Source of the DNA: Pyrinomonadaceae bacterium
Lineage (GTDB): Bacteria; Acidobacteriota; Blastocatellia; Pyrinomonadales; Pyrinomonadaceae
NCBI GenBank assembly: GCA_043740295.1
Contig: JAYUCO010000025.1
Location: 2,741 to 66,740 of the forward strand
Direction: 5' to 3'
Length of the DNA stretch: 64,000 bases
This document shows positions 1-64,000 of the stretch, piece by piece (within the stretch, counting starts at the first letter, position 1; the number at the start of each line of letters is the position of its first letter). The position numbers were made by a program, and so were the translations under genes. The notes beneath the pieces were generated by a model, which was not told the origin of the DNA, searched no databases, and was given only the letters and a program-made list of their open reading frames with translations.

Positions 1-1
1 G

Positions 2-1699
2 CTATCACCGGCGTCTGGCTCGCTGACTGTGCCGCATAAACAGACACTTTTTGTCGAATCGAGGCTATGGTTTGGCCTGCAAGCTCCAGATCCGGCGGTG
101 CCGATCGCCGACGATTCAGTCACGATTGAATGTCCCGAAACCGGTCAGGAATTCACTTTTACGCTTCGGGGTAATGTGATTGAAAAACCTTCGGTGGCGG
201 TGATGCTTTCGCTCGATCAATCGGGCAGCATGGATGATGATGCAGGCACATCAGGACGTAAACGGATCGATGTGCTAAAGGACTCTGCCGGAGCGTTTGC
301 GGAATTAATTCCGGCAAACGACGGTATAGGGCTCGTTCGTTTCGATCATGACGCTTACAACGTCGATGATGCAACTTGGCCCGGCAAACCTATCACGCGC
401 ATTGTAAGTGATGACGATTTTGACCTAGAACGCATAGCAGCCGTTAACGCTGTGAGTGCTCACGCGACAAATCCGGCCGGATATACTTCGGTTGGCGACG
501 GCGTGGCAAAAGCTCGTACATACCTTAACGATCCTGCGGTCACCGGTTACACAAACAAAGCCATGATCGTATTCACCGATGGTTTGCAAAACAGACCTCA
601 ATCTATCGAAGACGTTACCGGCTCGATCGATAACAGGACTTTTGCGATCGGACTTGGCAATGAGAATCAGGTTGATACGGGCGCTCTTTACGATCTTACA
701 AATGGAACCGGTGGTTTTTTACTGCTGACAGGATTGCTTTCCGACAATATCGACGACTATTTCCGCACAAAGAAGTATTTTCTACAAATACTTTCCGGCG
801 TGACCAATGATAGCGTCGTGCTCGACCCAAACGGCTATATATCACCCGGCAGCACGATTAGGATTCCATTCTACTTAAACGAGACCGACATTCTCTGCTC
901 TACGATGTTGATGTGGGATTACCCGGTGATTGATTTTGCCGTTGAAACCCCTGCGGGTGACATCATTGATATGGCAAGCGCCGCCGGCTTGGGAATAGTC
1001 GCAAAGCTGTCGCCAAGCTCCGGCCTTTATCGGTTTACATTGCCGGTGGCCTTGGGTGGCGGGCAGCAAGCCGGACGTTGGCATGTCGTGTTGAAAATAA
1101 ATGACGGCCGTTATAAGAAATATGCCCGTACGAGCGACGGCCAGAATCAAGGCAATAGCCTTGCATCGAAAGGAGCCCGTTATTGCGTTCAGATAAACAC
1201 TCGAAGCAATCTGAAGATGACGGCACTCGTCGAGCAGAGCGATTTTCTACCGGGTTCTTCTGTACTAGTAAAAGCTAAGCTAACCGAATACGGAATTCCG
1301 GTCGATCATCGTGCCTTGTGCAAGGCATCGGTCGTCAGGCCCGACCTGACTTCATTCGAACTGCCCATGGCCGAAGTGGAACCGGGAGTGTTTCAGGTGA
1401 AATTCAATACGGACCTTCAAGGCGTGTACCGGATTCGAATTATGGCAAAAGGCGTCACACTGCGCGGTAAGCCTTTTACCCGCGAGGAATCGCGCACAGC
1501 GGCGGCATTCCGCAACAAATCTGGTGGCGGATCGGAAAATCCCTCTGAAGGCGGAAATCCGAGCGGAACTGGCGGCACTGATGGCAGATTATCCGAACTC
1601 ATCGCTCGCTGCTGTACTCGATCGACGGCGTTAATGGTGATTGCCGTAATTTTGCTACTGATTATTCTCATTCTGTTGTGGAGGATGATTAGCAATTAG
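2..1699 (+). CDS. von Willebrand factor A (vWA) domain protein with a C-terminal membrane anchor; the 5' end probably lies outside the window
   Basis: The frame is open from nt 2, with no stop upstream of the GTG at 29. MIDAS-type motifs are present: LDQSGSMDD, then GYTSVGDG, then VFTDG. Two beta-rich regions follow. The C-terminus has a hydrophobic helix (ALMVIAVILLLIILILLW) preceded by CC. Confidence 0.75.
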   Translation, partial: LSPASGSLTVPHKQTLFVESRLWFGLQAPDPAVPIADDSVTIECPETGQEFTFTLRGNVIEKPSVAVMLSLDQSGSMDDDAGTSGRKRIDVLKDSAGAFAELIPANDGIGLVRFDHDAYNVDDATWPGKPITRIVSDDDFDLERIAAVNAVSAHATNPAGYTSVGDGVAKARTYLNDPAVTGYTNKAMIVFTDGLQNRPQSIEDVTGSIDNRTFAIGLGNENQVDTGALYDLTNGTGGFLLLTGLLSDNIDDYFRTKKYFLQILSGVTNDSVVLDPNGYISPGSTIRIPFYLNETDILCSTMLMWDYPVIDFAVETPAGDIIDMASAAGLGIVAKLSPSSGLYRFTLPVALGGGQQAGRWHVVLKINDGRYKKYARTSDGQNQGNSLASKGARYCVQINTRSNLKMTALVEQSDFLPGSSVLVKAKLTEYGIPVDHRALCKASVVRPDLTSFELPMAEVEPGVFQVKFNTDLQGVYRIRIMAKGVTLRGKPFTREESRTAAAFRNKSGGGSENPSEGGNPSGTGGTDGRLSELIARCCTRSTALMVIAVILLLIILILLWRMISN

Positions 1700-1926
1700 G
1701 TGTTAAGGTGGCGAAACCCCGGAAATTACTCGGGGTAATTGTCCGGACAGCCAAAGTTCCGTCTCGGCCAGTGGTCGCCGATTTAAGCGCTGACAGTTGG
1801 GTGATTCTAATATGGATTACTTTAAAAGGAGCAAGCCGAAAATCCTGCAACGAAAAAAGAGTAAGCACCCCAAATGCCGAAAAGAGGATGACAGAGTAGG
1901 CAGAAGTATCAAAGGAGATACACAAG

Positions 1927-4104
1927 ATGGAAAAGAAATATGAAAAATTAAGCGTTAAGGATTTAGCCGTAATGACTAATAACAGGCAATTGTTCAAGTT
2001 GCAAAATTTGACAACCGCCATAAGTTTTCCGCAGAACATTACTTACTGGGAGCAAGTAACCTGTGCCGGATATAATCCGCAATTCAGGCGACTGGAAGCA
2101 GTTGTTAAGGTCTATCAAACTACAGGCTACAACGGTAATTTATGTTCAAACGGCTCGCTGGAATACGTGAGGTTTTTTATGGACTTTCACGACGGGTTGG
2201 GATTTCAGGATATGGGTTCTACAACTTTTAAAGTAGCCGATATTTCCAACGCTCCGCCGGGACCGCAGCATCCTTTAAGCTATCTGGCTTACTTGTTTAT
2301 CGATGATACCAAGTACAAGAAGCTTCTCGATTGCGAAAAGGCGGTTATCCCGACACTGCGTGCGGTATTGTCGTGGAACTCTGTTCCTTCACCGGATGCT
2401 AACGTATTGCCGCATTATGGTAATCGGATTGATGCAGACATTCAACTGGCAAGAAAATACAGGGTCTTTCCGTGGGAACTGGCGGAGATTACAAAACTCC
2501 CGGTGCTGACTGACTATCTCCACCCAGATTTTGAACTCGATCTAAAACCGCCGCAGGTATATTCGGCTGAAGCAGTTCAAAAAGCGAACAAAGCTGCCGG
2601 AGTTCCCGACCACCGAACATTCTATTCGGCACTCGGCTCGAAGATAAATTCAACAGTTGATTTTAGCAAGGCTGCTTCAACATTCTCCATAAAAAGTCTT
2701 GATAAACTGGGAATTGACCTTAGTAAATTTTTGGAGTTTTTCAATGGCGAAGGAAAGGAAGCTGATGTTACGTTTGAGGAGCTAACCTGCGTCGGGCTGA
2801 ATACTGCGACAGATAGTTTAGGCGCCGTGATTCACATCAAGAAAGACGCGGGCTTCAATGGTAATTTGTGTTCAAACGGCTCGGCGGAGCATGTCGCTTT
2901 TTGGGCTGATTGGAATAACAATGGTATTTTTGACCAGTATTTGGGAACGGTCAGCCTTAATGTTCACGACATTAAAAACATTCCCGCCGGAGGCTTATAT
3001 TACAATGTTTTACTGCCGTTTGACGTTTCCGAACGTCTAAAGACATGTGATTCGCCGAATATTATCAGGGTCAGAGCGGTGCTTTCGTGGGAATCGCTGC
3101 CTTCGACCACCGACCCAAATCTACTTAACACTTGGGGCAATTTCAAAGATGCTTTGGTTCAGTTAAGACCTGCAAGTAATCCGGGCTCCGGAATTCATAC
3201 CATCATTTCATATGTTGGAAATGTTGACCGGCAGTTCATTCACCCGACCGAACATCTGTATAATTATCAAGCTTTTGCTCCGAATGCGAACAATAACAGA
3301 CCTTGGGGAGGAGGAGTCAACATCAAAGGTATAATTGACCGCAACGCCTTTGCCGGAGTCATAAAATATAGGCTTAGATATAAGTTGGGCGTCTATACCG
3401 TCCCTCCCGCTACTTCCGACACTACTTTTCAACCGGTAGCCGCTTCCGTCACCAATAGTCTTTGGAATCCATTCTTATCGCCGTCCCCATTTTCTAATAC
3501 CCAATTAGCGGATGCTGATGGATGGTTTGTTTATCTAATCGATGCTGGAAACCCCGTCCCTGCAAACCGTGTGTTCAGCAACGACGGTAATGTTTTAGCT
3601 GATTGGAATGCAAGCGGATTAACGGACGGAACATATACAATCCACTTTGAATACACGGATGAACTCGGGAATCCTGTTACAGGCGACCTGTTTTCAATAA
3701 TTATTTGTAACAAAGGAATGGCCATTAGCCCAACTGCCAATGCGACGGTTGATCTGTCAAAGGAGCTTGACCTCGTAATTGACGGAGGAGATTGTCATAG
3801 TTATACACCGGGGGCTCCGATGATTAACGGACATTTAAGGGCGGTTCATCCATATTTTGCGGATTGGTCGCTGGATCTTCAGCCGACTTCGCATACGCAC
3901 GGCGCGCTTCCGTCTCCAGTTTCCAGAAGCTACTCGGCTTTAGGCGATACGGGTGATGCGAATGGAGTTTGGAGTCTGGACACTTCCCTGTTAGACCCTT
4001 GTGGTTACACGGTTAGCATAGGTGCACATACACGAGTGATTTACAATTCGACAAATCTCCCATACTATGCCCCGAAAGCAGTGGGTTTCGCCAAAATTCC
4101 GTGA
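1927..4104 (+). CDS. hypothetical 725-aa protein containing an internally duplicated module of about 130 aa; no family recognised
   Basis: AAAGGAG lies 8 nt upstream of the ATG and there is no signal peptide. Residues ~45-175 and ~287-415 align: G[YF]NGNLCSNGS.E.V.F, then RAVLSW.S.PS, then GN..DA..QL. A hairpin terminator follows the gene. Confidence 0.7.
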   Translation: MEKKYEKLSVKDLAVMTNNRQLFKLQNLTTAISFPQNITYWEQVTCAGYNPQFRRLEAVVKVYQTTGYNGNLCSNGSLEYVRFFMDFHDGLGFQDMGSTTFKVADISNAPPGPQHPLSYLAYLFIDDTKYKKLLDCEKAVIPTLRAVLSWNSVPSPDANVLPHYGNRIDADIQLARKYRVFPWELAEITKLPVLTDYLHPDFELDLKPPQVYSAEAVQKANKAAGVPDHRTFYSALGSKINSTVDFSKAASTFSIKSLDKLGIDLSKFLEFFNGEGKEADVTFEELTCVGLNTATDSLGAVIHIKKDAGFNGNLCSNGSAEHVAFWADWNNNGIFDQYLGTVSLNVHDIKNIPAGGLYYNVLLPFDVSERLKTCDSPNIIRVRAVLSWESLPSTTDPNLLNTWGNFKDALVQLRPASNPGSGIHTIISYVGNVDRQFIHPTEHLYNYQAFAPNANNNRPWGGGVNIKGIIDRNAFAGVIKYRLRYKLGVYTVPPATSDTTFQPVAASVTNSLWNPFLSPSPFSNTQLADADGWFVYLIDAGNPVPANRVFSNDGNVLADWNASGLTDGTYTIHFEYTDELGNPVTGDLFSIIICNKGMAISPTANATVDLSKELDLVIDGGDCHSYTPGAPMINGHLRAVHPYFADWSLDLQPTSHTHGALPSPVSRSYSALGDTGDANGVWSLDTSLLDPCGYTVSIGAHTRVIYNSTNLPYYAPKAVGFAKIP

Positions 4105-4115
4105 AAATTACTGAA

Positions 4116-4154
4116 GCAATTGCCCGTCTTTTTTTAGGGCGGGCAATTGCTTTT
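4116..4154 (+). terminator. rho-independent terminator after the 725-aa gene
   Basis: An 11-bp stem (gcaattgcccg / cgggcaattgc) is followed by TTTT. Confidence 0.6.
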
Positions 4155-4205
4155 CACGGAAATTTCCGTGCTGACGAAATGCACACAAGAACAGGAAATA
4201 AATTT

Positions 4206-4235
4206 TTGACCGGACGTAAATTAAACAAATATCAT
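4206..4235 (+). promoter_or_regulatory. possible sigma-70 promoter for the 2-TM / C1 peptidase pair
   Basis: The sequence reads TTGACC, an 18-nt spacer, then TATCAT, about 105 nt upstream of the ATG at 4340. This is a pattern match only. Confidence 0.3.
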
Positions 4236-4339
4236 TGCTACGGCTAGAAAAAATCAGGCAAATCTTTTGAACGTCAGCACGCTGGCTACAGCTATGTGTA
4301 GATTTAGGCTAAAACAATAAGAAGAAGGAGGAGAAAATT

Positions 4340-4633
4340 ATGCCAGACGGAAAAAAACCAGTAACTGCGATCCAGGTGTTCGCTTTTGTGATCGTGTTGT
4401 TGACGATAGGCGGAATAGTATGGGCGGTTGGATACGGCGGCGATTTTCTTAAAGAAGCTGCAAGAGTTAATGGCCTGATCAGATTCTCGGCAGCAATCGT
4501 GGTCATTGCGATTACCTTTATCGTCGTGTTTTATTTTGTATCCGGCACCGGCAACACTGAGGAAAATACTACAGCAAGACGTGACTTAATGGCGATCCTG
4601 TCAAAGATAACGCCGGTAAACACTTTGAAATGA
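4340..4633 (+). CDS. small membrane protein with two predicted TM helices
   Basis: A strong SD (AAGGAGG) precedes the ATG. Hydrophobic segments are VFAFVIVLLTIGGIVWAV and AAIVVIAITFIVVFYFV. The gene ends 25 nt upstream of the peptidase gene. Confidence 0.6.
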   Translation: MPDGKKPVTAIQVFAFVIVLLTIGGIVWAVGYGGDFLKEAARVNGLIRFSAAIVVIAITFIVVFYFVSGTGNTEENTTARRDLMAILSKITPVNTLK

Positions 4634-4658
4634 AGAAGATAGACGAAGGAGAAAAAAA

Positions 4659-5465
4659 ATGGCAAGCACAAAAAAAATAGAAAGAATTCTCAATGTGATT
4701 CCGTCACAAGGTACGGAACAGGATTGGAGCATGGATAATGCTCTTGCTTCGGGGATGATGGCGGCTCCGGCGGCTTTGCCTGCAAGCAAGGATTTGCGGG
4801 AGGCCTGGTGGAAGGTCGGCGACCAGGGATCGACCGGGTCGTGTGTCGGATGGGGAGCGGCTGAGGGCGTCTTGCGCTGGCATTTTGTCAAGGCAAACAG
4901 AATTCCAAAAGATGCAAATTTATCGCCGAGCTTATCTCCGAGATTCGTTTGGATGGCAGCCAAGGAAACCGATGAATTTTTGTCCCGCCCGACAACTTTT
5001 ATCGAATCCGACGGCACGAGCCTGAAATCGGCTTTGGACATCGCCCGAAAATTCGGCGTGGTTAGCGATAAGATTCTGCCTTTTGGTTCGGGAACGCTTT
5101 ATCAGGGTGATGTAAATACGTTTTACGCCATTGCATCGCAACTCAAAATCTCCGCCTATATCAATTTGTTCAAGAACTTTATCCAATGGCGGACATGGCT
5201 GGCAACAACCGGACCTATTCTCGCGGCGTTGAATGTTGATAAGACCTGGAGCGACGCGGCTCTGACCGGCGGCAACCTGGATGTGTTTCAGCCCAGTACG
5301 GTACGCGGCGGACACTGCATTGCCATCGTCGGCTACAAGGCTGACGGACGGTTTATTGTTCGCAATAGTTGGGGAACGACCTGGGGTGACAAAGGGTTTG
5401 GATATGCGACCGATGCCTATATCCAGGACGCTTTTTTCGACGAAGCATATGGAGTCAACCTATAA
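4659..5465 (+). CDS. papain-like (C1 family) cysteine peptidase with no recognisable signal peptide
   Basis: The catalytic triad motifs are present: QGSTGSCVGWG (Cys), GGHCIAIVGY (His) and VRNSWGTTWGDKGFGY (Asn). An AAGGAG SD precedes the start. Confidence 0.8.
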   Translation: MASTKKIERILNVIPSQGTEQDWSMDNALASGMMAAPAALPASKDLREAWWKVGDQGSTGSCVGWGAAEGVLRWHFVKANRIPKDANLSPSLSPRFVWMAAKETDEFLSRPTTFIESDGTSLKSALDIARKFGVVSDKILPFGSGTLYQGDVNTFYAIASQLKISAYINLFKNFIQWRTWLATTGPILAALNVDKTWSDAALTGGNLDVFQPSTVRGGHCIAIVGYKADGRFIVRNSWGTTWGDKGFGYATDAYIQDAFFDEAYGVNL

Positions 5466-5592
5466 ACATCAACCCGTTATTTGATTTCCAGTAACGGCAG
5501 AACCATGAATATGGCGGCGAGCATAAGAACCGCTCATCAGCCAATGGAGAGCACGAGATAAAGGTCGGGTAGGACTTTAGGAGAAAAATAAC

Positions 5593-6267
5593 ATGAGCGA
5601 CACATCAAATACGCCGTTGGGTTACACCGCAGCCGAAGCAAATCCAATTGTAAACCTTAATTCTACCGGCACTGATAAAGTAGGTGTATTTACATCTGCT
5701 CAGTCGCTTGTAACATTTCCCGGAGCGACCTTTGCCGTTTCGTTGATCTGGTCGGTACTTGAAAAAGTATACCCTCCGTTCGGCACAAAAAATCTGCTGG
5801 TGCCGTTGGTATTATCTGTCGCAATCGGCTCACTAATCTATCTGAGTAGCGTCCAACAAGGCGGTGGTGTTAGAGGACACATTATGGGCGGTTTTGTTGC
5901 TCTGGTCAATTCTTTCATCATTGCCGCAGCAGTTCTCGGCGTGAGTGGGACGCAAGGTAAACCTGTGGCAAATGACCCGGTCATCGCGAATACGGTCCAA
6001 AACCCGGTGCCAGCTAGTAAAGATGACTTGCTCAAACAGGCGGAAGATGCGGCCGCGAGCGAAAATTACGCGCTTGCGATCGAGAAATACAATAGTTTGA
6101 TCAAACTGGAATCGGAAAATTCCTGGCACTATAAAGATCGTGGAAATGCTTTCCAACATTTAAGGACTCCTAATTTTGAGGCAGCCGTGGCTGATTATAA
6201 TACGGCTCTCGGGTTAATTCCGAGGTTTGACGATGCAAGCCTAAATCAGATGATGCCAAAACACTAG
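5593..6267 (+). CDS. membrane protein (about 3 TM helices) with C-terminal TPR repeats; apparently interrupted by a frameshift
   Basis: A TAGGAG SD precedes the start. Hydrophobic helices occupy residues ~45-120. TPR-like helices follow (YALAIEKYNSLIKL, AAVADYNTALGL). The ORF ends abruptly inside a TPR unit. Confidence 0.6.
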   Translation: MSDTSNTPLGYTAAEANPIVNLNSTGTDKVGVFTSAQSLVTFPGATFAVSLIWSVLEKVYPPFGTKNLLVPLVLSVAIGSLIYLSSVQQGGGVRGHIMGGFVALVNSFIIAAAVLGVSGTQGKPVANDPVIANTVQNPVPASKDDLLKQAEDAAASENYALAIEKYNSLIKLESENSWHYKDRGNAFQHLRTPNFEAAVADYNTALGLIPRFDDASLNQMMPKH

Positions 6268-6419
6268 AACAAGTTCGGGAGTTGTATTCTGATCGCGCCT
6301 CGGCATTCTTAGGGCTTTCAAGACGGAGCGAGGCCAAGGATGATTTTGAACGAGTGTGCGTGGTCGATGCAAATTCAGAACTATGTAAGGCCGCCCGAAA
6401 AGAACTCAAACAGTTTTAG
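6231..6419 (+). pseudogene. out-of-frame continuation of the TM-TPR gene (final TPR unit in frame 3)
   Basis: Frame 3 is open from 6231 and reads ...DDAKTLEQVRELYSDRASAFLGLSRRSEAKDDFERVCVVDANSELCKAARKELKQF*. That is a good TPR unit, and it has no start codon of its own. Confidence 0.55.
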
Positions 6420-6546
6420 CCGCGTTCTCGCTCCGGCTCCGGGACAAAATCCGCCGCCGCTTCCACATGCATAATTTGGAGAAGTTCGAAAAGGGCATTT
6501 TTTAAGGTTTTATGTTAAGTATTAAAAGTAAAACCGACGTAACTAT

Positions 6547-8046
6547 ATGAAAAAGAATCCACCGAAAACTGCTGCACAAAAAGAGAAACTGACGACACCT
6601 AAAACTGACGGGAAAAAAGTCAGTAAAGCCACGCTGAAGGCTGAGCAAAAGGCTTTCGTAAAAGCATGGGCAAAAAGACAGAAGTCGAGCCTTGCCTTCG
6701 CGGCGGCCGCAGGCATTGATCAGACCGTGGAAAACCTCTCAAAGATAGATCACATCGTGGTTTTGATGCTCGAAAATCGCTCATTCGATCACATGCTCGG
6801 TTATTTGAGCCTGGAAGGCATCCGCACCGATATCGATGGCTTGCAGAATACTATGTCGAACAAGGATTCGAATAATAACGCCATTCCGGTCTTTCACTTA
6901 AAACAAACGGCATTCACAGGCGGCGAAGACCCATGCCACGAATTTGACTGCGTGGACGAGCAGTTAACTGGCCCGAACGCCGGATTTGTTAAGAATTTTG
7001 AAAAACACCACCCGTCGAATAAGGGTCTGGTCATGGGCTACTATAACGCCACTGAAGTACCTGTTTTCGACCACCTGGCAAAGCATTTTGTTACATTCAA
7101 CCGTTGGTTTTCTTCTGTTCCGGCAGCTACGTGGCCGAATCGGCTCTATTCGATCACCGGCCGAGCTTCAGAGAAGAAAAGCAAGAAAGTTCCGATCTAT
7201 AATATTCCCTCGTTTGTCAGACACCTCGACGCAAATGATGTCTCATGGGGCTGGTTTAACCATAAAGGCGTAGGCACGCTTCGATTAGTCGATGGCCATT
7301 ATCGCATCGGTCACTTCGACAAATTTGCATATTTTGATAAACGTAAAAGCTTTACGTCCGGTCTTTTTGGCGATCTCAGTTTTATCGAACGGGCACAGCA
7401 GGGTTCTCTGCCTTCGGTTTCATGGATCGATCCCAATTTTATCAACGCGCCGGGTGGAAACGTTTCGACATCGAACGACGACCATCCTCCGTCAGATATA
7501 TTAAATGGCCAGTCACTCGTCCTTCAGCTTTACCGGGCTATTACAACCGGACCAAAGTGGGACAAAACACTGCTGATTGTTGCATATGATGAGCATGGCG
7601 GATTATTCGATCACGTCGAGCCGACGGCAGCGGAAGATGATAATCCGAATTTTATGAAATACGGCGTTCGCGTTCCGGCGTTTATCGTCTCTCCTTATGT
7701 CGAAGCCGGAGTCGTTAGTGATTTTGTTTTCGACCATACGTCGATAATCAAAACAATTTTGCTGCGGTTTTGTTTGGACGGCGTGATGTACCCGAATATG
7801 GGCAAACGTGTCAGCGCGGCAAACCATCTCGGTTCGTTCCTCACGAGTGACACACCGCGACAGCCTCCTTCGAGTTCAGGTGTTATTAATGCAGTTGCGT
7901 CGTGGAAAAAGGAAATCTTCAAGGACTCGCTAAGCCTCGGGGCTAGTTCTTTTTCGCCCCCACCGGAACCCAACGACCTGCATAAAGGGATTCTCGCGGC
8001 GAGCAAGAAAATTAAAGCTCAAGGCTTTCCAGAGGACCAGCCGTAA
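6547..8046 (+). CDS. phosphoesterase-family protein (phospholipase C / acid phosphatase AcpA type)
   Basis: Family motifs are present: VVLMLENRSFDHMLGY, AATWPNRLYS (Thr nucleophile context), NDDHPPSD and AYDEHGGLFDHV. The N-terminal 45 aa are Lys-rich, and no twin-arginine motif is present. Confidence 0.8.
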   Translation: MKKNPPKTAAQKEKLTTPKTDGKKVSKATLKAEQKAFVKAWAKRQKSSLAFAAAAGIDQTVENLSKIDHIVVLMLENRSFDHMLGYLSLEGIRTDIDGLQNTMSNKDSNNNAIPVFHLKQTAFTGGEDPCHEFDCVDEQLTGPNAGFVKNFEKHHPSNKGLVMGYYNATEVPVFDHLAKHFVTFNRWFSSVPAATWPNRLYSITGRASEKKSKKVPIYNIPSFVRHLDANDVSWGWFNHKGVGTLRLVDGHYRIGHFDKFAYFDKRKSFTSGLFGDLSFIERAQQGSLPSVSWIDPNFINAPGGNVSTSNDDHPPSDILNGQSLVLQLYRAITTGPKWDKTLLIVAYDEHGGLFDHVEPTAAEDDNPNFMKYGVRVPAFIVSPYVEAGVVSDFVFDHTSIIKTILLRFCLDGVMYPNMGKRVSAANHLGSFLTSDTPRQPPSSSGVINAVASWKKEIFKDSLSLGASSFSPPPEPNDLHKGILAASKKIKAQGFPEDQP

Positions 8047-8087
8047 AGATTACAACTTCAGTTTTTAAATAACATAAGGAGGAAAAA

Positions 8088-9305
8088 ATGTCAGAACAAA
8101 TAACTCAGGATATGAAAGCAATGGGAGTGGCTCAGGTTTTAGTGTTTATGAAACCGGATGCAGATTCGACGAAGACAGCCGTCATGGCAAACATCGGTGA
8201 CCATTTTACAAAATCAGAATTTAGCATTTCGAGCGCCGTCGCCGCGTCGACTGACGGCATTTCAAGCGCAAGTGTGCCAAAAATGCGCTATTATCCAAAT
8301 CTCGGTGTTGCCCTTGGTACTGTCGACCGAGACGGATTGTCGGCACTGCGGGCCGACAAAACAAATGTTGATAAAGTATGCGGAACGCCGCCGTTGGGAT
8401 TGATAAGGCCCAGAGAGACGAACGCGGCAGAATTAGAAGACAGCGAAACATGGGGCATCCGGGAGCTTGGCGTAAAAGATCTCTGGGATCAGGGACTTAC
8501 CGGCCAAGGCGTTTTGATTGGACACCTCGATACGGGTGTTGACGGTGATCATGCGGCATTTAAGAAAAATGCGATATTCGATTTTACAGAGTTTGACGGT
8601 ATCGGGAAGGAAGTTACACCAAAGCCCAAAGCATACGACAGTGGCGAACATGGAACACATACCGCCGCAACCATTCTCGGACGAGCAGTAAGCGGCAAAT
8701 CCGTCGGCGTAGCTCCAGACGCACAACTCGCAAGCGCTATGGTTATCGAGGGCGGCAATTCCGTACCACGTGTCATTGGCGGAATGGATTGGGCGGTTGG
8801 CAAGGGGGTAAGGATTTTAAGCATGTCGCTTGGGTTCCCAGGATGGTGGACCGATTTTCTCGGCCTGACTAGAATTCTTCGTGCGAAAGGTATTCTTCCA
8901 GTCTTTGCGATCGGTAACGAGTATGCAGGGAAAAGCCGTTCGCCAGGAAATTATTGGCAGGCTGTCTCTGTCGGGTCATGCAATGAGCAACTGGAAGTAT
9001 CAGATTTTTCGTCAAGCCAGCTTTTTAAGCGTAAGACGGACCCTGTCGTTCCCGATCTCGTAGGTCCGGGTGAAGGTATCATCTCCGCAAAACCAGGCGG
9101 TGATTATCAGTCAATGAACGGAACATCCATGGCGACGCCACATATTGCCGGTTTGGCAGCCTTATTATGGCAGGCAAAGCCAAACGCGACCGCAAATCAA
9201 ATTGAAAAGGCAATATACGGTTCCTGCGTTCTTCCGCCCACGATGTCTAGAATGAGGGCTAATAGAGGTCTGCCGAACGGGCCAAGGGCACTGGCATTGT
9301 TATAA
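8088..9305 (+). CDS. S8 family subtilisin-like serine peptidase with an N-terminal prodomain-like region and no signal peptide
   Basis: The Asp/His/Ser motifs are present: GHLDTGVD, GEHGTHTAATI and NGTSMATPHIAGL. A strong SD (AAGGAGG) precedes the start. Confidence 0.85.
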   Translation: MSEQITQDMKAMGVAQVLVFMKPDADSTKTAVMANIGDHFTKSEFSISSAVAASTDGISSASVPKMRYYPNLGVALGTVDRDGLSALRADKTNVDKVCGTPPLGLIRPRETNAAELEDSETWGIRELGVKDLWDQGLTGQGVLIGHLDTGVDGDHAAFKKNAIFDFTEFDGIGKEVTPKPKAYDSGEHGTHTAATILGRAVSGKSVGVAPDAQLASAMVIEGGNSVPRVIGGMDWAVGKGVRILSMSLGFPGWWTDFLGLTRILRAKGILPVFAIGNEYAGKSRSPGNYWQAVSVGSCNEQLEVSDFSSSQLFKRKTDPVVPDLVGPGEGIISAKPGGDYQSMNGTSMATPHIAGLAALLWQAKPNATANQIEKAIYGSCVLPPTMSRMRANRGLPNGPRALALL

Positions 9306-9334
9306 AAATCCGCGTTTGGTATGCTAGGGATATT

Positions 9335-9670
9335 GTGCGAACAGGAAAAAAGACAAAGACTGACCCAGAATTAACGAGACAGCTCAACGCAAAATCCGCT
9401 GGAAAAGAATCTATAGGAGCGGTGTTTTCGCTTGATCTCCCATTGAAAAAGCTGCTGGATCCAAATGTAGTCGAAGAAACTACTAATAATGTACTAAGAC
9501 GCGCCGAAAAAAGTGCGGGATCAAAACCACGGGATGTAAACGTTTTCAAGAATTTGGGTTCATTTGCGGTCTCGGCCGACGCCTCTTTCCTTCAGGAAAT
9601 TATCGATGACCCTGACATCGCATCTGCTGTAGCCAGTAGTCAACCCGAATCGGATATTGAGCCCGTTTGA
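9335..9670 (+). CDS. small hypothetical protein resembling the N-terminal prodomain of the adjacent S8 peptidase
   Basis: The start is GTG with a weak SD. VNVFKNLGSFAVSADASFLQEIIDDPDIASAV aligns with MRYYPNLGVALGTVDRDGLSALRADKTNVDKV of the S8 N-terminus. Confidence 0.45.
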   Translation: MRTGKKTKTDPELTRQLNAKSAGKESIGAVFSLDLPLKKLLDPNVVEETTNNVLRRAEKSAGSKPRDVNVFKNLGSFAVSADASFLQEIIDDPDIASAVASSQPESDIEPV

Positions 9671-9700
9671 CAAATCCAGTTTCTACTATTCTAACTGTCA

Positions 9701-10000
9701 TCACCTCAACCCCTGTCCAAACTGCTCTGAGCCAAAAGATCCGATTCCGTTTAGGCGGAAGCTGAAGACTAGTTTGTTTTCTTTTCTCACGCCGACGTTG
9801 AAGCTGTAGTATTGGAGGGCGACGGAGCAGCAGTCGTAGGTGTAGCTGACGGTGACGAGCGAACTGATAAGGGGGTTTTGTCGGCTGGCGTGACGAATTT
9901 TGGAAGTTAAAGTAGAATGATGTCCCGCTCTGTGCGTTATATCAGGCCGATCATAGCTTCGCTCATGCTTTGGTCTGACATTATAATTATCGGTCGCAAT
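9701..10000 (-). pseudogene. ghost copy of the lptD 3' end: 99 open codons, no ATG
   Basis: By hand alignment the last 57 codons are 40/57 identical to the LptD C-terminus, and the final 8 aa (EQFGQGLR) and the TGA stop are the same. The copy is in the same frame as lptD and is separated from it only by TGA-GGT-TGA. Confidence 0.7.
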
Positions 10001-10006
10001 TCAACC

Positions 10007-12571
10007 TCACCGCAACCCTTGGCCGAATTGTTCGGTGCCGACGGTTCCGAGGCCGTTTAGGCGGAAGCTAAAGGCGACTCGGTTTTCGTTGCGGGCACCG
10101 ACGTTGAAGGTGTAATACTGGATCGCCAACGCACAGCAATCGTAGGCATAGCCGATGGTGTAGAGCGAACTTATCAAAGGTTGGAGACCTCTTGATCGAC
10201 GGTTCTCAAAATCGAGGAACAGCGAAACACCGCCGTAAAGACCGTGGTCACGGTTGCCGACAAGGATCGACGGGCTCCACTGCGAACCGCGTAAGGTTCC
10301 GGCTTCCTTTGCATTATTATTCGCATACTGGGCAAGCGAAGGGATCAAATTGACTGCCCGTGTGTAATAAAATGTCTGGAACACCTTGACCAGTTTTGTA
10401 TTGTAGCCAACCGATGCTGAAACGGCACGCACTCCGTCGCCCTGCACACCAACATCTAATCGAGTATTGAAAAATACCGTCCTCTGCGGCCGAAATGTGA
10501 GGTCGATATTTAGCGGTGAAAAACGCCGTGCGACGCCGCCGAAAGTATAAAAGCTCAATGCAGTGATCGGTTCGATCTGATTTCTTTGCCCCTGGACCAA
10601 AGCCCCGCCAAAGGTCTTGTCAAAAAAATACTTGCCGCGGACAGTAAGGCTGAATATCTCGTATGGCTGGATGGTCAGTGAATTTTGTGTTTTGGGTTTT
10701 GTATCTTTTGTCTGCTCCGTGTCATCGCCGACATCCACCACGAATTTTCCTGTCAATCCGGCCTTTACCTGTAAAAGCTTCTGCGCCTCTTCGGTCACGG
10801 CTTCGGCGTATCGTCTTGTGTAGATGCGGTTAGTGATGCCGTATTCGACCTCGTTTGTGTCCGCAATGGTGTCCAATTGGTCAAAACGTATTATTCGGTT
10901 GAAATTATCAACGCCCTTTATAAAGCGATATGTGACAAACGGTTCTATCACGTGTCTGAAACGGAATGTATTATCTTTTCCGTAGAAGTTTTTCGCCAGG
11001 GCTACGGGCCTGATATCGAATTCAAACTCGCCGTATTTACGAAGCACGTCGCTACCGGTGACCTGCCGCAAATTGTTAAATGAATTAGAGTAATATGTCG
11101 CACGTATCGCCCCCGATGCCGTGAAATTAACATATTTCGTATGCAGCGGGACCAGCACCTGCGGGTAAATATCGAGCCGCTGCCCGATCACCGGCGTGAC
11201 GACCGGATCGCTTCCGGTCACTTGCCTGTAAAGCTCGACATTGTCAACTTGCTCACGCCTTGAAACACCCTCGATGCTCGTTTTAAATGAAAAATATACA
11301 GGCTTTAAGAATGAAAGCGTTGACGGACGTTTTTCAAAATGCACACTAGGCAAATTGGAGGTTTTTATCCGCACATTGGGGATCGAAATCACCTGTGAGC
11401 GGGCAAGAAGGTCAAGCGTATAGTTGTTCCAGCTTTTATTTACAAAAGCCTGCGATACTTCGATAGGCGAAATGATCTGCTGCACACCATCCGAAAAAAC
11501 CTGCCGAAATGCCAGATTAGAGGTCAGCCGAACGTCGGTCGCCGCGGTAAATCCGTTAGAAAAATAATGCACACCTTCCGCATAGACGATTGAACCGCCC
11601 TGGTTCGGCCGGTCCGGGCTCTCGTCTGCTCCGAGGATACGGTCCTTGACCGCGTAAAAGCCAAAATTGAAATACGACCGCGAATTTGCCCGCGTCCGCA
11701 CATCCAACCCGTAACCGAAACCGCGTGAAGTGTAAAGATCGCCGCGAAATGTCACATCGGCCGACCTGCCCAATGTCTGAAAATAAGCACCTGATAATCT
11801 AAGCCCTTTGTTGCCTGAAAACGAAAAACTCGGCGTCAGGAAACCTGATGAACGGTCTCGAACTTTGATCGGTATCGAAACATACGGCAAGGGAATGACC
11901 GGAATATCCTTTACCCTGAATTTTGCATTTTTTAATTTTATTTTGTCGTTAATTTTGATCTTCGCTTCATCGGCGGTGAACGACCATTTCGGCACGGCTT
12001 CTTCGCAAGCCGTGAATTTCCCCTTGGTCACCACGACCTCATTAAGAGCGGTGCGTTCAACACGTTCGGCGGTAAAATAGATCACCGTTCCGTCGTTGGT
12101 CTGATTTGTGAACCCGGTGGAATCTTCAAAAACCCCAAGCTTTGTCTTGTAATTCCAGACAGCCTTTGCCCCTGTGATGCGCTGGTCGTCACCCTGGTCA
12201 AACACCACGCTCCCTTCCGCGACCATTTTGTTCTCGGCTTCATAGATACTTATTTTGTCTGCCTGCAGCCTGTAGATGCCAAAATGAACATCCACATTAC
12301 CTTCGTGGACGAGGACACGTTTACCTTCCACGCCTTCAACGGTCTGCTTTTGCGAATAAACGACCACTTCGCCGTCTCCGCCTTCTTTTTCGAACGACAC
12401 TTTAGGTTTAGGCGGTGGTATATTTTGATCGGCCGATATTGGATTTATATTCGGAGTATCGGTGATCGGATTGGCAATTTGGCGTTCGACAGGATTTGTC
12501 TGCTGCGCGTTTCCCGATAGATGCGGCAACACAAGGAGTGAAATAAAGATGATGATTTTATGAAAACGCAT
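10007..12571 (-). CDS. lptD: LPS-assembly outer-membrane protein LptD
   Basis: The protein has a signal peptide and an OstA-like N-terminal region (GNVDVHFGIYRLQADKISIY). The FTACEEAVPKWSF motif is present. A long beta-barrel-like C-terminus ends in aromatic-rich strands. Confidence 0.75.
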   Translation of the reverse strand: MRFHKIIIFISLLVLPHLSGNAQQTNPVERQIANPITDTPNINPISADQNIPPPKPKVSFEKEGGDGEVVVYSQKQTVEGVEGKRVLVHEGNVDVHFGIYRLQADKISIYEAENKMVAEGSVVFDQGDDQRITGAKAVWNYKTKLGVFEDSTGFTNQTNDGTVIYFTAERVERTALNEVVVTKGKFTACEEAVPKWSFTADEAKIKINDKIKLKNAKFRVKDIPVIPLPYVSIPIKVRDRSSGFLTPSFSFSGNKGLRLSGAYFQTLGRSADVTFRGDLYTSRGFGYGLDVRTRANSRSYFNFGFYAVKDRILGADESPDRPNQGGSIVYAEGVHYFSNGFTAATDVRLTSNLAFRQVFSDGVQQIISPIEVSQAFVNKSWNNYTLDLLARSQVISIPNVRIKTSNLPSVHFEKRPSTLSFLKPVYFSFKTSIEGVSRREQVDNVELYRQVTGSDPVVTPVIGQRLDIYPQVLVPLHTKYVNFTASGAIRATYYSNSFNNLRQVTGSDVLRKYGEFEFDIRPVALAKNFYGKDNTFRFRHVIEPFVTYRFIKGVDNFNRIIRFDQLDTIADTNEVEYGITNRIYTRRYAEAVTEEAQKLLQVKAGLTGKFVVDVGDDTEQTKDTKPKTQNSLTIQPYEIFSLTVRGKYFFDKTFGGALVQGQRNQIEPITALSFYTFGGVARRFSPLNIDLTFRPQRTVFFNTRLDVGVQGDGVRAVSASVGYNTKLVKVFQTFYYTRAVNLIPSLAQYANNNAKEAGTLRGSQWSPSILVGNRDHGLYGGVSLFLDFENRRSRGLQPLISSLYTIGYAYDCCALAIQYYTFNVGARNENRVAFSFRLNGLGTVGTEQFGQGLR

Positions 12572-12668
12572 TCAGTTTAAGAGATAATAATTCGATGCTA
12601 ACACGAAACCGAATAAACAATAAAGCCTTGTGTTAGACTAATAATCCGGCCAAAACAACTTGTAAATT

Positions 12669-14015
12669 ATGGCAAAACAGAGCGTTTTAGTTGTAGAAGA
12701 CGAAGAATTGATGCGTTCGATCTTACGCAGGCTGCTGGAAGATGCGGGCTTCCGCGTTTTCACCGCCGACAGCTCTGAAACCGCGCTTGAGATCTTTCCT
12801 GATAACGACATTGCCGCAACGTTGACCGATATTAAAATGGCGGGAATGGACGGCCTACAGTTGCTTGAACGAATTAAAGCCGTCGATCCCAATGCAATGG
12901 TCATAATTATGACAGCATATTCGTCTGTCGATTCCGCAGTATCCGCTCTGCGCAAAGGAGCATATGATTACGTCACAAAGCCTTTTGTTAACGAAGACCT
13001 TCTTCAGACCATAAAAAATGCAATTCTACAGCGCGAACTTTTTCACGAGAACCGTGCCCTTCGCCGTGAACTTAATAAGCAATACACGTTCACGGAAATT
13101 ATCGGACAGAGCAACGGCCTAAAAAACATTTTCACATTGGTCCAGAAAGTTGCCGATACGAATGCGGCGGTTTTGATACAGGGAGAAAGCGGCACCGGCA
13201 AGGAATTGATCGCCCGGGCTATCCATTTCGACAGCGGACGCGCCTCAAAACCATTCCTTGCGGTAAATTGCGGGGCCTTGCCAGAGTCCCTGCTTGAAAG
13301 CGAGCTTTTCGGGCATACAAAAGGAGCCTTTACCGGTGCCGTCACCGAGAAAAAAGGGCTGTTCCGGAGTGCTGCGGGCGGCACGCTTTTTTTGGATGAG
13401 ATCGGCGAAATGCCGTTGCCGCTGCAAGTGAAATTGCTGCGTGCGCTGCAGGAACACGAGGTCACGCCCGTCGGCTCATCAATTCCCGTCAAATTTGACA
13501 CGCGGATAATTGCCGCGACAAATAAGGACCTCGAATTTGAGGTCGCCGCAAATAATTTCCGGGAAGACCTTTTTTACAGGCTTAATGTGATCGAGATCTC
13601 GATCGCGCCGCTTCGCGAACGGCGCGATGATATTCCGCTGCTGGTCAAACATTTTGCGGTTAAATCCGCACGCAATCAGAACGCCGAAGAAAAGGCGGTG
13701 ACAAATGAAGCGATGTCTGCTCTATTGAACTACGATTGGCCGGGAAATGTACGCGAATTGGAGAACGTCATTGAACGGGCCTTCATCCTCAGCGGCGGCG
13801 AGATCGATCTCAACAGCCTGCCGTTAAAGGTCCGTAGCAAAACCGCAAATATATCTGAGACCGGCGAATCTCGGCCGACTCTCGAAGAGACCGAACGTAA
13901 ATACATGTTGGAGATAATGGACGAGGTGGAAAATGACAAGGCCAGAGCCGCAAAAATTCTCGGCATCGATCTTTCCACACTTTATCGCAAGCTAAAGCGA
14001 TATCAGGATATTTAA
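12669..14015 (+). CDS. sigma-54-dependent response regulator (NtrC family)
   Basis: A REC domain (VLVVEDEE...TDIKMAGMDG) is followed by an AAA+ domain with GESGTGKE and GAFTGA motifs. A C-terminal Fis-type HTH is present. Confidence 0.9.
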   Translation: MAKQSVLVVEDEELMRSILRRLLEDAGFRVFTADSSETALEIFPDNDIAATLTDIKMAGMDGLQLLERIKAVDPNAMVIIMTAYSSVDSAVSALRKGAYDYVTKPFVNEDLLQTIKNAILQRELFHENRALRRELNKQYTFTEIIGQSNGLKNIFTLVQKVADTNAAVLIQGESGTGKELIARAIHFDSGRASKPFLAVNCGALPESLLESELFGHTKGAFTGAVTEKKGLFRSAAGGTLFLDEIGEMPLPLQVKLLRALQEHEVTPVGSSIPVKFDTRIIAATNKDLEFEVAANNFREDLFYRLNVIEISIAPLRERRDDIPLLVKHFAVKSARNQNAEEKAVTNEAMSALLNYDWPGNVRELENVIERAFILSGGEIDLNSLPLKVRSKTANISETGESRPTLEETERKYMLEIMDEVENDKARAAKILGIDLSTLYRKLKRYQDI

Positions 14016-14019
14016 ATAT

Positions 14020-14547
14020 CTATTTGGAAGACGCTTCGAGGATAAAATAATCGCTGTTCTCAATTTTCACGAGCCGTCCATGAATATATGGCGGAAGCAA
14101 AATGTCATCGGCCGAATACGATTCCCCGTTTAGCAGATCGTCACCGCTGATCTCGCTTTGTGCCATAAGTTCGGCTGGAAACCATTGTTCGGTTGTCATG
14201 TTGGCTGTTTCACCCTGTTTGCGTTTCTGGACCTCCGTAAGAAATGCTTTGGCCTGTTCGGCAGGAAGTCTCAATACCGCAATAAGTTTCTTTTCGATCT
14301 GGTCCGAGGTTTGATCTTTTAACGATTCTTCTTTCCAGACCGTTTCTTCCGGGTCAAATGGCAGGTTGACCAAAGCCCGTAGTTCCTCGGTGTTGTCCTT
14401 TACGGTGTTCGTCGCTCGATTGGCTGTATTGGCCGGCGACGTATTTACCGCGGTTAAATTGTCATCTTTTTGGCTTAAGGTGCAGCCGACTAGCATTTGA
14501 ATTGATAAAATAAATGCTAGAATAATCGCAGTTTTTAACCATTGCAT
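14020..14547 (-). CDS. hypothetical lipoprotein
   Basis: The likely start is the internal Met, giving MQWLKTAIILAFILSIQMLVGC with lipobox LVGC. No family was recognised. Confidence 0.5.
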   Translation of the reverse strand: MQWLKTAIILAFILSIQMLVGCTLSQKDDNLTAVNTSPANTANRATNTVKDNTEELRALVNLPFDPEETVWKEESLKDQTSDQIEKKLIAVLRLPAEQAKAFLTEVQKRKQGETANMTTEQWFPAELMAQSEISGDDLLNGESYSADDILLPPYIHGRLVKIENSDYFILEASSK

Positions 14548-14666
14548 CGGCCTATTGTAAAAGCATTGATTGGTCTTTGCAATTCGCCGGCACAGCAAGG
14601 TGGCTTAAGCTTGGCCTGTGCTGACCAAAGATCTTTCTGCGAACGACCTAAAAGGCAGGTAAAGAC

Positions 14667-15188
14667 ATGAGAACAAAAACTATATGTATTTCTATAGCTT
14701 TGCTGGTATTTTCAGCTGTTTGCCCGGCACAAATACAAAAGCCTTCCGGCATTGTTAGATCGTTCTACAAATTTCATCTGGCCGCCTCCGGCACTTTCAA
14801 CGCAGCAGCGATCAAGACCCGCCGTAGATGGTTCAGCGCCGATCTAAACATGCTTTTCCATAACGAACTGAAGCGCCAAAAAGCATATTTGAAGATAAAT
14901 CCGACCGACAAACCGCACTTCGGCGACGGCTTCCCTTTTCAGCCTTTCGAAGAATGCTCGCAGGGCGGCAGAGCTTATAAAAACACTTACATCGTCATCG
15001 ATAAACGCACCGCACGAAACACGGCCACGGTCGAGATAAAATTTTATGGGCCCAAAAAGTGCGGCGGAAAATTGATTGACACATACGAGATCGAGATGAT
15101 AAAAACCAGTTCCAGTTGGCTGATAAACGATTGGATATATTCTAATGGCGAAACCCTTACTTCAGAACTTAAACGTGCAGATTATTAG
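14667..15188 (+). CDS. hypothetical secreted protein (possibly DUF3828-like)
   Basis: A signal peptide is present (MRTKTICISIALLVFSAVCPAQ). The family assignment is from memory only. Confidence 0.4.
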   Translation: MRTKTICISIALLVFSAVCPAQIQKPSGIVRSFYKFHLAASGTFNAAAIKTRRRWFSADLNMLFHNELKRQKAYLKINPTDKPHFGDGFPFQPFEECSQGGRAYKNTYIVIDKRTARNTATVEIKFYGPKKCGGKLIDTYEIEMIKTSSSWLINDWIYSNGETLTSELKRADY

Positions 15189-15215
15189 TGTCGCTTGTTC
15201 GCATCACAACCCTTA

Positions 15216-16541
15216 ATGAAAAATAAAAACGCCGTTTGGTACGCATTGTTCGTCCTGTTTTTTATAAACACGATGAATTTTTTCGACCGTCAAATATTGG
15301 GAGCGGTCGGCGAACCGATACGAAAGGAATTCGGTTTGGGCGATTCGGCTCTTGGCGCAATGAATACGGCTTTCACTATTCTGTATGCTTTTGTCGGCAT
15401 TCCACTGGGCAGATTAGCTGATAAAGCCGGGCGAAAATGGATATTATCGGCCGGTGTTTTTTTATGGAGCCTGTTCACAGCGGCTTCTGGCTTCGCACAA
15501 AATTTTTGGCAGATATTTGCAGTGCGTCTCGGCGTAGGCATTGGTGAAGCATCGTGTGCACCGGCCGCAACGTCGCTTATCGCCGATTATTTCCCCGCCG
15601 AAAGCCGTGCCAAAGCCACCTCGATTTTCATGCTCGGATTACCGGTCGGCATTGCCTTGAGTTTTGGCGTAAGCGGCACTATTGCAAGAGTTTACGGCTG
15701 GCGTGCCGCTTTTTTTGTGGCGGCTGTGCCGGGTTTGATCTGTGTGCTTCTCGCTTTGTTCATTCGCGAACCGGAACGCGGAACTTTCGATAATACTGGT
15801 GCCGAAGACGGCAAAGGCACAAGATCGGTTTACAAAGAGATATTGTCTTCGCCGACCATGCGTTGGCTGATCGTTTCGGGTGCGATCCACAATTTCAACC
15901 TGTATTCGATCAGTGCATTCATGACGCCTTATCTGATGCGTTTTCACGGGTTGGATATCCGTGACGCCAACTTCATTTCGATGATAATCTACGGATTTCT
16001 CAGCTTGCCGGGACTTCTGCTTAGCGGGGTCATTGGTGATGCCGCCAAAAGAAGAAAGCCGAATGGAGCTTTGCTTGTTGCATCTGCCGCGATCCTGCTC
16101 TCGATCCCCTTTTTCTACTTTGCCCTCGGCGTTGCGTCCGGAATCGTTTATCCCTTCCTGTTTTTAATGGGAACGAGCGTCGCATTGTTATATTTCTATT
16201 ATTCGATAGTTTATTCAACGATTCAAAATATCACCGAACCAAGATCACGCGGCACGGCAATGTCCTTGTATTTTATGGCCATGTATCTGCTCGGCGGTGC
16301 GTTTGGGCCGTATGTCGTAGGCATCATCAGCGATTATTTTACGCGGCAGGCGGCAATAGCATCAGGTGCCGTAGAGTTTTCGGTCGCTGCTCTCGAACCT
16401 TTCCGTGCCGCCGGCCTGAGGTCTGCAATGTATGTCATACCGGTTTTAAGCATTGTTCTGACCGCGGTTCTGTACGCCGCCTCGCGCACCGTGAAAAAGG
16501 ACATCGAGAAGTTGGAAGGCCGGATGAGCGGTTTAAGTTAA
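15216..16541 (+). CDS. MFS transporter
   Basis: The protein has about 12 hydrophobic segments. The N-terminus (WYALFVLFFINTMNFFDRQILG) and the GRLADKAGRK loop are typical of the MFS family. I prefer the ATG at 15216 over the TTG at 15195. Confidence 0.75.
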   Translation: MKNKNAVWYALFVLFFINTMNFFDRQILGAVGEPIRKEFGLGDSALGAMNTAFTILYAFVGIPLGRLADKAGRKWILSAGVFLWSLFTAASGFAQNFWQIFAVRLGVGIGEASCAPAATSLIADYFPAESRAKATSIFMLGLPVGIALSFGVSGTIARVYGWRAAFFVAAVPGLICVLLALFIREPERGTFDNTGAEDGKGTRSVYKEILSSPTMRWLIVSGAIHNFNLYSISAFMTPYLMRFHGLDIRDANFISMIIYGFLSLPGLLLSGVIGDAAKRRKPNGALLVASAAILLSIPFFYFALGVASGIVYPFLFLMGTSVALLYFYYSIVYSTIQNITEPRSRGTAMSLYFMAMYLLGGAFGPYVVGIISDYFTRQAAIASGAVEFSVAALEPFRAAGLRSAMYVIPVLSIVLTAVLYAASRTVKKDIEKLEGRMSGLS

Positions 16542-16544
16542 TCC

Positions 16545-16659
16545 CGACCCTGAAAGGGTCGCACAATGGCGTTCGGTGGCTCCCCTTCAGGGAGCGAATC
16601 AGATCATCACCAAACCCAGGGTTTCACCCGGGGCTATTATCTTTGACGCTTTCAGCGTC
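16545..16659. repeat. cluster of four short stem-loops with related pentaloops (REP/MITE-like intergenic element)
   Basis: The four hairpins are CGACCC-TGAAA-GGGTCG, GCTCCC-CTTCA-GGGAGC, CCCAGGG-TTTCA-CCCGGGG (one mismatch) and GACGC-TTTCA-GCGTC. Confidence 0.6.
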
Positions 16660-16751
16660 GGAAAACCCTTTCTACCATACAACCGTGATTTCGATGTAAA
16701 CTTGCATTTATGCTAAAATTTCAACTTATACATAAATAACGAAATCGACAT

Positions 16752-18428
16752 ATGACACCAGAAATCACCGAAGCAATTACTAGATCAGCCGAAGAAAAAA
16801 AGCGTTGGGAGCAGGAAACGCTGCAAAAGGTCCTCGATAAAACCGCCGAACGCAAAACTAGTTTCGAAGGCATTTCGCTCGAACCGGTCGAACGCCTTTA
16901 CAGCGAATCAGACGCTGAAAACTTGAGCGAGATCGGCTTCCCCGGTGAATATCCATACAAACGCGGCATACACCCGACCGGCTATCGCGGTAAGCTCTGG
17001 ACGATGCGCCAGTTTGCCGGATTCTCATCGCCCGAAGAAACTAACAAAAGGTTCAAATATCTGATGGCCCAGGGCCAGACAGGATTAAGCGTCGCCTACG
17101 ATCTTCCGGCCTTGATGGGCCTCGACGCCGATTCGCCTTTGAGCGAAGGCGAGGTTGGGAAATGCGGTGTCGCAGTTTCTTCTTTGGCCGATTTTGAGGT
17201 CTTATTTGACGGCATCCCGCTTGAAGAAGTAACGGTTTCGCAGACGATCAACGCTCCCGCACCGATATTTCTGGCAATGTATCTGGTCGTCGCCGAAAAG
17301 CAAAAGGCTGACTTTTCAAAGATTTCAGGCACGCTCCAAAACGATATTCTGAAAGAGTACATCGCCCAAAAAGAATGGATCTACCCGATCAAACCGGCGA
17401 TGAAGCTCGTGATCGACACCTTCGAATACACGGTCAAACACGTCCCGAAATATAACCCGATCTCGGTGTCTGGCTATCACATTCGCGAAGCGGGATCAAC
17501 CGCTTTGCAGGAACTGGCGTTTACCCTGCGTGACGGCGTCGAGTATGTGCAATATGGCGTAGATCGAGGAATGGATGTTGACGCTTTCGCCCCGCGTCTT
17601 TCATTTTTCTTCAACGCCCACAATGATTTCTTCGAGGAAATAGCCAAATACCGGGCCGCCCGCGTCGTTTGGGCCGAGACGATGAAGGAGCGTTTCGGGG
17701 CAAAAAGCCCGCGCACTATGCAAATGCGTTTTCACACGCAGACCGCCGGAGTTTCGCTCACCGTCCAGCAGCCTCTGATAAATATTGCCCGCGTGGCGAT
17801 TCAGGCCCTCGCCGGGGTTTTGGGCGGAACGCAAAGCCTGCACACCGATTCATACGACGAGGCCCTCGCCCTGCCGACAGATAAAGCCGCCTTGATCGCC
17901 CTCCGCACCCAACAGATCATCGCCGAGGAAACGGGTGTCGTAAACACGGTCGATCCGCTTGGCGGCAGCTTCTATGTCGAATCGCTGACGCAGAAAATGA
18001 TCGACGGCTGTTACGATTATTTTGAGAAGATCGACGGTTTTGGCGGTATGGTCGAAGCGGTCGAAGCCGGTTTCCCGCAGCGTGAAATTCAGGAATCGGC
18101 GTACCAATATCAAAAAGCCGTCGAGCGGAACGAGCAGGTCATCGTCGGCGTCAACAAGTATGCCATGGCCGATGACGATTCCAAGATCGACACGCTCCGT
18201 ATCGACGAAACCGTCCGTGCCCATCAGCTCCTGCGTCTCGAACACGTCAAAACGACAAGGGATTCGGGTGCAGTAGCAAATTCGCTTGAAAAACTGAAGC
18301 AGGTGTCTAAGAAAAACGAAAACACCATGCCCGCCATCATCGAAGCCGTCGCCGCCTACGCCACTGTCGAAGAGATCTGCGTGGCATTGAGAGATGTATA
18401 TGGAATTTACGAAGAACCTGCGTTTTAA
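16752..18428 (+). CDS. methylmalonyl-CoA mutase family protein: catalytic (N-terminal) subunit without a B12-binding domain
   Basis: At 558 aa it shows typical mutase motifs: [34 protein letters not shown] and FHTQTAG. There is no C-terminal DxHxxG cobalamin-binding domain. Confidence 0.85.
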
Positions 18429-18510
18429 TGATCTCTTGTCCACGAAATGAGACGTAGATAAAAGCAACATTATGACTTGTAACCAAGGCTGAACTTGCTA
18501 AACTTGACTT

Positions 18511-19707
18511 ATGTTCCGCCGTATTTATCTTGATAACAGTGCAACAACGCAGCCTGACGCCGAAGTATTCGAGGCTATGCTTCCCTGGCTGACCGAGAAA
18601 TTTGGCAATGCGTCGAGCATTCATTTTTTCGGTCAGGAAGCACGCGGTGCAGTTGATAAAGCCCGGCATCAGGTAGCCGAGTTAATAAACGCGAGGCCAA
18701 ACGAGATAGTCTTTACATCCGGCGGCACCGAATCAAACAATCTGGCTGTCCGCGGACTTTTGGAAAGTCTTAACGCCGGCTCCCAGTCGACAAAACGCCA
18801 CATCATTACCTCCGCCATCGAACATTCAGCCGTCCTCAATGTCTGTGAAGACCTTGAAAAACAAGGTTACGATGTTACTTATCTGCCTGTTTACGGCGAC
18901 GGCATCGTCCGTCTCGAAGACCTAAAAAAATCTATCCGCGACGATACGGTTTTAATCTCGATCATGACTGCGAACAACGAGATCGGTACGATCCAGCCGG
19001 TCGAGGAGATTGGCAAACTCGTCCGCGAAAGACGCGAAAGCGGCAATAAACTATGGTTTCACACCGATGCGGTGCAGGCGGTGGGCAAAGTCCCGGTAGA
19101 TGTCGAGGCCCTGGGCTGCGATATGCTATCAATTTCGGCCCACAAAATATACGCCCCAAAAGGCATCGGGGCTTTATACGTTCGTCGCGGTGTGCGTCTT
19201 CATCCGCAAAATATCGGCGGGCATCAGGAACGCGAACGGCGCGGTGGCACCGAACCTGTGCCGCACATCGTCGCATTTGGAAAGGCCTGCGAACTGGCTA
19301 AAACGCGATTGGAGGACGGCATAAGTGAATTGGCGGCAATACGGGATGCTTTCGAACATGGCGTCTGCGAAAGGATCTCCGATCTCGTCATGAACGGCGA
19401 TCATGCCAAACGCCTTCCAAATATCTCAAATATTTCCTTTCGTTTCATTGAAGGCGAAGGCTTGCTCATCAATCTCGACATGCAGGGCATTGCCGTTTCG
19501 ACCGGTTCCGCCTGCTCGTCCGGTTCGCTCGAACCATCGCCTGTTATTCGCGCACTCGGCAGAAACGACGAACTTGCACGCGGAGCCATCCGGTTTAGCT
19601 TTGGAAAAAATAATACGATGGAAGACGTGGACCACGTCCTTGAGATATTGCCAAAATCGGTGGAAAACCTAAGAAAGCTTTCTCCGCAATATGTTAAAGC
19701 GGCTTAG
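18511..19707 (+). CDS. cysteine desulfurase (NifS/IscS class V aminotransferase)
   Basis: The motifs YLDNSATT, SAHKIYAPKGIGALY (PLP lysine) and STGSACSSG (active-site Cys) are present. Confidence 0.85.
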   Translation: MFRRIYLDNSATTQPDAEVFEAMLPWLTEKFGNASSIHFFGQEARGAVDKARHQVAELINARPNEIVFTSGGTESNNLAVRGLLESLNAGSQSTKRHIITSAIEHSAVLNVCEDLEKQGYDVTYLPVYGDGIVRLEDLKKSIRDDTVLISIMTANNEIGTIQPVEEIGKLVRERRESGNKLWFHTDAVQAVGKVPVDVEALGCDMLSISAHKIYAPKGIGALYVRRGVRLHPQNIGGHQERERRGGTEPVPHIVAFGKACELAKTRLEDGISELAAIRDAFEHGVCERISDLVMNGDHAKRLPNISNISFRFIEGEGLLINLDMQGIAVSTGSACSSGSLEPSPVIRALGRNDELARGAIRFSFGKNNTMEDVDHVLEILPKSVENLRKLSPQYVKAA

Positions 19708-19715
19708 CTCACAGA

Positions 19716-20003
19716 TCAGCTAATGTCGGCGGGAATCTTATAAGTGAGATTTTTTGCGGCTTGTGTGAGCAGCCAATTATTTTGGTTTTTCTTGACCGCT
19801 TCTTGAAAATAGGCTATTGATTCGATCGCTTCGGACTTTTCCTTACATTTAACAAAACCGGCTGTTATAGCATTAAATACGATATTTATCGGAATCCCTT
19901 CTTTTTCCCATTCGGCGATCAATGTATAATCCGTCGGATTCAAGATACCTATTGATGGTACTCGGGCAAGAAAAAAATCCGCGATTTCTGTAACGTAACT
20001 CAT
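19716..20003 (-). CDS. hypothetical 95-aa protein (weak DnaD-domain-like pattern)
   Basis: LNPTDYTLIAEWEKEGIPINIVFNAI...YFQEAVKKNQNNW resembles the DnaD/DnaB_2 repeat pattern. This is a low-confidence assignment from memory. Confidence 0.35.
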   Translation of the reverse strand: MSYVTEIADFFLARVPSIGILNPTDYTLIAEWEKEGIPINIVFNAITAGFVKCKEKSEAIESIAYFQEAVKKNQNNWLLTQAAKNLTYKIPADIS

Positions 20004-20015
20004 ACACTTGCTTCC

Positions 20016-20053
20016 AAAAAAAAAGCAGCCTGCCGGTCTCCCGGTAAGGCTGC
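20016..20053 (-). terminator. rho-independent terminator of the GVITAG-repeat gene
   Basis: On the minus strand a GCAGCCT...AGGCTGC hairpin is followed by T9. Confidence 0.8.
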
Positions 20054-20090
20054 TCCACGTAAATCTACCCCCCCAAGCTTGATACCTGGA

Positions 20091-20423
20091 TTAGCCCGCA
20101 GTTATAACACCACAATTTACCGAAGGAGATGTGCCAGCAAATCCGGCAGTGATGACTCCAGCAAATCCTGCAGTAATGACTCCTGCAAATCCTGCTGTGA
20201 TAACTCCTGCAAATCCCGCAGTGATAACTCCAGCAAAGCCCGCAGTAATTACGCCGTCTCTAGATGTTTCAGATGTACAGGACTCTGATTTGACCGTTGT
20301 TCTTGCTACAGTTGCATCCGAAGTGCGTCCCGCTGTAATTACACCTGCGTTAGCAAAAGTTGTCCCTAATGTGACGATGGTTACCAATGTTATCCAACCA
20401 AAAATAATTTTTAAGTTTCTCAT
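20091..20423 (-). CDS. small secreted repeat protein with seven GVITAG motifs, five of them in tandem GVITAGFA units
   Basis: A signal peptide is present (MRNLKIIFGWITLVTIVTLGTTFANA|G). An AGGA SD precedes the start and the gene has its own terminator. All variation between repeat units is synonymous in this frame. Confidence 0.75.
   Translation of the reverse strand: MRNLKIIFGWITLVTIVTLGTTFANAGVITAGRTSDATVARTTVKSESCTSETSRDGVITAGFAGVITAGFAGVITAGFAGVITAGFAGVITAGFAGTSPSVNCGVITAG
20134..20253 (-). repeat. five tandem 24-bp coding repeats
   Basis: Units start at 20134, 20158, 20182, 20206 and 20230. Each encodes VITAGFAG on the minus strand. Confidence 0.9.
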
Positions 20424-20841
20424 GTTTGTTCCTTTATGTTTATTAAAATTAAAGCTTCCTGCTTTGCGTTGCTCTTTTTATTACAAGCACCGTGCCATGA
20501 GATATTCTGACGTTGCATGATCTTTTAATATCAATGAGATCAACAGTTACGGGTTCTCTTCAATGTTAGGATACACGTATCTCAGGATACGGATTAAGTG
20601 TATACATCATTATCATTTAATAGTAAGTCCTTTATTTTCAATATTTAATAATTTGGATAGTAAATATGCATAAAAATGCTTACCTGCTATACAAATCTCG
20701 TTGAAAGTTAGTTTTTTAGTAGATTTTTTTCTTTTAATGGTGTTAAACTTTGTTGTCTGGCGTTATTGCCTCCTTATATTTTTTTTGCAGGACGTATGTT
20801 CTCTTGAAAATCCCCCCTAAAACTCGCTTCCTAAACTAATT

Positions 20842-23091
20842 ATGAACAGAAAAAAACTGTCTGATTACTACAAGGCAATAATCATTGCCCTGGGAGTTAT
20901 ATGTCTGGGGTGGGCTCTATTTGCATTACCGGGACCGGCCTATAGTTTGGGCTATCTCTTTCTTTTGATATTTTCTGTTCTCGTTTCCCCACGTCTCAGC
21001 CTTATTCTTCCCCGTTCAAGGGTCACGGTAAGTTTTTCCGACGCTGTTATCTTCCTATGTTTCTTAATATATGGCGGCGAGGCGGCGATAGTTGCCGCTT
21101 CGCTCGAAATGCTTGCTAACTGTTATTACATTAAGTGGAAAGAGCTGATGGTTTTTGGCAGATATATGATTCTGACCAATACTTTTATTGCTTCGATTTC
21201 GGTCACCGCCACTTATTTTGTATGGCAGATATTTTCATTTCTGACCGGCATTGAAATAATGTCATCGAACACGCGACAGCTGATCGCAAGCCTTGGAGTA
21301 TTGGCAGTAACGCATTTTTTGGTTTCCACATATTTAGGGGCCATGGTTCAGGTTTTCAAGGAAAACAGCCTGAAATTATGGGACACTTGGAAAAAACACT
21401 ACTTTTCCATCTCAATGACGCACATAGTTGGGGCCGGCTTGGCCGGGATGATCTACAAGCTGATAAATTATGGTGACATATTTACCGCTGCGGTCGCATT
21501 TCTTGCTCTTGGGATCATATATTTGAATTATCGCCAGTCGATCGGAGAGATAAATGACGCGGTTGAAAACTTTGAAAAGGCTGAACGCGACAAATCCGCT
21601 GCCGAACGCGAACGCCGAAAGGAAGCGGAGCGCCACTCGGAACAGCTTTCTATTTCTCTTAAAAAGGAAGAACTTGCCAACGATGCCCTTCGGCAAAGCG
21701 AAAAAGACCTGCAATATGCCGCCTTGTACGATTCACTCACCGGCCTCGCCAATCGCAAGCATTTTGGCGATATTCTGCGTAATTTGATCGATGAATACAA
21801 GGAAAATCCCTCGATCAATTTTCAGGTCCTATTTCTCGACATCCGCAGCTTTAAGAACATCAATGACAGCTTGGGCCACACTATTGGCGACAAGGTTTTG
21901 GCGATAGCCGCAAAACGTTTTGTCCGGATGCTTAATCCAGGCGACACCGTCGCCCGGATCGGAGGAGATGAATTTGCGATCATCCTTCGCAATCTGACAA
22001 CGGTCGGCAAGGCTCAAAAGGTCGCCCGCCGCATATATCAAAGCATTACCCAGCCTTTCGCCCTCAGCGGAAACAACATTTTGATCGACGTCAATATCGG
22101 CATTGCACCGTGCGACGCCGAGTACGACACGCCAGAAGAAATTTTACGCGATGCGGACATAGCGATGCATTACGCCAAGGAAACAAATGACGGTCTGGCG
22201 GTTTTCACGCGAGAATTGCGCACGCGTTTTCTCGAACGGGTGCGGTTCGAAATTGATCTCCGCAACGCTATCGACCGCGAAGAACTTTCGATGCATTACC
22301 AGCCGATCATATCGCTCGGCGACGGCCAACTTGTCGGTTTCGAGGCCCTTCTCAGGTGGCACCACAGCGAATTCGGCCTTATTCCGCCAAACAAATTTAT
22401 TCCAATTGCCGAACAAGCCGGATTGATCCAGCCGATCACCGTTTGGATATTGCGCGAGACGTGCAAACAGTTGGCGGAGTGGCAAAGAATATCCGCCGAA
22501 TACGTAAATTTGATGATGAGCGTGAACATTTCAGGCAAGCATCTTTCAAATAACGATTTGATAGAGGATGTAAGTTACGCTCTCGAAAAATCGAAACTCC
22601 GCCCCGAAACACTTAAGCTTGAGATCACCGAAAGCTCCGCCATGGAAAATGCGGAACATACGATAAATATGCTGCATAAGCTAAAGCAGCTCGGCGTGCA
22701 GTTGAGCATTGACGATTTCGGCACCGGATATTCGTCGCTCAGCTACCTGCACCGGCTGCCGTTCGATACATTAAAGATCGACCGTTCATTCGTATCGCGG
22801 GTCGGCGAACACGGCGAGAATTCCGAGATCCTGCAAACGATCATTTCGCTCGCCAAGAACTTGAAAATGCGCGTCATCGCCGAAGGCATCGAGACTGAGC
22901 CGCAGCTTGCCGTTCTGCAAAATCTCGGATGCGATTACGGCCAGGGATATTTGATGGCAAAGCCCAAAAACAGGAACGAAACGGAAACACTGCTTTACCG
23001 CCGCCCGAATTGGCTGCCTTTTGGGACCGGAACGGAATTCGAATCTTCAAAAGAAAGTGACCGAGTGGAAGAAGTGTTACCGGTATTTTAA
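20842..23091 (+). CDS. membrane-bound GGDEF-EAL protein (diguanylate cyclase / phosphodiesterase)
   Basis: The N-terminus has 6-7 TM helices, followed by a coiled coil. The motifs RIGGDEFAI, EALLRW, KLEITES and DDFGTGYSS are present. Confidence 0.9.
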   Translation: MNRKKLSDYYKAIIIALGVICLGWALFALPGPAYSLGYLFLLIFSVLVSPRLSLILPRSRVTVSFSDAVIFLCFLIYGGEAAIVAASLEMLANCYYIKWKELMVFGRYMILTNTFIASISVTATYFVWQIFSFLTGIEIMSSNTRQLIASLGVLAVTHFLVSTYLGAMVQVFKENSLKLWDTWKKHYFSISMTHIVGAGLAGMIYKLINYGDIFTAAVAFLALGIIYLNYRQSIGEINDAVENFEKAERDKSAAERERRKEAERHSEQLSISLKKEELANDALRQSEKDLQYAALYDSLTGLANRKHFGDILRNLIDEYKENPSINFQVLFLDIRSFKNINDSLGHTIGDKVLAIAAKRFVRMLNPGDTVARIGGDEFAIILRNLTTVGKAQKVARRIYQSITQPFALSGNNILIDVNIGIAPCDAEYDTPEEILRDADIAMHYAKETNDGLAVFTRELRTRFLERVRFEIDLRNAIDREELSMHYQPIISLGDGQLVGFEALLRWHHSEFGLIPPNKFIPIAEQAGLIQPITVWILRETCKQLAEWQRISAEYVNLMMSVNISGKHLSNNDLIEDVSYALEKSKLRPETLKLEITESSAMENAEHTINMLHKLKQLGVQLSIDDFGTGYSSLSYLHRLPFDTLKIDRSFVSRVGEHGENSEILQTIISLAKNLKMRVIAEGIETEPQLAVLQNLGCDYGQGYLMAKPKNRNETETLLYRRPNWLPFGTGTEFESSKESDRVEEVLPVF

Positions 23092-23349
23092 TTCCTGCGT
23101 TGGCTCCCGCTCTTAATTAACCATCTATTGTCAATGATTTATGTCCTTAAGCTCCAAACCTATTGTCGCGGCTTCGCCTTCACCATAAACTTTAATGTCC
23201 AACACCTTTCGAGAAACCTGACACAAGGCCGCAAACATATGTAATTTAACCCCGGCCAAAACCCAAATTTCCTCTCTCCAGACTCGCAAAATAAAATGCA
23301 TTGCCTTTATAATCATTGAAAATACTTTCAATGAGGTGAACAACGCATA

Positions 23350-25464
23350 ATGATAAAAAGTTTTTCTTTGGTTCTGTTGGTTCTTTCCTTACTTATTCTG
23401 AACGTTTCCGCTCAAACTGCATTTGACTACCCGAATCCGCGAAAGGGCGATCAGGTTGATAATTATCACGGCACCATGGTCAGCGACCCATATCGCTGGA
23501 TGGAGGACACAAAACAGCCGGAGGTCCAGTCCTGGATCGCGGCGGAGAATAAATTGACCGCTTCGTATCTTGATACGATCCCGCAGCGGGATGCGATCAA
23601 GGCCCGCCTCACCGAGCTTTGGAATTACGAGCGTTTCTCGTCGCCGTCGAAGGTCGGCAAAAAGTATATTTTCTCAAAAAACGATGGCCTGCAGAATCAA
23701 AGCGTAATGTATATCGCTGATTCGCTGGACGATCCCGGCCACGTTTTCTTCGATCCGAACAAACTGGCCGCCGACGGCACCGCCGCACTGAACGGCTCGT
23801 CGTTTACGGACGACGGCAAGCTCTGGGCCTATGGTGTCGCCGTTGCGGGTTCCGACCGTACCGAATGGAAGATACTCGATGTCGAGACCGGCAAATATCT
23901 GCCCGACACGCTGCGGCCAAACCGCCAGGGCGGGATTTCGTGGCTGAATGACAATTCCGGTTTTTATTACAGCCGTTTCCCGGACGCTCAGGAAGGCGCC
24001 GAATTAAAAGGCAGCAATTTCTATCAAAAGCTTTATTTTCATAAATTAGGAACGCCGCAGTCCGATGATTATGTTGTTTACGAACGGCCCGACAACAAGG
24101 AATTTTTCGTCAGCGGCGGTGTTACGGAAGACGGCAAATGGCTGATAATCAGCGTCGGCAAAGGTACTTCACCAAAGAACATGGTGTTTTTCAAAAGCCT
24201 TGCGAAGGAAAAATCACCTATCGTCCCGCTCGTCAGCGATCTCGAAGGCAATTATTCGTTTCTCGGGAACGACGGCCCGGTCTTCTACTTCACCACAGAT
24301 AAGGGAGCGTCTCGAGGCAAGCTCGTTTCGGTCAATGTTCTCGCCCGTTCGCAGAGTTGGAAAGACATTGTGCCTCAATCCGCTGAAACGCTGCAAAGCG
24401 TTGATTTCATCAACAATCAATTTGTACTTAATTATTTAAAGGACGCATATTCGCAAATTAAGATCGTTGATACAAAAGGCAAATTTGTCCGTGATGTAAA
24501 ATTGCCGGGCATCGGTTCCGCTGGCGGCTTTGGCGGTAAACGGTACGATACGGAAACTTTCTATTCGTATTCGAGCTACAATGCACCGCCGACCATCTAC
24601 CGCTACGACATGAAAACCGGCAACAGCACGCTTTTCCGTCAGGCAAAGGTAAAGTTCGATGCCTCGTCCATCGAGGTCAAACAGGTTTTCTACACCAGCA
24701 AGGACGGAACGAAGGTCCCGATGTTCATCGTCGCCAAAAAAGGCATCAAGCTCGACGGCAACAATCCGACATTGCTTTATGCATACGGCGGTTTCAATAT
24801 TCCTTCGACACCCGGATTCTCGGTCGCAAGACTGCCGTGGCTTGAAATGGGCGGCGTTTTCGTGGTCGCGAATATCCGCGGCGGCAGCGAATACGGCGAA
24901 GCCTGGCACGAAGCCGGCACAAAGCTCAAAAAACAGAATGTCTTTGACGATTTCATCGGCGCCGCCGAATGGCTGATCGCCAATAAATACACGCAGTCAT
25001 CAAAATTGGCGATACAGGGCGGTTCGAATGGCGGTCTGCTTATCGGTGCGGTCCTCAATCAGCGTCCCGACCTGTTCGGTGCCGCTTTGCCCGCCGTCGG
25101 CGTGATGGACATGCTCCGCTTCCCTAAATTCACCATCGGCTGGGCGTGGACGTCCGATTACGGTTCACCCGAAAACGCTGACGAATTTAAAGCTCTTTAC
25201 GCCTATTCGCCTTTGCATAACGTCAAACCGGGAACAAAATACCCGGCGACATTGGTAACTACATCTGACCATGACGACCGCGTATTCCCCGCCCACAGCT
25301 TCAAATACACGGCCGCGATGCAGTCCGCTCAGGCAGGTAATTCACCTGTGCTGATCCGCATAGAGACCAATGCCGGCCACGGAGCAGGTAAACCGACGAC
25401 GAAACAGATCCAGGAACAGACCGATATCTACGGATTTCTGGTAAAAAGTCTCGACGTGAAGTAA
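23350..25464 (+). CDS. prolyl oligopeptidase (S9A family), secreted
   Basis: A signal peptide is present. The N-terminal motif is DPYRWMED, the nucleophile motif is GGSNGGLL, and the C-terminal Asp and His contexts are DHDDRV and AGHG. Confidence 0.9.
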   Translation: MIKSFSLVLLVLSLLILNVSAQTAFDYPNPRKGDQVDNYHGTMVSDPYRWMEDTKQPEVQSWIAAENKLTASYLDTIPQRDAIKARLTELWNYERFSSPSKVGKKYIFSKNDGLQNQSVMYIADSLDDPGHVFFDPNKLAADGTAALNGSSFTDDGKLWAYGVAVAGSDRTEWKILDVETGKYLPDTLRPNRQGGISWLNDNSGFYYSRFPDAQEGAELKGSNFYQKLYFHKLGTPQSDDYVVYERPDNKEFFVSGGVTEDGKWLIISVGKGTSPKNMVFFKSLAKEKSPIVPLVSDLEGNYSFLGNDGPVFYFTTDKGASRGKLVSVNVLARSQSWKDIVPQSAETLQSVDFINNQFVLNYLKDAYSQIKIVDTKGKFVRDVKLPGIGSAGGFGGKRYDTETFYSYSSYNAPPTIYRYDMKTGNSTLFRQAKVKFDASSIEVKQVFYTSKDGTKVPMFIVAKKGIKLDGNNPTLLYAYGGFNIPSTPGFSVARLPWLEMGGVFVVANIRGGSEYGEAWHEAGTKLKKQNVFDDFIGAAEWLIANKYTQSSKLAIQGGSNGGLLIGAVLNQRPDLFGAALPAVGVMDMLRFPKFTIGWAWTSDYGSPENADEFKALYAYSPLHNVKPGTKYPATLVTTSDHDDRVFPAHSFKYTAAMQSAQAGNSPVLIRIETNAGHGAGKPTTKQIQEQTDIYGFLVKSLDVK

Positions 25465-25471
25465 TATCCCA

Positions 25472-25526
25472 AGTTCAAGCTTCAGCTTGTTTTTGCTCCC
25501 GCGAAGATAAAGCTGAAGCTTGAACT
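25472..25526. terminator. long hairpin between convergent genes (bidirectional terminator)
   Basis: A 17-bp perfect stem (AGTTCAAGCTTCAGCTT / AAGCTGAAGCTTGAACT) encloses a 21-nt loop. Confidence 0.7.
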
Positions 25527-25541
25527 AAAACGGTGATGTCG

Positions 25542-26513
25542 TTATACACGCTTTGGCGGGATCTTGCTCATTGAGACCTTCCATTTTGTAATATCGATCG
25601 GCCCATTTGCATGAAGCTGCAGCCGATCAAGCCATGGCTGGGCATTTTCCGGGGCAAATTTCACCCCGTATCCCATCACATTTTCTGCATCGCCACCCGA
25701 CCCGTAATATCCGTAACAAGTGGCTCCGTTAGAACCGCCTTTGAGCAATGCCGGAACATAATCTGCCGGAAGCCATTTGTCGGCCACAATAGCCAGCGAA
25801 CAATTTGGAAGGCCGCGTATCACACCTATGTGCGGCAGCCCGATCGCATGTCCTACTTCATGGATGACCGTGTAATGCTCATGCGACTGCCACTGCATAT
25901 TCATATCCTGGCTCCAGGCTTGTGTGCTCCCGACATCTTTCGAATCATACAGTCCTTCGTGTGAACGAAAGGTAGAGGATGTCGCATTCGGCGAAAAAAG
26001 ATTGACCACATCTATAGTGCGGTGCGACGTTCCGATCGATGCGACCACTTCGACCCAAAATTCACAGCAGATATTTGCCCGATACGTCAACCCGGCGAAT
26101 TTAGTATCAAAAAGTGTAAAATCAGCGGGTGGTATCAGCCAAAATTTGCGATTCCAGGACATCGCCTGAGATTTGAATTTATTTACAAAATTTTGCCAGT
26201 CTGTGCCGCGCCAATCCGCAATTAACTGAGGATTGCTGTCGGCATCGGGATAAAATCCGACATTGCCCTTGTTATTTAATTTGACCCCCAACAGTTTTGC
26301 GATGCCCTCCGCAATTGCCGCATTTAGTTGATTGGGTGTTATCGGATTTAAGAAAAGCCGCAATGCTATCCGTATCCGGTGATTGATACCTGCATGAGTA
26401 GTGAGTTTGATCGAGGAATCAAACGCTGAATCATACTTGCCTTCCGGAGCAGCTGTGATCCTTTCAATAATTGGTGAGCCGGCGACCGCACCTGTCTTTG
26501 TTAACTTTGCCAT
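25542..26513 (-). CDS. metzincin-type zinc metallopeptidase with an unknown N-terminal region of about 215 aa and no signal peptide
   Basis: The HEVGHAIGLPH motif (HExxHxxGxxH) is present, with ENVMGYG downstream. A strong SD (GGGAGGAG) precedes the start. Confidence 0.7.
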   Translation of the reverse strand: MAKLTKTGAVAGSPIIERITAAPEGKYDSAFDSSIKLTTHAGINHRIRIALRLFLNPITPNQLNAAIAEGIAKLLGVKLNNKGNVGFYPDADSNPQLIADWRGTDWQNFVNKFKSQAMSWNRKFWLIPPADFTLFDTKFAGLTYRANICCEFWVEVVASIGTSHRTIDVVNLFSPNATSSTFRSHEGLYDSKDVGSTQAWSQDMNMQWQSHEHYTVIHEVGHAIGLPHIGVIRGLPNCSLAIVADKWLPADYVPALLKGGSNGATCYGYYGSGGDAENVMGYGVKFAPENAQPWLDRLQLHANGPIDITKWKVSMSKIPPKRV

Positions 26514-26845
26514 ATCATCTACTCCTCCCTAATAATTCCATGACGCTCCCCGAACATTTTTTTTGCAAAACTGCCGGAGTATCATCTCCACAACCTTAGC
26601 GCGGGACGTTTTAGTTCGGCTACGACTGTTTTGACGGAAACCGGTATTTGGAATAATTGGAATGATATGAATGATCTGGATGAACGGAATAGATCGCATG
26701 GCTCTCATCCGGGCCGGAATAATGCCGTAAACAGTTTTTTCTGGCCCGAAAAAACCTTTGACCAATGTGGTAAAAACCTCTACCAATAACGGGCGGGTGA
26801 TTTACCTATCTGCCAAAAACACTGGAGCAAAAACCGAATATATTT

Positions 26846-29677
26846 TTATGGTTTTGTATGAAAATCGCAAAGATCGCGCGGTTCATCCCCATCGCGAAAC
26901 GCCTTCGCTTCAGGTCTGGGGCAATACCGTGTCGCCCGCAGTCCGGTGACCGGACAGATCATTATCGAAGTGAATCCCGGAGCGACTCCAGAAGGAACTT
27001 GGCTGCGCTGGCCACGATTCGTCTGGCTGTCCTGCCAGGTCCCGGTGATCGGCGTTGGGGTCGGCGATGGCGTTAGCGGTGGATCATCTGGCGTTTCGCC
27101 GTCGTCAAGAGGTAAGTCATCAGCCTGGATAAGTGTTTTATTTGGAATAGTTCCGCCTATAAATAGCTCGGTCCGGCGGAATTCTTCCGGCACATTGGTG
27201 ACAAAGGTTTCTTTGACCTCCGGCGGAGGCGGCGTTTCCCATGCGGCTGCATCGTAATCGTCAGGGGTCTTCCGCGGCGTTGGGGTGGCAGTTGGCGAAG
27301 GCTCCGTCACAACCGCCTCATTCGCATCCAGCTCGCGGATCAGCGAACCGTCCCGGATGTCGATCTCGGCCTTGCGGACATTGGCCGGCATTTGCCAGTC
27401 ACCGTTCCACTCAGGGTGTACCTTGAGAGCGGCCTGCATAAAATCCGCCCATACCGGCATTGCCGAATCGGCTCCCTTCATCCCCAGGTCGTCACCATTA
27501 TCAAATCCCACATAGACCACGCACACCAGATCAGGCGTGAACCCTGCAAACCAGCCATCACGCGAGGTCCCGGTTTTACCGGCAAAGGCTGTCTTGCCCG
27601 CGACGTTCTTAAAACCCCAGCCCTGTACCTGTGCGGCGGTGCCCCGGTTTATAACGTCCTTCATTATGTCATCCATGATATAGGCGACATCGGGCCGCAG
27701 GACACTCTTCCGGTCAGGCTGCGGTGCGGCGATCGTCCGGCCGTCACCTGCCGTCACTTTGGTTATCGGCATCGGCAATACACGGTCACCAAGGTTGGCG
27801 AACATCGTGTACGCGGTCGCGACCTGCAGTGGCGTGGCTTCCGACGTTCCAAGCGCCATCGAAGGATACGCTTTTTCCACCTGCGGCATGCCGGCCTTGT
27901 GCGCAAAATTCATCACCTTCCCGATGTTGACCTGCATCCCCAGATCTACGGTGATGACGTTCTTGCTCTTCACCAGCGCATCTCGAAGGGTTATCTCTTT
28001 ATTTGAAAATGTATCGCCGTAATTATTTGGCGAATAAGAGTCCCTTCCGAAAGTGAATAGTTTTTTCTCATCCTTTATCACAGTTGCCGCCGTAAACACA
28101 CGCGAAGATGTGTCGTACGCTGAGTTTAACGCTGTCGCGTAAACGAATGGCTTAAAGACCGAACCTGGCTGACGCTGTGCATCGGTCGCACGGTTGAATT
28201 GATTTTCGTAATAATCGCGTCCGCCGACCATCGCCACTATTTCACCCGTTTTTGGGCGGACAGCAACAAGCGCGGCATTCAAATTACCTTTCGGCCTCTT
28301 CGGAAAAAATTTATCTAGTTTGTCGAGCCGTTTGCTCAAAGTTTCATATGCGAGCCGCTGGAGGTCCGGATCAATCGATGTATAAACCCGTAAATGTTGC
28401 AATGCTTCGGGATCGCTGACTAATTTAGGCAATTCCTCGATCGCGTATTGTGAAAAATAAGGCATTCCCTGCAGGTCTTTTTTATTTGTGATCGGGTTCA
28501 ATTCCAATTTCGCGGCATGGGCTGCGGAAAACTGCTGCTGAGATATTTCACCGGTCTCCAGCATCGAATCCAGCACCTGATTGCGGCGTTCAGTCACCTT
28601 CTCAAGATTTTTATAGGGATTGTATCTGTTCGGACTGCGGATAATTCCGGCGATAAATGCCGCTTCCGGCAAGGTCAATTGCGAAACATCCTTGCCAAAA
28701 TAAACGTTGGCGGCTTCGCCCACTCCATATATCGAGACGCCGGACTGTTGCCCCAGATATATTTGATTTGCATAGAGCGTGAATATCTCCTGCTTCGTCA
28801 GCCTCGTTTCGAGGATCATAGACATATAGGCTTCCGTCACTTTTCTTTCCAGAGTCGGGGCATTTGTCAGGAGAAGATTTTTGACCAGCTGTTGGGTGAT
28901 GGAGGAACCGCCCTGATTAGACAGCGGCGTATCCTCATCGGCCTCATATCGCTTCCACAAGGCCCTGGCAATACCGCGAAAATTAACTCCGTAATGCTCA
29001 AAAAAGGCCCGGTCTTCAGTTACTGTGATGGCTTTTACAAGTTGCTGCGGCAGGTCATTGAACATCACGGTCTTTCGCCTGCCGTCGCCTTCGGCCGCTA
29101 TCGTGCTTAACTGCTTCGGTTCAAGCCGTGCGTCACCAGCTTCGGAACCAATGTCCGTATCCAGGATCCTCGATATGGTCTTGCCGTCTTTGGCAAAACT
29201 TACAGTCAATGCATGGAAAGCCTTTGTTCCGTCTAATATGCTCGTTATTCCCGGTTCAATGGTCAGTCGGCCATCCTCCACCGAATAGCGGCTGCGTGAT
29301 ACATCTGCCCGGTTGTTTTTCTCGATATACGACGCCGCCTTTAAATACGCGATCAGGTCCGTCATCGAAATATTCTCGCCCGTGCGAAGCGTTTTAGGTG
29401 CTGAATAAATGCCCGCCGATGGAGTGAACACTTCTCCGCTCAATAAACGCCGGTCGATCCGGTCGGAAAACTCAAACCAATAATAAGTAAGCGTGAGGAA
29501 CGTTCCGATCAAAAGCAGACAGGAAAGCGTGATCGTCCATGGATTGACGAACAGCCGCAATATCCGCCGAAATCGCGTTGGCGGCGGAGCTTTATACACA
29601 GCGGCGCGATGGGATTTTATCCAGCCTTTTGGCGGAAGCTTACTTCTCTTACTTTTTACTTCGATGTGCTCCGGCAT
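26846..29677 (-). CDS. mrcA: class A penicillin-binding protein (PBP1A type) with a Pro/Thr-rich C-terminal extension
   Basis: It has an N-terminal TM helix and GT51 motifs (EDRAFFEHYGVNFRGI, GGSSITQQL). The transpeptidase motifs are GSVFKP (SxxK), SKN and KTGT. Confidence 0.9.
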   Translation of the reverse strand: MPEHIEVKSKRSKLPPKGWIKSHRAAVYKAPPPTRFRRILRLFVNPWTITLSCLLLIGTFLTLTYYWFEFSDRIDRRLLSGEVFTPSAGIYSAPKTLRTGENISMTDLIAYLKAASYIEKNNRADVSRSRYSVEDGRLTIEPGITSILDGTKAFHALTVSFAKDGKTISRILDTDIGSEAGDARLEPKQLSTIAAEGDGRRKTVMFNDLPQQLVKAITVTEDRAFFEHYGVNFRGIARALWKRYEADEDTPLSNQGGSSITQQLVKNLLLTNAPTLERKVTEAYMSMILETRLTKQEIFTLYANQIYLGQQSGVSIYGVGEAANVYFGKDVSQLTLPEAAFIAGIIRSPNRYNPYKNLEKVTERRNQVLDSMLETGEISQQQFSAAHAAKLELNPITNKKDLQGMPYFSQYAIEELPKLVSDPEALQHLRVYTSIDPDLQRLAYETLSKRLDKLDKFFPKRPKGNLNAALVAVRPKTGEIVAMVGGRDYYENQFNRATDAQRQPGSVFKPFVYATALNSAYDTSSRVFTAATVIKDEKKLFTFGRDSYSPNNYGDTFSNKEITLRDALVKSKNVITVDLGMQVNIGKVMNFAHKAGMPQVEKAYPSMALGTSEATPLQVATAYTMFANLGDRVLPMPITKVTAGDGRTIAAPQPDRKSVLRPDVAYIMDDIMKDVINRGTAAQVQGWGFKNVAGKTAFAGKTGTSRDGWFAGFTPDLVCVVYVGFDNGDDLGMKGADSAMPVWADFMQAALKVHPEWNGDWQMPANVRKAEIDIRDGSLIRELDANEAVVTEPSPTATPTPRKTPDDYDAAAWETPPPPEVKETFVTNVPEEFRRTELFIGGTIPNKTLIQADDLPLDDGETPDDPPLTPSPTPTPITGTWQDSQTNRGQRSQVPSGVAPGFTSIMICPVTGLRATRYCPRPEAKAFRDGDEPRDLCDFHTKP

Positions 29678-29779
29678 TTTGCAGTTAAATATTTAAGGAT
29701 TAGTGCGGTTTTTGTTTTTAGCGGTTGCCCTGTAAAATTCTATAAGGTTATAGGTCTTGATGTCTATCAATTTATACAA

Positions 29780-30625
29780 ATGAAGATAATTGTTACTGGT
29801 GGAAGTGGTTATTTGGGCACTCATATTCGCAAATTTTTCGATGCGGACGATTTTTCACGTCGTTCCGGTCTAGATGTTCTTAGGATACAGGATACTCAAA
29901 GAATTGAAGAATATGATGTTGTGATCCATCTCGCGGCCCATCTCGACAAATCCCCGAATGCTGCCGAACAGGTATTTTTGACCAATGTTGAAGGCACCGT
30001 GAATATCCTTAGACAAATGAAGAAGGATTCTGTGTTTATTTTTGCATCGACGAAAGATGTTTACGGACGTTTTGCGGATAACTGTGATCAGGTCGCGGAA
30101 ACTTGCCAAACCCTTTATTCCGGCCAGACCGCCCTCGAATGGTCAAAACTTATTGCCGAGCGATACGTTGAGTATTACGCGAATAAAAAAAATTTCCGGT
30201 CATGTATTTTCAGGCTTTCGACGATTTACGCACCTTTAAGCGACGGCAATTCGCCAAATTTTGTCGGGTACTATGCGGATGCTATAAATAAAGGCGAGCA
30301 GTTAAGAGTTTCGGCCAATCGCACACTGAGACGCGACCTTTTACACGTTGACGACGTCGCATCTGCCTGTAAGGCTTTTATAGATTCAGTCATTCGGCAT
30401 GGATTATACAATCTCGGCGGCGGCATTGAAAATACGATAACCGTTGGAGATCTGGTCACAAAACTTGAGGAAGTCTCAGGTTTGCAGGCAGTGATCGATC
30501 GCGAATCAATGCTGCCGAATCCAGTGCCTCTAAATTATATTTCGGACTTAAGTTTGATAAAACAGGAACTTGACTGGAAACCCGTCATTGGCTTGGACGA
30601 AGGCTTAAAAACATTATTTCAATAG
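29780..30625 (+). CDS. NAD-dependent epimerase/dehydratase
   Basis: MKIIVTGGSGYLGTHI provides the Rossmann GxxGxxG motif. I prefer the ATG at 29780 because the upstream part of the ORF overlaps the PBP gene. Confidence 0.75.
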   Translation: MKIIVTGGSGYLGTHIRKFFDADDFSRRSGLDVLRIQDTQRIEEYDVVIHLAAHLDKSPNAAEQVFLTNVEGTVNILRQMKKDSVFIFASTKDVYGRFADNCDQVAETCQTLYSGQTALEWSKLIAERYVEYYANKKNFRSCIFRLSTIYAPLSDGNSPNFVGYYADAINKGEQLRVSANRTLRRDLLHVDDVASACKAFIDSVIRHGLYNLGGGIENTITVGDLVTKLEEVSGLQAVIDRESMLPNPVPLNYISDLSLIKQELDWKPVIGLDEGLKTLFQ

Positions 30626-30682
30626 GAAAAACTTAGAATTAACACCTGTGTTTGCAAGCTCAGTGCTTGTGTTCAAGTCTCT

Positions 30683-31729
30683 ATGAAGATAGCGGTGTTC
30701 GGCACAAATTGGGTTGGCGATGCAGTAATGAGTATTCCGGCGCTTCGAGAACTGCGGCGAATTTTCCCCGATGCATCGATCTCACTACTCACGCGATCAT
30801 GGGCGGAAGGTATCTTTACCAACGCCTCTTTTATCAATGATATAGTCGCTTTCGAAAAGCCAAGATCACGAATCAAAGATTTTTTTGATCTGTCCGCATT
30901 CCTCCGTGAACAACGTTTTGATATGGCTGTCATATTGCCGAATTCCTTTGGTTCGGCACTGACAGCACTGTTATCCAGTATTCCCCGTAGGATCGGATAC
31001 AATAAAGACCTTAGAGGATTGCTTTTGACTGATCCGGTTGCCGTTCCAGAGTGGAAAAATCGGCGTCACGAAGTTTTTTACTATTTGAATTTAATTGCCG
31101 AAGTTGAAAAACGAATTCTCGGAACTGAGACCGTTTTACAAAGCGGCCCTGATATCACGCTCGAGGTATCGTCAGCCCGCAAAGGCGGGGCCAGGCAAAT
31201 TTTAGCTACTGCCGGAGTGGACAATTCTAAAAGCGTTGTGGCCCTCGGTGTTGGATCGACCAACTCCCGCGCAAAACGATGGCCGGCCGAACTTTATGCA
31301 GATCTTAACGATAGGCTGCAAAACGAATTGAACGCCAACGTGATCTTGGTCGGCTCAATGGATGAGATCGACATATCCAACAAAGTATCGGAGCTTTCAA
31401 ACAAAAAGCCCATTATCATTACCGGAACTACGGACCTCGAAAGTGCGGCCGCGATTTTGAGTGAGGTTGACCTCATTATCTCAAACGATATGGGGCTCGC
31501 ACATCTTGCCCCCGCCGTTGGCACAAAAACAATCGTCATCTTTGGCCCGACGAACCCGGAAACAACCCGTCCTTTTTCGGATCATACGGCCATTATTCGC
31601 GAAAATGTCGAATGCTCGCCTTGCATGCTTCGGGATTGTCCGATAGACCATCGCTGCATGACCCGAATATCTGTAAATACCGTTTTTGAAATGGCCGCGA
31701 AAATGTTAACTATTGATTCGGGACAATGA
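30683..31729 (+). CDS. rfaF: ADP-heptose:LPS heptosyltransferase (GT9, RfaF/WaaF-like)
   Basis: The N-terminus (MKIAVFGTNWVGDAVMSIPALREL) and the C-terminal ISNDMGLAHLAPAVG motif are typical of the family. Confidence 0.8.
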   Translation: MKIAVFGTNWVGDAVMSIPALRELRRIFPDASISLLTRSWAEGIFTNASFINDIVAFEKPRSRIKDFFDLSAFLREQRFDMAVILPNSFGSALTALLSSIPRRIGYNKDLRGLLLTDPVAVPEWKNRRHEVFYYLNLIAEVEKRILGTETVLQSGPDITLEVSSARKGGARQILATAGVDNSKSVVALGVGSTNSRAKRWPAELYADLNDRLQNELNANVILVGSMDEIDISNKVSELSNKKPIIITGTTDLESAAAILSEVDLIISNDMGLAHLAPAVGTKTIVIFGPTNPETTRPFSDHTAIIRENVECSPCMLRDCPIDHRCMTRISVNTVFEMAAKMLTIDSGQ

Positions 31730-32268
31730 CAGAAAACGCAAAAATAAAACCAGCCGTATTCATGGACCGTGACGGCACATTGATCGAGGAAGTAAACTTT
31801 CTTTCGAACATTCGCGATTTGAAGTTGTTCGACTACACTGCCGAAGCAATTGACCTCCTAAAAAAGCACGGCTATTTGGTCATAGTGGTCACCAACCAAT
31901 CCGGTATCGGGCGCGAGATCTACGATGTAACGGCAATGCAGGCCATACACGATGAAATTCAACGCCAGCTTTCTGACTCAATAGACGCTTTTTATTATTG
32001 TCCCCATCTGCCCGATGAAGGATGTCTGTGCAGAAAACCGAATTTAGGAATGATAGAAGCTGCCAATGCCGATTTCATGTTGGATATGAATAGGTCCTGG
32101 ATCATCGGTGATAAGAAAATAGATGTCGAAACGGGTTTTAACGCCGGGATCAAAACAGCCCTTGTAAAGACAGGCTACGGCCGTGAACATATGGACGAAT
32201 TGGTGCGGCAGCCTGACATTATCGAGGAAAATCTGCTTGACGCTGTAAACCGGCTATTACTGACTTAA
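31726..32268 (+). CDS. gmhB: D-glycero-D-manno-heptose 1,7-bisphosphate phosphatase (HAD family)
   Basis: The motifs FMDRDGTL (DxD), VTNQSG and CPHLPDEGCLCRKP (zinc site) are present. The start overlaps rfaF by 4 bp. Confidence 0.85.
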   Translation: MTENAKIKPAVFMDRDGTLIEEVNFLSNIRDLKLFDYTAEAIDLLKKHGYLVIVVTNQSGIGREIYDVTAMQAIHDEIQRQLSDSIDAFYYCPHLPDEGCLCRKPNLGMIEAANADFMLDMNRSWIIGDKKIDVETGFNAGIKTALVKTGYGREHMDELVRQPDIIEENLLDAVNRLLLT

Positions 32269-33771
32269 ATCATCGGCGGAACTGTCCTCAATCGGAAGCC
32301 TGACCATGAAAGTTGCTCCTTTGCCTTCACCTTCGCTTACGGCACTGACAGAACCGCCGTGCATTTCCACCAAATTTCTGACGATAGCCAGGCCAAGTCC
32401 AAGACCGCCATTCTTACCAGAAACCGATGTGTCCTGTCGAAAGCGTTCAAAAACAAGCGGTAAAAATTCACGGCTAATACCCATTCCTGCGTCGCTTACA
32501 GTTATCTCGGCAAAGCCGTTTTTGGTGTCTATTCCAACATTTATAAGGGCTTGTTCCGAGCTGAATTTGATCGCATTGTTCAGTAAATTTGAAAAAACCT
32601 GTCGAAGCCGGTCTTTGTCACCTCTTATTATCAGGCCGTTCATTTGATCACTGATCTTTAGGTTTATAGATATATTTTTATTATCAGCTGATGGCTTGGA
32701 GCTCTCAACCGAGTGAGTGACAATTTCCGCAATATGGAGCTTCACAATTTCCAGCTCTGATTTCCCGGAGATAATGCGTGCAACGTCCAACAGATCCTCG
32801 ATCAGGCGATTTTGTGTTTCCGAATTTTTGATGATCGTTGTTACGGCTTTAGTGGCCTGGTCGTCATCCAGCGTGCCGCCTTTCATCAACCGAGCCCATC
32901 CGAGTATCGAATTCAAAGGCGTCCGCAATTCGTGGGACACGGTCGCCATAAATTCATCACGCAACCGGTTTGCGATCTCGGCTTCCTGTCGTGCTTTTTG
33001 CTCTTTTATAAATAAAGATTCACGTTCAATGGCGATCTCGTTCAGAGTTTCATTCGCTTTTTTAAGCTCCACTGTCCGTTTTTCTATCTTCTGCTCTAGT
33101 CCGTAATTCGCTTCCGTCAAAGCACTTTCGGCAAAACGCCGTTTACGGTTTTCGATCAGCACGACTAAATTTGCCAACCCCAAAAAAACGATCCCCGCGA
33201 TACTGCTAACGATCAAGATCCAGATCGTTCGATTAAGGCCTTTGTCCAAGCCCTGCTCACGTTGCTGCAGCATTAGTATTTCCTGCCCTTTCAGACGATC
33301 AATCGAAGCCCTGATACCGTCTAATGGAACATCGCCTTTTTGTTTCGGTAATTCCTGCACAGCGCTCGCAAAGCCTTCACTTTTACGCAAATCGATCATC
33401 CTTTCCGCTTCGCTCTCAATTTTCCCGATCCACAACTCAACCCGGTCGAGCTCGCTGATCTGCCCGGGGTTATTTGCCATGGCTTGTCGAAGACGCGCTA
33501 TATTCTGCGTGATTTTTTGTTTTGCACGGTTATAAGGGGCCAGATAGGTCTCATTCCCAAGGATCACAAAATTACTTGTACTGCTTTCAATATCGAACGA
33601 GAGTGTGAGCGTTTCATCCAGTTTCGAGAGCACTTCCTGCGAACTTTTTTCCCACTTGATCGCCTCCTGGATCGACACCGTATTTTGATAGAAAAGAAAA
33701 CCGATCGTTGTCAGCATTAAGAAGACAAAAAACAGGATTATTGGTAGTTTTCGCTCAAAATTCAAAAGCAT
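32257..33771 (-). CDS. sensor histidine kinase with a CHASE3-like periplasmic domain
   Basis: The architecture is TM, a CHASE3-like region, then a second TM. The HisKA motif is SHELRTPLNS and the HATPase G-boxes are DAGMGI and GGLGLGLA. Confidence 0.85.
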   Translation of the reverse strand: MLLNFERKLPIILFFVFLMLTTIGFLFYQNTVSIQEAIKWEKSSQEVLSKLDETLTLSFDIESSTSNFVILGNETYLAPYNRAKQKITQNIARLRQAMANNPGQISELDRVELWIGKIESEAERMIDLRKSEGFASAVQELPKQKGDVPLDGIRASIDRLKGQEILMLQQREQGLDKGLNRTIWILIVSSIAGIVFLGLANLVVLIENRKRRFAESALTEANYGLEQKIEKRTVELKKANETLNEIAIERESLFIKEQKARQEAEIANRLRDEFMATVSHELRTPLNSILGWARLMKGGTLDDDQATKAVTTIIKNSETQNRLIEDLLDVARIISGKSELEIVKLHIAEIVTHSVESSKPSADNKNISINLKISDQMNGLIIRGDKDRLRQVFSNLLNNAIKFSSEQALINVGIDTKNGFAEITVSDAGMGISREFLPLVFERFRQDTSVSGKNGGLGLGLAIVRNLVEMHGGSVSAVSEGEGKGATFMVRLPIEDSSADDLSQ

Positions 33772-33806
33772 TTGTGTAAGCCGGAGTTGCGAGAGAAAGA
33801 CAAATT

Positions 33807-34184
33807 CTAGGTCCGTCCGCGTCCGAAATCATCTTGCAATCTTTCTATATCATCCTCGCCAAAATAATCACCCGTCTGTGTTTCAATAAATACAAGCAAT
33901 TCCGTTCCTGAATTCTCGACCCGGTGTGCATCTCCTTTCAATATGTCAACGGTTTCACCTGTTTTAACTAGAATCTCAACTCCGTTTAATGTTACTTTAG
34001 CAATACCGCCTACTATGAACCAATGTTCCGAACGGCGTGTGTGTACTTGATAGCTAAGGCGTTTTCCAGGCAGAACTTCGATCCGTTTCACCTTAAAATT
34101 TTCACCTTTGTCCAACACCTTGAAACTGCCCCACGGACGTTCTTCAAATGCCGGTTCAATGTTTAGTGTATCAAGCGATTCCAT
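33807..34184 (-). CDS. cupin-domain protein (mannose-6-phosphate isomerase type II C-terminal-like)
   Basis: ERPWGSFKVL...KRIEVLPGKRLSYQVHTRRSEHWFIV is characteristic of the family. The start is uncertain, with alternatives up to 34283. Confidence 0.65.
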   Translation of the reverse strand: MESLDTLNIEPAFEERPWGSFKVLDKGENFKVKRIEVLPGKRLSYQVHTRRSEHWFIVGGIAKVTLNGVEILVKTGETVDILKGDAHRVENSGTELLVFIETQTGDYFGEDDIERLQDDFGRGRT

Positions 34185-34200
34185 ATCTTTTTGACCGAAC

Positions 34201-35961
34201 ATGCATAGTTTAGACGAAAAAGAACTTTCAGCCAATTTCAGCCAAATGCGAAGAGTGCAAAACCTCATAATTGGCCGTCTCATCGTAATTTGTCTAATTT
34301 TTGCAACTACATGGATATGGTACAGCAGCCGTTTGGACCTTTCATTCGAAAGCCTTCTGCAAGGGCCTTTTCTGATCTTCAGTATTTCGATCGGCCTGAC
34401 GATAGTTTATTTTTTGTTTGCGCGCCTGAGCAAGCGTGTGGAATGGCAGATATGGCTGCAATTTGTCTTGGACGCCTTTTTAATAACGTCTCTCGTTTGG
34501 TTAACCGGTGATCTAACATCTCCTTACATCACATTATATATAGTTTTAATTAGCGTCTCGAGTCTTTACTTAAAACCGCTGTCAACGCTTTTTATGGCGT
34601 TTGTCTGCGTTTTAATGTTTACGGCTCTGGCTGTTATGACCTCGCTTTCCTATATTGAGCCGACGGGAAGCGTCCAAATAACTTCTAAGGTGATCCAGAT
34701 CGTCAGCTTTCATACTGTGGCGTTTCTAGTTGTCGGACTTTTGGCCGCCAGGCTTTCGGACCGGCGTTTTTCCGGCGAGGAGCTTGCTGAGGCAACAAAA
34801 AGCCTGGCAAGCCTCCGCGCTCTTCATGAACGGATCATCGAATCCATCCGTTCAGGGCTTATAACCACCGACCTCGCCGGAAATATTTACACATTTAATG
34901 CGGCGGCCACCGAAATTACGGGTCTCAGATCAGATGAAATGCGTGGCAAACAGCTATTTTCATTGTTCGGCAACATTCAGCAGCAGATCGATCTGACATT
35001 TTCAGCGGTCGCAAAGGGCGAACCATTGCCCAGATTCGAAGCCGATCTCAGTAGTCCGGACGGATTCGCGTTGCGTATTGGTTACAGTATTTCGCAGTTA
35101 TTTTCGGAAGAAAACAAAGCAACTGGCCTTATTATTACCTTTCAGGACCTGACGGAGATCCGTTCAATGGAGGAAAATGCCAGACGTAAGGACCGGCTAG
35201 CCGCCGTCGGCCGTGTTGGGGCCGGGCTTGCCCATGAGATCCGCAATCCGCTTGGGGCAATGCGCGGGGCGATCCAGGTCTTGCAGTCCAGCACGCCGCC
35301 AGAATCTATGCAGGCAAGCCTGATGGACATAATCCTTCGCGAATCCGACCGGCTAAACGCGATCATCACTAATTTCCTTAGCTACGCAAAGCCAAAGGTC
35401 GGGAATTATTCCGAAATAGATGTTGGCGAAGCAATTCGTGACACGCTCACGCTTCTGCGGCACAGCCCTGATGTCCGGACAGATCATAAACTCGTTGAGA
35501 TATTGCCCTCATATCCGATACTGATCTCCGCCGATATCACACAACTGAAACAGATATTTTGGAATCTGGCCCGTAATGCAATCCAGGCGATGAATGATGG
35601 CGGAACATTGTCGATAGAGCTGGAATCGATGCCTAGCGACCGTATCAAGATCGTATTCACGGATACGGGACAAGGAATGTCGCAGGAGGCAGTGGAGCGA
35701 TTGTTCGAGCCTTTTGCGAATTCAACGTCAGGCGGCACCGGACTTGGCCTTTCGATCGTCTATCAGATAATCCGGGATCATAACGGAACTATAAATGTCC
35801 GCAGCATCGAAGGCTCCGGCACCGTTATCACCGTGGAACTCCCGTGCAATCAACGAAACATTGCGAGAACCATAGTTCCCGATGTCGTCCGGGACATTGA
35901 AGCTGCACCGCTGACAAATTATTTGACGGTCAAAAATGACGAATCAGATGTTTCTTCTTGA
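34201..35961 (+). CDS. pilS: membrane sensor histidine kinase (PilS-like)
   Basis: A polytopic N-terminus is followed by a PAS-like region. The HisKA motif is AHEIRNPL and the HATPase motifs are DTGQGM and GTGLGLSIV. It lies directly upstream of a sigma-54 activator and a pilin gene. The start is uncertain. Confidence 0.7.
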   Translation: MHSLDEKELSANFSQMRRVQNLIIGRLIVICLIFATTWIWYSSRLDLSFESLLQGPFLIFSISIGLTIVYFLFARLSKRVEWQIWLQFVLDAFLITSLVWLTGDLTSPYITLYIVLISVSSLYLKPLSTLFMAFVCVLMFTALAVMTSLSYIEPTGSVQITSKVIQIVSFHTVAFLVVGLLAARLSDRRFSGEELAEATKSLASLRALHERIIESIRSGLITTDLAGNIYTFNAAATEITGLRSDEMRGKQLFSLFGNIQQQIDLTFSAVAKGEPLPRFEADLSSPDGFALRIGYSISQLFSEENKATGLIITFQDLTEIRSMEENARRKDRLAAVGRVGAGLAHEIRNPLGAMRGAIQVLQSSTPPESMQASLMDIILRESDRLNAIITNFLSYAKPKVGNYSEIDVGEAIRDTLTLLRHSPDVRTDHKLVEILPSYPILISADITQLKQIFWNLARNAIQAMNDGGTLSIELESMPSDRIKIVFTDTGQGMSQEAVERLFEPFANSTSGGTGLGLSIVYQIIRDHNGTINVRSIEGSGTVITVELPCNQRNIARTIVPDVVRDIEAAPLTNYLTVKNDESDVSS

Positions 35962-36094
35962 ATTAAATAGCTCCTTTCTGTGACAATAAGTTAGCGGATC
36001 ATCCGCAACACGGATACATGGGCGTATGCCTGACCGTCACGAAGGGCTTTCTTTGCGGTCAGCACCCAAGCCCTTTCAGCAAAGATCATACATA

Positions 36095-37489
36095 ATGTCA
36101 AACATTTTAATTGTTGATGACGAGCAAAGTTACAGACAGCTTCTGAGCCTTGTATTTGATGGCGAAGGGCATAGTATCCGCACGGCTTCAAACGGGCGGG
36201 AGGCACTCGATCTCCTTCAGACCGAACCGGCGGATGTTATTATCTCCGATGTAAAAATGCCCGATATGGACGGCATTGAAATGCTTCGTGCAGTGCGTGA
36301 AAAACTTCCCGATCTCGGGGTGATCCTAATGACCGCATTTGCCTCGGTTGAAACAGCCCGCGAAGCTTTCAAACTCGGCGCCGACGATTTCATCCAAAAA
36401 CCATTCGATGTCGAGGAGCTGAAATTAATTGTCAGAAAAACGCTGGACCGACAGGTCTTGATAGATGAAAACCGCGCATTCAAACGGGCCCAGCGTGACC
36501 GCGGAAGCATAAAAAATATTGTCGGGAATTCGGGTAAAATGCACGCCATATTCCAGATGATAGAAACGGTCGCCGAGGTGCAATCGACAGTTTTAGTAAC
36601 CGGCGAAAGCGGAACAGGTAAAGAACTCGTTGCCCGCGCCATCCATGATCTAAGCCCGCGTGCCGAAAAACCTTTTATTTCAATAAACTGCGGAGCATTT
36701 ACCGAAACTCTGCTCGAATCCGAACTCTTCGGCTACATAAAAGGATCGTTCACCGGTGCCAATGCCAACCGCAAAGGGCTTTTCGAGGCCGCCCATCGCG
36801 GAACTATATTTCTTGACGAGATCGGCGAAATGTCGCCCGCAATGCAGGTCAAGCTTCTACGGGTCCTACAGGAGAGAAAGGTTCGCCCTGTCGGTGCCCA
36901 CGACGAGCTGCCGATAGACGCCCGCGTTATCGCAGCTACCAATCGCGACCTAAAGCAAATGTCCATTGAAGGATCATTCCGCGAGGACCTTTTTTACCGT
37001 ATTTCGGTCATACCGATACATCTTCCGCCGCTCCGTGACCGCCGCGAGGATATTTCCGAACTTGTCCGTCACTTCATCGTAAAATTTTGTATCCAGTCAG
37101 GCCGTGAGGTCGGCATTTCGCCGAAAGCAATGTATTTGCTGGAAAATTATATGTGGGGCGGCAACGTCCGCGAGCTCGAACACACAATTGAACGTGCCGT
37201 TGCCCTCGAACGCGAAGATCAGATACAGCCCGAACGCCTGCCCGACCATATCACCAATTACAATCCCGAACGCATCAAAGCCGAATTCGAATTGCCTGAT
37301 GACGGTTTAAATCTCACCGCCCACCTCGAGAACCTCGAAAAGACCTATGTCGTCGAAGCGCTTCGGATGACCGCCGGAAACCAAACAAAAGCCGCCGATC
37401 TATTACAAATGCAGGTCCGCTCTCTCCGTCATCTCCTGGATAAACACAGCATTAGAAATTTGTCAGCCCAAATGCGCAGTGGGGAGTGA
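36095..37489 (+). CDS. pilR: sigma-54-dependent response regulator (PilR-like)
   Basis: A REC domain (ILIVDDEQ...[10 protein letters not shown]) is followed by GESGTGKE and GSFTGA (the GAFTGA position) and a C-terminal HTH. I prefer the ATG at 36095. Confidence 0.8.
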
Positions 37490-37500
37490 AGCAAAGAGTT

Positions 37501-37526
37501 GGTGTAAGCTGCTTGCACCCGTTTTT
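37501..37526 (+). terminator. probable rho-independent terminator after pilR
   Basis: A GGTGTAA-gctgc-TTGCACC stem (one G-U pair) is followed by CGTTTTT. Confidence 0.5.
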
Positions 37527-37533
37527 ATATCAT

Positions 37534-37548
37534 TGACAATTTTTGTCA
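37534..37548. promoter_or_regulatory. palindrome TGACAA-TTT-TTGTCA, a candidate activator (PilR) binding site
   Basis: This is a perfect 6+6 inverted repeat about 135 nt upstream of the -24/-12 element. Pseudomonas PilR sites contain TGTC cores. Palindromes of this size also occur by chance. Confidence 0.25.
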
Positions 37549-37681
37549 GTAGCAAATTACCAAAATCTGTTATTTTTCACGCTCCCGATCATTCAATTAT
37601 CCTAACTTCAAACCTCACCGCTCTCCGCCAACCTGCTATAAACTAAAGACTTACGACCGATGACGCGACTTTTGCCTACTT

Positions 37682-37697
37682 TGGCACACGTCTTGTA
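37682..37697 (+). promoter_or_regulatory. sigma-54 (-24/-12) promoter of pilA
   Basis: TGGCACACGTCTTGTA matches the consensus TGGCACG-N4-TTGCW with correct spacing, apart from GT instead of GC at -12. It lies 69 nt upstream of the pilA ATG, next to a sigma-54 activator gene. Confidence 0.6.
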
Positions 37698-37765
37698 TTA
37701 ACTATCGTGACCTGGGAAAGGTAGAAAAATTTCTTTACTAATACTTTAGGAGCTTGTAAATTAGA

Positions 37766-38296
37766 ATGAAAAATCAAAAAGGTTTCTCGCTTATCGAACT
37801 TTTAATCGTCGTCGTTATCATCGGCATCATCGCCGCAATCGCTATTCCGAATCTGTTGGCCGCCCGTCGTTCAGCCAATGAAGGTTCTGCAGTTTCTTCA
37901 CTTCGCACACTTCACGGTGCGGAAGCCACGTATCAGGCAACATCCGGTAACGGTAATTACTCACGCGATACGGCGGCCTTGGGCCTTCCTGATTTGAACG
38001 CTGTTGGTTTGATAGATCAAACCCTTTCGACAGGCTCTAAGAGCGGATATGGTTTCACCTACCACTCATTCGACCTATCAACAACTGTTCCTAACCCTGC
38101 ATCGTTCGCAGTGGTTGCGAGACCGACTGGCAACGCAGGACTGACTGCAACTGGAACACGCAACTTCGGTATTTCCACAGATGGAGTTATCGGTGTCGAA
38201 GTACTTCCGGCAACCGGCGGTATGGGAACAATGGCAACGGGCGGATCTGCAGCTCTCGGAGCTACCTTCGGTGTGTTCAATGCCTTGGGCAATTAG
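37766..38296 (+). CDS. pilA: type IV pilin (prepilin-type N-terminal cleavage/methylation domain)
   Basis: MKNQKG|FSLIELLIVVVIIGIIAAIAIPNLL carries the G/F cleavage site and Glu5. A TAGGAG SD precedes the start and a strong terminator follows the gene. Confidence 0.9.
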   Translation: MKNQKGFSLIELLIVVVIIGIIAAIAIPNLLAARRSANEGSAVSSLRTLHGAEATYQATSGNGNYSRDTAALGLPDLNAVGLIDQTLSTGSKSGYGFTYHSFDLSTTVPNPASFAVVARPTGNAGLTATGTRNFGISTDGVIGVEVLPATGGMGTMATGGSAALGATFGVFNALGN

Positions 38297-38329
38297 TCCA
38301 ATTCTTATAACATTTAATTACTATACCAA

Positions 38330-38360
38330 GGAAGCAATTGTAATGATTGCTTCCTTTTTT
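38330..38360 (+). terminator. rho-independent terminator of pilA
   Basis: A 9-bp stem (GGAAGCAAT / ATTGCTTCC) is followed by T6. Confidence 0.85.
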
Positions 38361-38374
38361 AGCCTTTAAATACT

Positions 38375-38515
38375 GCGGGTGCAAAGCAGCCCTTCCTGAC
38401 TTGCAAACAGGGTTTGCCTGAACAATTCAGTCAATCTTGAAAAATAATCAATTTATTAAGCACAATTGACTTGTACCAGATTTACAGGTCAGAAAGGGTT
38501 GCTCTGCACCCGCTC
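38375..38515. repeat. REPIN 1: an inverted pair of REP sequences
   Basis: The arms are 38375-38407 (GCGGGTGCAAAGCAGCCCTTCCTGACTTGCAAA) and 38481-38515 (reverse orientation), separated by 73 nt. Confidence 0.8.
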
Positions 38516-38568
38516 TTAAAAACTTCCCTTCCAAAACAAGCCAAATCAAAAAATTCAAGCTAAACTTA

Positions 38569-38611
38569 TTTACAGGTCAGAAAGGGTTGCTCTGCACCCG
38601 CTCTTAAAAAC
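38569..38611. repeat. solitary REP copy, a direct repeat of 38481-38523
   Basis: It is identical over 43 of 43 nt to 38481-38523. Confidence 0.85.
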
Positions 38612-38617
38612 CCAAGG

Positions 38618-39208
38618 ATGTCCCAAAAATGGTCAAACAAAAATCTCCCCGGTGCAATGCACTTTATTACCGGCAATGTCTTGAACAGAAAGCCTATCTT
38701 CAAAACAGAACAAAATTGCAAGGCTTTTCTTGAGGAATGTCAAAACCTGAGGGTAAAAATGGAATGCAAACTTATTGCATTTGTCCTGATGCCCGACCAT
38801 TTCCACCTGGTTGTAAATCCGCGTGATGGCAATATCCGCGAATGGACCGGAGCGTTAAAAAGCCTGTCAGCCAAAAGCCTTGTAAAAATTTGCCCCAAAG
38901 ACTGGTTTTTACAGGCAGACGGCGGACATCAGGTTTGGCAGGAAAGCTTTAAGGCACTGCCACTCTGGAGCAATTGGATGATCTGGCAGAAACTTAACTA
39001 CATCCATGCCAATCCTCTAAAGGCAAATTTGGTGAAAGCAACAGGTGATTACCGTTGGTCAAGCTTTCATGCATTTTACAAGGATGAAATTGAACCGTTT
39101 TTACAGGTGGATAAGGATTGGTGGTGGCCTGGTGATGTTCAAAAACTTGAAAAATCAATCGATGAATGGATTAAAGAAAAAGAGCGGGGGCAGAGCCGCC
39201 CTTCCTGA
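38618..39208 (+). CDS. REP-associated tyrosine transposase (RAYT; IS200/IS605 TnpA-like Y1 transposase)
   Basis: The HUH motif is MPDHFHLVV and the catalytic Tyr context is KLNYIHANPLKANL. The gene is flanked by REPs, and its last codons lie inside a REP. Confidence 0.8.
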   Translation: MSQKWSNKNLPGAMHFITGNVLNRKPIFKTEQNCKAFLEECQNLRVKMECKLIAFVLMPDHFHLVVNPRDGNIREWTGALKSLSAKSLVKICPKDWFLQADGGHQVWQESFKALPLWSNWMIWQKLNYIHANPLKANLVKATGDYRWSSFHAFYKDEIEPFLQVDKDWWWPGDVQKLEKSIDEWIKEKERGQSRPS

Positions 39209-39325
39209 CCTGCAAATAAGGTTACTGTCTTTTTTACAAATAAACTTTAATAAATTTTCAAGCTGAGCTTTTAAGATTCAATATAAAATAGATTGCAAGT
39301 CAGGAAGGGCGGCTCTGCCCCCGCT
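39182..39325. repeat. REPIN 2: an inverted pair of variant REP sequences
   Basis: The arms are 39182-39216 (GAGCGGGGGCAGAGCCGCCCTTCCTGACCTGCAAA) and 39294-39325 (reverse orientation), separated by 77 nt. Confidence 0.8.
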
Positions 39326-39335
39326 TCTTAGAAAA

Positions 39336-41306
39336 ATGACAATCCCAAATTTTACAAAACCCAAACCTGTCGCCCTTTTCTCAATCGGCTTTTTTTTAGT
39401 CATGCTTACACTTTGGGTGCCTTTCATCCCGAACTGGAACACCTTTATCCACATGTGGCGGGTCGATCTTGCGGCATCCATATTTCTGCTTGCGTCACTC
39501 TTTTATATTGCTGCCAAAAACATAAAGCCTATCAACATATCGCTCGACGAAAAAAGATTCCTGATCCTTCCGATGCTGGTTTTTATTCTTTGGAGTTCAC
39601 TTTCCATGCTATGGGCCCCGTCGTGGAAATCGGCCTTGCATCATTCACTCATTTGGTCGGAATATCTGATCTTTTACATAATCGTCCGCAGGCTGATAGA
39701 TCACGGAAAAAACTATCGCATATTGATGACGATGTTCGCCGGGCTATTTGTTGTGTTCGCTGTTCCGGCGATCATAGACTATTGTTTGTTTCTTATTTTC
39801 GGCAGCGGCACATCAATTGGGATCAGGTTTGCAAAATACGGCGAACAGGTAAACGCCCTCGCTCCGCTGCTCACAGTCGGTGTCCTAAGCCTTAAAGGCA
39901 AGCGTTTTGCTCTCGGTTTAACGGCTCTGGCCGCAATGTGGCTTTTGATCTTCAGCAGTCTGGGACGAATAAATATATTTCTCTTCGTCTGCGGAATGTT
40001 GGCCGTTGCCGCATCAATTTTCGCGTTCAAAAAGTTTCATAAACATCGCCGCAAGATGCTCGTTGTCATCGCTGTCTTGATCCTGTCCCCGATTCCGATG
40101 CACGTTTTTACCTTATTGTCCGACGACGCAAATATTCCGATCGTTCGGCGTGTCAGCGACGATGCCGGAATCAGCAGCAGCAATAATTTTCGCAAACTTA
40201 TGACAACGCTGTCGCTTGCGATGTTCGAGGAACATCCGATAACCGGCGTTGGTGCTGACAATTTCGGAATGCAGGTCAATAATTACCGGTCGGTTTATGG
40301 CAGTCAAAATACCGGCGACGTAAATTTGGCGAATGCCGAAACCGAAATTCCAGAACGCTCACACAACGAATATCTTCAAATACTTGCCGAACTTGGCACC
40401 GTCGGCGGCTTGATCTTTTTGTGGATTTTGATCGGGGTCGGATTGCTGGGATTTCGGCTGCTCAACAGACGGACTTCGCTTCAGACAATTGCCGCAGTTA
40501 TCGGGATCGGTCTTTTTCTGGCAAGTTCGTTGGTCAGTTCTTATTCCTTCAGGTTAATTCAAAATGGCTTCGTTTTCTTTTTTGTGCTGGGGGTGGCGGC
40601 AAAATATTTGCTGAAGCCAAAAGCAAATGAGGCAGACCAATACAACTTCCCGGCTTTTAAGATAAAAGCCGCCTACGCTCTTGGCATGACTGCCTGTGTT
40701 TTGCTTATAGTTTATTCGACCATTCGTGTCGTCAGCGTCGCTTATGCCCAAAAAGCCAATTACATACAGGACATAGACGCGGCGATGCCTTTATACGACA
40801 CGGCGATACAGCTTGACGATGAAAATCCTTATCCGTATTTTTATCTCGCAAATCGGCTTTTTGATGCCGGGCGATATGCTGAAGCAATTCCAAACTATCA
40901 ACGGACGATAAAAATGGGCCATGTCACATCGCTGATCTTTTCTTATCTTGCGTCGGCTGAGATACTTTCGGGTGATCCTATAGGCGCCGAAAACACTTTT
41001 GCCGAAGCGGTCAAGTTGTATCCACGATCGGCTTTTGTTTTGACACGCCACGCATTTTTCCTCGAGATCAACCAAAAACATGCTGAATCGCAAGCAGAAT
41101 TGGAGCGGGCCCGTGCCATCGACAAAAGCGCCGTTGAAACATGGTGGACGATAATGAACGACGGAACCCAAAAAGCCGCTGATAATGCATTTAGCGATAA
41201 GGAGCTTCGCCCGATCATGGACCTAAAACCTTATGACGCAATATATGCAACGATCACCGAGCGCCAATTGCGATTTCCAGCCGAAAAGCAAAAGGCCCCA
41301 TTCTGA
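39336..41306 (+). CDS. O-antigen ligase (Wzy_C)-like polytopic membrane protein with C-terminal TPR repeats
   Basis: About 10-12 TM helices are present. The ERSHNEYLQILAELGTVGG motif is typical of the O-antigen ligase / pilin glycosylase family. TPR-like units occupy the C-terminus. Confidence 0.7.
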   Translation: MTIPNFTKPKPVALFSIGFFLVMLTLWVPFIPNWNTFIHMWRVDLAASIFLLASLFYIAAKNIKPINISLDEKRFLILPMLVFILWSSLSMLWAPSWKSALHHSLIWSEYLIFYIIVRRLIDHGKNYRILMTMFAGLFVVFAVPAIIDYCLFLIFGSGTSIGIRFAKYGEQVNALAPLLTVGVLSLKGKRFALGLTALAAMWLLIFSSLGRINIFLFVCGMLAVAASIFAFKKFHKHRRKMLVVIAVLILSPIPMHVFTLLSDDANIPIVRRVSDDAGISSSNNFRKLMTTLSLAMFEEHPITGVGADNFGMQVNNYRSVYGSQNTGDVNLANAETEIPERSHNEYLQILAELGTVGGLIFLWILIGVGLLGFRLLNRRTSLQTIAAVIGIGLFLASSLVSSYSFRLIQNGFVFFFVLGVAAKYLLKPKANEADQYNFPAFKIKAAYALGMTACVLLIVYSTIRVVSVAYAQKANYIQDIDAAMPLYDTAIQLDDENPYPYFYLANRLFDAGRYAEAIPNYQRTIKMGHVTSLIFSYLASAEILSGDPIGAENTFAEAVKLYPRSAFVLTRHAFFLEINQKHAESQAELERARAIDKSAVETWWTIMNDGTQKAADNAFSDKELRPIMDLKPYDAIYATITERQLRFPAEKQKAPF

Positions 41307-41351
41307 TCAACATCATCGGTTAAAATTGTTTTGAGTCGCCGATCAAATCTC

Positions 41352-41381
41352 TTGAACTAACAGAAAAATTTTGTTTATAAT
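41352..41381 (+). promoter_or_regulatory. possible sigma-70 promoter upstream of the ABC-2 operon
   Basis: The sequence reads TTGAAC, an 18-nt spacer, then TATAAT. This is a pattern match only. Confidence 0.35.
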
Positions 41382-41501
41382 AGCTGGTATGCAGCCCGTT
41401 TCAGAAGGCAAAAGAAACATCGACTTTTTAACCTCAAGAGATCATGTGGGACAGCGGGAATTGCGGGAAATATCTTTTAGCCGAATATATTTACATCCAA
41501 C

Positions 41502-42302
41502 ATGGCCAATGACTCCTTTCAAATCCATTTTTTGCAGCAATTAAGAGCTATCGCCCGAAACACTTTCCGGGAGGCCGTTCGCGACCGGATTCTTTATAAT
41601 CTGGTCGTTTTCGTCCTGCTGATAATTGCATGTGCAATCATTCTAGGCGATCTAACGGACGGACAGGAAGCACGCACGATCGTAAACATTGGTTTGAACG
41701 CAATGCTGCTGTTTGGTACGTTCATCGCAATTTTTGTTGGCGTGGGGCTTGTCTCAAAGGAGATCGAAAAACGGACCGTTTATGCGATCTTTTCAAAACC
41801 GGTTGGCCGCGGTGAATTTATTATCGGCAAATATCTCGGCCTTTGTCTTACGATCCTGGTCAATGTCGCCATAATGGGCTTAGGCGTGTCGCTTGCGTTG
41901 CTGTATGTCGGCGGAACGGTTCTGGCGGTGTCAATTTGGGGCAGCATTTTCCTTATCTTTTTGGAACTCGTGATATTGACCGCCGTCGCTATATTATTTT
42001 CGTCGTTCTCATCTCCGTCATTATCGGCACTGCTTACATTTTTTGTATTTATTATCGGTCATATGAGCGGATCTTTGCGCGATCTGGCCGCTAATCTAGG
42101 TTCGCGTTCTGCAACTATTTTTTTCGAAATAATATATTATCTGCTGCCGAATCTTGCTCATTTCAGCTTTCGCACCGAAGCCGCGAACGGCATGTCCCCA
42201 ACCCCGCAAATGCTTGGCGGAGCGTTTCTGTATGCCATAATTTACGTCATAATACTTTTGGCAATTACCATACTTATCTTCAGCCGCCGCAATTTCAAAT
42301 GA
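41502..42302 (+). CDS. ABC-2 type transporter permease
   Basis: Six hydrophobic segments are present. The gene lies in an operon with an ABC ATPase and overlaps the next gene by 4 bp. Confidence 0.6.
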   Translation: MANDSFQIHFLQQLRAIARNTFREAVRDRILYNLVVFVLLIIACAIILGDLTDGQEARTIVNIGLNAMLLFGTFIAIFVGVGLVSKEIEKRTVYAIFSKPVGRGEFIIGKYLGLCLTILVNVAIMGLGVSLALLYVGGTVLAVSIWGSIFLIFLELVILTAVAILFSSFSSPSLSALLTFFVFIIGHMSGSLRDLAANLGSRSATIFFEIIYYLLPNLAHFSFRTEAANGMSPTPQMLGGAFLYAIIYVIILLAITILIFSRRNFK

Positions 42303-43234
42303 GATCAGGTTCTGCCAAAACATTTTTGCTATTCTTTGCGATAATTACTTTCGGCTTCGGAGCGGAGTTTTTACTGAGCAACTTTTTGGAAAGTCACCGT
42401 GTAGGCTTGCCTGAAGGATACGAAGACTCTGATCTCACGCTCGAAGGAAAGCATCTAAAAGGTTATGCTCTTGGCTCCGAGGGCCTTATAGCCGATTGGT
42501 ATTGGATGCAATCCCTACAGTATGTCGGTGACAAGATCGTCAAAGTCGATCTGGCAAATATAAATCTTGAAGATTTTACAGCGTTGAATCCGCGTTTATT
42601 ATATCCTTACCTCGATAATGCGACCGATCTCGACCCAAAATTCATGGCTGCCTATTCCTATGGCGCGAGTATTCTGCCGGCAGTCGACCCGGCAAAAGCA
42701 ATCTTGCTGACCGAAAAAGGGATCGCAAATAATCCGAACGAGTGGCGCTTATACCATAATCTTGGATATATTTACTGGCGATTGAAAAACTACGAGAAGG
42801 CAGGGGAGATATACAAAAAAGGTTCCGAGATCGCAGGAGCTGCGCAATTCATGCAAATGATGGCGGCTGCAATGCAGACCCAGGGTGGAAGCCGTGAAAC
42901 GGCACGTTCCATGTACAAACAGATGTTTGACGAGGCACAGGATCAGCAGACCAAAAGTAATGCTGAATTTCGTTTGCAGGAACTTGATTCGCTAGATCAA
43001 CGCGACGCGATCAGGGCTGTATTAAAAAAAGCTAATGAATCGAACGGCCGGTGCCCCCAATCCTGGAGTGAAGTATTGCCTCTCTTAAGATCGGTAAGAC
43101 TACCGGAAGGGAAAGATTTTAGCGTCGATAAAATGAATGATCTGGTCGATCCCACCGGTGCTCCTTATATCCTCGACGTAAAACGATGTGATGTTGCGTT
43201 GGATTACAAGCTGACTAAACTGCCGCGGCAATAG
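42299..43234 (+). CDS. membrane-anchored TPR-repeat protein
   Basis: An N-terminal TM helix is followed by TPR units (WRLYHNLGYIYWRLKNYEKAGEIYKKG). Confidence 0.6.
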   Translation: MRSGSAKTFLLFFAIITFGFGAEFLLSNFLESHRVGLPEGYEDSDLTLEGKHLKGYALGSEGLIADWYWMQSLQYVGDKIVKVDLANINLEDFTALNPRLLYPYLDNATDLDPKFMAAYSYGASILPAVDPAKAILLTEKGIANNPNEWRLYHNLGYIYWRLKNYEKAGEIYKKGSEIAGAAQFMQMMAAAMQTQGGSRETARSMYKQMFDEAQDQQTKSNAEFRLQELDSLDQRDAIRAVLKKANESNGRCPQSWSEVLPLLRSVRLPEGKDFSVDKMNDLVDPTGAPYILDVKRCDVALDYKLTKLPRQ

Positions 43235-43238
43235 ATGT

Positions 43239-44207
43239 ATGGAAACAATAGTTGAGATAAATAATTTAACCAAAGATTACGAAACTGGTTTTTGGCGCAA
43301 GAAAAAAGTACGGGCTCTCGATGATCTTACATTGACTGTCAAAAGCGGGCAGATATTTGGTTTTCTAGGCGGAAATGGTGCCGGAAAAACTACTACTATA
43401 AAGATATTAATGAGCTTGCTATTTCCAAGTGCCGGCAATGCGAAAATTCTCGGCCGCGAGATCTCCGATTCGAGCATGCATTCGTCGATCGGCTACTGTC
43501 CGGAAAATCCGTATTTTTATGATTATTTAACTGCCCTTGAGTTGATGAACTACTTTGGCGAGCTATTCGGGATTGACGCCGCAACGCGAAAGGACAAAGC
43601 GGCTGAATTATTGACAAAGGTCGGGCTTGCCGAAAAGGATTGGAACAAACAGCTTAGGAAATTTTCAAAAGGAATGCTCCAGCGCGTCGGCCTTGCACAA
43701 TCACTTGTTAACGATCCCAAGATCGTCTTTTTGGATGAGCCTATGAGCGGCCTCGACCCGATGGGCCGCCGCGAAATACGTGAATTGATCGCCGGTTTAC
43801 GTGAAAAAGGCACTACCGTATTTATGTCAACGCATATTCTATCCGACGTTGAGGCATTGTGCGACGAAGTTGCCATCCTGCGAAACGGCAAACTTGCCGC
43901 TACCGGGAATCTTGAGGACCTACTCGCCCGTCAGGGAGAAGATCCATCTTTTGAGATCAATGTTAAAGGTATTTCCGTTGAAACGTTAAGGCAAGGACTT
44001 AAAACGGTCACAGAAGTGATAATAACGGCAAAAGGAACCGGGGCGACTATCGAAGCAGTTAACGAAAATGACGTTGAAAAGGTCCTGCAAATTATTGGGA
44101 ACGCCGGCGGAAAGCTTATCTCCGTCCAATCTGTAAAACAGTCACTGGAAGAATTGTTTGTTGAACGGACCAAAGAAGAAAAGGATCAAGCGGCTATTGA
44201 ACTCTGA
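43239..44207 (+). CDS. ABC transporter ATP-binding protein
   Basis: The Walker A motif is GGNGAGKTT, the signature is FSKGMLQRVGLAQ and the Walker B is VFLDEPMSGLD. Confidence 0.9.
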   Translation: METIVEINNLTKDYETGFWRKKKVRALDDLTLTVKSGQIFGFLGGNGAGKTTTIKILMSLLFPSAGNAKILGREISDSSMHSSIGYCPENPYFYDYLTALELMNYFGELFGIDAATRKDKAAELLTKVGLAEKDWNKQLRKFSKGMLQRVGLAQSLVNDPKIVFLDEPMSGLDPMGRREIRELIAGLREKGTTVFMSTHILSDVEALCDEVAILRNGKLAATGNLEDLLARQGEDPSFEINVKGISVETLRQGLKTVTEVIITAKGTGATIEAVNENDVEKVLQIIGNAGGKLISVQSVKQSLEELFVERTKEEKDQAAIEL

Positions 44208-44694
44208 TAGCTGTCACCTTCCAGCGAATATTAGCCCGGTCATCCTTCTTATCAAAACCATCCAGGCTAAGCGTGATCGGGATTGTTTCATTCGGCCCGA
44301 GTTGCTCACGCTGAGTCGGCACGACAAGCACACGCTTTTCCCTCACTACATTATTAAAAGAATCAACAACAGCAACGTTCACCTCAAGTCCATTGATAAC
44401 ATTTGTGCCTTTATTACGGATATTGCCCGTAATGAACATCGAGATCTTACCGAATCCGTTCGGTGATTGCACTGTGCGCGGATCGGTGGAAATAATAATA
44501 TCCTTGGTTATCTGGTTAAATTCGGGCGAGCCTTCACGAAACGAACCTTCCAGTATGGCCGCCATTTGGTCTTCCATGGACGGGCGAAAAGACATAACGA
44601 AAATTGCGACGGCAATGAGAACGATCCCAGCCAGCGCACCACCGACCAAAGCCTTATTAACGCCTTTCTTTTCCACCGTTTGTTCGAACAACAT
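44194..44694 (-). CDS. hypothetical single-pass membrane protein
   Basis: An N-terminal TM helix (ALVGGALAGIVLIAVAIFVM) is followed by a beta-rich domain. No family was recognised. Confidence 0.5.
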   Translation of the reverse strand: MLFEQTVEKKGVNKALVGGALAGIVLIAVAIFVMSFRPSMEDQMAAILEGSFREGSPEFNQITKDIIISTDPRTVQSPNGFGKISMFITGNIRNKGTNVINGLEVNVAVVDSFNNVVREKRVLVVPTQREQLGPNETIPITLSLDGFDKKDDRANIRWKVTAIRVQ

Positions 44695-44778
44695 CAGAAA
44701 CGATCTCCCCTCAGTACTTTAGACAAATATTTTCGTAAATAGTTCCAATAGGTTATCATTTTAAATATCGAACCTAAA

Positions 44779-47265
44779 ATGATCAAAAGGAATGACACAG
44801 CCATGCCGGGAGCAAAATTCTCTGAGGTGGCACTTCCCCTGCCAATGCGGCAGACATTTACTTATAGGCTTCCTGTCGGTTTCGGCGATCTGGTCAAACC
44901 TGGTTCGCGGCTATTGGTGCCGTTTGGCAAACGCAGCATAACCGGTTATGTCGTCTCTCTTTCTGATGAACTTGACCAAGAGCTGGGCTTAGACGAATCG
45001 GCTATCAAAAATGCCGCCGAACTGCTCGACGAAGAGCCGCTTCTGACTAATGAGATCCTGGAATTGACCAGATGGACAGCAGATTATTACGCTGCGTCAT
45101 GGGGCGAAATTCTCAAAGCTTCGCTTCCAGCAGGCATAAATGCAGCAAGTGAAATGATCGTTAAGATCACCGAAACCGGACGCGACGAGATCCACAAGTC
45201 TCCGAACGTAACTTCAATTAAAATTAAGATCCTTCGCTATTTAAATGATAATGGCGATACTGCTCGACGAGATCTGATAAAAGAATTTGGCGAATCCAAC
45301 GTGAATCGCAACATTCGCGAATTAACAAACAAAGCATTTATAAATACGCAGCAACAAAGCGTAACGACAAAGGTCAAAGTAAAATTCCGTAAAGCCGTAC
45401 GCTTCGTACCCGATATCGCACAAGATCAAGCACAGAAAATACTTAACGAGGTACATCAAAAAATACTTAATGTTGTAAATGAGAACGGGGGAGAGATCTT
45501 GTTCAGCGAACTCCTGGAAAAAGCAGATGTGGGTGCGTCGTCGATAAATACACTGGCGAAACGCGGGCTTCTTGAAGTATTTACCAAAGAGGTTTTGCGC
45601 GACCCGCTTGCAAAAGCCGAATTCCCACTGCTGAATGAGCTAACATTGAACGCCGAGCAGTCATTTGCTCTCGACGAGATCCAAAAAGGCCTTGCATACA
45701 ATAAATACAAGTCTTTTTTGCTAAGAGGTGTGACCGGCAGCGGAAAAACGGAAGTTTATATACGGGCAATGCGGTCAGCTTTGGATCAAGGTAAATCGGC
45801 CTTAATGCTTGTTCCTGAAATTGCTCTTACGCCGATATTTTCCCGGCGTTTACGCGTTATTTTCGGTGATGAGGTTGCGATACTTCACTCAAATCTTTCG
45901 CCAGGCGAGCGTTTTGACGAATGGCGCCGCATTCGCAGCGGTATCGCCCGAATCGCCATCGGCACACGTTCCGCCGTCTTTGCACCGCTGCAAAACATCG
46001 GCCTCGTTATCGTTGACGAAGAACATGACGGATCTTATCGTCAGCATGAAGCCCCATATTACAATGCCCGGGATGTTGCCGTAATGAGGGCTAATATGGC
46101 CGGTGCAACCGTAGTTTTAGGTTCGGCGACTCCGGCACTGGAAACGTTTCAGAACGCAAAAGACGGCAAGTATCAATATCTGCAACTGCAAAACCGTATC
46201 GGCGACCGCCCGCTTGCAAAGGCGGAATTGATCGATATGCGCGAAGTATTTCGTCATTCTGGTAAAGACGTAACATTGTCGCCGCAACTTATCGAAGCAA
46301 TATCGGAAACTCATTCCAAGGGCGAGCAATCGATTATCCTTCTCAACCGGCGAGGTTTTTCGCAGTTTGTATTATGCCGGACCTGCGGTGAGAGCCTTCG
46401 CTGTAAAAATTGCGACATCACTCTGACTTATCATAAACGCGATGGCCGTCTCGTTTGCCATTACTGTAACCACAATGTCGGCGTCCCTCATAAATGTCCT
46501 TTCTGTAAAAGTGATTATTTATATTTCATTGGTGAAGGTACCGAACAATTGGAAGTGACGCTGGGCAAGAAATTCCCTGATCTTCGGATTGCACGTATCG
46601 ACCGCGACACGATGGCCCGGCGCGGTGAAATGGCAAAAATCCTGATCGGTTTCGACAATGGCGAGATCGATATGCTCGTCGGGACACAGATGCTTGCAAA
46701 AGGGCACGACTTTCACAATGTCACACTTGTCGGTGTTATTTCAGTCGATACGGGCCTTGGCTTGCCTGATTTCCGTTCGGCGGAAAGGACATTTCAGCTT
46801 TTAACGCAGGTTGCCGGTCGTGCGGGCCGCGGCGGTTTGCCGGGCCGCGTCCTTATTCAAACGTATTACCCTGAACATTATGCTTTGAGACATGCTAAAT
46901 CTCAGGATTTCGAAGGTTTTTTTACCGAAGAAATGCGTTACCGCCAGCGAATGAACTATCCGCCATTTGTTGTTCTCGCGTCGATCCTTATCAAACACGC
47001 CGATTACAAACACGCAGTTGAAACCGGACAGTTATTGAAGGATTCTCTCGACAATGCGAATGGCGAAAAAACCTGCCGGATATTAGGTGTCGCACCGGCT
47101 TCCCTGTCACGTCTGAAGGGCGAATTTCGGCTTCAAATACTGATCAAGTCAGAGAGCCGGCGAAAACTGCGCGAACTTCTCGATCTTGGTGTTGCTGAAG
47201 CCGAAACACGCGGCTGCGATATGCGGATCGTTCACGTCGAGATCGATCCCGCAAATCTAATGTAA
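44779..47265 (+). CDS. priA: primosomal replication-restart helicase PriA
   Basis: The Walker A motif is GVTGSGKTEVY and the DEEH box is VDEEHD. Zinc-binding Cys clusters are present (CRTCGESLRCKNC...CHYC...CPFC). The start could instead be the ATG at 44803. Confidence 0.9.
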   Translation: MIKRNDTAMPGAKFSEVALPLPMRQTFTYRLPVGFGDLVKPGSRLLVPFGKRSITGYVVSLSDELDQELGLDESAIKNAAELLDEEPLLTNEILELTRWTADYYAASWGEILKASLPAGINAASEMIVKITETGRDEIHKSPNVTSIKIKILRYLNDNGDTARRDLIKEFGESNVNRNIRELTNKAFINTQQQSVTTKVKVKFRKAVRFVPDIAQDQAQKILNEVHQKILNVVNENGGEILFSELLEKADVGASSINTLAKRGLLEVFTKEVLRDPLAKAEFPLLNELTLNAEQSFALDEIQKGLAYNKYKSFLLRGVTGSGKTEVYIRAMRSALDQGKSALMLVPEIALTPIFSRRLRVIFGDEVAILHSNLSPGERFDEWRRIRSGIARIAIGTRSAVFAPLQNIGLVIVDEEHDGSYRQHEAPYYNARDVAVMRANMAGATVVLGSATPALETFQNAKDGKYQYLQLQNRIGDRPLAKAELIDMREVFRHSGKDVTLSPQLIEAISETHSKGEQSIILLNRRGFSQFVLCRTCGESLRCKNCDITLTYHKRDGRLVCHYCNHNVGVPHKCPFCKSDYLYFIGEGTEQLEVTLGKKFPDLRIARIDRDTMARRGEMAKILIGFDNGEIDMLVGTQMLAKGHDFHNVTLVGVISVDTGLGLPDFRSAERTFQLLTQVAGRAGRGGLPGRVLIQTYYPEHYALRHAKSQDFEGFFTEEMRYRQRMNYPPFVVLASILIKHADYKHAVETGQLLKDSLDNANGEKTCRILGVAPASLSRLKGEFRLQILIKSESRRKLRELLDLGVAEAETRGCDMRIVHVEIDPANLM

Positions 47266-47322
47266 AAACCCATGATGGGACCACTGAACGACAGTAAACA
47301 GAACCAGTCAACTCTTGGAAGT

Positions 47323-47928
47323 TTAATTAACAGCTTTCGAAGTAAATTCGGCTTGTTTAAATTTTATCTGTGAGTAAATTTCCGCCAGAGAAACCTTACA
47401 ATTTATCGAATCAAGCGAGACCACGTCATCACGCTCATTATAAATACGATATATCCATTGCTTTTGATTCTGCTTGGCGTAATGCTCTACACGCATTTCA
47501 TCTTCCTTCACCAAAAAGCATTCTTTAATGCTTTCCATTTCGAGAAAGCTTTCGAGTTTTTTTGTTTTGTCCGAATTGGTCTCGTTTGAAAAGATCTCGA
47601 TCATTAAGGTTGGATTTTGAAGAACATCAAAACTTTGATCGGTAAATTTCGGTTCGCCATTGACGATAACCACATCGGGATAGCAGATGTAATTATTCGG
47701 CAATTTCACACGCATATTACCAATGTAGATCTCGCATTTATGCCCATGCATACGGCTGCCAATGGCAATTGCCGCATTTGAGACGATCATGCTATGCGAA
47801 CGGTTCGAGCCTGCTCTTGCAAGCACTCGCCCATTTAGAAATTCGTTTTTTGTGGCGCTATGACGCTCTGACATGAGGTATTCTTCCGCACTTTTCTTTG
47901 CGGTTTGATTGATGACTTTTTCGTTCAT
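47323..47928 (-). CDS. Uma2-family (DUF820) putative endonuclease
   Basis: The size and the PD-(D/E)xK-like pattern (YPDVVIV...LMIEIFS) fit the family. The assignment is from memory. Confidence 0.55.
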   Translation of the reverse strand: MNEKVINQTAKKSAEEYLMSERHSATKNEFLNGRVLARAGSNRSHSMIVSNAAIAIGSRMHGHKCEIYIGNMRVKLPNNYICYPDVVIVNGEPKFTDQSFDVLQNPTLMIEIFSNETNSDKTKKLESFLEMESIKECFLVKEDEMRVEHYAKQNQKQWIYRIYNERDDVVSLDSINCKVSLAEIYSQIKFKQAEFTSKAVN

Positions 47929-48064
47929 TCTATGTTACTCCTGGGGTTTTGTTACTGCGTTGATTCAAAAAGTGGGCAACAAAGATCGGGCGCATTGCTT
48001 GGGTATATATTGTCTGCTAAAAATAGTGTTGCATATCGACGCATAATTTTTCAAGGATATTTCT

Positions 48065-49093
48065 ATGAAACTTTCCGAACTCGCCAAAAAAACGTCTTGC
48101 CTGATCGAACAAGGTCCGGAAGATCTGGAGATCGCCGGTGCTTCCGGTTTGGATATTGCCAAATTTGGCGAGATAACTTTTTTGGCAAATCCTAAATACA
48201 CTCCGCAAATAAAGGAGACAAACGCAAGCGCAATATTTCTCAATGAAACCGTTAGCATTGACCGGCCCGATCTAGCGGTTTTACGGGCAAAAGATTCTTA
48301 TCTTGCGTACACGCTTGCATTGCGGATCTTCCATCCGGTTGCTCAACTTATTCCTTTCATTCATTCGACCGCGATAATTCACGAAACATCGTCAATTGCA
48401 AAAGATGTGGAAATTCAGGCAAATGTCGTGATCGGACAATACTGCACCATTGAAAGTGGCGTTAGAATTATGCCGAACGCCACGATCTATGACGGTGTAA
48501 AAATTGGCAAAAACACCATAATTCATTCAGGTGTTTCAATTCGCGAGAATTGCGAAGTTGGCGAAAACTGTATTATTCACAATAATACGACCATCGGCTC
48601 CGACGGCTTCGGTTATGCAAAAACAGAAGAAAAGCGGTGGTTGAAAATTCCTCAAACGGGGCGTGTTGTACTCGAAAACGATGTCGAGATCGGAGCAAAT
48701 ACCGCAATCGACTGTGCCTCGGTTGGAGAAACTCGGATCAAGCGCGGTGCAAAAATTGATAATCTGGTCCAAATTGGACACTCATGCACGATCGACGAGG
48801 ACGCATTGATTTGTTCGCAAACGGGCCTTGCAGGAAGCTCCGTAATTGGAAAACGCGTGATACTGGCGGGACAGGTCGGGATCGCTGGACATCTTAAGGT
48901 CGGTGATGATGCTGTATTGACCGCAAAATCGGCAACCAGCCACGATATCGATCCTGGAAAAATAATGTCCGGTGTTCCGGCATTTGATAACCGTGACTGG
49001 CTGCGTTCGACAGCAGCCTACCGGAAGCTGGGTGAAATGGCCCAGAGATTTCGCGTTTTGGAAAAAAAGGTAAACGAGTTGGAACAAAAATGA
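48065..49093 (+). CDS. lpxD: UDP-3-O-acylglucosamine N-acyltransferase
   Basis: The LpxD N-terminus (MKLSELAKKT...ITFLANPKY) is followed by a long run of hexapeptide repeats and a C-terminal helix. Confidence 0.85.
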   Translation: MKLSELAKKTSCLIEQGPEDLEIAGASGLDIAKFGEITFLANPKYTPQIKETNASAIFLNETVSIDRPDLAVLRAKDSYLAYTLALRIFHPVAQLIPFIHSTAIIHETSSIAKDVEIQANVVIGQYCTIESGVRIMPNATIYDGVKIGKNTIIHSGVSIRENCEVGENCIIHNNTTIGSDGFGYAKTEEKRWLKIPQTGRVVLENDVEIGANTAIDCASVGETRIKRGAKIDNLVQIGHSCTIDEDALICSQTGLAGSSVIGKRVILAGQVGIAGHLKVGDDAVLTAKSATSHDIDPGKIMSGVPAFDNRDWLRSTAAYRKLGEMAQRFRVLEKKVNELEQK

Positions 49094-49133
49094 ATCGAAA
49101 ATAAATGTATTATATTGGCAAGCTATTTATTAA

Positions 49134-49610
49134 ATGGAGAATTTTATGACACCCGAAACACAGAAAGAATTATCCGAAACAGGATATGACATCACGCCTA
49201 TCTCAAACGAAACAAGCGAAAGATTGGCCCATGACCTAACCGACGAGGAGAAACGGATCCTCTTAAATCACGGAACAGAGGCGGCGTTTTGCGGAACTTT
49301 ACTTGATAATAAAGAAGACGGGACCTATGCGTGCCGTTTGTGCGGCCTGCCGTTGTTCACATCAAAGCATAAATTTCATTCTGGAACAGGCTGGCCTTCG
49401 TTCCATTCGCCCTTTGATAATGAACATCTGCGAAATATCGAAGATAACAGTTATGGAATGCGTCGTGTAGAGATCAGATGCGCCCGGTGTGACGGCCATC
49501 AGGGACATGTTTTTCCAGACGGGCCGCCTCCGACCGGACAAAGATATTGTTTAAATTCGGCGTCGCTGGAATTCTATCCCGAAGGAGCGGAAATAATTCA
49601 GAAAGCCTAA
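49134..49610 (+). CDS. msrB: peptide-methionine (R)-S-oxide reductase
   Basis: The motifs CRLCGLPLF, GTGWPSF and RCARCDGHQGHVFPDGP are present. Confidence 0.9.
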   Translation: MENFMTPETQKELSETGYDITPISNETSERLAHDLTDEEKRILLNHGTEAAFCGTLLDNKEDGTYACRLCGLPLFTSKHKFHSGTGWPSFHSPFDNEHLRNIEDNSYGMRRVEIRCARCDGHQGHVFPDGPPPTGQRYCLNSASLEFYPEGAEIIQKA

Positions 49611-49624
49611 GAAATGTTTGCGGT

Positions 49625-49675
49625 AAAAAAGGCACGAACAATTAAAATCTTTTTTAATTATTCGTGCCTTTTTAT
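49625..49675. terminator. bidirectional hairpin terminator between msrB and the amidohydrolase operon
   Basis: A long AAAAAAGGCACGAA...TTCGTGCCTTTTT stem has A-runs and T-runs on both sides. Confidence 0.7.
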
Positions 49676-49676
49676 T

Positions 49677-51041
49677 TTACTTGCGGTCTTTGAAGCTATC
49701 GAACAGTTCAGTATGGCGGCTCGTAAGCGGGATCAATCTTCCGTTTATGAAGACATACTTTACATTCGTTCTCGGTTCCAGAATATCGCCATCAGTAACA
49801 ACGATATTGGCCATTTTTCCAACCTCGATCGAGCCTAGTTGATCTGCAACACCAAGTATTTGTGCCGGATAAAGTGTGACCGATTTAAGTGCTTCATCTT
49901 TCGGCAAACCAAAAGCACCGGCCAGTCCGGCGTGATATGGCAGATCCCGGACCTCTCCTCCGCCATCACCCGTACTTATCGCAAATTTAACTCCAGCCTG
50001 TTGCAATTTCGCCGGAGCTTCGAAAAGGAAATCATATGCATCGTCCTCTCGTACCGGTAAATTGTAAATATTTGTATAAATGACCGCGATGTTGTTCTTT
50101 TTCAGATCGTCAGCTACTTTCCAGGCTTCTTGTCCGCCAAGGATTATTCCTTTCACCTTCAATTCAGCCGCAAATTTAACGACACCTCGAATATCACGCT
50201 CACGTTCCGCCGTAAAAACAATTGGTTTTTCGCCGCGGATGTACGGGACCATAGCCTCAAGCCGCAGATCGGTCGCCGGATATGGAAGGGTTTTATCTTT
50301 CGCAAAAGCATCTTTTGCGCGGGCGTAATTTTCAGCATCCTTAAAGATCTTTTTTAATTCGTCAAGTTGTGCGTCCCGCCGCTTGACAGCCTCACTGAAT
50401 TCGACGACCTGCGGGCCGCCCGGCCCAAAACCGCCGAATGTCGCGATCCGCGGGAAATTAATGACAAGGCCGGCAGTGGAAACAACCGCCATCTCGCTCT
50501 GCGTTGAACCATTGAGATTAATGACCGTTCCCTGCCCTGCGATTATACCGCCGGCGGGTACTGAAAAAACAGTTGTGATTCCGTTGACACGAGTGACGTT
50601 TACGTGCGATGAATTCGGATTAATACCCAATATTGCCTTGGCGTTGGCATTCATCGTCCCGGTTTCGGCGACGTCTATTGTTGCACTTGCACCTTGTCCG
50701 ATCTCCGCTAGGCCGAGGGTCGTTCCGGCATCTATCATTCCAGGATAAACACTCAATCCTTTGGCATTTATCGATTCAGCATTCGAAGGTACCGGAATAT
50801 TTGCCCCGACACCGGTGATCTTGCCATTCTGAATTACAACTGTGCCATTCTCGATCACCGCCCCTGATACTGTCACGATCCGGGCATTTACAATTGAGAA
50901 TGTCCCGCCTCGACCAGTTTTATTTTGCTGCGACCCGTCGCTTTGTCCAAAAGCGAAAGAAACCAAACCGCAAATGAATACGGATAAACACAGATTGTTG
51001 ATCAATCCATTAATTGAAAATCTCATATTTATAAATCTCAT
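49677..51041 (-). CDS. amidohydrolase-fold protein lacking the HxH metal motif; secreted
   Basis: A signal peptide is present. The start of the fold is conserved (NARIVTVSG...YPGMIDAGTTLGL), but AGT occupies the position of HxH. Its start overlaps the upstream gene in an ATGA arrangement. Confidence 0.7.
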   Translation of the reverse strand: MRFINMRFSINGLINNLCLSVFICGLVSFAFGQSDGSQQNKTGRGGTFSIVNARIVTVSGAVIENGTVVIQNGKITGVGANIPVPSNAESINAKGLSVYPGMIDAGTTLGLAEIGQGASATIDVAETGTMNANAKAILGINPNSSHVNVTRVNGITTVFSVPAGGIIAGQGTVINLNGSTQSEMAVVSTAGLVINFPRIATFGGFGPGGPQVVEFSEAVKRRDAQLDELKKIFKDAENYARAKDAFAKDKTLPYPATDLRLEAMVPYIRGEKPIVFTAERERDIRGVVKFAAELKVKGIILGGQEAWKVADDLKKNNIAVIYTNIYNLPVREDDAYDFLFEAPAKLQQAGVKFAISTGDGGGEVRDLPYHAGLAGAFGLPKDEALKSVTLYPAQILGVADQLGSIEVGKMANIVVTDGDILEPRTNVKYVFINGRLIPLTSRHTELFDSFKDRK

Positions 51042-52435
51042 TGGTTGTCTCCGTATTCAGCCTCATCCTTATCGCCGCGGCGTTTCTCCGCAGGTATTTT
51101 GGGCTGGGTCCCGCCGCTTCCAGGTGCTTTATTTATGTCCATTTTCTCCAAAGCTTCGCGCTCTTTTTGCAGGCCGGCCCGGGCTTGAATATCCTTGTTT
51201 CTGTCAAAATAAGTGTCGCCTTCGATCAACGTCATTTCCACATGAGAATAAGCACTGAACGGGTGGGCCGACCAGATAGCAATATCGGCATCCTTCCCAA
51301 CCTCGATCGAACCCGTCCGTTTGTCGATCCCAAGCTGTTTTGCCGGATTAAGCGTGATCATTTTTAACGCATCTTCTTCCGGCACACCGCCGTATTTCAT
51401 TACTTTTGCAGCATCCAGATTCAAACGTCGCATCCGTTCATCCGAATCCGAATTTATAGAGACGCTAACCCCATTCTTCCACAGAATATATGCGTTGTAC
51501 GGTATCGCATCGTAAGCCTCGAGTTTATAACTCCAGCTATCCGTAAATATCGAGACGCCGGTGCCGTGTTTGGCGATCTCGGGAGCAATTTTATAAGCTT
51601 CTAATCCATGCTGAAGCGTCGCAACGCGAAAGCCGAATTCATCCGCCAAAAGCATCAAATTCAAATGTTCGTCAGAACGATAACCATGGGCGTGGACAAG
51701 TCTTTTGCCTTCGAGTACCTCGACGATCGGTTCTAACTCCAGATCTCTTCTCGGCGGCACTTTGGTCTTTTTCGCCCGGAAATCATCCCACGCCTGTTTA
51801 TAGTCACGTGCCCTCACAAATGCGTCACGGATGACCTCCATTGTTCCCATACGGGTGCGGGGATACCGGAAGGTCTGTCCCTGCTGCGGCTGGAAATTTG
51901 ATCGTTTTACATTTTCTCCAAGAGCGAATTTTATACCTGGCGGAGCATCGGCAATTGGAAAATCTTCAACCGGCCTTCCCCACTTGAATTTAACGGTCGT
52001 GTTCTGTCCACCGATCGGATTTGCCGAGCCGTGCAGTAGATTAGCAGCCGTTACACCGCCGGCCAACGCCCGGTAGATAGAAATATCCGTAGGATTCAGG
52101 ACATCACGAATGCGTGTCATCGAAGTAACGGCAAGCGAACCTTCGTTAACGGCGTCCATCATGGTATGCGAATGACAGTCAATAATGCCGGGCGATACGA
52201 ATTTTCCGGTTGCATCAATGATCTGCGCATTTGCCGGAGCGTTAAGATTTTTGCCGATCTTAACGATCTTTCCGTTTTGAATGAGAATGTCAGTATTCTC
52301 AAGCGTTCCCCGGATCGCGGTTAAAACCGTCGCATTTCGTATCAGCACATCATTCTTCGTTTGGGCAAGAACAAGAGTCGATGACACCGCGACCACAATA
52401 CTTAATATTATAAAACCGATAACTTTTCTCTTCAT
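51038..52435 (-). CDS. amidohydrolase (metal-dependent hydrolase) with intact HxH; secreted
   Basis: A signal peptide is present. The motifs SPGIIDCHSHT, LLHGSAN, HAHGY and INSDSD are all intact. Confidence 0.8.
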   Translation of the reverse strand: MKRKVIGFIILSIVVAVSSTLVLAQTKNDVLIRNATVLTAIRGTLENTDILIQNGKIVKIGKNLNAPANAQIIDATGKFVSPGIIDCHSHTMMDAVNEGSLAVTSMTRIRDVLNPTDISIYRALAGGVTAANLLHGSANPIGGQNTTVKFKWGRPVEDFPIADAPPGIKFALGENVKRSNFQPQQGQTFRYPRTRMGTMEVIRDAFVRARDYKQAWDDFRAKKTKVPPRRDLELEPIVEVLEGKRLVHAHGYRSDEHLNLMLLADEFGFRVATLQHGLEAYKIAPEIAKHGTGVSIFTDSWSYKLEAYDAIPYNAYILWKNGVSVSINSDSDERMRRLNLDAAKVMKYGGVPEEDALKMITLNPAKQLGIDKRTGSIEVGKDADIAIWSAHPFSAYSHVEMTLIEGDTYFDRNKDIQARAGLQKEREALEKMDINKAPGSGGTQPKIPAEKRRGDKDEAEYGDNQ

Positions 52436-52452
52436 TTTACCTATTTCCTTTC

Positions 52453-54096
52453 TTATGGATTTTTTGTACCAGAAAAAGGTACGGTGCCTTGCGGTGAGTC
52501 TATCGTTCCGCTAATTTGATTTCCGGTAACAGTTCCTTTGACGATGAGGTCGATAGTGCTTCCGCCGAATTCTACTGTTCCTGAAAAAGTAAATCCTTCA
52601 GCTGAAACCTTTCCGTCCTTGATCGTGGTTGTGCCAAGCTGCGTTTGCAATGTGCCAGTGAGCACTTCAGCCTGTTGTGTCAAAGCCATTGTTCCAGTCA
52701 AAGTTTGTCCAGGCACGTCGATCGTCACCGAATAATTACCTCCAACACTGGCAATCGCCGGCTGCACTCCAGACGGAGCGGGTGTGTCTTTTTTCGCTGG
52801 CGGTTTTTGTTCGAAAAGCTTTCCGTCAACAAAAACCTGTGTAATGGCTTTTTCCTTACCGAACAGATCGCCCTTAACAACGGTCAAGTTCGCGATCTTC
52901 CCTGCTTCTATTGAACCAAGACGGTCATTTACACCCAGAATTTCAGCAGAATTAAGCGTCAGCGCACGAATTGCGGCGTCTCTATTCAGACCATTCTCTA
53001 CTGCCTTAGCGGCGTTCGACATAAAGTCGCCAATGCTGGTCATTCCGCCGGATTGGAAGGCAAATTTAACCCCGGCCTGTGCAAGCTTAGCCGCTGTTTT
53101 CGGTGTTTCCGCCCGAAATCGAAGTAGATCGAGGCTCTCTGCATCAGTGTCTGCCGAAGCTGAAGTAGTTCGTTTAGGGAAATTCAATGACAATAGAACC
53201 GGTACATTCTGCGACTTTAGCCTGTCGGCAACTTTCCATGCTTCCTGCCCGCCCGCAATGATCGCATTTAATTTAAATTCCTTTGCAAGATCGAGTGCTC
53301 TGATGATCTCAATCTCGCGGTTAGCATTAAATACGACCGGCTTTTGTCCATTCAGAAAAGGTATCAATGTATCGAGTGATCTATCTGCAGGGGGGCGTTT
53401 GATGCCACGCGGATTTGAAGCGTATATTTTTTCGATCTCCTGCTGCCGCTGAGCGTCAAGAAACATCTGTCGAAGTGCGGAAAACGTTCCCAATAATGAG
53501 CCGGGATAACCGCCACCGATAGTATTGAACGAAATATGCAGTGCAAACGGCGATTTAATCACCATTGCAGATGTCGTTTCACCGGCTAAATTTATGATCG
53601 CTGACTGGCCATTGAAAATACCAGTTCTGCCAACCGTTAGAACTGTGGTAAATCCCGCATTACGGTTGGTTTCGAATTGTGCCTCGCCTGCTTTCAGATC
53701 ATCCGCTGCAATTTCCTCGGGCCGCAGTCCGGCCGGATAATTGGAGTTCGATTGACCTGCCGTTGCGGCAGCTGCTGCCGCTCCGCCACCCGGCCCTCCG
53801 CCACCTGCCGGTCGAGCAGGTGGAGCCTGCAAACCGAGATTGGTCAATGTATCTATGAAGCCCGGATAGACCGTAAGTCCTTTACCATCAAAAACCTGGG
53901 CATCTGCTGGAGCTTTTACACCTGCACCAACAGCTTCGATCAAGCCGTCGCGGATCACAATGCTTCCATTCTCGATCGTTTCACCGGAGACGGTAACGAT
54001 GCGGGCATTCGTGATCGTATAGGTTTGAGCAAAAGACGAGATGACAAAAAGCGAAGCAATCCACGCAAAAGCGAATAAGAAAAGCTTTAGTTTCAT
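52453..54096 (-). CDS. amidohydrolase-fold protein lacking the HxH metal motif, with an extra C-terminal beta-rich domain; secreted
   Basis: A signal peptide is present. YPGFIDTLTNLGL occupies the HxH position. A Gly/Ala-rich insert (PAGGGGPGGGAAAAAA) is present. It is a paralog of 49677-51041. Confidence 0.7.
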   Translation of the reverse strand: MKLKLFLFAFAWIASLFVISSFAQTYTITNARIVTVSGETIENGSIVIRDGLIEAVGAGVKAPADAQVFDGKGLTVYPGFIDTLTNLGLQAPPARPAGGGGPGGGAAAAAATAGQSNSNYPAGLRPEEIAADDLKAGEAQFETNRNAGFTTVLTVGRTGIFNGQSAIINLAGETTSAMVIKSPFALHISFNTIGGGYPGSLLGTFSALRQMFLDAQRQQEIEKIYASNPRGIKRPPADRSLDTLIPFLNGQKPVVFNANREIEIIRALDLAKEFKLNAIIAGGQEAWKVADRLKSQNVPVLLSLNFPKRTTSASADTDAESLDLLRFRAETPKTAAKLAQAGVKFAFQSGGMTSIGDFMSNAAKAVENGLNRDAAIRALTLNSAEILGVNDRLGSIEAGKIANLTVVKGDLFGKEKAITQVFVDGKLFEQKPPAKKDTPAPSGVQPAIASVGGNYSVTIDVPGQTLTGTMALTQQAEVLTGTLQTQLGTTTIKDGKVSAEGFTFSGTVEFGGSTIDLIVKGTVTGNQISGTIDSPQGTVPFSGTKNP

Positions 54097-54235
54097 AACT
54101 GTAATGTCGGAATTGAAGTGACTGATTTAAATAGAAAATTCTTTTACGGAGAGAATAATAAAAAAGTTTCAGATTACAAAATCAATAAAAGGAAAAAGTC
54201 TTTTCGAATTTATTGGTATCGTCTAAGCGTCAAAG

Positions 54236-54264
54236 AAAAAAGCAGGCGAACAATGTCGCCTGCT
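54236..54264 (-). terminator. rho-independent terminator of rpoD
   Basis: A 9-bp stem (AGCAGGCGA / TCGCCTGCT) is followed by a T-run on the minus strand. Confidence 0.7.
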
Positions 54265-54273
54265 TTATTTTGG

Positions 54274-56007
54274 TTATGTTTGTTTGCCTTCAAGAAATGC
54301 CTTGAGACGGCGTGAACGCGACGGATGCCGCAGTTTGCGTAATGCCTTTGCTTCGATCTGCCGGATACGTTCGCGAGTAACCGCAAAATGCTGTCCGACC
54401 TCTTCCAGCGTGTGCTCGGAACCTGTATTTCCAAGGCCAAACCGCATTTTGATCACTTTCTCCTCGCGCGGTGTAAGCGTCGCTAAAACTTCGTCCGTGA
54501 TCTCGCGGAGGTTTGAGAACGTCACAGATTCCGCCGGGTTAAGTATCGATTTATCCTCGATAAAATCTCCGAGATGCGAATCTTCCTCTTCACCGATCGG
54601 CGTTTCGAGCGAGATCGGTTCCTGAGCGATCTTCAAAACCTTCCGCACTTTCGAAACGGGAATATCCATTCGTTTTGCGATCTCTTCACTCGTTGGTTCA
54701 CGGCCAAGTTCCTGCACAAGCAGTCGTGATGTGCGGATAAGTTTATTGATCGTCTCGATCATATGGACTGGGATTCGTATAGTTCGTGCCTGATCGGCTA
54801 TGGCTCGCGTGATCGCCTGCCGAATCCACCACGTCGCGTAGGTCGAAAATTTATAGCCGCGCCGCCATTCGAATTTATCTACGGCCTTCATCAAACCGAT
54901 ATTGCCTTCCTGGATCAGATCAAGGAATTGCAGACCGCGATTTGTGTATTTTTTCGCGATCGAAACGACGAGACGGAGATTGGCTTCCACCAATTCACGT
55001 TTTGCGATGTTAGTTTCGTATTCCCCAACGCTGATCGTCTGGAACGAACGCTTGATCTCCACCGTGGGCAGGTGAAAACTTTCCTCTATCTCGGACAAAG
55101 ATTTTTTAGCCTCATTGATCTTGGCGTTAAGTTCTTTTTTCTCGGCTGCTTCAGGTTTTTGTTCAAGCCTTTCCTCGGCTCTTCTGATCGTTCTTTCAAA
55201 TTTGCGTATCTCTTCAACGACCTTACGGACCGAGGCGATCATCTTCTGCATCGAATTCTCGGTTAAATTAAGATTCTTGATCTCCTGCGCAATTTCCAGC
55301 CGTTGACGGGCCGTTTGCCTGGTCAAAGAAAGCAGTTTTTTGGATTTTTTCCCTTTGGTTGTCTTTTGTTCTTCGCGAAGAGCGATCCACACTTTAAGGG
55401 CGGCTTCGTAATTCTGACGAATGTTGCCGATGCCGTCGAGTGTCCATCGCAAATATTCTTCCGCCTTGTCTTCTTCAAGCGATATTTCAGCTTGTTCAGA
55501 AAATGCAACAGTCTCGCGAATGCTTGCCTTGCCCCTCGCCAGATCGTCACCGATCTTTATTAAACGTTCGACCGAGATAGGCGAACGTGAAATTGTCTTT
55601 CTCGTTTTGATCTGACCCCGTTCGATCCGTTTTGCGATGACGACTTCGCCTTCGCGAGTCAGAAGCGGAACGATGCCCATTTCACGCAAATAAAGACGGA
55701 CAGGGTCATTTGACTTATCTAAGGCCCCGGCCGAAAGGTCAAGGTCGATATCATCCTCTTCCTCCTCTGAAGCCGTCGGATCTTCATCCAGGGCCAGTTG
55801 CGATGCCCGCTCGAGAAGTTGCGAATCGGTCTCCGCTACCGAGATATTTGCACCTTCAAGACGGTCGAGAACGTCCTCAAGATCATCGGGAGACATCATG
55901 TTTTCCGGGATTTCTCTGTGCAGTTCGTCAAGACTTATGAATTTCTTTCGTTTCCCCAATGCGACCAACCGGTCCATCAGGTCTTCTTTTTCGTCGTAAT
56001 CAGCCAT
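54274..56007 (-). CDS. rpoD: primary RNA polymerase sigma factor (sigma-70)
   Basis: Region 2 reads [27 protein letters not shown]. Regions 3 and 4 and an acidic region 1 are also present. Confidence 0.95.
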
Positions 56008-56127
56008 ATTTTGTCCAGGATTTGGATTAAATCTTCGGGTAAATCGTTGTTCTTAAAAAACTATATTAACGTCCCGCGACAAGAAAATGTTTCCTGTCGG
56101 CCGGAATGTTTAAAAAAAGATATTATA

Positions 56128-58656
56128 TCAGTTATCTGCGATTTTTTTAAGTAGGGCACGCTTCAATCTTTCAAGATCAAGCTGTTCGGCTGAGAAATGG
56201 TTTACAAGATCGGTGTTGCCGCTCTGTTCCGCAGCGATCAATTCCTGGCTGATCTCCATGATCCGGTTCGAAATAGCCATTGATCGCAGCGTGAAAATGC
56301 AGTTTTCAGCATCGTGCAGGACTTCATCTATCACTTCTCCGGCTTCACGCTTTGGCTCCGTCATCAACAGTAATGGCACAAAATCACCTGCGGCCTCGTC
56401 ATCGCCCACAAGTTCCATCAAATTATCGTTCGACACCATTAACTTCTTTGACTGAAGTTCGTAAAGAGCTCGAAAGATCGGAGCGGTAGCGAGAGATTCG
56501 TAATCGGTCTCTTCGAGCTGGACAAGAATTTTTTCCTGAAGTTCGGGGTCGTAAACCAATAATTCCAAAAGATGCTGCTCGGCGACGGTCATTTTTACCT
56601 GCGTCACACGTTTGACCTGCTTTTTTAATGTTTCAGTTTCGACTTTATTACCGTGCTTCACCGCATTCCATAGCTCACGCTTGAGGCCGGAATCTTCGAT
56701 GCGGAAGAAGTTCATCGCCTGATCGAAACTTTCACGTTTTTGGACCGGATTTGCAGGTATGGTCAGAACGGGCAGCACATCCTCGATCGCATCGGCTTTT
56801 TGCCGGGCAACGTTCAGGTTACGGCCCGACATTGACGCTTCTAAAACGAACTGAAGATACGGCTGCGCCTTTCCTCTGGCATCATTATAACCATCGGCCC
56901 CATTTGCCCTAATAAAATCATCGGGGTCGTTTCCATCCGGTAATACAAGAACTTTAACGTCAAAATCTTCGGCTAAAAGTGCCTCGACCGCTTTACGTGC
57001 GGCCTTTACACCAGCGTTGTCGCCATCGTAATTTATAACGATTTTTTTCGCATAACGGCCAAGAAGTTTGGATTGCTCCGCTGTAAATGCCGTGCCGAGG
57101 CTTGCCGCCGTATTGGTTATCCCAAATTGGTAAAGCGCGATCAGATCGAGATAACCTTCGACGAGAATAACGAATTTCTTTTTTCGGATCTCTTCCTTCG
57201 CCTGAAACAAACCATAAAGATGCTGGCCTTTGATATACGCAGGCGTTTCGGGTGAATTGAGATATTTGGGCTGGTCGTCACCCATTGCACGGGCGCCGAA
57301 CGCGACCGGATTGCCGCTAACATCAAGCACCGGAAACATTATCCGTCCCCGAAAACGGTCAAAAACACGGTCTTTTTCTTCATTAATGGAAACAAGGCCG
57401 CTTTGTTCAATTAGTTTTTCGCCCGCCCTCATTTCCTTGAGACGATTTAACAGCGAATCCCACGTATCTGGTGCAAACCCGATGTGAAACGCTTTTTGCG
57501 TTTCCTGGGAAATGCCGCGTGTTTCCAGATATTCGCGTGCAGCCTTAGCTTTCTTGTCTTTGGATTGCAGTTCAGCTTCCCAATAATCGAGCGCGATGCG
57601 GTTCAATTCGATCACTTCGTCAGCGATCTTTTTCTTTTCTTCCTTTTTCTTTTTGCTTTGAGCGTATTGCTGATCGTCGATCGGTTCCGGCAGCGGAACG
57701 CCGGAGATCTCAGCGACCCGTTGAATTGCCTCGGGAAAATTCAAACCTTCCATTTCCATCAAAAATGTATAAGCATTTCCGCCCTTCCCGCACCCGAAAC
57801 ATTTATAAAAACCTTTCGTCGGCGAAACCGAAAACGAAGGCGTCTTTTCCTGATGAAACGGACAGCAGCCCATCCAGTTCGAACCCTTTTTCTTCAGCGG
57901 CGCATACGGTTCAATGATCCGCACAAGGTCCGCACGGTTTTTAAGATCGTCGATGAAGTACTCAGGGATACGCGAATTACTAAATTGCTTTCGCGGGACT
58001 TGCTCCCTGGCTACGGTGCGAATAGGTTTAGCTAATATTGAGGACTGGTCAAGCCCGCTATGACCGATGCCAGCAGGTTCGACCGACTTTTCGTTCTGCA
58101 AGCCACTGTCTTCTGCGACATGGTCAATCCAATGACTGGGTGATGTTGGGAATGGTGGCAAAACCCCCACCTTTTTAGGATTATTCTGCCTAGAAAATTC
58201 GTTAGCTAGGCACGTTACGACCTTCGTCGCAAGCTCCTCTTTACTGTCCCAATAGTCACAATATTTGCTCTCCTGAACCTTCTTTCGGAAACTCGCGAGC
58301 TTAGCCTTGCCATCTTCTGACGCCTCTAACTTTTCGCCCTTGAGCTTATTTGTATTTTTATGAAGAAAGGTAAAAATTGGCTTGCTCTTAGATAAAGCGT
58401 AGTCGTACTCTCGCTCCGTAAAGCTAACCCCATCTTTATCGACAGAGCCGTATCGTCCAGCGACCACAACCACATAGAAGTCACAGTCATCGATTTCTTC
58501 AGTAACTTCATGCCACTGCGTATTATTTGAAGCGGGAATTAGTTCCATTCCGGTAGGAACACACTTCAAACGTGAGATCGCGTCATAAAGATACTTTCGT
58601 TCTTTCTTTAGATCTTCGAAAGTAGAGCTGACAAAGATGTTGTATCTAGGTTTCAT
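56128..58656 (-). CDS. dnaG: DNA primase DnaG with an N-terminal DUF4062 (TIR-like) domain fusion
   Basis: The frame is continuous. The DnaG part starts at RIPEYFIDDLKNRADLVRII (nt 57972 downward) and includes the CHC2 zinc finger CCPFHQEKTPSF...YKCFGCGKGG. The N-terminal ~165 aa carry the DUF4062 signature. The ATG is at 58656, and the frame extends to a TTG at 58680. Confidence 0.8.
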   Translation of the reverse strand: MKPRYNIFVSSTFEDLKKERKYLYDAISRLKCVPTGMELIPASNNTQWHEVTEEIDDCDFYVVVVAGRYGSVDKDGVSFTEREYDYALSKSKPIFTFLHKNTNKLKGEKLEASEDGKAKLASFRKKVQESKYCDYWDSKEELATKVVTCLANEFSRQNNPKKVGVLPPFPTSPSHWIDHVAEDSGLQNEKSVEPAGIGHSGLDQSSILAKPIRTVAREQVPRKQFSNSRIPEYFIDDLKNRADLVRIIEPYAPLKKKGSNWMGCCPFHQEKTPSFSVSPTKGFYKCFGCGKGGNAYTFLMEMEGLNFPEAIQRVAEISGVPLPEPIDDQQYAQSKKKKEEKKKIADEVIELNRIALDYWEAELQSKDKKAKAAREYLETRGISQETQKAFHIGFAPDTWDSLLNRLKEMRAGEKLIEQSGLVSINEEKDRVFDRFRGRIMFPVLDVSGNPVAFGARAMGDDQPKYLNSPETPAYIKGQHLYGLFQAKEEIRKKKFVILVEGYLDLIALYQFGITNTAASLGTAFTAEQSKLLGRYAKKIVINYDGDNAGVKAARKAVEALLAEDFDVKVLVLPDGNDPDDFIRANGADGYNDARGKAQPYLQFVLEASMSGRNLNVARQKADAIEDVLPVLTIPANPVQKRESFDQAMNFFRIEDSGLKRELWNAVKHGNKVETETLKKQVKRVTQVKMTVAEQHLLELLVYDPELQEKILVQLEETDYESLATAPIFRALYELQSKKLMVSNDNLMELVGDDEAAGDFVPLLLMTEPKREAGEVIDEVLHDAENCIFTLRSMAISNRIMEISQELIAAEQSGNTDLVNHFSAEQLDLERLKRALLKKIADN
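58186..58650 (-). other. DUF4062-like domain segment of the dnaG ORF
   Basis: IFVSSTFEDLKKERKYLYDAISRL...DDCDFYVVVVAGRYGS...SFTEREYDYALSKSKPIFTFL includes the conserved SST motif. Hand-counted 60-nt blocks here are 35-50% GC, against 47-58% in two blocks of the primase core. Confidence 0.7.
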
Positions 58657-59089
58657 GCAAAGTCGGAAGATCACCTTCAATTATAAATCTCTCGAGGAAT
58701 TCTCCGGGCGAGTAAACCGGTTTCGGGGATTTTTCGAAATCAGAAGTGTCCCGTGTCACTATTGCGTCTAAACCTGCAATTATTGCGGAAGCACATTGAA
58801 CGGCGTCTTCATAGTCCGAAAATTCGAGGTCGAACGCGTTTTGAAGTACCTGTTTATCGGTGGTAACGATCTCAAATAGCCGGACCAGTCTGCGAACTTC
58901 TTTTAGCGAATGATCTTTACCCTTCAGTTTTCGGCCGGTGTAGTAGACGTTTATGGGTGTTATGCTCGACAGGTATCCAACTAAGTCTTCGGCCGCCACA
59001 AGCAATACGATCTTCTCGGCATCGGCATGAAAGGGTTGTCTTTCGAGTACATAATCCAGGATTACGTTGGTGTCAATGAGAACACGCAT
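58646..59089 (-). CDS. PIN-domain toxin (VapC-like ribonuclease)
   Basis: MRVLIDTNVILDY provides the first acidic residue. Further acidic residues lie at FSDYEDAVQ and VTRDTSDF. The start overlaps the upstream small ORF in an ATGA arrangement. Confidence 0.75.
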   Translation of the reverse strand: MRVLIDTNVILDYVLERQPFHADAEKIVLLVAAEDLVGYLSSITPINVYYTGRKLKGKDHSLKEVRRLVRLFEIVTTDKQVLQNAFDLEFSDYEDAVQCASAIIAGLDAIVTRDTSDFEKSPKPVYSPGEFLERFIIEGDLPTLHET

Positions 59090-59364
59090 CAGCGATACTT
59101 CTCCATAATGTGTTCGTAATAGATTTCCCGGTCTTCCTCTTTAGTCATTGGCATAAAGTCTTCTTCAGGCTTAAACGTGCCGGAAAGACTTTTCGCGAGG
59201 GCTATCCGTTCCTGTTTCGTAAGCTCTCGTTGAAATTTGTTCTCTTCTGGATATCCATTCTCCACAAACGCATTAAGGTTCTGAGAAACCTTTTCAATCA
59301 ATTCACGTTGGAGCGGTATCGGCAGTTTTGAAATCTCACGAATTAATTGCTTTTGCGATATCAT
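59089..59364 (-). CDS. putative antitoxin (DUF2281-like N-terminus)
   Basis: At 91 aa, its stop overlaps the PIN start by 4 bp. LIREISKLPIPLQRELIEKV resembles DUF2281-type antitoxins; this assignment is from memory. Confidence 0.55.
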   Translation of the reverse strand: MISQKQLIREISKLPIPLQRELIEKVSQNLNAFVENGYPEENKFQRELTKQERIALAKSLSGTFKPEEDFMPMTKEEDREIYYEHIMEKYR

Positions 59365-59380
59365 TTGAATACCTCCGAAA

Positions 59381-61873
59381 TTATTGTTTCAACTCAGCTA
59401 TTGTAGCACCATGCCCGCCCTGGTCTTGGGGGGCGAAGCTGAACTTTTCGATGTGAGGGTGGCCTTTTAGGAAATGGTGAACGAAATTCTTTAACGCACC
59501 GGTGCCGAAGCCGTGAATTATGCGGACGCGGGGCAGCGACGCCAGATAGGCCTCATCGAGAAAGCGGTCGATCTCGTATTCGGCGTCGGCGGTTGTCTGG
59601 CCGATCAGATTTAGCTCGGCGTTCATATCTTCGGTGTCGAGCCGTAGATTTGCCGATTGGGATTGAGATTGCAGCTTTTCCAATTTACCTTCGACTGAAA
59701 TTTGTTCTTCTGCGACAGTTTGCAGGTCTTTGATCTTTTCACGCAGACGCATTCCGCCGACCAGGACCTCGGCGACTTCCTTGTCCATTTTCTCGACGAC
59801 GCCTATGTTGCCGAAGGATGTATAGACTCTTGAGCCAACTGCAATCGCCGTAGTTCCTAGAGACAAATCCGACAAAGTCCCTAACGGGCGTGTTTCTCCC
59901 TGCCAGATTACGCCGACTTTGGACTTTGGGTTTTTGACTTTGGACAATACCGCCCGGTTTAGTTCGGCTTTACGGGTATCGCGTTCCTTGTCGAGTTTGT
60001 TTCGCAGGGCCTTGTCCTCGATGGATTTGATAAACGCTTTGGACTGCCTTTCGAAGTCATCAATTGTTTGGGCAAGTTCGTTTTGGAATAGCTTTTGGCG
60101 TTCTTTTTCTTTCTTTATTGCTTCGATATCCAGGCTGGCGTATTTCATCGCTACTGCTTCGCGTTCTTCTTCTAAAGCAACTCGCAGGTCTTCGGCCAGT
60201 GTCGATTCGGTTTGCAGTTTTCGCAGATAATCCTCAGCTTTCTTAGCGGAGATATCCAGATTGAGGCGTGAATTATCGATAACATCGGGTAAAATCCCGA
60301 AACGTCGTGCGATCTCAATGCCAGACGAGGCACCAGCTATCCCGATCAGAAGACGGTATGTCGGCTGCAGGGTTTTCTCGTTGAATTCGACGGATGCGTT
60401 AATCACATTTTCGTCATTCGCCGCATAAATTTTAAGCCCGCGGTAATGTGTCGAAGCGATAACTTGGGCGCCGCAGCTTCGCCTGAAATGATCGACGATC
60501 GCCACTCCAAGAGCCGAACCTTCTTCGGGATCGGTGCCGGTACCGACTTCGTCAAGCAATACCAGCGAAGGAGATTGGCAATGTTCCATCATCCGGGCAA
60601 TATTCGACATGTGCGATGAAAATGTCGAAAGGTTTGCCGCCAGCGATTGATGATCGCCGATGTCTGCTAGAACAGATCTATAAAAGGGAATCTTAGCGGC
60701 GGCGGCCGGAACGGGAAGGCCGGAGAGGGCCATTAAAGAAAGCAGCCCGGCAGTTTTCATTACAACGGTTTTCCCGCCGGCATTTGCACCCGAAATTATC
60801 ATCACGCCATTGTCTTTAGTTAATTTGAAACTTACAGGTACTATTTCGTTCGATGGCAGGGAAACGCTCACTACCGGTCGTGTTTCCGCCTTCTTCACAT
60901 CCGCGTCTCGGCGTCTTGGCGGTGGAGCATCCCGCAGATTTTCTTCGAGCAATGGGTGACGGGCATCAACAAGATCGAGCGTTTCGTCCGCGGATATTTC
61001 CGGCACAATGGCATTAAACTTTTTGCCGAATTCAACTTTGGCCTTTATAAAGTCAAGTTCCGCAACCGCTTCGACCGATACTTCTATGGCGGGAAGCTGC
61101 TCACGCAATTCTTCGGTCAGTGCAAACAGGATCCTGGCGATCTCGCGTTCTTCCTTGCCTTTGAGGTTTTGTAGTTCGTTATTGGCTTCTATGGCTTCGA
61201 GCGGCTCGATGAAAACTGTCGCTCCGGATGAAGAAAAACCATGAGCAACACCACCGACCTTACCGCGAAAATCCGATTTTACAGGAATGACAAAACGTTC
61301 GTTGCGAACGGTTACGATCTCGTCCTGGATAGCATTTCCCGAATTTCGCATTACGGCTTCCAGCGACTTGGTCAAACGCCCACGCTGCGAACTTATCTCT
61401 CGTCGAATTTTTGCTAATTCCGGGGATGCAGAATCGTCAATTTCGCCGCCCGGCAGCAGTTTTTTATTGATCTTTTCAATCGCGGCAAGCAATCCCGGCG
61501 AAATATTCTCAACGATCCGCCATAACGTCGGGGCAAGATCTTTTTCAGGCTGTATCGAAGACCTTGCAAACAAAGCCTGACTGCAGACCCGTGAAACTTC
61601 GAGCAGCAGATTCGGTTCCAGGGTCGCATTTTTGATCTTCAGGATCGCGACCGCATCGCTCGGGTCCTGCAATCCGCTGAACGACCACGAAACCTGTTTT
61701 TCTTCCTTGAGTACAATAGTTTCAGAGATCGCAGCCAGATCGCGTTCGACTTCAATTTTGCTCGTTTTTGGGCGCAATATCGCAAACCGCTCTTCGCCCA
61801 TCGGCGTTTGAGCATTTCTGCTGACCAGCTCAAGCAGCTTTTCGTATTCTAATGTTTCAAGCGAAAAGTTCAT
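59381..61873 (-). CDS. mutS2: endonuclease MutS2 (MutS family ATPase with a C-terminal Smr domain)
   Basis: The Walker A motif is GANAGGKTV and the Walker B is LLDEVGTGTDP. A coiled coil is followed by a Smr domain (IGQTTADAEYEIDRFLD...IIHGFGTGALK). Confidence 0.9.
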   Translation of the reverse strand: MNFSLETLEYEKLLELVSRNAQTPMGEERFAILRPKTSKIEVERDLAAISETIVLKEEKQVSWSFSGLQDPSDAVAILKIKNATLEPNLLLEVSRVCSQALFARSSIQPEKDLAPTLWRIVENISPGLLAAIEKINKKLLPGGEIDDSASPELAKIRREISSQRGRLTKSLEAVMRNSGNAIQDEIVTVRNERFVIPVKSDFRGKVGGVAHGFSSSGATVFIEPLEAIEANNELQNLKGKEEREIARILFALTEELREQLPAIEVSVEAVAELDFIKAKVEFGKKFNAIVPEISADETLDLVDARHPLLEENLRDAPPPRRRDADVKKAETRPVVSVSLPSNEIVPVSFKLTKDNGVMIISGANAGGKTVVMKTAGLLSLMALSGLPVPAAAAKIPFYRSVLADIGDHQSLAANLSTFSSHMSNIARMMEHCQSPSLVLLDEVGTGTDPEEGSALGVAIVDHFRRSCGAQVIASTHYRGLKIYAANDENVINASVEFNEKTLQPTYRLLIGIAGASSGIEIARRFGILPDVIDNSRLNLDISAKKAEDYLRKLQTESTLAEDLRVALEEEREAVAMKYASLDIEAIKKEKERQKLFQNELAQTIDDFERQSKAFIKSIEDKALRNKLDKERDTRKAELNRAVLSKVKNPKSKVGVIWQGETRPLGTLSDLSLGTTAIAVGSRVYTSFGNIGVVEKMDKEVAEVLVGGMRLREKIKDLQTVAEEQISVEGKLEKLQSQSQSANLRLDTEDMNAELNLIGQTTADAEYEIDRFLDEAYLASLPRVRIIHGFGTGALKNFVHHFLKGHPHIEKFSFAPQDQGGHGATIAELKQ

Positions 61874-61888
61874 GTTCCAACTGGAAAA

Positions 61889-62170
61889 CTATTCCGTTAC
61901 TTCGACGCCCTTCCAGAATGCCACATAATTTTCTATATATTTTGCTTCGTCTTTGGCATCCGGATAATACCACGCAGCATCGGCATTTTTGTCTCCATTC
62001 ACGACAATATCGTAATAGTTAGCCGTGCCTTTCCAAAAGCAGACCGAGTTGGTCTGGCTCGCCTGGAAAAATTCGCCGTTGATCGAATCCGCCGGAAAAT
62101 AATGATTTCCTTCCACTACTGTCGTATTGTCGCTTTCCGCCAGAACCTGTCCATTCCATATTGCTTTCAT
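61889..62170 (-). CDS. DUF427 domain protein
   Basis: The motifs WNGQVLAESD, VEGNHYFP and CFWKGTANYYD are present. Confidence 0.7.
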   Translation of the reverse strand: MKAIWNGQVLAESDNTTVVEGNHYFPADSINGEFFQASQTNSVCFWKGTANYYDIVVNGDKNADAAWYYPDAKDEAKYIENYVAFWKGVEVTE

Positions 62171-62208
62171 AAAAACTCCTATTTTATTCGCCTTAAATAG
62201 CCTCGGTT

Positions 62209-62604
62209 TTAAGTTAAAAATCGTTGTCGGATCTCAGCCGTTGGTATCATGCACGCGTCCATTTTTCCGAATAGCCGATAGCGGTTTTTTGCAAACCATT
62301 TGTATAAAAGATCACGGATCGGACCTGGAACAATTATAAAAATATATAACCATGGCCATATACCGTCTAGTTTGCGAACGATCCGCAATGCGGCTGTCGA
62401 ATGTGTGTAAGCGCGGTCGTCTTCGATCAAAATTACGGAATCAGTTTCAGTTTCACCGGCCCCGAGCTTTAAGATCGACGCTTTACCGGTCTCTGATTGG
62501 AGCGGCGCGAACTTAAAGTATCCAGCATTATCATGTTCGATAACGAAATTCACCGAACTGTTGCAAAAATTACAAATGCCGTCAAATAAAATGACTGCTG
62601 CCAT
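62209..62604 (-). CDS. DCC-family thiol-disulfide oxidoreductase (DUF393)
   Basis: The N-terminal ILFDGICNFCN provides the DGxCxxC motif. Confidence 0.75.
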   Translation of the reverse strand: MAAVILFDGICNFCNSSVNFVIEHDNAGYFKFAPLQSETGKASILKLGAGETETDSVILIEDDRAYTHSTAALRIVRKLDGIWPWLYIFIIVPGPIRDLLYKWFAKNRYRLFGKMDACMIPTAEIRQRFLT

Positions 62605-62740
62605 AATAAAATTCTACCGCAATTCCCACATAGGTCTTAGCTTACAAAACCGATAAATTCAAAAACTCACGGAAGAAAAAAAATTACACAACGCATATCG
62701 GATAGAATGCCTTCCATTGTGCGGGTAAACTGTAATCATT

Positions 62741-63829
62741 ATGAGAGACCATATATCACAACAAAATGGGATCAACGATATGCGATGGCAGGCGGTGAGG
62801 TCTAAAAACCGCGAGTTTGACGGAGTGTTTTATTTCGCCGTTCAAACCACTGGAATATTTTGCCGGCCATCCTGCACATCAAGAAGCCCGAAGAGGGAAA
62901 ATGTTTCGTTTTTCATCTCTCCGGATGAAGCAGAAAAAGCCGGATTTCGTGCATGCTTAAGATGTAAACCAAGAAATGAATATTTTCCGGGCGCCGGAGC
63001 AGAGTTGATCATTCGGGCTTTCGAATTTATACAGGCTGATGCAATAGATATACCGACAACAGAAGAATTGAGCAGCCATTTGAATGTCAGCCCCGGCTAT
63101 TTACAAAAGACTTTTAAGGCAGTTCTCGGTCTTTCTCCAAAGGAAATATTGGACATGATAAGGATCGAGAATTTCAAACAAAAAGTGAGAGAAACAGATG
63201 TTACGACATCACTTTATGATAGTGGATTCGGTTCAAGTCGTTCGTTATACGAAAAAGCTGGTGAAACGCTCGGAATGACTCCGGCAATTTATAGAAAAGG
63301 TGGTAAAAATATGAAGATCGGTTACACAATTGTTGATTCGCCGCTTGGCAAGCTGATGGTCGCGGCCACTGAAAAAGGAATTTGTTCAATAAGTTTTGGA
63401 GATAATGAAAATTCGTTGCAGGATGAGCTGAGCAAGGAATTTTTTGCGGCAAATATTGAAAAGGATGATGCGGCCTTGAAAGGATCGGTGAATGCGATCC
63501 TCAAAAGCCTGGACGGAGAAAAAGCTATTCTGAATTTACCTTTGGATCTGCGTGCAAGTGCATTTCAGATGCGGGTCTGGGCCGAACTACGCAAAATTCC
63601 ATACGGCGAAACACGTTCGTATAGCCAGGTCGCGGAAAATCTTGGCAATCCCAAAGCGGTCCGGGCTGTTGCACGGGCCTGTGCGACAAATCCGGTCGCT
63701 TTGGCGACACCATGTCACCGTGTGATCGCAGCAAACGGCAAATTGAGCGGTTACCGCTGGGGAATTGACCGTAAACAGCAATTGTTGATGCAAGAGAAAC
63801 TAAATACTCCAATACTGGATCAGCAGTGA
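62741..63829 (+). CDS. ada: bifunctional Ada protein: methylphosphotriester-DNA methyltransferase with AraC HTH, plus O6-methylguanine-DNA methyltransferase
   Basis: The N-terminal zinc Cys4 site is CRPSC...CLRC. An AraC-type HTH follows. The C-terminus carries the PCHRV active site. Confidence 0.85.
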   Translation: MRDHISQQNGINDMRWQAVRSKNREFDGVFYFAVQTTGIFCRPSCTSRSPKRENVSFFISPDEAEKAGFRACLRCKPRNEYFPGAGAELIIRAFEFIQADAIDIPTTEELSSHLNVSPGYLQKTFKAVLGLSPKEILDMIRIENFKQKVRETDVTTSLYDSGFGSSRSLYEKAGETLGMTPAIYRKGGKNMKIGYTIVDSPLGKLMVAATEKGICSISFGDNENSLQDELSKEFFAANIEKDDAALKGSVNAILKSLDGEKAILNLPLDLRASAFQMRVWAELRKIPYGETRSYSQVAENLGNPKAVRAVARACATNPVALATPCHRVIAANGKLSGYRWGIDRKQQLLMQEKLNTPILDQQ

Positions 63830-63860
63830 CAAGGCGTTCTTTTATAACATGCTTTGCTCT

Positions 63861-64000
63861 CTAACGATCCAGCAATTTGTTCGCTTCAGCGATCGCATCG
63901 TCAAGATCTGATATTTTGCCGTCGAGCTGCATTTCATAAACAGCATTGAGGACCTTACCGAATTTCGGCGAAGGCAAAAGGCCAAGCTCGATCAAATGTC
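63861..64000 (-). CDS. 3' end of a CDS running off the window (possibly tRNA nucleotidyltransferase / poly(A) polymerase family)
   Basis: The minus strand reads ...HLIELGLLPSPKFGKVLNAVYEMQLDGKISDLDDAIAEANKLLDR*. The family guess rests only on the G..G..L......DG pattern. Confidence 0.3.
   Translation of the reverse strand, partial: HLIELGLLPSPKFGKVLNAVYEMQLDGKISDLDDAIAEANKLLDR

Follow-up and report, generated by a model that had tools for sequence, protein, structure and literature searches.

The window analysed here is a 64,000-nucleotide stretch of a Pyrinomonadaceae contig. Eight open reading frames, all on the same strand, fill positions 2 to 9670, as the preliminary description had laid them out (Table 1). 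It had credited most of the genes with strong Shine-Dalgarno sites, and five of the seven complete genes do carry one of the AGGAG type. Its enzymes, catalytic motifs and membrane segments were likewise borne out by Pfam, motif and transmembrane (TM) analysis. Hydrophobic segments occur as a C-terminal anchor in the first protein, as two TM helices in the 97-aa protein and as three in the 224-aa protein, and none was detected in the three hydrolases, which are a papain-family (C1) peptidase, a phospholipase-C-family enzyme (PLC) and an S8 subtilase.

Table 1. Features at the left end of the window and the evidence for each.
Feature	Position	Strand	Evidence
Tyrosinase-vWA protein, C-terminal 565 of 948 aa	2..1699	+	Pfam, AF2 model of homolog
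725-aa all-beta multidomain protein	1927..4104	+	AF2, Foldseek
97-aa protein, two TM helices, charged C-terminal tail	4340..4633	+	TM segments
Papain-family (C1) cysteine peptidase, 268 aa	4659..5465	+	Pfam Peptidase_C1 1.6e-13
224-aa membrane protein, three TM helices, weak C-terminal TPR	5593..6267	+	TM segments; TPR_11
PF04185 phosphoesterase / phospholipase-C-family enzyme, 499 aa	6547..8046	+	Pfam 1.9e-73
S8 subtilase, 405 aa	8088..9305	+	Pfam Peptidase_S8 1.2e-48
111-aa conserved S8 partner	9335..9670	+	downstream position conserved
Degenerate copy ("ghost") covering the final 57 lptD codons	9704..9874	-	tblastn, blastn
lptD	10007..12571	-	Pfam LptD, LptD_2

In related genomes, Aminotran_4 and Spermine_synth genes are followed by variable genes and then by lptD, a sigma-54 response regulator and MM-CoA mutase. 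The window's lptD is 69% identical to that of a Pyrinomonadaceae MAG, with the same regulator and mutase beyond it; it is the conserved right-hand boundary of a variable slot and lies outside the cluster. The upstream boundary, a spermine-synthase-like gene, is defined from the relatives; the sequence covered on the window's own contig stops short of it. We conclude that positions 2 to 9670 are the right-hand part of a lineage-specific variable region of about 17 kb in Pyrinomonadaceae-like Acidobacteriota. What fills the slot differs between genomes: ORFans, C1 and PG_binding_1 in L044; C1 and PG_binding_1 + SH3 on a JGI contig; a lipoprotein, C1, a 3-TM protein and GH25 in L042; and a lipoprotein, a TM protein, PLC, S8, its partner and PLD in L038. 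The window contig, L038 and L042 each have a u396-type lipoprotein at the head of the region. Compared with L038, the window contig has additional u232, u272, tyrosinase-vWA, 725-aa, 97-aa and C1 genes that separate the head genes from the TM-PLC block; it has no PLD. In the relatives, domains directed at the envelope are strikingly over-represented among the slot's contents.

Secretion is common among PLC-family and S8-family enzymes, and the genes could encode plain secreted enzymes of a degradative kind, their signal peptides overlooked because start codons were called wrongly. The PLC even has a stretch at the position of a Tat signal, KR followed by 11 weakly hydrophobic residues, with RR in the L038 ortholog, and from these residues it may carry a weak Tat signal. 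However, no gene has an alternative start that could hide a signal peptide: in each of the seven complete genes an in-frame stop lies 4-23 codons upstream, with no ATG, GTG or TTG between. Homologs across each family lack N-terminal hydrophobic segments. The slot hydrolases of relatives also lack signal peptides, whereas head lipoproteins in the same loci have normal ones, so the absence in the hydrolases is specific. This absence is family-wide and genuine rather than an annotation error. Secretion of the whole set is already contradicted as far as Sec signals are concerned, and we regard it as very improbable. The earlier picture of hydrolases without export signals is fair for part of the region.

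The vWA protein said to head the cluster does have an intact MIDAS (D-Q-S-G-S) and a C-terminal TM anchor, but it is really the tail part of a 948-aa tyrosinase-vWA-beta-sandwich protein. Its gene, noted earlier to run off the left edge, is complete at positions 6927-9773 of the source contig (L001). The full protein comprises a tyrosinase domain encoded outside the window (PF00264, 2.9e-21), a beta-sandwich, the vWA domain (VWA_2, 2.1e-7 on the window part and 5e-7 on the full protein), two or three further beta-sandwiches and the anchor. For a homolog sharing 90% identity, the AF2 model (pLDDT 81) has a PPO fold (6z1s) and a vWA fold (4fx5). The family is large and crosses phyla, with at least 1115 clusters (55-65% identity). 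In five other contexts, some of them mobile elements, the gene is solitary and its neighbours are unrelated; elsewhere, on plasmids and next to transposases, the tyrosinase head is joined to RICIN or FG-GAP domains. A TM tail is present in only 26 of 120 relatives and an N-terminal signal in none; the protein encoded here is tail-anchored, with its bulk on the cytoplasmic side. We conclude that tyrosinase-vWA is a solitary gene family that spreads horizontally, moving between phyla and often residing in mobile elements.

The 725-aa protein had been described as belonging to no recognisable family, and our searches agree. Pfam gave only a sub-threshold GEVED match (2.2e-4) to a GEVED-like domain that is internally duplicated, and the AF2 model (pLDDT 82) matched only generic Ig/FN3/macroglobulin strings in Foldseek. 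Its own family comprises at least 923 clusters, which measure about 715-735 aa throughout and carry no annotation other than "hypothetical"; N-termini across the family show no signal peptide or Tat motif. Among 27 genomes with a homolog, another cluster member adjoins it in only one (C1, in L005), and a census of 128 neighbours covering 171 Pfam families found no family in more than two loci. The 725-aa protein thus represents a solitary, uncharacterised gene family.

The preliminary description had read all eight genes as a single defence or conflict system: the vWA protein, anchored by its tail and working with an unseen upstream NTPase, would sense a signal and unleash two proteases and a phospholipase. 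The common strand and the intact MIDAS fit such a system, intracellular effectors are typically hydrolases without signal peptides, tyrosinase-vWA homologs often lie in mobile or defence-rich neighbourhoods, and the S8 subtilase matches a PADLOC model (1.6e-27). That match, the only one in the region, is to a generic subtilase model and reflects the generic S8 fold. The observation that no NTPase is visible extends upstream: an 8-kb extension showed no MoxR, STAND or other NTPase and no integrase, none of the 13 proteins contains a Walker A motif, and the cluster too is free of NTPases and Walker A motifs. Moreover, orthologs of both the vWA and the 725-aa genes are scattered, the nearest relatives keep a PLC-S8 block without vWA, 725-aa and C1 genes, and gaps of 130-280 nt separate the units of the region. 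The neighbourhood data largely refute a single vWA-headed system, and its probability is now minimal; neither a vWA-dependent nor an NTPase-dependent framing holds.

The next two genes encode the 97-aa protein, whose two TM segments we recovered, and the C1 peptidase. The latter has the motifs GSC, GGH and NSWG; alignment to xylellain (3ois) shows its Cys/His/Asn triad conserved, as first proposed, and it has neither a prodomain nor a signal peptide. The family, signal-less as well, is widespread, with at least 3860 clusters averaging some 264 aa. A C1 gene precedes lptD in the same slot of Pyrinomonadaceae genomes; this peptidase is the usual resident of the pre-lptD slot. The 97-aa protein has a weak match to PHROG 9646 (E 0.0025). 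In L042, the gene immediately before that of a signal-less GH25 muramidase encodes a 255-aa membrane protein with a related N-terminal domain (47% identity). The 97-aa protein could be holin-like or immunity-like.

The remaining four genes form an operon. The first had been called a 3-TM and TPR protein; its three TM helices stand, but the TPR_11 match (6.2e-5, 23 bits) falls below the Pfam gathering score of 26.8. In L038 and L039 the gene directly upstream of the PLC ortholog encodes a 141-aa protein that shares 46% identity with the TM part, so in the nearest relatives this gene is the partner of the PLC gene. The PLC aligns best, among solved structures, with plant non-specific PLC4 (8hav, 1.5e-37) and retains ENRSFDH, TWPNR, NDDHP and YDEHGG..DH, in keeping with the intact catalytic motifs reported before. 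It has a Lys-rich N-terminal extension and falls in a clade without signal peptides. Its closest 150 representatives begin at the catalytic domain or have it C-terminal in larger proteins; fusions elsewhere in the clade are to S8, a GH-like domain and MBL.

The S8 subtilase has no signal peptide, and its motifs DTG, HGTH and GTSM confirm the intact Asp/His/Ser triad. Every ortholog (43-76% identity) is followed by a small gene. Orthologs of the 111-aa protein (38-67% identity) occupy this position in L037-39, L040 and L041, and small ORFs after Azospirillum and Rhizobium S8 genes match the 111-aa profile (hhalign probability 80%, E 1.4e-5). The pair is present in six lineages; it is the truly conserved unit, and only these two genes travel together. 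The order TM-PLC-S8-111aa is kept in the nearest relatives (L037-39), where it may reflect mere shared descent, as the S8 is 76% identical and these are effectively one lineage. Conservation of neighbourhood, an earlier proposed check, thus holds for the S8 pair and, in the nearest relatives, for the operon, but not for the neighbours of the 725-aa and vWA genes. The 111-aa protein was earlier termed prodomain-like, a label that found no backing: hhalign against the S8 N-terminus gave a probability of 1.9%, and no PDB or Pfam match was obtained. The N-terminal region of about 110 aa in the S8 itself may be prodomain-like.

Two fusions bear on what the S8 does. In P0400, an S8 domain only distantly related to that of the window is fused to the window's PLC clade, and a 1651-aa protein of Rhizobium plasmid pTH2a joins a GDSL lipase, Amidase_3 and M74 (murein endopeptidase) to the window's S8 type at its C-terminus. 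This S8 type is thus repeatedly found next to envelope-degrading enzymes or fused with them. Polyvalent plasmid proteins in which domains that attack peptidoglycan occur together with processing-peptidase domains have been described as a theme (PMC5512222).

We consider it likely that the region is an ordinary accessory mosaic beside lptD, in which four or more units were each inherited independently, not one system: the solitary tyrosinase-vWA gene, the solitary 725-aa gene, the 2-TM protein with the C1 peptidase, and the operon of 3-TM protein, PLC, S8 and 111-aa partner, which contains a protease-partner-hydrolase module. We infer that the S8, made without a signal peptide, would be under the control of two elements, its own N-terminal region and the 111-aa partner, the latter serving as an inhibitor or a folding chaperone. 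It might then process or activate co-encoded signal-less envelope-degrading enzymes, its client here being the NPC-type PLC, predicted to act on membrane phospholipid. The small membrane proteins might release or position the enzymes in a holin-like manner or protect the producer as immunity proteins. What merits note is this one modestly interesting module, together with two large uncharacterised families.

Alternatively, ordinary housekeeping or metabolic enzymes may simply lie side by side, the functional link being limited to the S8-partner pair. The PLC, of NPC type and intracellular, would remodel lipids or scavenge phosphate, the subtilase would work inside the cell alongside its regulator, and the papain-like peptidase would be cytoplasmic. 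Plant NPC4 has no signal peptide either, and a 52%-identical PLC relative (P0361) adjoins glpD and glpK, a context suggesting that the clade simply serves metabolism or lipid remodelling. The abundance of signal-less C1 peptidases and a GC content in line with that of the flanks also fit. Against these stand the P0400 and pTH2a fusions, the gene order kept in relatives and the envelope-directed character of their slots, which leave this account possible but rather doubtful.

The same slots could instead point to an arsenal for lysis or for attack on other bacteria. Its members, envelope-degrading enzymes without signal peptides (C1, PLC and S8 in the window; GH25, PG-binding proteins, M10 and PLD in relatives), would leave by a non-classical route. 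This could be type-10-like secretion through small holin-like membrane proteins, or a contact-dependent injector whose genes lie at another site; small TM proteins or lipoproteins would be holins or immunity factors. The relatives' slots do encode signal-less GH25, PG_binding_1, M10 + PG_binding_1 and PLD proteins, the 3-TM protein of L042, which has the 97-aa-like domain and is encoded directly before GH25, gives a holin-endolysin-like arrangement, and both the pTH2a polyprotein and the polyvalent plasmid proteins fit. However, the window and its 8-kb upstream flank encode no muralytic enzyme and no recognised apparatus for secretion or injection. The 22-kb source locus and the 20 kb that follow in the window have no VgrG, Hcp, PAAR, Rhs, tail-like or T4SS genes. 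PHROG gave no holin matches, the 97-aa/C1 adjacency is not conserved in relatives' slots, and the tyrosinase-vWA and 725-aa genes are off-theme. We judge an arsenal unlikely.

The accessory mosaic ends at a degenerate copy of the lptD 3' end, seen in the preliminary description and real by both tblastn (70% amino acid identity over 57 codons) and blastn (74% nucleotide identity over 168 nt) against the genuine lptD terminus at 10007. L044, where the S8 block is missing, lacks the ghost. In L037 and L038 it also follows the 111-aa ortholog, there with a PLD-like gene between it and lptD. This ghost marks past recombination, supporting the proposal of an insertion or recombination at the lptD end.

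Eight open reading frames fill the left end of the window, exactly as the preliminary description had listed them, and its gene descriptions are on the whole correct and careful. Pfam confirmed the vWA domain of the first protein (E = 2.1e-7), the C1 papain-like peptidase (1.6e-13), the phospholipase-C-family phosphoesterase (PLC; PF04185, 1.9e-73) and the S8 subtilase (1.2e-48). Hydrophobicity analysis recovered the C-terminal anchor of the vWA protein, the two TM segments of the 97-aa protein and the three of the 224-aa protein. The TPR assigned to this last protein fared less well, as its Pfam match is sub-threshold; the same is true of a GEVED match in the 725-aa protein. The active sites are intact, as had been claimed. 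The vWA domain carries the MIDAS motif DxSxS...T...D, with DQSGS at residue 455 of the full protein, and the family alignment shows no variation at D446/S448/S450, T536 or D567. In an alignment to xylellain (3ois), the C1 peptidase keeps its Cys/His/Asn triad in GSC, GGH and NSWG. The S8 protease has its Asp/His/Ser triad at DTG148, HGTH188 and GTSM345, and the PLC retains ENRSFDH, the T-x-PNR nucleophile, DDHP and DEHGG..DH.

None of the hydrolases has a signal-like segment by hydrophobicity analysis, and this lack of export signals is genuine, a possible weak Tat signal on the PLC apart. In the seven complete genes a stop codon lies 4–23 codons upstream of the start, with zero alternative starts in between, so re-annotation is unable to yield a signal peptide. 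This analysis rules out Sec signal peptides missed through mis-called starts. The GC content of the cluster (0.46–0.50) is the same as that of its flanks, and any recent transfer is therefore without compositional sign. A promoter and terminator scan gave the same counts as in shuffled sequences.

Four metagenome contigs contain the identical 725-aa protein, and one of them, the source contig, reaches 8 kb upstream of the window. The vWA part of the head gene stood, but the full gene encodes a 948-aa protein whose first ~250 residues, outside the window, form a tyrosinase (type-3 copper) domain (PF00264, Pfam E = 2.9e-21). By inspection, its CuA and CuB histidine ligands are present as H62-x8-H71 (..PWHR), H212-x3-H216 and the DPFVFLLHSNVDR motif, and these histidines are invariant in 36 homologs. 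An AF2 model (pLDDT 81) of a homolog with 90% identity runs from a polyphenol-oxidase fold through a beta-sandwich and the vWA domain to more beta-sandwiches, followed by a disordered linker and a terminal helix. The tyrosinase-vWA family is very large (at least 1115 clusters in several phyla, at 55–65% identity) and uncharacterised. A TM tail is found in 26 of 120 relatives, the others ending with a soluble four-Cys tail, and none of the 120 has an N-terminal hydrophobic segment. The tyrosinase head (residues 1–376, 61–64% identity, no signal peptide) is also joined to RICIN or FG-GAP instead of vWA on a Rhodococcus and a Variovorax plasmid, and the Rhodococcus copy is flanked by ISL3/IS3 transposases and an integrase.

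The presence of a vWA protein and several hydrolases on one strand had suggested a single conflict or effector system headed by the vWA protein. The orthologs of its first two proteins contradict this idea. In each of the five other contexts examined, the tyrosinase-vWA gene stands alone: within a conjugative or mobilisable element in Panacibacter, adjoining a PIN toxin pair and an integrase island in Novosphingobium, adjoining a reverse transcriptase and a transposase in Gemmataceae, and among unrelated genes in a planctomycete and on a soil contig. The Panacibacter element encodes a relaxase, a TraG-like coupling protein, MobC, RadC, SSB, DUF932, an N6 methyltransferase, and ORC-CDC6-like, PRTase-CE and thymidylate-synthase genes. 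For the 725-aa protein, we searched 27 genomes carrying a homolog by tblastn, using the 13 proteins of the region as queries, and another cluster member lay near the homolog only twice: the C1 peptidase in a Blastocatellia locus (L005) and a distant PLC in L020. The 128 neighbours of these homologs fall into 171 Pfam families, each present in at most two loci, and all-against-all clustering gave the same picture. Because its neighbours are not shared across loci, we regard the 725-aa gene as solitary, and the two genes are thus independent of each other and of the rest of the cluster.

The upstream sequence gave no more comfort to a conflict system, as the 8 kb beyond the window contains no ATPase, Walker A motif or integrase. 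The five genes upstream of the tyrosinase-vWA gene, which encode proteins of 558, 396 (a lipoprotein), 112, 232 and 272 aa, have no Pfam match. No AAA or MoxR Pfam match or Walker A motif is present in these genes, the cluster or the downstream flank, and MoxR is likewise absent beside the five other tyrosinase-vWA genes. Among the 13 proteins, Pfam, NCBIfam and PADLOC found no VMAP, iSTAND, FtsH or beta-propeller domain. In PADLOC-DB v2 the S8 protease matches a generic 'subtilase' model (1.6e-27) and, marginally, IetS (0.0024), and the other seven proteins match nothing. A bacterial gasdermin-protease system was also considered and rejected, as a gasdermin-like gene is absent and the subtilases in the gasdermin paper are fungal.

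The MoxR-vWA 'ternary' NTP-dependent conflict systems (Kaur, Burroughs, Iyer, Aravind 2020, PMC7159879) resemble the head protein in joining a MIDAS-intact vWA domain to an enzymatic domain with peptidases nearby, and in their horizontal spread and occurrence in variable regions. Those systems, however, pair the vWA gene with a MoxR AAA+ ATPase and include a third conserved component (VMAP, iSTAND, FtsH or beta-propeller), both absent here. In them variable effector domains lie C-terminal to the vWA domain and the operon context is preserved, whereas here the tyrosinase precedes the vWA domain, which is followed by beta-sandwiches and a TM or Cys-rich tail, and the neighbourhood is not preserved. 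That paper makes no mention of tyrosinase, and the cluster has none of the defining features of its systems. Literature searches on tyrosinase and vWA in bacteria, on GEVED, and on subtilases and anti-phage activity returned nothing describing these families, and no relatives of the tyrosinase-vWA and 725-aa proteins were found in viral contigs.

The 725-aa family is equally large (at least 923 clusters of near-constant length), all-beta and wholly uncharacterised, and ranges over Acidobacteriota, Bacteroidota, Proteobacteria, Microcystis and methanogens. Foldseek comparison of its AF2 model with the PDB and BFVD returned generic beta-sandwich strings with TM-scores below 0.2, from which a function is not assignable. 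The protein contains an internal duplication, residues ~23–174 resembling ~265–410, accompanied by a 38-nt direct repeat in the DNA, and each copy has three invariant cysteines. The invariant cluster GGDCH...H...H in its C-terminal domain is a possible metal-binding site.

What looked like a new conflict system is in fact a patchwork within a variable slot that precedes lptD in Pyrinomonadaceae-like Acidobacteriota. Relatives commonly have Aminotran_4 and a spermine-synthase-like gene, then C1 with variable genes on either side, then lptD on the opposite strand, a sigma-54 regulator and methylmalonyl-CoA mutase, and we infer the left boundary of the slot from these genomes. In related genomes the C1 peptidase, a member of a family of at least 3860 clusters of ~264 aa, is found at this same place in the chromosome. 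A Pyrinomonadaceae MAG has an lptD and a regulator that share 69% and 78% identity with their counterparts in the window, which probably places the window in that group. Its right flank consists of core genes syntenic with the MAG: the sigma-54 response regulator, an MFS transporter, methylmalonyl-CoA mutase, a class-V aminotransferase, a GGDEF-EAL protein, a prolyl oligopeptidase and a class-A PBP. Slot content varies from genome to genome and includes PG_binding_1 proteins, PG_binding_1 with SH3, a GH25 muramidase and a PLD-like protein. In L005, a 22-kb locus in which no lptD was seen, an M10 and PG_binding_1 peptidase and a beta-lactamase-fold protein surround the 725-aa and C1 genes. Throughout these loci the hydrolases are without signal peptides, whereas the lipoprotein or secreted head proteins have them.

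The nearest relatives (L037–39), whose S8 is 76% identical, show how the slot has changed. Their order is a lipoprotein, a 130-aa protein, the 3-TM protein, PLC, S8, a 111-aa-like protein, an lptD ghost, a PLD gene and lptD. Compared with them, the window genome has six extra genes before the TM-PLC block, encoding the upstream 232- and 272-aa proteins, the tyrosinase-vWA, 725-aa and 97-aa proteins and C1. It lacks the PLD gene, which was either lost or never present, and the spacing at that place is only 336 nt. The PLD-like protein of the relatives (PLDc_2, 572 aa, two HKD motifs) is signal-less. The ghost itself, noticed earlier from the sequence, is confirmed as 57 codons that are 70% identical to the C-terminus of the true lptD. 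It is found wherever the S8 block abuts lptD and is missing from L044, a locus with no S8 block. That the ghost tracks the S8 block in this way points to recombination at the lptD 3' end, and the region thus documents a recombination-prone slot in Pyrinomonadaceae-like bacteria. The ghost is the only trace of island-type insertion, as the 22-kb locus contains neither an integrase nor a transposase, and searches for a tRNA and for long direct repeats at the flanks found none. Upstream of the window, a 1-kb non-coding gap between the genes for the 112- and 232-aa proteins contains two 21-nt tandem-repeat arrays (~4 and ~10 copies) and two 40-nt inverted-repeat pairs. Since it is located where the extra genes relative to L038 occur, this gap may be an insertion junction.

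Positions of the features discussed, in the window or in the locus named
Feature	Locus	Positions	Strand	Source or remark
Eight-gene cluster	window	2-9670	+	
725-aa gene, with internal duplication	window	1927-4104	+	
lptD ghost	window	9704-9874	-	
Core genes of the right flank	window	12669-29677		
Non-coding repeat gap	L001	4100-5100		source contig; ~3-4 kb upstream of window position 1
PLD-like gene	L037	2193-3911		between ghost and true lptD
PLD-like gene	L038	6748-8466		between ghost and true lptD
Element with tyrosinase-vWA gene	L035	1-9200		Panacibacter ginsenosidivorans CP042435
Tyrosinase-head fusion	L053	6001-7746		Rhodococcus sp. DMU1 plasmid
Tyrosinase-head fusion	L054	6001-8070		Variovorax sp. 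WDL1 plasmid
Small genes and S8-partner pair	L040	5431-9668		
1651-aa polyprotein	L056	2365-7320		Rhizobium sp. TH2 plasmid pTH2a, WP_258163207.1

Within this ordinary variable accessory region, one modestly interesting module joins a protease, its partner and a hydrolase. The S8 protease and the 111-aa protein form a conserved pair: S8 is followed by a 111-aa homolog (38–67% identity) in the window, L037–39, L040 and L041. Two plasmids, from Azospirillum and Rhizobium, carry full-length relatives of S8 (49% and 43.5%), each followed by a ~100-aa ORF that matches the 111-aa profile (hhalign probability 80%, E = 1.4e-5), bringing the pair to six independent lineages. A tblastn search of plasmids with the 111-aa protein found nothing. 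From Acidobacteriota to alphaproteobacterial plasmids, the pair is repeatedly joined to signal-less enzymes that degrade membranes or the cell wall. The Rhizobium S8 forms the C-terminal part of a signal-less protein of 1651 aa, whose other domains include a GDSL lipase, an Amidase_3 and an M74/LAS murein endopeptidase. An NlpC/P60-like segment was identified in this protein by eye. A 102-aa partner ORF comes after its gene, in a neighbourhood that includes a CHAT-domain protein and a conjugal-transfer gene. In L040, five small genes, two of them for DUF2589 proteins, precede the pair, and a 376-aa ORF that by eye is like a TnpB/IS605-type transposase accessory protein follows it.

The arrangement recalls subtilisins with an I9 propeptide and the intracellular subtilisins, as the S8 catalytic domain here follows a ~110-aa N-terminal region. 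It departs from the classical scheme in that a separate, free-standing small protein is always encoded downstream of S8, which is consistent with a chaperone or an inhibitor, I9 being an intramolecular chaperone as well as an inhibitor. The resemblance of the 111-aa protein to a subtilisin propeptide consists of a '..NLG..' motif and a secondary-structure-like pattern of segments. Pfam found no I9 in it or in the N-terminal region of S8, its profile returned no propeptide or other relevant match in the PDB, and its hhalign match to the S8 N-terminus is insignificant (probability 1.9%).

The PLC shares its catalytic motifs with plant NPC4 and bacterial PlcH/AcpA (PF04185), and its nearest solved structure is plant non-specific PLC4. 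It scores 143.5 bits against the NCBIfam PC-PLC equivalog, for which the cutoff is 580, making it a member of the PF04185 family and not a PlcH ortholog. Enzymes of the PlcH/AcpA type have Tat signals, whereas the window PLC clade appears to have none and, like the plant NPCs, has no signal peptide. Members of this clade start at the catalytic domain or carry it C-terminally in larger proteins, which makes the missing signal a clade trait. At the Tat-signal position the window PLC has KRQKSSLAFAAAAGI and its L038 ortholog ARRKSAVTKMVMSLAAGL, which may be a weak Tat signal; the closest clade members are without such a segment. The window PLC itself also has an N-terminal extension rich in Lys and a C-terminal tail that is conserved. 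One related protein (P0400, 1460 aa) combines a prodomain-like N-terminus, an S8 domain distantly related to that of the window and a signal-less PLC of this clade. Other relatives are fused to an Rv2525c GH-like domain (P0393) or a metallo-beta-lactamase domain (P0364). One close relative adjoins glpD and glpK, and a plain lipid-metabolic role of the PLC is therefore possible.

Within the conserved module, S8 probably processes or activates the envelope hydrolases encoded with it, with the 111-aa protein as its putative inhibitor or chaperone and the small membrane proteins as putative release or immunity factors. An unlikely but more ambitious reading is that the 3-TM protein, PLC, S8 and 111-aa protein form a self-contained, protease-gated envelope-lysis module, with the tyrosinase-vWA protein a separate, mobile oxidative effector. 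The 111-aa protein may restrain the signal-less S8, which once freed may switch on the signal-less PLC at the inner membrane, so that the cell would kill either itself (abortive infection) or its neighbours. The S8-PLC fusion and the plasmid lipase-amidase-endopeptidase-S8 polyprotein may be single-chain forms of this module. Independently, the solitary tyrosinase-vWA family, which has no signal peptide and often occurs in mobile elements, could be a single-gene oxidative effector.

Small multi-TM proteins encoded beside signal-less hydrolases are also a feature of holin-endolysin cassettes and type 10 secretion, and in L042 a protein with a 97-aa-like TM domain precedes a signal-less GH25 muramidase. 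Unlike in such cassettes, the adjacency of the 97-aa and C1 genes is not conserved. Pfam and PHROGs found no holin family in the cluster, the PHROGs scan no phage function, and the window contains no muramidase or peptidoglycan endopeptidase. Delivery by injection finds no more support, as VgrG, Hcp, PAAR, Rhs and marker domains of injected effectors are absent from the source locus and from window positions 1–30 kb. The nearest published concept is instead that of the polyvalent proteins of plasmids and conjugative elements (Iyer et al. 2017, PMC5512222), the MoxR-vWA ternary systems being further off. The paper on polyvalent proteins describes metallopeptidase and papain-like processing domains, with no occurrence of subtilisin. 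The pTH2a protein fits the theme of polyvalent or polymorphic-toxin-like proteins, in which varied envelope-attacking domains accompany a peptidase able to process them. In the window, by contrast, the same activities, lipid hydrolase and S8, are encoded by separate, adjacent genes on a chromosome, away from any conjugation or phage genes, and the small protease partner encoded in trans lies outside the polyvalent-protein scheme.

Follow-up and report, generated by a model that had tools for sequence, protein, structure and literature searches.

Chaplins of Streptomyces are Sec-exported, amyloid-forming coat proteins of less than 10 kDa in the mature form that are hydrophobic, rich in Gly, Val and Ile, carry two conserved Cys and are believed to assemble with one another extracellularly. 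Sec-exported pheromone precursors of Firmicutes, of the Phr/Rap, SHP/Rgg and PapR/PlcR types, are also small, and end in a short hydrophobic unit that varies between lineages. Multi-core RiPP precursors such as the cyanobactin precursor PatE hold several identical or near-identical cores with hypervariable residues between conserved flanks. Among structural repeats, the RTX beta-roll (PF00353) and the hexapeptide beta-helix (PF00132) are built from short Gly-containing units made of a turn and an aliphatic strand of three to four residues; known beta-solenoid and amyloid repeats are usually degenerate. YfiR, which acts with YfiN, is a small periplasmic regulator of a membrane diguanylate cyclase. 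Many bacteriocins are small proteins with two Cys.

We describe a gene from a Pyrinomonadaceae bacterium that can be set against all of these systems. It was found in a stretch of 64,000 nucleotides, hereafter the window, that corresponds to positions 2,741 to 66,740 of contig JAYUCO010000025.1. The coding sequence occupies 20091-20423 on the minus strand, with the stop codon TAA at 20093-20091. Its open reading frame and translation gave the product that a sequence-only reading of this DNA had described: a precursor of 110 aa (P0001) with five GVITAGFA units, seven GVITAG motifs and two Cys. All coordinates of the gene that follow are on the minus strand. The precursor begins with a signal peptide (aa 1-26; 20346-20423) composed of MRNLK, a hydrophobic core and FANA|G, followed by a GVITAG motif at the predicted start of the mature protein (aa 27-32; 20328-20345), Cys49 (20277-20279), five perfect tandem GVITAGFA units (aa 57-96; 20136-20255), Cys104 (20112-20114) and, directly after this Cys, a last GVITAG (aa 105-110; 20094-20111) that forms the exact C-terminus. 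The seven hexapeptide copies are identical, and Cys49 and Cys104 are the only Cys in the protein. The ANA|G cleavage site was taken from the -3/-1 rule and read by eye; AlphaFold2 modelled aa 2-23 as a helix with pLDDT >90. The mature protein had been said to begin and end with GVITAG, which is correct for the end, right before the stop codon, whereas for the start it depends on cleavage by signal peptidase at ANA|G. The predicted mature protein has 84 aa, a mass of 7.9 kDa and a GRAVY of 0.71, and its central block of 41 residues is uncharged with a GRAVY of 1.65. At the DNA level, TRF reported a 24-nt array at 20134-20246 with 4.7 copies, 88% matches and no indels. The same DNA with the same repeat number was found in contigs from two metagenome runs of one study, which are possibly the source of the assembly and not independent of it; among the runs listed as containing the locus there was no RNA run.

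The gene has the signals of its own that had been proposed. A Shine-Dalgarno-like AAGGA lies 6 nt from the ATG (20434-20430), and an intrinsic terminator, in which an interrupted GC-rich hairpin is followed by T9 (20024-20016), occupies 20056-20016. The whole 83-nt stretch folds at -30.3 kcal/mol (z = -2.6); a simple terminator scan missed the hairpin due to its internal loop. The GC content of 25-28% that had been given for the adjacent intergenic region fits only the core at 20574-20723 (24-25%), since the whole region (20424-20841) has 31.6%. Rfam returned no match within 19500-21200.

The five 24-nt units vary at seven of 24 positions, all of them third codon positions at which the changes are synonymous on the minus strand and cause M/I and N/K changes in the overlapping plus-strand frame, exactly as had been read from the letters. 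With 21 of the 72 single changes possible in one unit being synonymous, seven out of seven would occur by chance with a probability of ~2e-4. The purifying selection thus postulated extends to the family: in all ten family genes examined, identical hexapeptide copies differ at synonymous sites only, by a mean of 1.3-4.0 of 18 nt. In two family genes the N-terminal copy has Ser encoded by AGC and the central copies have Ser encoded by TCN, which points to parallel change in separate copies and not to homogenisation of the DNA. The peptide repeat, and not the DNA, is therefore the target of conservation, and selection keeps the copies identical.

These data make it exceedingly improbable that the locus is non-coding repeat DNA or that the plus-strand ORF at 20131-20520 is the real gene. 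This 129-aa frame is indeed open across the repeats, and a similar mirror ORF exists at a related locus (L024), but the unit variation is wholly synonymous in the minus frame alone, which contradicts conservation of the plus-strand frame. Furthermore, the signal peptide, both Cys and the termini recur in the minus frame of 556 profile matches, with homologs aligning over the full length, and the promoter, the Shine-Dalgarno element and the terminator all serve the minus strand. The gene is real, is encoded on the minus strand and carries an export signal.

Homologs, which the sequence-only reading had suggested searching for, were found in large numbers. The profile search gave 556 cluster representatives, and 209 representatives matched profile A1, seeded by P0001, at E up to 1e-10. 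P0001 itself combines a full-length profile match with two Cys and a terminal motif, the features that define the family. Among the genomes searched, members are confined to a single family of Acidobacteriota, with 0 of 373 genomes from the rest of the phylum containing any, and within the genus of the window the gene is present in single copy in 16 of 16 other genomes. A narrower alignment, A2, was used to search for related loci and produced one true locus, the aforementioned L024 from an Acidobacteria MAG; a match to a Treponema membrane protein (L025) was rejected as a chance hit.

Architecture was counted in 150 members having the motif. Exactly two Cys follow the first motif in 144 of them, a Cys immediately precedes the last motif in 97, and the motif is the exact C-terminal end in 130. 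Immediately before the first motif, 106 members have [AVSG]-x-[AGS], and the residue corresponding to G27 is nearly invariant across the family. A spacing of 8 residues between motifs is dominant (319 intervals; next commonest spacing, 41). All 803 motifs start with G; the next three residues are aliphatic, the fifth is A, S, T or G in 620 of the 803, the sixth is G or D, and the seventh and eighth are mostly F, L or R followed by T. This residue pattern fits a strand followed by a turn. Whether the N-terminal motif is of the G-ending or the D-ending type is associated with the type of the C-terminal motif (table 47/16/21/51; odds ratio 7.1 by a Fisher test that takes no account of relatedness), and the association holds with the central type fixed. 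Such covariation fits terminal strands that may form a pair or may both bind a single partner. Between species the motif is far from constant: orthologs at the same locus within one genus have TAG, IAG, VAG, ILG, INN, IDN, IHN or IGD as the variable triplet, and between loci the whole repeat protein is 23-56% identical compared with 50-80% for the flanking genes.

The earlier statement that no described family has this motif stands. Pfam and NCBIfam gave no match for P0001 and no credible match among 150 relatives; when P0001 was scanned against Pfam at E up to 10, only Colicin_M was listed, at 1.1. Nothing was found by PDB sequence search at E up to 10, and a literature search on the motif strings found no paper about such a protein in the portions of text that it returned. 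The chaplins (PF03777) are similar in being Sec-exported, as predicted for the repeat protein, as well as small, hydrophobic, rich in Gly, Val and Ile and equipped with two conserved Cys. They belong to a different phylum, however, and contain no tandem identical units; their profile matched neither P0001 at E up to 10 nor any of 150 members at E up to 0.01. The beta-solenoids share the short Gly-containing units with a turn and a 3-4 residue aliphatic strand, and D-type units of the family recall the Asp of RTX. In contrast to both solenoid families, the repeat protein has a period of 8 rather than 9 or 6, contains five to seven units only, has no solenoid in its AlphaFold2 model and has identical units where known solenoid repeats are degenerate. 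The Pfam profiles PF00353 (HemolysinCabind, GGxGxDxUx nonapeptide) and PF00132 (left-handed helix, [LIV]-[GAED]-x-x-[STAV]-x) matched neither P0001 nor any of 150 members; PF00132 does match a GVLIGD protease tail of the same genome, considered below.

Upstream of the gene, a sigma-54-type promoter, TGGCACGGTGCTTGT, was identified by pattern matches and conservation at 20483-20497 (minus strand), 74 nt from the ATG. The pattern has two matches in the window against 0.09 expected. A TGGCAC-N5-TTG element is found ~60-85 nt upstream of the repeat gene in 20 of 21 loci, made up of 17 of the 18 relatives' loci examined, mostly at 63-83 nt, and three further loci. The genome encodes rpoN (199 bits), which, along with the GG of the -24 element, the -12 element, their fixed spacing and the conserved distance, supports the assignment. 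Genome-wide, a loose promoter pattern occurs 80 times against ~52 expected by a rough estimate that assumes uniform base composition; this count is weak by itself, and it is the conservation among orthologous loci that carries the argument. By that comparison the predicted sigma-54 promoter is conserved, and a sigma-70 promoter scan found 3 against 3.9 expected, not above shuffles.

The long AT-rich upstream region also contains candidate activator-binding sites at 20569-20606 (minus strand), namely a palindrome, TGTATACA (20606-20599), and GTATC-N4-GATAC (20590-20577). A TATACA/TATCCA word recurs 104-109 nt upstream of the sigma-54 promoter in 9 of 17 loci, a positional recurrence that is suggestive; enrichment of words upstream of the promoter was not above shuffles, so these sites are candidates only. 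The genome has 14 candidate sigma-54 activators. In this arrangement the repeat gene resembles sigma-54 surface genes, such as a type IV pilin gene with its PilR-type activator: its TGGCAC-N5-TTGTA is of the same type as the element of the pilin gene in the window (37682), where the identical -12 variant (TTGTA) occurs. The repeat gene differs in that its -12 element reads TTGT or TTGA, compared with the textbook TTGC. Control of the cell exterior has been linked to sigma-54 (PMC3162934). A literature search found no paper linking Pyrinomonadaceae with sigma-54.

The gene neighbourhood is conserved across the loci compared by sequence. Divergent from the repeat gene, at 20842-23091 on the plus strand, lies the gene for a 749-aa protein with a polytopic N-terminal membrane region of ~290 aa and, by Pfam, GGDEF and EAL domains; it has no large periplasmic domain and is a possible functional partner. 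Such a GGDEF-EAL gene adjoins the repeat gene in 16 of 21 loci (14 divergent and 2 in another orientation), though 12 of the 21 come from one genus and are not independent; the adjacency was also seen in two further genomes (G053 and G017). Of five further genomes with the repeat gene, four have a clear ortholog of the enzyme, as against none of five genomes that lack the repeat gene; relatedness among these ten was uncontrolled. The conserved block consists of an S9 peptidase, the GGDEF-EAL gene, the repeat gene and a cysteine desulfurase. The last of these lies downstream in 15 of 21 loci, and a link to it was set aside in favour of gene order inherited by descent, since either neighbour can be retained in the absence of the other (L027, L029). 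The S9 prolyl oligopeptidase is two genes away from repeats that contain no proline. Beyond the cysteine desulfurase, relatives have a radical SAM gene with a glycosyltransferase and a dehydrogenase, which is missing from the window.

One reading of this neighbourhood, which we regard as improbable, is that the protein acts intact in the periplasm, where in disulfide-bonded form it would bind the membrane region of the GGDEF-EAL enzyme and tune c-di-GMP turnover, much as YfiR does with its cyclase. The adjacency, the co-occurrence of the enzyme ortholog with the repeat gene, and a Sec signal that comes without an outer-membrane export signal all point in this direction. On the other hand, the entire S9 peptidase-to-cysteine desulfurase block is conserved, so the adjacency may itself be inherited order, and it is absent for second copies and in several genera (L027, L030, L031, L032). 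The co-occurrence is drawn from just those ten genomes, and an intact partner leaves the repeats, their identical copies and the rapid motif change unexplained.

Modules of the same kind occur in long arrays fused to secreted S8 proteases, as GVLIGD x8 and GLLISD x10 in this genome and as GIVxTGAD x16-22 in relatives. The GVLIGD tail scores 27.4 bits against the 27-bit cut-off of Pfam Hexapep, a beta-helix repeat family. These enzyme-fused arrays argue for a structural or docking unit, as judged from their sequences. GVITAG is unlike GVLIGD and GLLISD, and specific docking to this genome's protease tails is therefore unsupported.

In our best reading, to which we assign a probability of about 0.35, the protein is a beta-strand module of the envelope or matrix that stacks on itself and is stapled by a disulfide. 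An enhancer-binding activator would turn on transcription from the conserved sigma-54 promoter; the precursor would be exported by Sec and cleaved by signal peptidase at ANA|G, and a Cys49-Cys104 disulfide would close a 54-residue loop holding the five GVITAGFA units. The seven G-hydrophobic-hydrophobic-x-x-G segments would form short beta-strands with G-F-A/T-G turns between them, which would stack inside one molecule and probably across molecules as well, the N-terminal strand pairing with the C-terminal one. The envelope or extracellular matrix would thereby gain a component that associates with itself and is cross-beta or beta-solenoid-like, and the divergently encoded GGDEF-EAL enzyme may act in one physiological module with it (c-di-GMP, aggregation or biofilm). 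We infer the disulfide, the strand stacking, the self-association, the matrix role and the c-di-GMP link. In favour of this module are the copies kept identical by selection, the scaffold of two Cys and terminal motifs, the terminal covariation, the arrays on S8 proteases, the sigma-54 promoter and the GGDEF-EAL adjacency.

Several observations weigh against it. AlphaFold2 gave no secondary structure for the mature part (pLDDT 33-56) with either 14 or 150 aligned sequences, and confidence in the ESM Atlas model is low too (pLDDT 0.46). The beta-solenoid neighbours of the Atlas model all fall below the acceptance bar, including the first, an RTX cluster at TM 0.48. Perfect identity of the copies better suits units that act independently, as released peptides would. 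By itself a Sec signal takes a protein just to the periplasm of a diderm cell, and in the loci compared none of the conserved neighbours is a nucleator, usher or outer-membrane secretion gene. The motif also differs from the protease-tail motifs of this genome. Of the three functions that had been offered from the sequence, fibre formation by self-association and a multi-copy peptide precursor are still the leading two; a surface-layer component was set aside, as nothing specific supports it and the mature protein has only 84 aa and no AlphaFold2 fold.

The main rival, which we consider possible if somewhat doubtful, is that the exported protein is cut by extracellular or periplasmic proteases into hydrophobic signal peptides of the GVITAG(FA) type. 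The terminal copies would need one cut each, the first lying at the predicted signal-peptidase site and the last ending the protein in 130 of 150 members; the triplet would give lineage specificity, and the polytopic region of the GGDEF-EAL neighbour would be the obvious candidate for a membrane receptor. Copies that stay identical as protein while their DNA diverges are typical of precursors of multiple identical products. The sharp triplet differences between same-locus orthologs in one genus, the low identity of the repeat protein relative to its flanking genes, the absence of an AlphaFold2 fold, the probably tight sigma-54 control, and a conserved enzyme that lacks a large periplasmic domain and follows the repeat gene in its distribution can all be counted on the same side. 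Nevertheless, two strictly conserved Cys and conserved spacers would be needless in a mere precursor, independent peptides do not explain why the terminal types covary irrespective of the central type, and S8 proteases carry the same module in long arrays. No basic or other obvious processing site is conserved, and no dedicated protease, transporter or modifying enzyme lies nearby. To our knowledge, no peptide signalling of this kind has been described in Acidobacteria.

Like the Firmicutes pheromone precursors, the repeat protein is small, predicted to be exported, has a hydrophobic unit at its exact C-terminus and shows strong lineage-specific variation of the unit; unlike them, it is multi-copy, has two conserved Cys, comes from a diderm host and has a membrane GGDEF-EAL neighbour, and no gene for a cytoplasmic TPR receptor of the RRNPP type (Rap, NprR, PlcR, PrgX or Rgg) was seen in 21 loci. 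It shares with cyanobactin precursors the several (near-)identical cores, the conserved flanks and the hypervariable core residues, but has a Sec signal peptide in place of a cytoplasmic leader. No protease, cyclase, transporter or other modifying enzyme is conserved beside the gene in the 21 loci; the neighbouring protease or modifying enzyme that had been proposed as a check was thus looked for, and none specific to the repeat gene was found.

It is hardly likely that the product is a membrane-active peptide, either bacteriocin-like or pore-forming, whose 41-residue block would insert as a glycine-zipper helix with a small residue at every fourth position (G1-x-x-x-A5-x-x-x-G1). The uncharged, strongly hydrophobic block, the small residues at motif positions 1 and 5, the rapid diversification of the family and the two Cys in a small protein would suit such a peptide. 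In many members, however, the block includes charged spacers (R-D, R-T or K-D) or a D as the sixth motif residue. Genes for immunity or export are not among the conserved neighbours, and a single-copy gene that is universal in its genus does not resemble accessory bacteriocin loci.

Both leading readings could accommodate a further idea that we put forward with considerable reserve and think rather unlikely: the variable triplet, which is the same in all copies of a protein and changes between species, may be a specificity code. The protein would be the ligand side of a lineage-specific recognition system in a diderm phylum, acting either through hydrophobic peptides set free from it or as a strand that polymerises homotypically, switched on by sigma-54 and read via the polytopic GGDEF-EAL protein into c-di-GMP.

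Beyond the sequence-only reading, this analysis adds the conserved sigma-54 promoter, the GGDEF-EAL pairing, the family-wide architecture including two conserved Cys, the identity of copies within a protein as opposed to triplet change between species, and the covariation of terminal types. By sequence, the family is undescribed and fast-evolving and, in the genomes searched, limited to one Acidobacteriota family. It has hundreds of unannotated members with features that are easy to test, and the module on the secreted S8 proteases of the same bacteria is likewise unnamed. The evolutionary signature of the family is unusual in that copies are held identical by selection while the motif turns over fast between species and the terminal motifs change together. 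The sigma-54 promoter and the neighbouring c-di-GMP enzyme offer direct routes to the condition under which the protein is produced. Acidobacteria rank with the most abundant bacteria in soil, and their ways of building a surface and of communicating are poorly known. If the protein self-assembles, bacterial fibres would have a new minimal building block; if it is processed to peptides, the phylum would have a first peptide signal. Should the triplet prove to be a specificity code, Acidobacteria would have a form of self-recognition, based on peptides or strands, that is coupled to c-di-GMP; we know of no precedent for this.

The repeat gene lies on the minus strand at 20091-20423 and encodes a 110-aa precursor, P0001 (MRNLK...FANA/GVITAG...CGVITAG, the slash marking predicted signal peptide cleavage), with five perfect GVITAGFA units at aa 57-96, seven GVITAG motifs in total, and two cysteines, Cys49 and Cys104. 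Tandem Repeats Finder places a 24-nt-period array at 20134-20246 (4.7 copies, 88% matches, no indels). The five units vary at 7 of 24 positions, all of them third codon positions and synonymous in the minus frame, and the same differences produce M/I and N/K changes in the overlapping plus-strand frame, as the sequence-only reading had claimed. Since only 21 of the 72 possible single changes in one unit are synonymous, seven out of seven would arise by chance with a probability of about 2e-4. Non-coding DNA, or a plus-strand ORF as the real gene, is effectively excluded by unit variation that is synonymous only in the minus frame; the gene is real and the initial observation is confirmed. Its own signals were likewise found as described: a Shine-Dalgarno-like AAGGA 6 nt 5' of the ATG, and an interrupted, GC-rich hairpin with a run of nine T behind it (20056-20016, minus strand), which a simple terminator scan did not pick up. 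The 25-28% GC reported for the upstream intergenic region comes near the value of its core (24-25%) and does not hold for the region as a whole (31.6%). The gene is single-copy in its genome, its stretch is identical in two metagenome runs of one study that may be the assembly's source, and Rfam gave no match in the region. Between the terminator and the downstream cysteine desulfurase gene, a 95-aa ORF (19716-20003, minus strand) is without any family match; it has a paralog on contig C61 of the same genome and a homolog (44% identity) that directly follows the repeat gene at a locus of another genus (L029:3446-3661).

A word-based search with P0001 returned five relatives at 48-65% identity. 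A family profile of 14 members, one from the unpublished genome G017, was scored against 1.84 billion cluster representatives and matched 556 proteins at E<=1e-3 and 209 at E<=1e-10. The best 150 of the 556 are all 77-189 aa, most aligned along their whole length, and the hexapeptide motif is present in 150 of the 151 proteins formed by these and P0001. Among those 150 motif-bearing proteins, the sequence ends exactly on a motif in 130, exactly two Cys follow the first motif in 144, Cys immediately precedes the last motif in 97, and a small-x-small site immediately precedes the first in 106. The 150 proteins with the motif mostly hold five copies (78 members; six in 40, seven in 13, four in 13); the window's seven fall at the high end of the range. 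Spacing is most commonly 8 residues (319 intervals, versus 41 for the runner-up). The unit follows the consensus G - I/V/L - I/L/V - V/I/L/M/T - A/S/T/N/G - G or D, continued in central copies mostly by F/L/R and then T. The supposition that no described family carries this motif stood up: P0001 has no credible match in Pfam or NCBIfam and none among PDB sequences at E<=10, and the best 150 members gave scattered single Pfam or NCBIfam matches only (E 2e-4 to 1e-2). As judged by titles and the opening text of abstracts, a full-text literature search with motif strings yielded no paper on such a protein.

The family appears to be confined to one bacterial family. In a phylum sample of 401 genomes (E<=1e-5), matches occurred in 15 of its 27 genomes and in the window's own, and in 0 of 373 genomes from 96 other families; these figures describe samples, in which a gene not found is not thereby absent. 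Within the bacterial family, 70 of 301 genomes match, spread over 19 of 60 genera and including every other genome of the window's genus (16 of 16). Some relatives carry two or three copies, and a related locus occurs in a public MAG titled 'Acidobacteria bacterium'. Three tandem small genes (L032 about 4850-5900, G071:C7; L007:1076-2055) encode the family signal peptide and two Cys with degenerate repeats.

In 10 of 10 genes examined, peptide-identical copies differ at synonymous sites (mean 1.3-4.0 of 18 nt). At two loci (L003 and L012), Ser is encoded by AGC in the N-terminal copy and by TCN in the central copies, codons that are not interconverted by one silent step. What keeps the copies identical, or has made them so, therefore operates on the protein; recent homogenisation of the DNA is not the cause. 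Every copy is identical in 39 of 147 members. In many members the two termini share a motif type that differs from the one in the centre. The type of the N-terminal motif (G- or D-ending) goes with that of the C-terminal one (table 47/16/21/51, odds ratio 7.1; 45/11/16/31 when only members with a G-type centre are counted); the test takes no account of relatedness and exaggerates the significance. Same-position orthologs within one genus nonetheless differ strongly in the motif's variable triplet: TAG, IAG, VAG, ILG, INN, IDN, IHN or IGD. Identity between loci is 23-56% for the repeat protein; it is 62-79% for the flanking cysteine desulfurase, 50-80% for the GGDEF-EAL protein and 68-76% for the S9 peptidase. 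Strictly identical copies, a triplet that changes fast from lineage to lineage and exact motif termini are what a multi-copy peptide precursor would display, a possible reading that fits almost as well as the self-stacking structural unit we prefer.

Similar arrays occur on secreted S8 proteases. Two in the window's genome end in GVLIGD x8 (L022:2516-5092; G000:C30:31515-34091) and GLLISD x10 (L023:2521-4494; G000:C48), copies within both tails differing only synonymously. The GVLIGD tail scores high enough to reach the Hexapep cut-off in Pfam, and a sigma-54-type site stands 69 nt 5' of its gene. In relatives, GIVxTGAD x16-22 directly follows the signal peptide of S8 proteases (L009:1393-3180; L018:3-2129 and L014, from the unpublished genome G013), matching in period and pattern the units at the centre of the small-family proteins. 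The protease hexapeptides and the D-ending terminal motifs of the family belong to one type, a likeness partly by design since the search pattern was shaped on the motif. GLLISD and GVLIGD also occur in the small-family members P0010 and P0072; the window's GVITAG differs from the S8 tail motifs of its own genome.

AlphaFold2 predicted a confident helix in the signal peptide only and no secondary structure in the mature part (pLDDT 33-56, with 14 and with 150 aligned sequences); that no fold is predicted also suits a peptide precursor. The ESM Atlas model was of low confidence (pLDDT 0.46), with beta-solenoid proteins (RTX roll, NosD-type helix, bactofilin-like) as nearest neighbours, all under the tool's bar. 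Mature P0001 (7.9 kDa, GRAVY 0.71) includes a 41-residue uncharged block of GRAVY 1.65; that it acts as a membrane-active glycine-zipper peptide seems unlikely. We favour, at a probability of about 35%, a structural, self-stacking unit that would work outside the cytoplasm, because the two Cys are conserved, the repeat fits a strand-plus-turn pattern, the terminal motifs covary and enzymes carry the module in arrays.

The neighbourhood comparison covered 20 genomes with 21 loci, of which 12 belong to the window's genus. A GGDEF-EAL protein of about 750 aa with a polytopic, unannotated N-terminal region (20842-23091, plus strand, in the window) is the divergent upstream neighbour at 14 loci, and its gene adjoins the repeat gene in a different orientation at the two loci that come from another genus. 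Fifteen of 21 loci have a class-V cysteine desulfurase on the downstream side, and 13 of 21 an S9 prolyl oligopeptidase past the GGDEF-EAL gene. L027 and L029 each retain one flanking neighbour without the other, L027 having transposase and phage-like genes upstream instead. As for the neighbouring proteases or modifying enzymes that the sequence-only reading proposed to look for, no protease, transporter or modifying enzyme was common to the remaining loci among the 21. After the cysteine desulfurase, relatives carry radical SAM, MGDG-synthase-like glycosyltransferase and short-chain dehydrogenase genes (L026:11135-14385; L024, L027, L028, L049-L058), and the window has methylmalonyl-CoA mutase and other genes in place of the radical SAM block.

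The GGDEF-EAL membrane region has clear orthologs (42-51% identity, E<=1e-69) in four of five further repeat-positive genomes, again divergently adjacent to the repeat gene in G053 and the unpublished G017, and only paralog-level matches (27-30%) in five repeat-negative genomes. In this small sample, with relatedness uncontrolled, gene order and co-occurrence suggest that the two genes form a pair. The polytopic region itself (20842-21720, plus strand; about 290 aa) has no Pfam domain and is a multi-copy module in the bacterial family; each of the ten genomes searched has 1-5 matches. If peptides are released from a precursor, the polytopic GGDEF-EAL protein is a natural candidate for their receptor; that the repeat protein instead regulates this enzyme as an intact periplasmic protein seems unlikely.

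Upstream regions that are otherwise unalignable share TGGCAC-N5-TTG(T/A), a putative sigma-54-type promoter (20497-20483, minus strand, in the window). Of the first 18 loci examined, 17 have it, mostly 63-83 nt 5' of the start codon, and L059, L052 and L054 bring the count to 20 of 21; pattern search found none upstream of the degenerate tandem paralogs of L032. The window holds two such sites versus 0.09 expected. The second, TGGCAC-N5-TTGTA at 37682-37696 (plus strand), precedes a type IV pilin-like gene (ORF start about 37766; MKNQKGFSLIELL...), with a sigma-54 activator gene just upstream (activator domain at about 36518-37021). Pilin is a classic sigma-54 target. The genome encodes rpoN, and the sigma-54 activator domain has 14 strong matches in it, none of them in a gene conserved next to the repeat gene. 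In 9 of 17 loci the promoter is preceded, at a distance of 104-109 nt, by the word TATACA/TATCCA, with dyads farther upstream; word enrichment was not above shuffles, so these are candidate activator sites only. A loose pattern scan of the window's genome found TGGCAC-N5-TTGC before several small secreted low-complexity G/Y/N/R/D-rich proteins (C15:44482, C30:28637, C30:29423, C30:65745, C75:20775, C82:5491), which suggests that sigma-54 may control a broader set of exported mini-proteins.

Sigma-54 control together with a c-di-GMP neighbour would fit an envelope or matrix role for a structural unit (PMC3162934). The family of the repeat protein is undescribed and restricted to one lineage; its evolutionary signature is unusual, and it offers a clear regulatory handle.

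Follow-up and report, generated by a model that had tools for sequence, protein, structure and literature searches.

A predicted NADase domain of the DUF4062/NIR family is joined in frame to the replicative primase DnaG in soil Acidobacteria

Introduction

The locus described here raises the question of why an essential housekeeping enzyme, the primase DnaG, should carry a domain from a family of immune effectors at its N-terminus. It was not until 2026 that DUF4062 (NIR) was identified as an immune effector that depletes NAD+; in that year three preprints showed DUF4062 domains to be NADases and the effectors of defence systems (10.64898/2026.05.01.722283; 10.64898/2026.09.04.749371; 10.64898/2026.06.25.731849), which bears out the tie to conflict and immunity systems noted in the original prediction for this DNA. 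[quoted passage not shown] The NADase is switched on by assembly on a trigger, and the activity of the isolated TEP1 domain is concentration-dependent (10.64898/2026.05.01.722283). All described versions are paired with a dedicated sensor: Avs2, Vulcan and Vesta carry the NIR effector at the N-terminus and the sensor at the C-terminus (10.64898/2026.09.04.749371), KpSwz requires its AUX domain for defence (10.64898/2026.05.01.722283), and the response of Evangelion is to functions of phage recombination and replication (10.64898/2026.06.25.731849). The combination of an NIR/DUF4062 domain with DnaG has no earlier description in the literature. Here we describe such a gene in a window of 64,000 nucleotides (the whole stretch of DNA analysed) from a Pyrinomonadaceae bacterium.

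Results

Structure and start codon of the fused gene

The frame is open without interruption from 56128 to 58680 on the minus strand, and would encode 850 amino acids if counted from a TTG codon. The true start is almost certainly the ATG at 58656 (MKPRYNIFVSS...), giving 842 residues, since the N-termini of homologues agree with it (MEIRHNVF, MESRPNAF and MANIPSVF) and since the gene is called likewise on three public contigs (P0001, identical protein). The residue numbers of the original prediction, which were based on the TTG, are thus eight too high. The ATG overlaps the stop codon of the upstream PIN gene (ATGAAACCTAG). Three parts can be distinguished in the protein, i.e. a head, a linker and, from residue 229 to 842, DnaG (Table 1).

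Table 1. Features of the fused gene and its neighbours, with positions in the window.
Feature	Position	Strand	Evidence
rpoD, conserved right neighbour (dnaG-rpoD pair)	54274..56007	-	NF004208 RpoD equivalog, 671 bits vs cut-off 555
Fused gene, NIR/DUF4062 head + linker + DnaG primase	56128..58656	-	842 aa + stop; ORF, Pfam, NCBIfam
C-terminal helical region of DnaG, presumed DnaB-interaction domain, aa 647-842	56131..56718	-	Collinearity
DnaG primase core (CHC2 zinc ribbon, RNA-polymerase domain, Toprim), aa 229-646	56719..57972	-	TIGR01391, Pfam, motifs
Disordered linker, P/S/T-rich, aa 161-228	57973..58176	-	pLDDT about 25-55 (AF2), low conservation
DUF4062/NIR TIR-like NADase-family head, Swarozyc lineage, aa 1-160	58177..58656	-	PF13271, AF2, Foldseek, phmmer
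Predicted catalytic glutamate E83, codon GAG, in TEREYDYA	58408..58410	-	Alignment, conservation
PIN_3 (VapC-like) toxin gene	58646..59089	-	PF13470, E=1.7e-20; stop within codons 3-4 of fused gene
Putative 91-aa antitoxin partner of PIN_3 gene	59089..59364	-	Position, 4-nt overlap with PIN gene
mutS2, conserved left flank of variable slot	59381..61873	-	ORF; MutS_V + Smr domains in syntenic loci

The head is a DUF4062/NIR domain of the Swarozyc type

A profile search confirmed the assignment of the N-terminal region to DUF4062, with a match over the whole domain (PF13271, aa 7-87, profile positions 2-82 of 82, 94.8 bits against a gathering threshold of 24.7, E=3.5e-27). [quoted passage not shown] The same five-strand, five-helix fold is found in the Swarozyc protein KpSwz, a single-gene anti-phage NADase (PDB 10wc/11cq/11cv; Osinski et al. 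2026, 10.64898/2026.05.01.722283) to which the head is directly homologous: residues 3-148 align with chain residues 4-149 of 10wc_A (phmmer, E=4.4e-32), and a profile built from the closest relatives of the head aligns with full-length KpSwz over its whole length (E=9e-103). These closest database relatives are Swz-type proteins of 330-390 aa, and plasmid-borne DUF4062 genes are also close. By homology the head belongs to the Swarozyc lineage.

The catalytic glutamate that was to be looked for in this domain is present as the predicted residue E83, which is invariant in 59 aligned heads and aligns with E97 of KpSwz, the residue mutated in PDB 10wc (E97A); the equivalents in other systems are E108 of PsAvs2 and E87-Y88 of Eva01. 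All seven residues invariant across the 59 heads are kept (M37, E38, D59, R68, Y69, G70 and E83) and, at 30 positions whose conservation among stand-alone Swz-family relatives reaches 90% or more, the four fused proteins known (see below) match in 109 of 120 cells. The family motifs F8, SST, Q47/W48/E50, GRYG and E83-Y84 are likewise present. The N-terminal aromatic F8, Q47-W48-x-E50 and E83-Y84 are core motifs held in common with Evangelion Eva01, a plasmid-borne DUF4062 + AUX protein (Ibarra-Chavez et al. 2026, 10.64898/2026.06.25.731849); homologues on S. aureus plasmids are about 36% identical. The head is probably a competent NADase.

KpSwz possesses a GWVR intertwining strand, a helical stalk and an HTH/winged AUX domain that binds the phage portal, whereas the fused protein lacks all three and continues instead with a linker predicted to be disordered and then with the whole of DnaG. 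The helical stalk with its GWVR strand is absent from each of the four fused proteins and the region is predicted to be disordered, although the stand-alone relatives conserve the GW motif to at least 90%; DnaG occupies the place of the C-terminal AUX sensor, downstream of the segment that matches chain residues 4-149. Neither a STAND NTPase nor a repeat sensor domain was detected in the fused protein by Pfam, NCBIfam and PADLOC scans (PADLOC 2023, which is without a DUF4062 model). PsAvs2, Vulcan and Vesta (Le Mouellic et al. 2026, 10.64898/2026.09.04.749371) follow the same grammar of an N-terminal NIR effector and a C-terminal activation module, with the catalytic Glu conserved alike; however, what follows the effector there is a dedicated sensor built of STAND-TPR, HEAT repeats or a small ligand-binding domain, while here it is an essential replication enzyme. 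Eva01, too, has an AUX region of its own for sensing, and it moves on plasmids, whereas the fused protein is chromosomal and joined to the host primase.

The C-terminal part is a complete DnaG

The primase part is, judged by profiles and motifs, a bona fide DnaG. Its match to the NCBIfam dnaG model TIGR01391 scores 450.3 bits (cut-off 283.6) and extends across aa 229-646 of the protein and positions 1-409 of the 414 in the profile, and three Pfam domains are present in full length (Zn_ribbon_DnaG, PF01807, aa 231-322; DNAG_N, PF08275, aa 365-487; Toprim, PF13155, aa 496-588). The motifs CCPFH (at 264), CFGCG (286), EGYLD (500) and DGDNAG (544) occur in each of the four fused proteins. Residues 647-842 are collinear with, and conserved relative to, the non-fused orthologues of 615 aa, with a weak DnaB-N-like Pfam match at aa 690-750. 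With canonical bacterial DnaG (TIGR01391) the fused protein shares a collinear primase of full length (614 aa) in which the zinc ribbon and Toprim motifs are intact; it differs by a 228-aa N-terminal extension and by sense codons (..SRIPEYF) in place of the ancestral start, which reads MLY[DEP]QYF in the family.

The fused DnaG part is 85-87% identical to non-fused orthologues, and its identities to outgroups lie within 1-3 points of those of its non-fused sisters, i.e. both evolve at the same rate. Substitutions peculiar to the fused proteins were not seen in the DnaG core, which gives no hint of co-adaptation. A tblastn search found no second dnaG within the 64-kb window.

The fusion recurs in four lineages and its linker stays open

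The related genomes, in which the same dnaG extension was to be sought, contain it in deeply diverged Pyrinomonadaceae lineages: the architecture occurs in four 90%-identity clusters (P0001, P0002, P0007 with P0325, and P0008) from different samples, each flanked by mutS2 and rpoD. The head is lower in GC than the primase part in all four genes (0.428 against 0.476 in the window gene), in agreement with the AT-richness noted in the original prediction. Linkers of different lineages share only 19-30% identity; even so, the linker contains no in-frame stop in any of the four genes, while its other frames have 2-8 stops each; the chance of an open linker frame after shuffling is 0.03-0.07 per gene. 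In the window gene the last 46 codons before the head-DnaG junction are free of ATG, GTG and TTG (the nearest being V163, L166 and L186), which upholds and extends the claim that the codons just before the primase hold no start. Across the four genes start codons are lacking within 46, 37, 14 and 61 codons of the junction, and none is conserved or SD-preceded.

It is very probable, given the continuous frame, the domain matches and the four lineages, that the in-frame fusion of DUF4062 to the DnaG conserved at this locus is a real translational fusion, as originally proposed. That DUF4062 and dnaG are in truth two separate genes, with a stop or frameshift between them masked by an assembly or sequencing error, is extremely improbable: every sequence does come from metagenome assembly, and one partial contig (P0327) appears mosaic, but the exact proteins were seen again on 3 (P0001), 7 (P0002) and 9 (P0007) contigs from ENA, JGI, NCBI and Logan assemblies, and the layout of the continuous frame is identical in all four divergent lineages. 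It could also be argued that the fusion exists at the level of the ORF only and that a DnaG of normal size is released, either by proteolysis of the linker, which is long, disordered and open to proteases, or by non-canonical internal initiation, a weak SD-like AGGGAG being present in the linker of the window gene. This is improbable. Internal initiation is opposed by the start codons missing at the junction and by the linker, in which no promoter-like site was found; moreover, re-initiation on a separate transcript would not require the frame to be kept through an unconserved linker in four of four lineages. Release by proteolysis would still be compatible with the sequence. The product of the fused gene is very probably one polypeptide composed of a catalytically intact-looking NADase-type head, a disordered tether of about 70 aa and the replicative primase.

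The head is under purifying selection

The non-synonymous difference between lineages (pN) amounts to 0.18-0.37 for the head and 0.14-0.23 for the DnaG core; for the linker it reaches 0.58-0.66. Since the value for the head is far below that of the linker, and since the invariant residues are kept, the head is, by this measure, under purifying selection. Synonymous sites are saturated among the four lineages and their heads are only 45-67% identical, which speaks against the recent acquisition that had been suggested.

The mutS2-dnaG slot and the distribution of the fused allele

All fused and non-fused loci are syntenic, with mutS2, variable slot, dnaG and rpoD in this order, confirming the position just upstream of rpoD; in this respect the fused locus is like the canonical dnaG-rpoD operon and differs from Swarozyc genes in its housekeeping operon position, apparently outside a defence island. 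The slot, which lies upstream of dnaG, is occupied in related genomes by three toxin-antitoxin families, a PIN_12 gene and a transposase, the toxin-antitoxin modules including PIN_3, UPF0175/DUF3368 and PIN_12. As compared here, the slot is a hotspot for toxin-antitoxin cassettes. It also carries pseudo-fragments of dnaG and mutS2, indicative of repeated and messy cassette turnover. The PIN_3 protein of the window is homologous (48%) to that upstream of the fused P0002 gene; its putative antitoxin partner is 31% identical to that of locus L001 and related to that of L023, and has no Pfam or NCBIfam match. The co-acquisition of the head with this PIN module, as originally proposed, does not hold: locus L009 is fused without a toxin-antitoxin module, L004 is fused with a different one, and the same PIN_3 module adjoins a non-fused dnaG at L023. 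The fused gene has a conserved promoter-like motif of its own.

Hosts of the fusion are a few soil Acidobacteria of the Pyrinomonadaceae, the four clusters standing among thousands of DnaGs of this family. Neither about 25 GTDB species representatives nor 1.84 billion representatives at 50% identity include the fused allele. The fusion looks old, rare and of single origin. Non-fused dnaG alleles exist in close relatives and evidently replace the fused allele by recombination.

Discussion

We propose that a Swarozyc-type defence gene with its own promoter was inserted into the mutS2-dnaG slot, a frequent host of toxin-antitoxin and defence cassettes, shed its stalk and AUX sensor and had its reading frame extended into dnaG at codons 2-4, an event that would have happened once and whose product would survive as a rare Pyrinomonadaceae allele. 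Regarding its function, we tentatively favour, at somewhat less than an even chance, a role in defence by abortive infection in which the primase is the trigger scaffold of a replisome-coupled, NAD+-depleting device. The mechanism is suggested by the grammar of NIR systems, in which an N-terminal effector precedes a sensor or assembly module at the C-terminus, with the primase standing in for the latter. The tethered heads would be monomeric and inactive at normal low copy number, and would be crowded together either where many primases gather on DnaB hexamers loaded on replicating phage DNA or where a phage protein that binds DnaG brings primases together, resulting in growth arrest or aborted infection. 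A more specific version, 'guard in cis', is less likely: here a single polypeptide would make up the whole abortive-infection system, with the cell's own DnaG as its arm for sensing and assembly, by analogy with integrated decoys in plant NLRs, and abnormal clustering of DnaG or its capture by phage replication forks, phage helicase loaders or anti-primase proteins would trigger the NADase and a collapse of NAD+. Several points count against a defence role. Primase is a low-copy protein, and the NAD+-depleting capacity of the fused heads may be small; the GWVR strand, coiled-coil stalk and AUX are lost, which matters because KpSwz defence needs AUX; the DnaG core gives no hint of co-adaptation; the allele is rare; and the neighbourhood beyond the toxin-antitoxin modules is housekeeping rather than an evident defence island.

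Some of these points would equally fit an inert head, left when a Swz-like gene decayed beside dnaG and was joined to the essential primase by a read-through deletion, and persisting mainly because its exact removal endangers dnaG expression or because it is nearly neutral. The missing stalk, GWVR motif and AUX, the rarity of the allele, the absence of co-adapted changes in DnaG and the messy turnover of the slot with its pseudo-fragments are all compatible with such a remnant, as is the start of the linker, which faintly resembles the Swz motif 'NPRVGWVR' as expected of a decayed stalk. Nevertheless, we regard it as unlikely, since a neutral head should decay like the linker, while its pN is well below the linker's and all invariant and catalytic residues are kept across saturated synonymous divergence; nor is the allele trapped, as the non-fused alleles of close relatives evidently replace it. 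Alternatively, the head may act locally at the replisome in a physiological rather than an immune capacity, by destroying or sensing NAD(H) to bar primer starts with non-canonical nucleotides of the NAD type, by converting NAD-capped primers or by tying replication to NAD+ status. E. coli DnaG can start primers with NADH and FAD in vitro, which changes primer processing (PMC7367122), and the tethering of the head beside the zinc-ribbon/active-site end of the primase, the housekeeping operon position and the promoter-like motif would suit such a role. We consider this quite unlikely: patchy and rare presence among close relatives is the signature of an accessory or defence gene and not of an improvement in replication, the head is most closely related to stand-alone proteins of the Swarozyc type and to DUF4062 genes on plasmids, DUF4062/NIR genes have known defence genes nearby in about 20% of cases where chance would give 3.9% (10.64898/2026.05.01.722283; 10.64898/2026.09.04.749371), and activity on capped RNA is not known for the DUF4062 family.

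The locus is a clear natural example of the turnover of defence and toxin-antitoxin cassettes between two conserved core genes, and illustrates how one such cassette can become welded to an essential gene. In this NIR protein an enzyme essential for housekeeping fills the position of the sensor, and both the catalytic residues and the fusion itself have been retained by selection. Should the head be active, it would represent new biology either way, as an immune device that directly monitors the replisome or as a direct biochemical link between NAD+ and primer synthesis; if 'guard in cis' were true, DnaG would be the first essential replisome enzyme hard-wired to a suicide effector.

Architecture of the fused gene and its locus

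The fused gene lies in the mutS2-dnaG-rpoD region of the window (see the table below) and most likely begins at the ATG at 58656, which overlaps the stop codon of the PIN gene and would yield a protein of 842 aa; this start agrees with the N-termini of homologues and with public gene calls. A complete DUF4062 domain occupies aa 7-87 (Pfam, E=3.5e-27), confirming the family proposed for the N-terminal region; C-terminal of it are located the zinc ribbon of DnaG, DNAG_N and Toprim (Pfam). The tail is a DnaG member: its aa 229-646 match TIGR01391 (dnaG) at 450 bits, where the NCBIfam cut-off is 283.6. The open reading frame had thus been described correctly in the original prediction, as judged by ORF, Pfam and NCBIfam analyses, except that its residue numbers were 8 too high. 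No second dnaG is present within the window. On the minus strand at 56122-56150, spanning the dnaG stop codon (56128-56130), a promoter-like TTAAAA-17-TATAAT with a TG upstream was noted; it precedes the rpoD start by approximately 115 nt and is probably an rpoD promoter, although the promoter scan that returned it was overall not above chance.

Features of the mutS2-rpoD region in the window
Feature	Position	Strand	Basis or remark
mutS2	59381-61873	-	ORF
91-aa gene	59089-59364	-	ORF; PIN_3 pair partner (putative antitoxin)
PIN_3 toxin gene	58646-59089	-	ORF
Head+DnaG long ORF	56128-58680	-	
rpoD	54274-56007	-	Above RpoD equivalog cut-off (NCBIfam)

Continuity of the reading frame in four lineages

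By the sources of its best hits, the window belongs to a member of the Pyrinomonadaceae (Acidobacteriota). Among thousands of family DnaGs, the head+DnaG architecture (835-844 aa) was identified in four 90%-identity clusters, namely P0001 (from the window), P0002, P0007 (with its variant P0325) and P0008, and a profile of the fused proteins retrieved no further member. These clusters are represented by three, seven, nine and one contigs, respectively, derived from different samples and assemblers, and on all of them the fused gene is flanked by mutS2 and rpoD. Two fused proteins, HQZ98252.1 and MBK6590325.1, are encoded on contigs longer than 1 Mb. The claim of one uninterrupted frame is consequently borne out in four divergent lineages on independent contigs, by which a sequencing or assembly error is ruled out, an artefact being extremely improbable.

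Identity across the four lineages is 45-67% in the head (aa 1-160), 19-30% in the linker (aa 161-228) and 65-78% in the primase core. Because synonymous sites were saturated, pN contrasts between regions were used in place of dN/dS, giving values of 0.18-0.37 for the head, 0.58-0.66 for the linker and 0.14-0.23 for the core. The contrast between head and linker indicates that the head is under purifying selection, with the sequence of the linker nearly free. In-frame stops are absent from the linker in all four lineages, the other frames of the same stretch containing 2-8 stops, and shuffled linkers keep an open frame only 3-7% of the time, per gene; by these counts, frame continuity through the linker is evidently under selection. 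Additionally, the predicted lack of an internal start before the primase holds in all four fused genes: no ATG, GTG or TTG is found within 46, 37, 14 and 61 codons of the junction, respectively, and no conserved start codon, Shine-Dalgarno sequence or promoter-like site for an internal DnaG start was found in the linker and junction region. This comparative evidence effectively excludes both an artefact of sequencing and an internal start that is conserved. Separation of the product into two proteins, most conceivably by proteolysis, is considered quite unlikely.

P0327, an incomplete protein of 508 aa from an ENA contig of 2.4 kb, is identical to P0007 from the head through the linker to about residue 45 of the zinc ribbon and clearly diverges beyond. 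Either recombination in nature has placed the fused 5' module on a different dnaG core, or the assembly is chimeric.

The head is a NIR domain of the Swarozyc lineage

DUF4062, renamed NIR, is a TIR-like NADase and the effector of Swarozyc, Avs2, Vulcan, Vesta, Evangelion and human TEP1 (10.64898/2026.05.01.722283; 10.64898/2026.09.04.749371; 10.64898/2026.06.25.731849), and is activated by assembly on a trigger (10.64898/2026.05.01.722283). Its catalytic glutamate is E97 in the Swarozyc protein KpSwz (10.64898/2026.05.01.722283), E108 in PsAvs2 (10.64898/2026.09.04.749371) and part of E87-Y88 in Eva01 of Evangelion (10.64898/2026.06.25.731849). The window head matches the solved KpSwz chain (PDB 10wc) with E=4.4e-32 over aa 3-148, and the predicted catalytic glutamate is present, E83 aligning with the E97A position of that structure. 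The closest relatives of the head in the databases stand alone as proteins of 330-390 aa and share 45-50% identity with it across the first ~160 aa; the profile built from them matches the whole of KpSwz (E=9e-103), which places the head in the Swarozyc lineage at the level of sequence. Residues M37, E38, D59, R68, Y69, G70 and E83 are invariant in 59 aligned heads, and the four fused heads match in 109 of 120 cells at the 30 positions where conservation among the stand-alone proteins reaches 90% or more. In the AF2 model, aa 1-160 form five alternating strands and helices with pLDDT >90, and residues 161-232 are disordered. Foldseek matched the head to TIR domains (RPP1, AbTir, RPS4, SARM1, SPARTA), to DNPH1 and to nucleoside deoxyribosyltransferases, so that both of the folds proposed for comparison were recovered. 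Profile, catalytic glutamate and fold thus all identify the head as a DUF4062/NIR domain. The full-length AF2 model, based on an 11-sequence alignment (mean pLDDT 61, pTM 0.34), is too poor to place the head on the primase.

What follows the head in Swz-type proteins, namely a conserved GWVR strand, a coiled-coil stalk and a C-terminal AUX sensor, is absent from the fused proteins. The defining sensor and stalk modules of Swarozyc, Avs and Evangelion were tested for and, because they are absent, the fused protein is, by its domain content, not one of these systems. The linker opens with NNPKKVGVL (aa 158-168, window 58150-58180), a faint likeness of the NPRVGWVR that Swz-type proteins conserve, which suggests that the linker is a decayed stalk. 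As stated in the original prediction, the head is richer in AT than the primase: in each of the four fused genes GC3 is lower in the head (0.36-0.53) than in the core (0.51-0.63), despite saturated synonymous divergence. Swz-like heads also occur with other partners (P0131, P0132, P0257, P0269, P0185 and similar proteins), namely DisA_N (diadenylate cyclase), CYTH and leucine-rich repeats, and an unannotated N-terminal extension of ~230 aa.

The primase is complete

The C-terminal part is a complete primase that is collinear with the 615-aa DnaGs of the family and shares 85-87% identity with its closest non-fused counterparts. Each of the four fused proteins retains intact zinc-binding and Toprim motifs. 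Furthermore, the fused cores evolve at a rate equal to that of their non-fused sisters, and comparison with these sisters revealed no fused-specific substitutions. Elsewhere, the representative search returned an internally duplicated primase (P0214, 1028 aa) with two zinc-ribbon and two DNAG_N stretches, and a Rubrobacter locus (L055) carries a DnaG ORF of ~1039 aa.

Descent of the fusion and turnover of the mutS2-dnaG slot

In the DnaG-core tree the fused proteins fall into three positions, surrounded in each case by non-fused orthologues: P0001 is next to P0003 (87% identical), P0002 groups with ~90%-identical sequences, and P0007 has non-fused nearest relatives that are 94-95% identical. 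The four fused heads group as a single clade within the Swz-like heads and branch among themselves as the cores do in their tree (NJ, no bootstrap). The S-R-I-P junction is common to three of the four fused proteins, and a promoter-like motif, TTCGT...CGCGCTAnAAT (A, C or T at n), precedes the fused ATG in three of the four lineages, at about L001:7940-7975, L004:7940-7975 and L009:7955-7985 with the ATG at 8001. This motif is absent from the intergenic regions of the non-fused loci L057 and L139; in the window it is displaced by the overlapping PIN gene. Independent convergent fusions are disfavoured by the single head clade (NJ, no bootstrap) and by the largely shared junction and upstream motif. 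Non-fused DnaGs of the family, including ~25 GTDB species representatives, all begin [MV]LY[DEP]Q[YF]FI, and DNA homology between fused and non-fused alleles starts exactly at the P-Q-Y-F codons. A reading of the 'RIP' junction as a retained ancestral DnaG N-terminus was discarded: even the remotest members of the family open with MLY[DEP]Q, and the P-Q-Y-F codons are common to both forms. We infer a single, old fusion event, after which fused and plain alleles would have long coexisted, being exchanged or replaced by homologous recombination with mutS2 and dnaG as arms.

The mutS2-dnaG slot is clearly a hotspot, its length ranging from 18 bp (L018) to 2.1 kb (L004) in a survey that took in L010-L033, L057 and L139. 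Occupants include a signal-peptide protein of ~225-257 aa (12 loci), UPF0175/DUF3368 modules, PIN_3 modules (an 86-91-aa protein plus PIN_3), a PIN_12 gene and an IS200/Y1-like transposase (L016:2491-2943), and several of the toxin genes stop 0-4 nt before the dnaG start codon. Slot turnover is seen directly in two fragments. At non-fused L007 (7128-7301), the intact dnaG directly adjoins a UPF0175-DUF3368 toxin-antitoxin cassette, on whose left side a degenerate duplicate of the first ~45 non-fused dnaG codons (MLYDQNFIDDLKPGFNLVRIVEHYAAIKKKSSNWMDCCPFHLAKAP) is found, a footprint of cassette insertion with dnaG as homology arm. At L004 (7764-7900), the last ~46 codons of mutS2 recur as a degenerate copy, disrupted by a frameshift and a stop, between the fused dnaG and an orphan UPF0175 antitoxin that lacks its DUF3368 toxin; this copy is closer to the mutS2 of L057 than to the 3' end of L004's own mutS2. 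The non-fused spacer of L139 (7706-8000) contains two copies of a ~33-nt direct repeat, GCGCGCGTCGAGGTG[C/G]TGGGACA[C/T]GGGACAAGAT.

The PIN_3 pair of the window is homologous to that upstream of fused P0002 (toxin 48%, antitoxin 31%). A pair of this type is absent in L009, replaced in L004 and present beside a non-fused dnaG in L023; recent acquisition of the head together with the PIN module is therefore unsupported, and the fused lineages are themselves deeply diverged.

Distribution

An exhaustive phmmer search with aa 1-330 against 1.84 billion cluster representatives returned no further fused one; none of them unites the two domains. Only non-fused loci were present among the matches listed in a GTDB genome scan. 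A metagenome scan with the head alignment retrieved at least 80 stand-alone heads (40-52% identity), none adjoining dnaG among the matches listed. Similarly, phage and plasmid collections contained stand-alone DUF4062 genes only and no primase fusion, and PADLOC, which lacks a DUF4062 model, matched only the DnaG-like parts of DRT systems. Literature searches on DnaG with NADase and on Pyrinomonadaceae with primase found no description of the architecture, and a primase fusion is unmentioned in the text of the three 2026 DUF4062 preprints or in one supplement.

Possible function of the fused protein

In the NIR systems known so far, it is the C-terminal module that controls when the NADase at the N-terminus assembles (10.64898/2026.09.04.749371), and the activity of the isolated TEP1 domain rises with its concentration (10.64898/2026.05.01.722283). 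Evangelion depends on phage recombination and replication functions, which shows that a NIR system can be made to respond to signals of this kind (10.64898/2026.06.25.731849). In the fused protein the usual autoinhibitory and sensor parts are lost and a bona fide primase stands in the sensor position, joined through a selected frame to a selected head with intact catalytic residues. DnaG is scarce, with up to three copies per DnaB hexamer in E. coli and Geobacillus replisomes. Heads on flexible linkers of ~70 aa would normally be dilute and inactive. They could be brought together when primase is recruited in large numbers to phage DNA under replication, or when a phage protein captures DnaG, and NAD+ hydrolysis and growth arrest could follow. 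By analogy with the known systems, we tentatively regard such triggering by primase clustering or capture as possible, somewhat short of probable.

The head could instead be an inert remnant welded to the primase, as the missing stalk and AUX sensor and the rarity of the allele would allow; selection on the head argues against this, and we consider it rather unlikely. NAD-linked control of priming is motivated by the ability of E. coli DnaG to start primers with NADH and FAD in vitro (PMC7367122), but the patchy, accessory-like distribution and the association of the head's family with defence make it unlikely. The fusion itself is solid; the allele is rare, and the function proposed for it is a prediction. 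We rate it as an effector of a known type that has entered an unprecedented pairing with an essential enzyme of the replisome, a finding surprising for specialists in defence systems and in replication alike.
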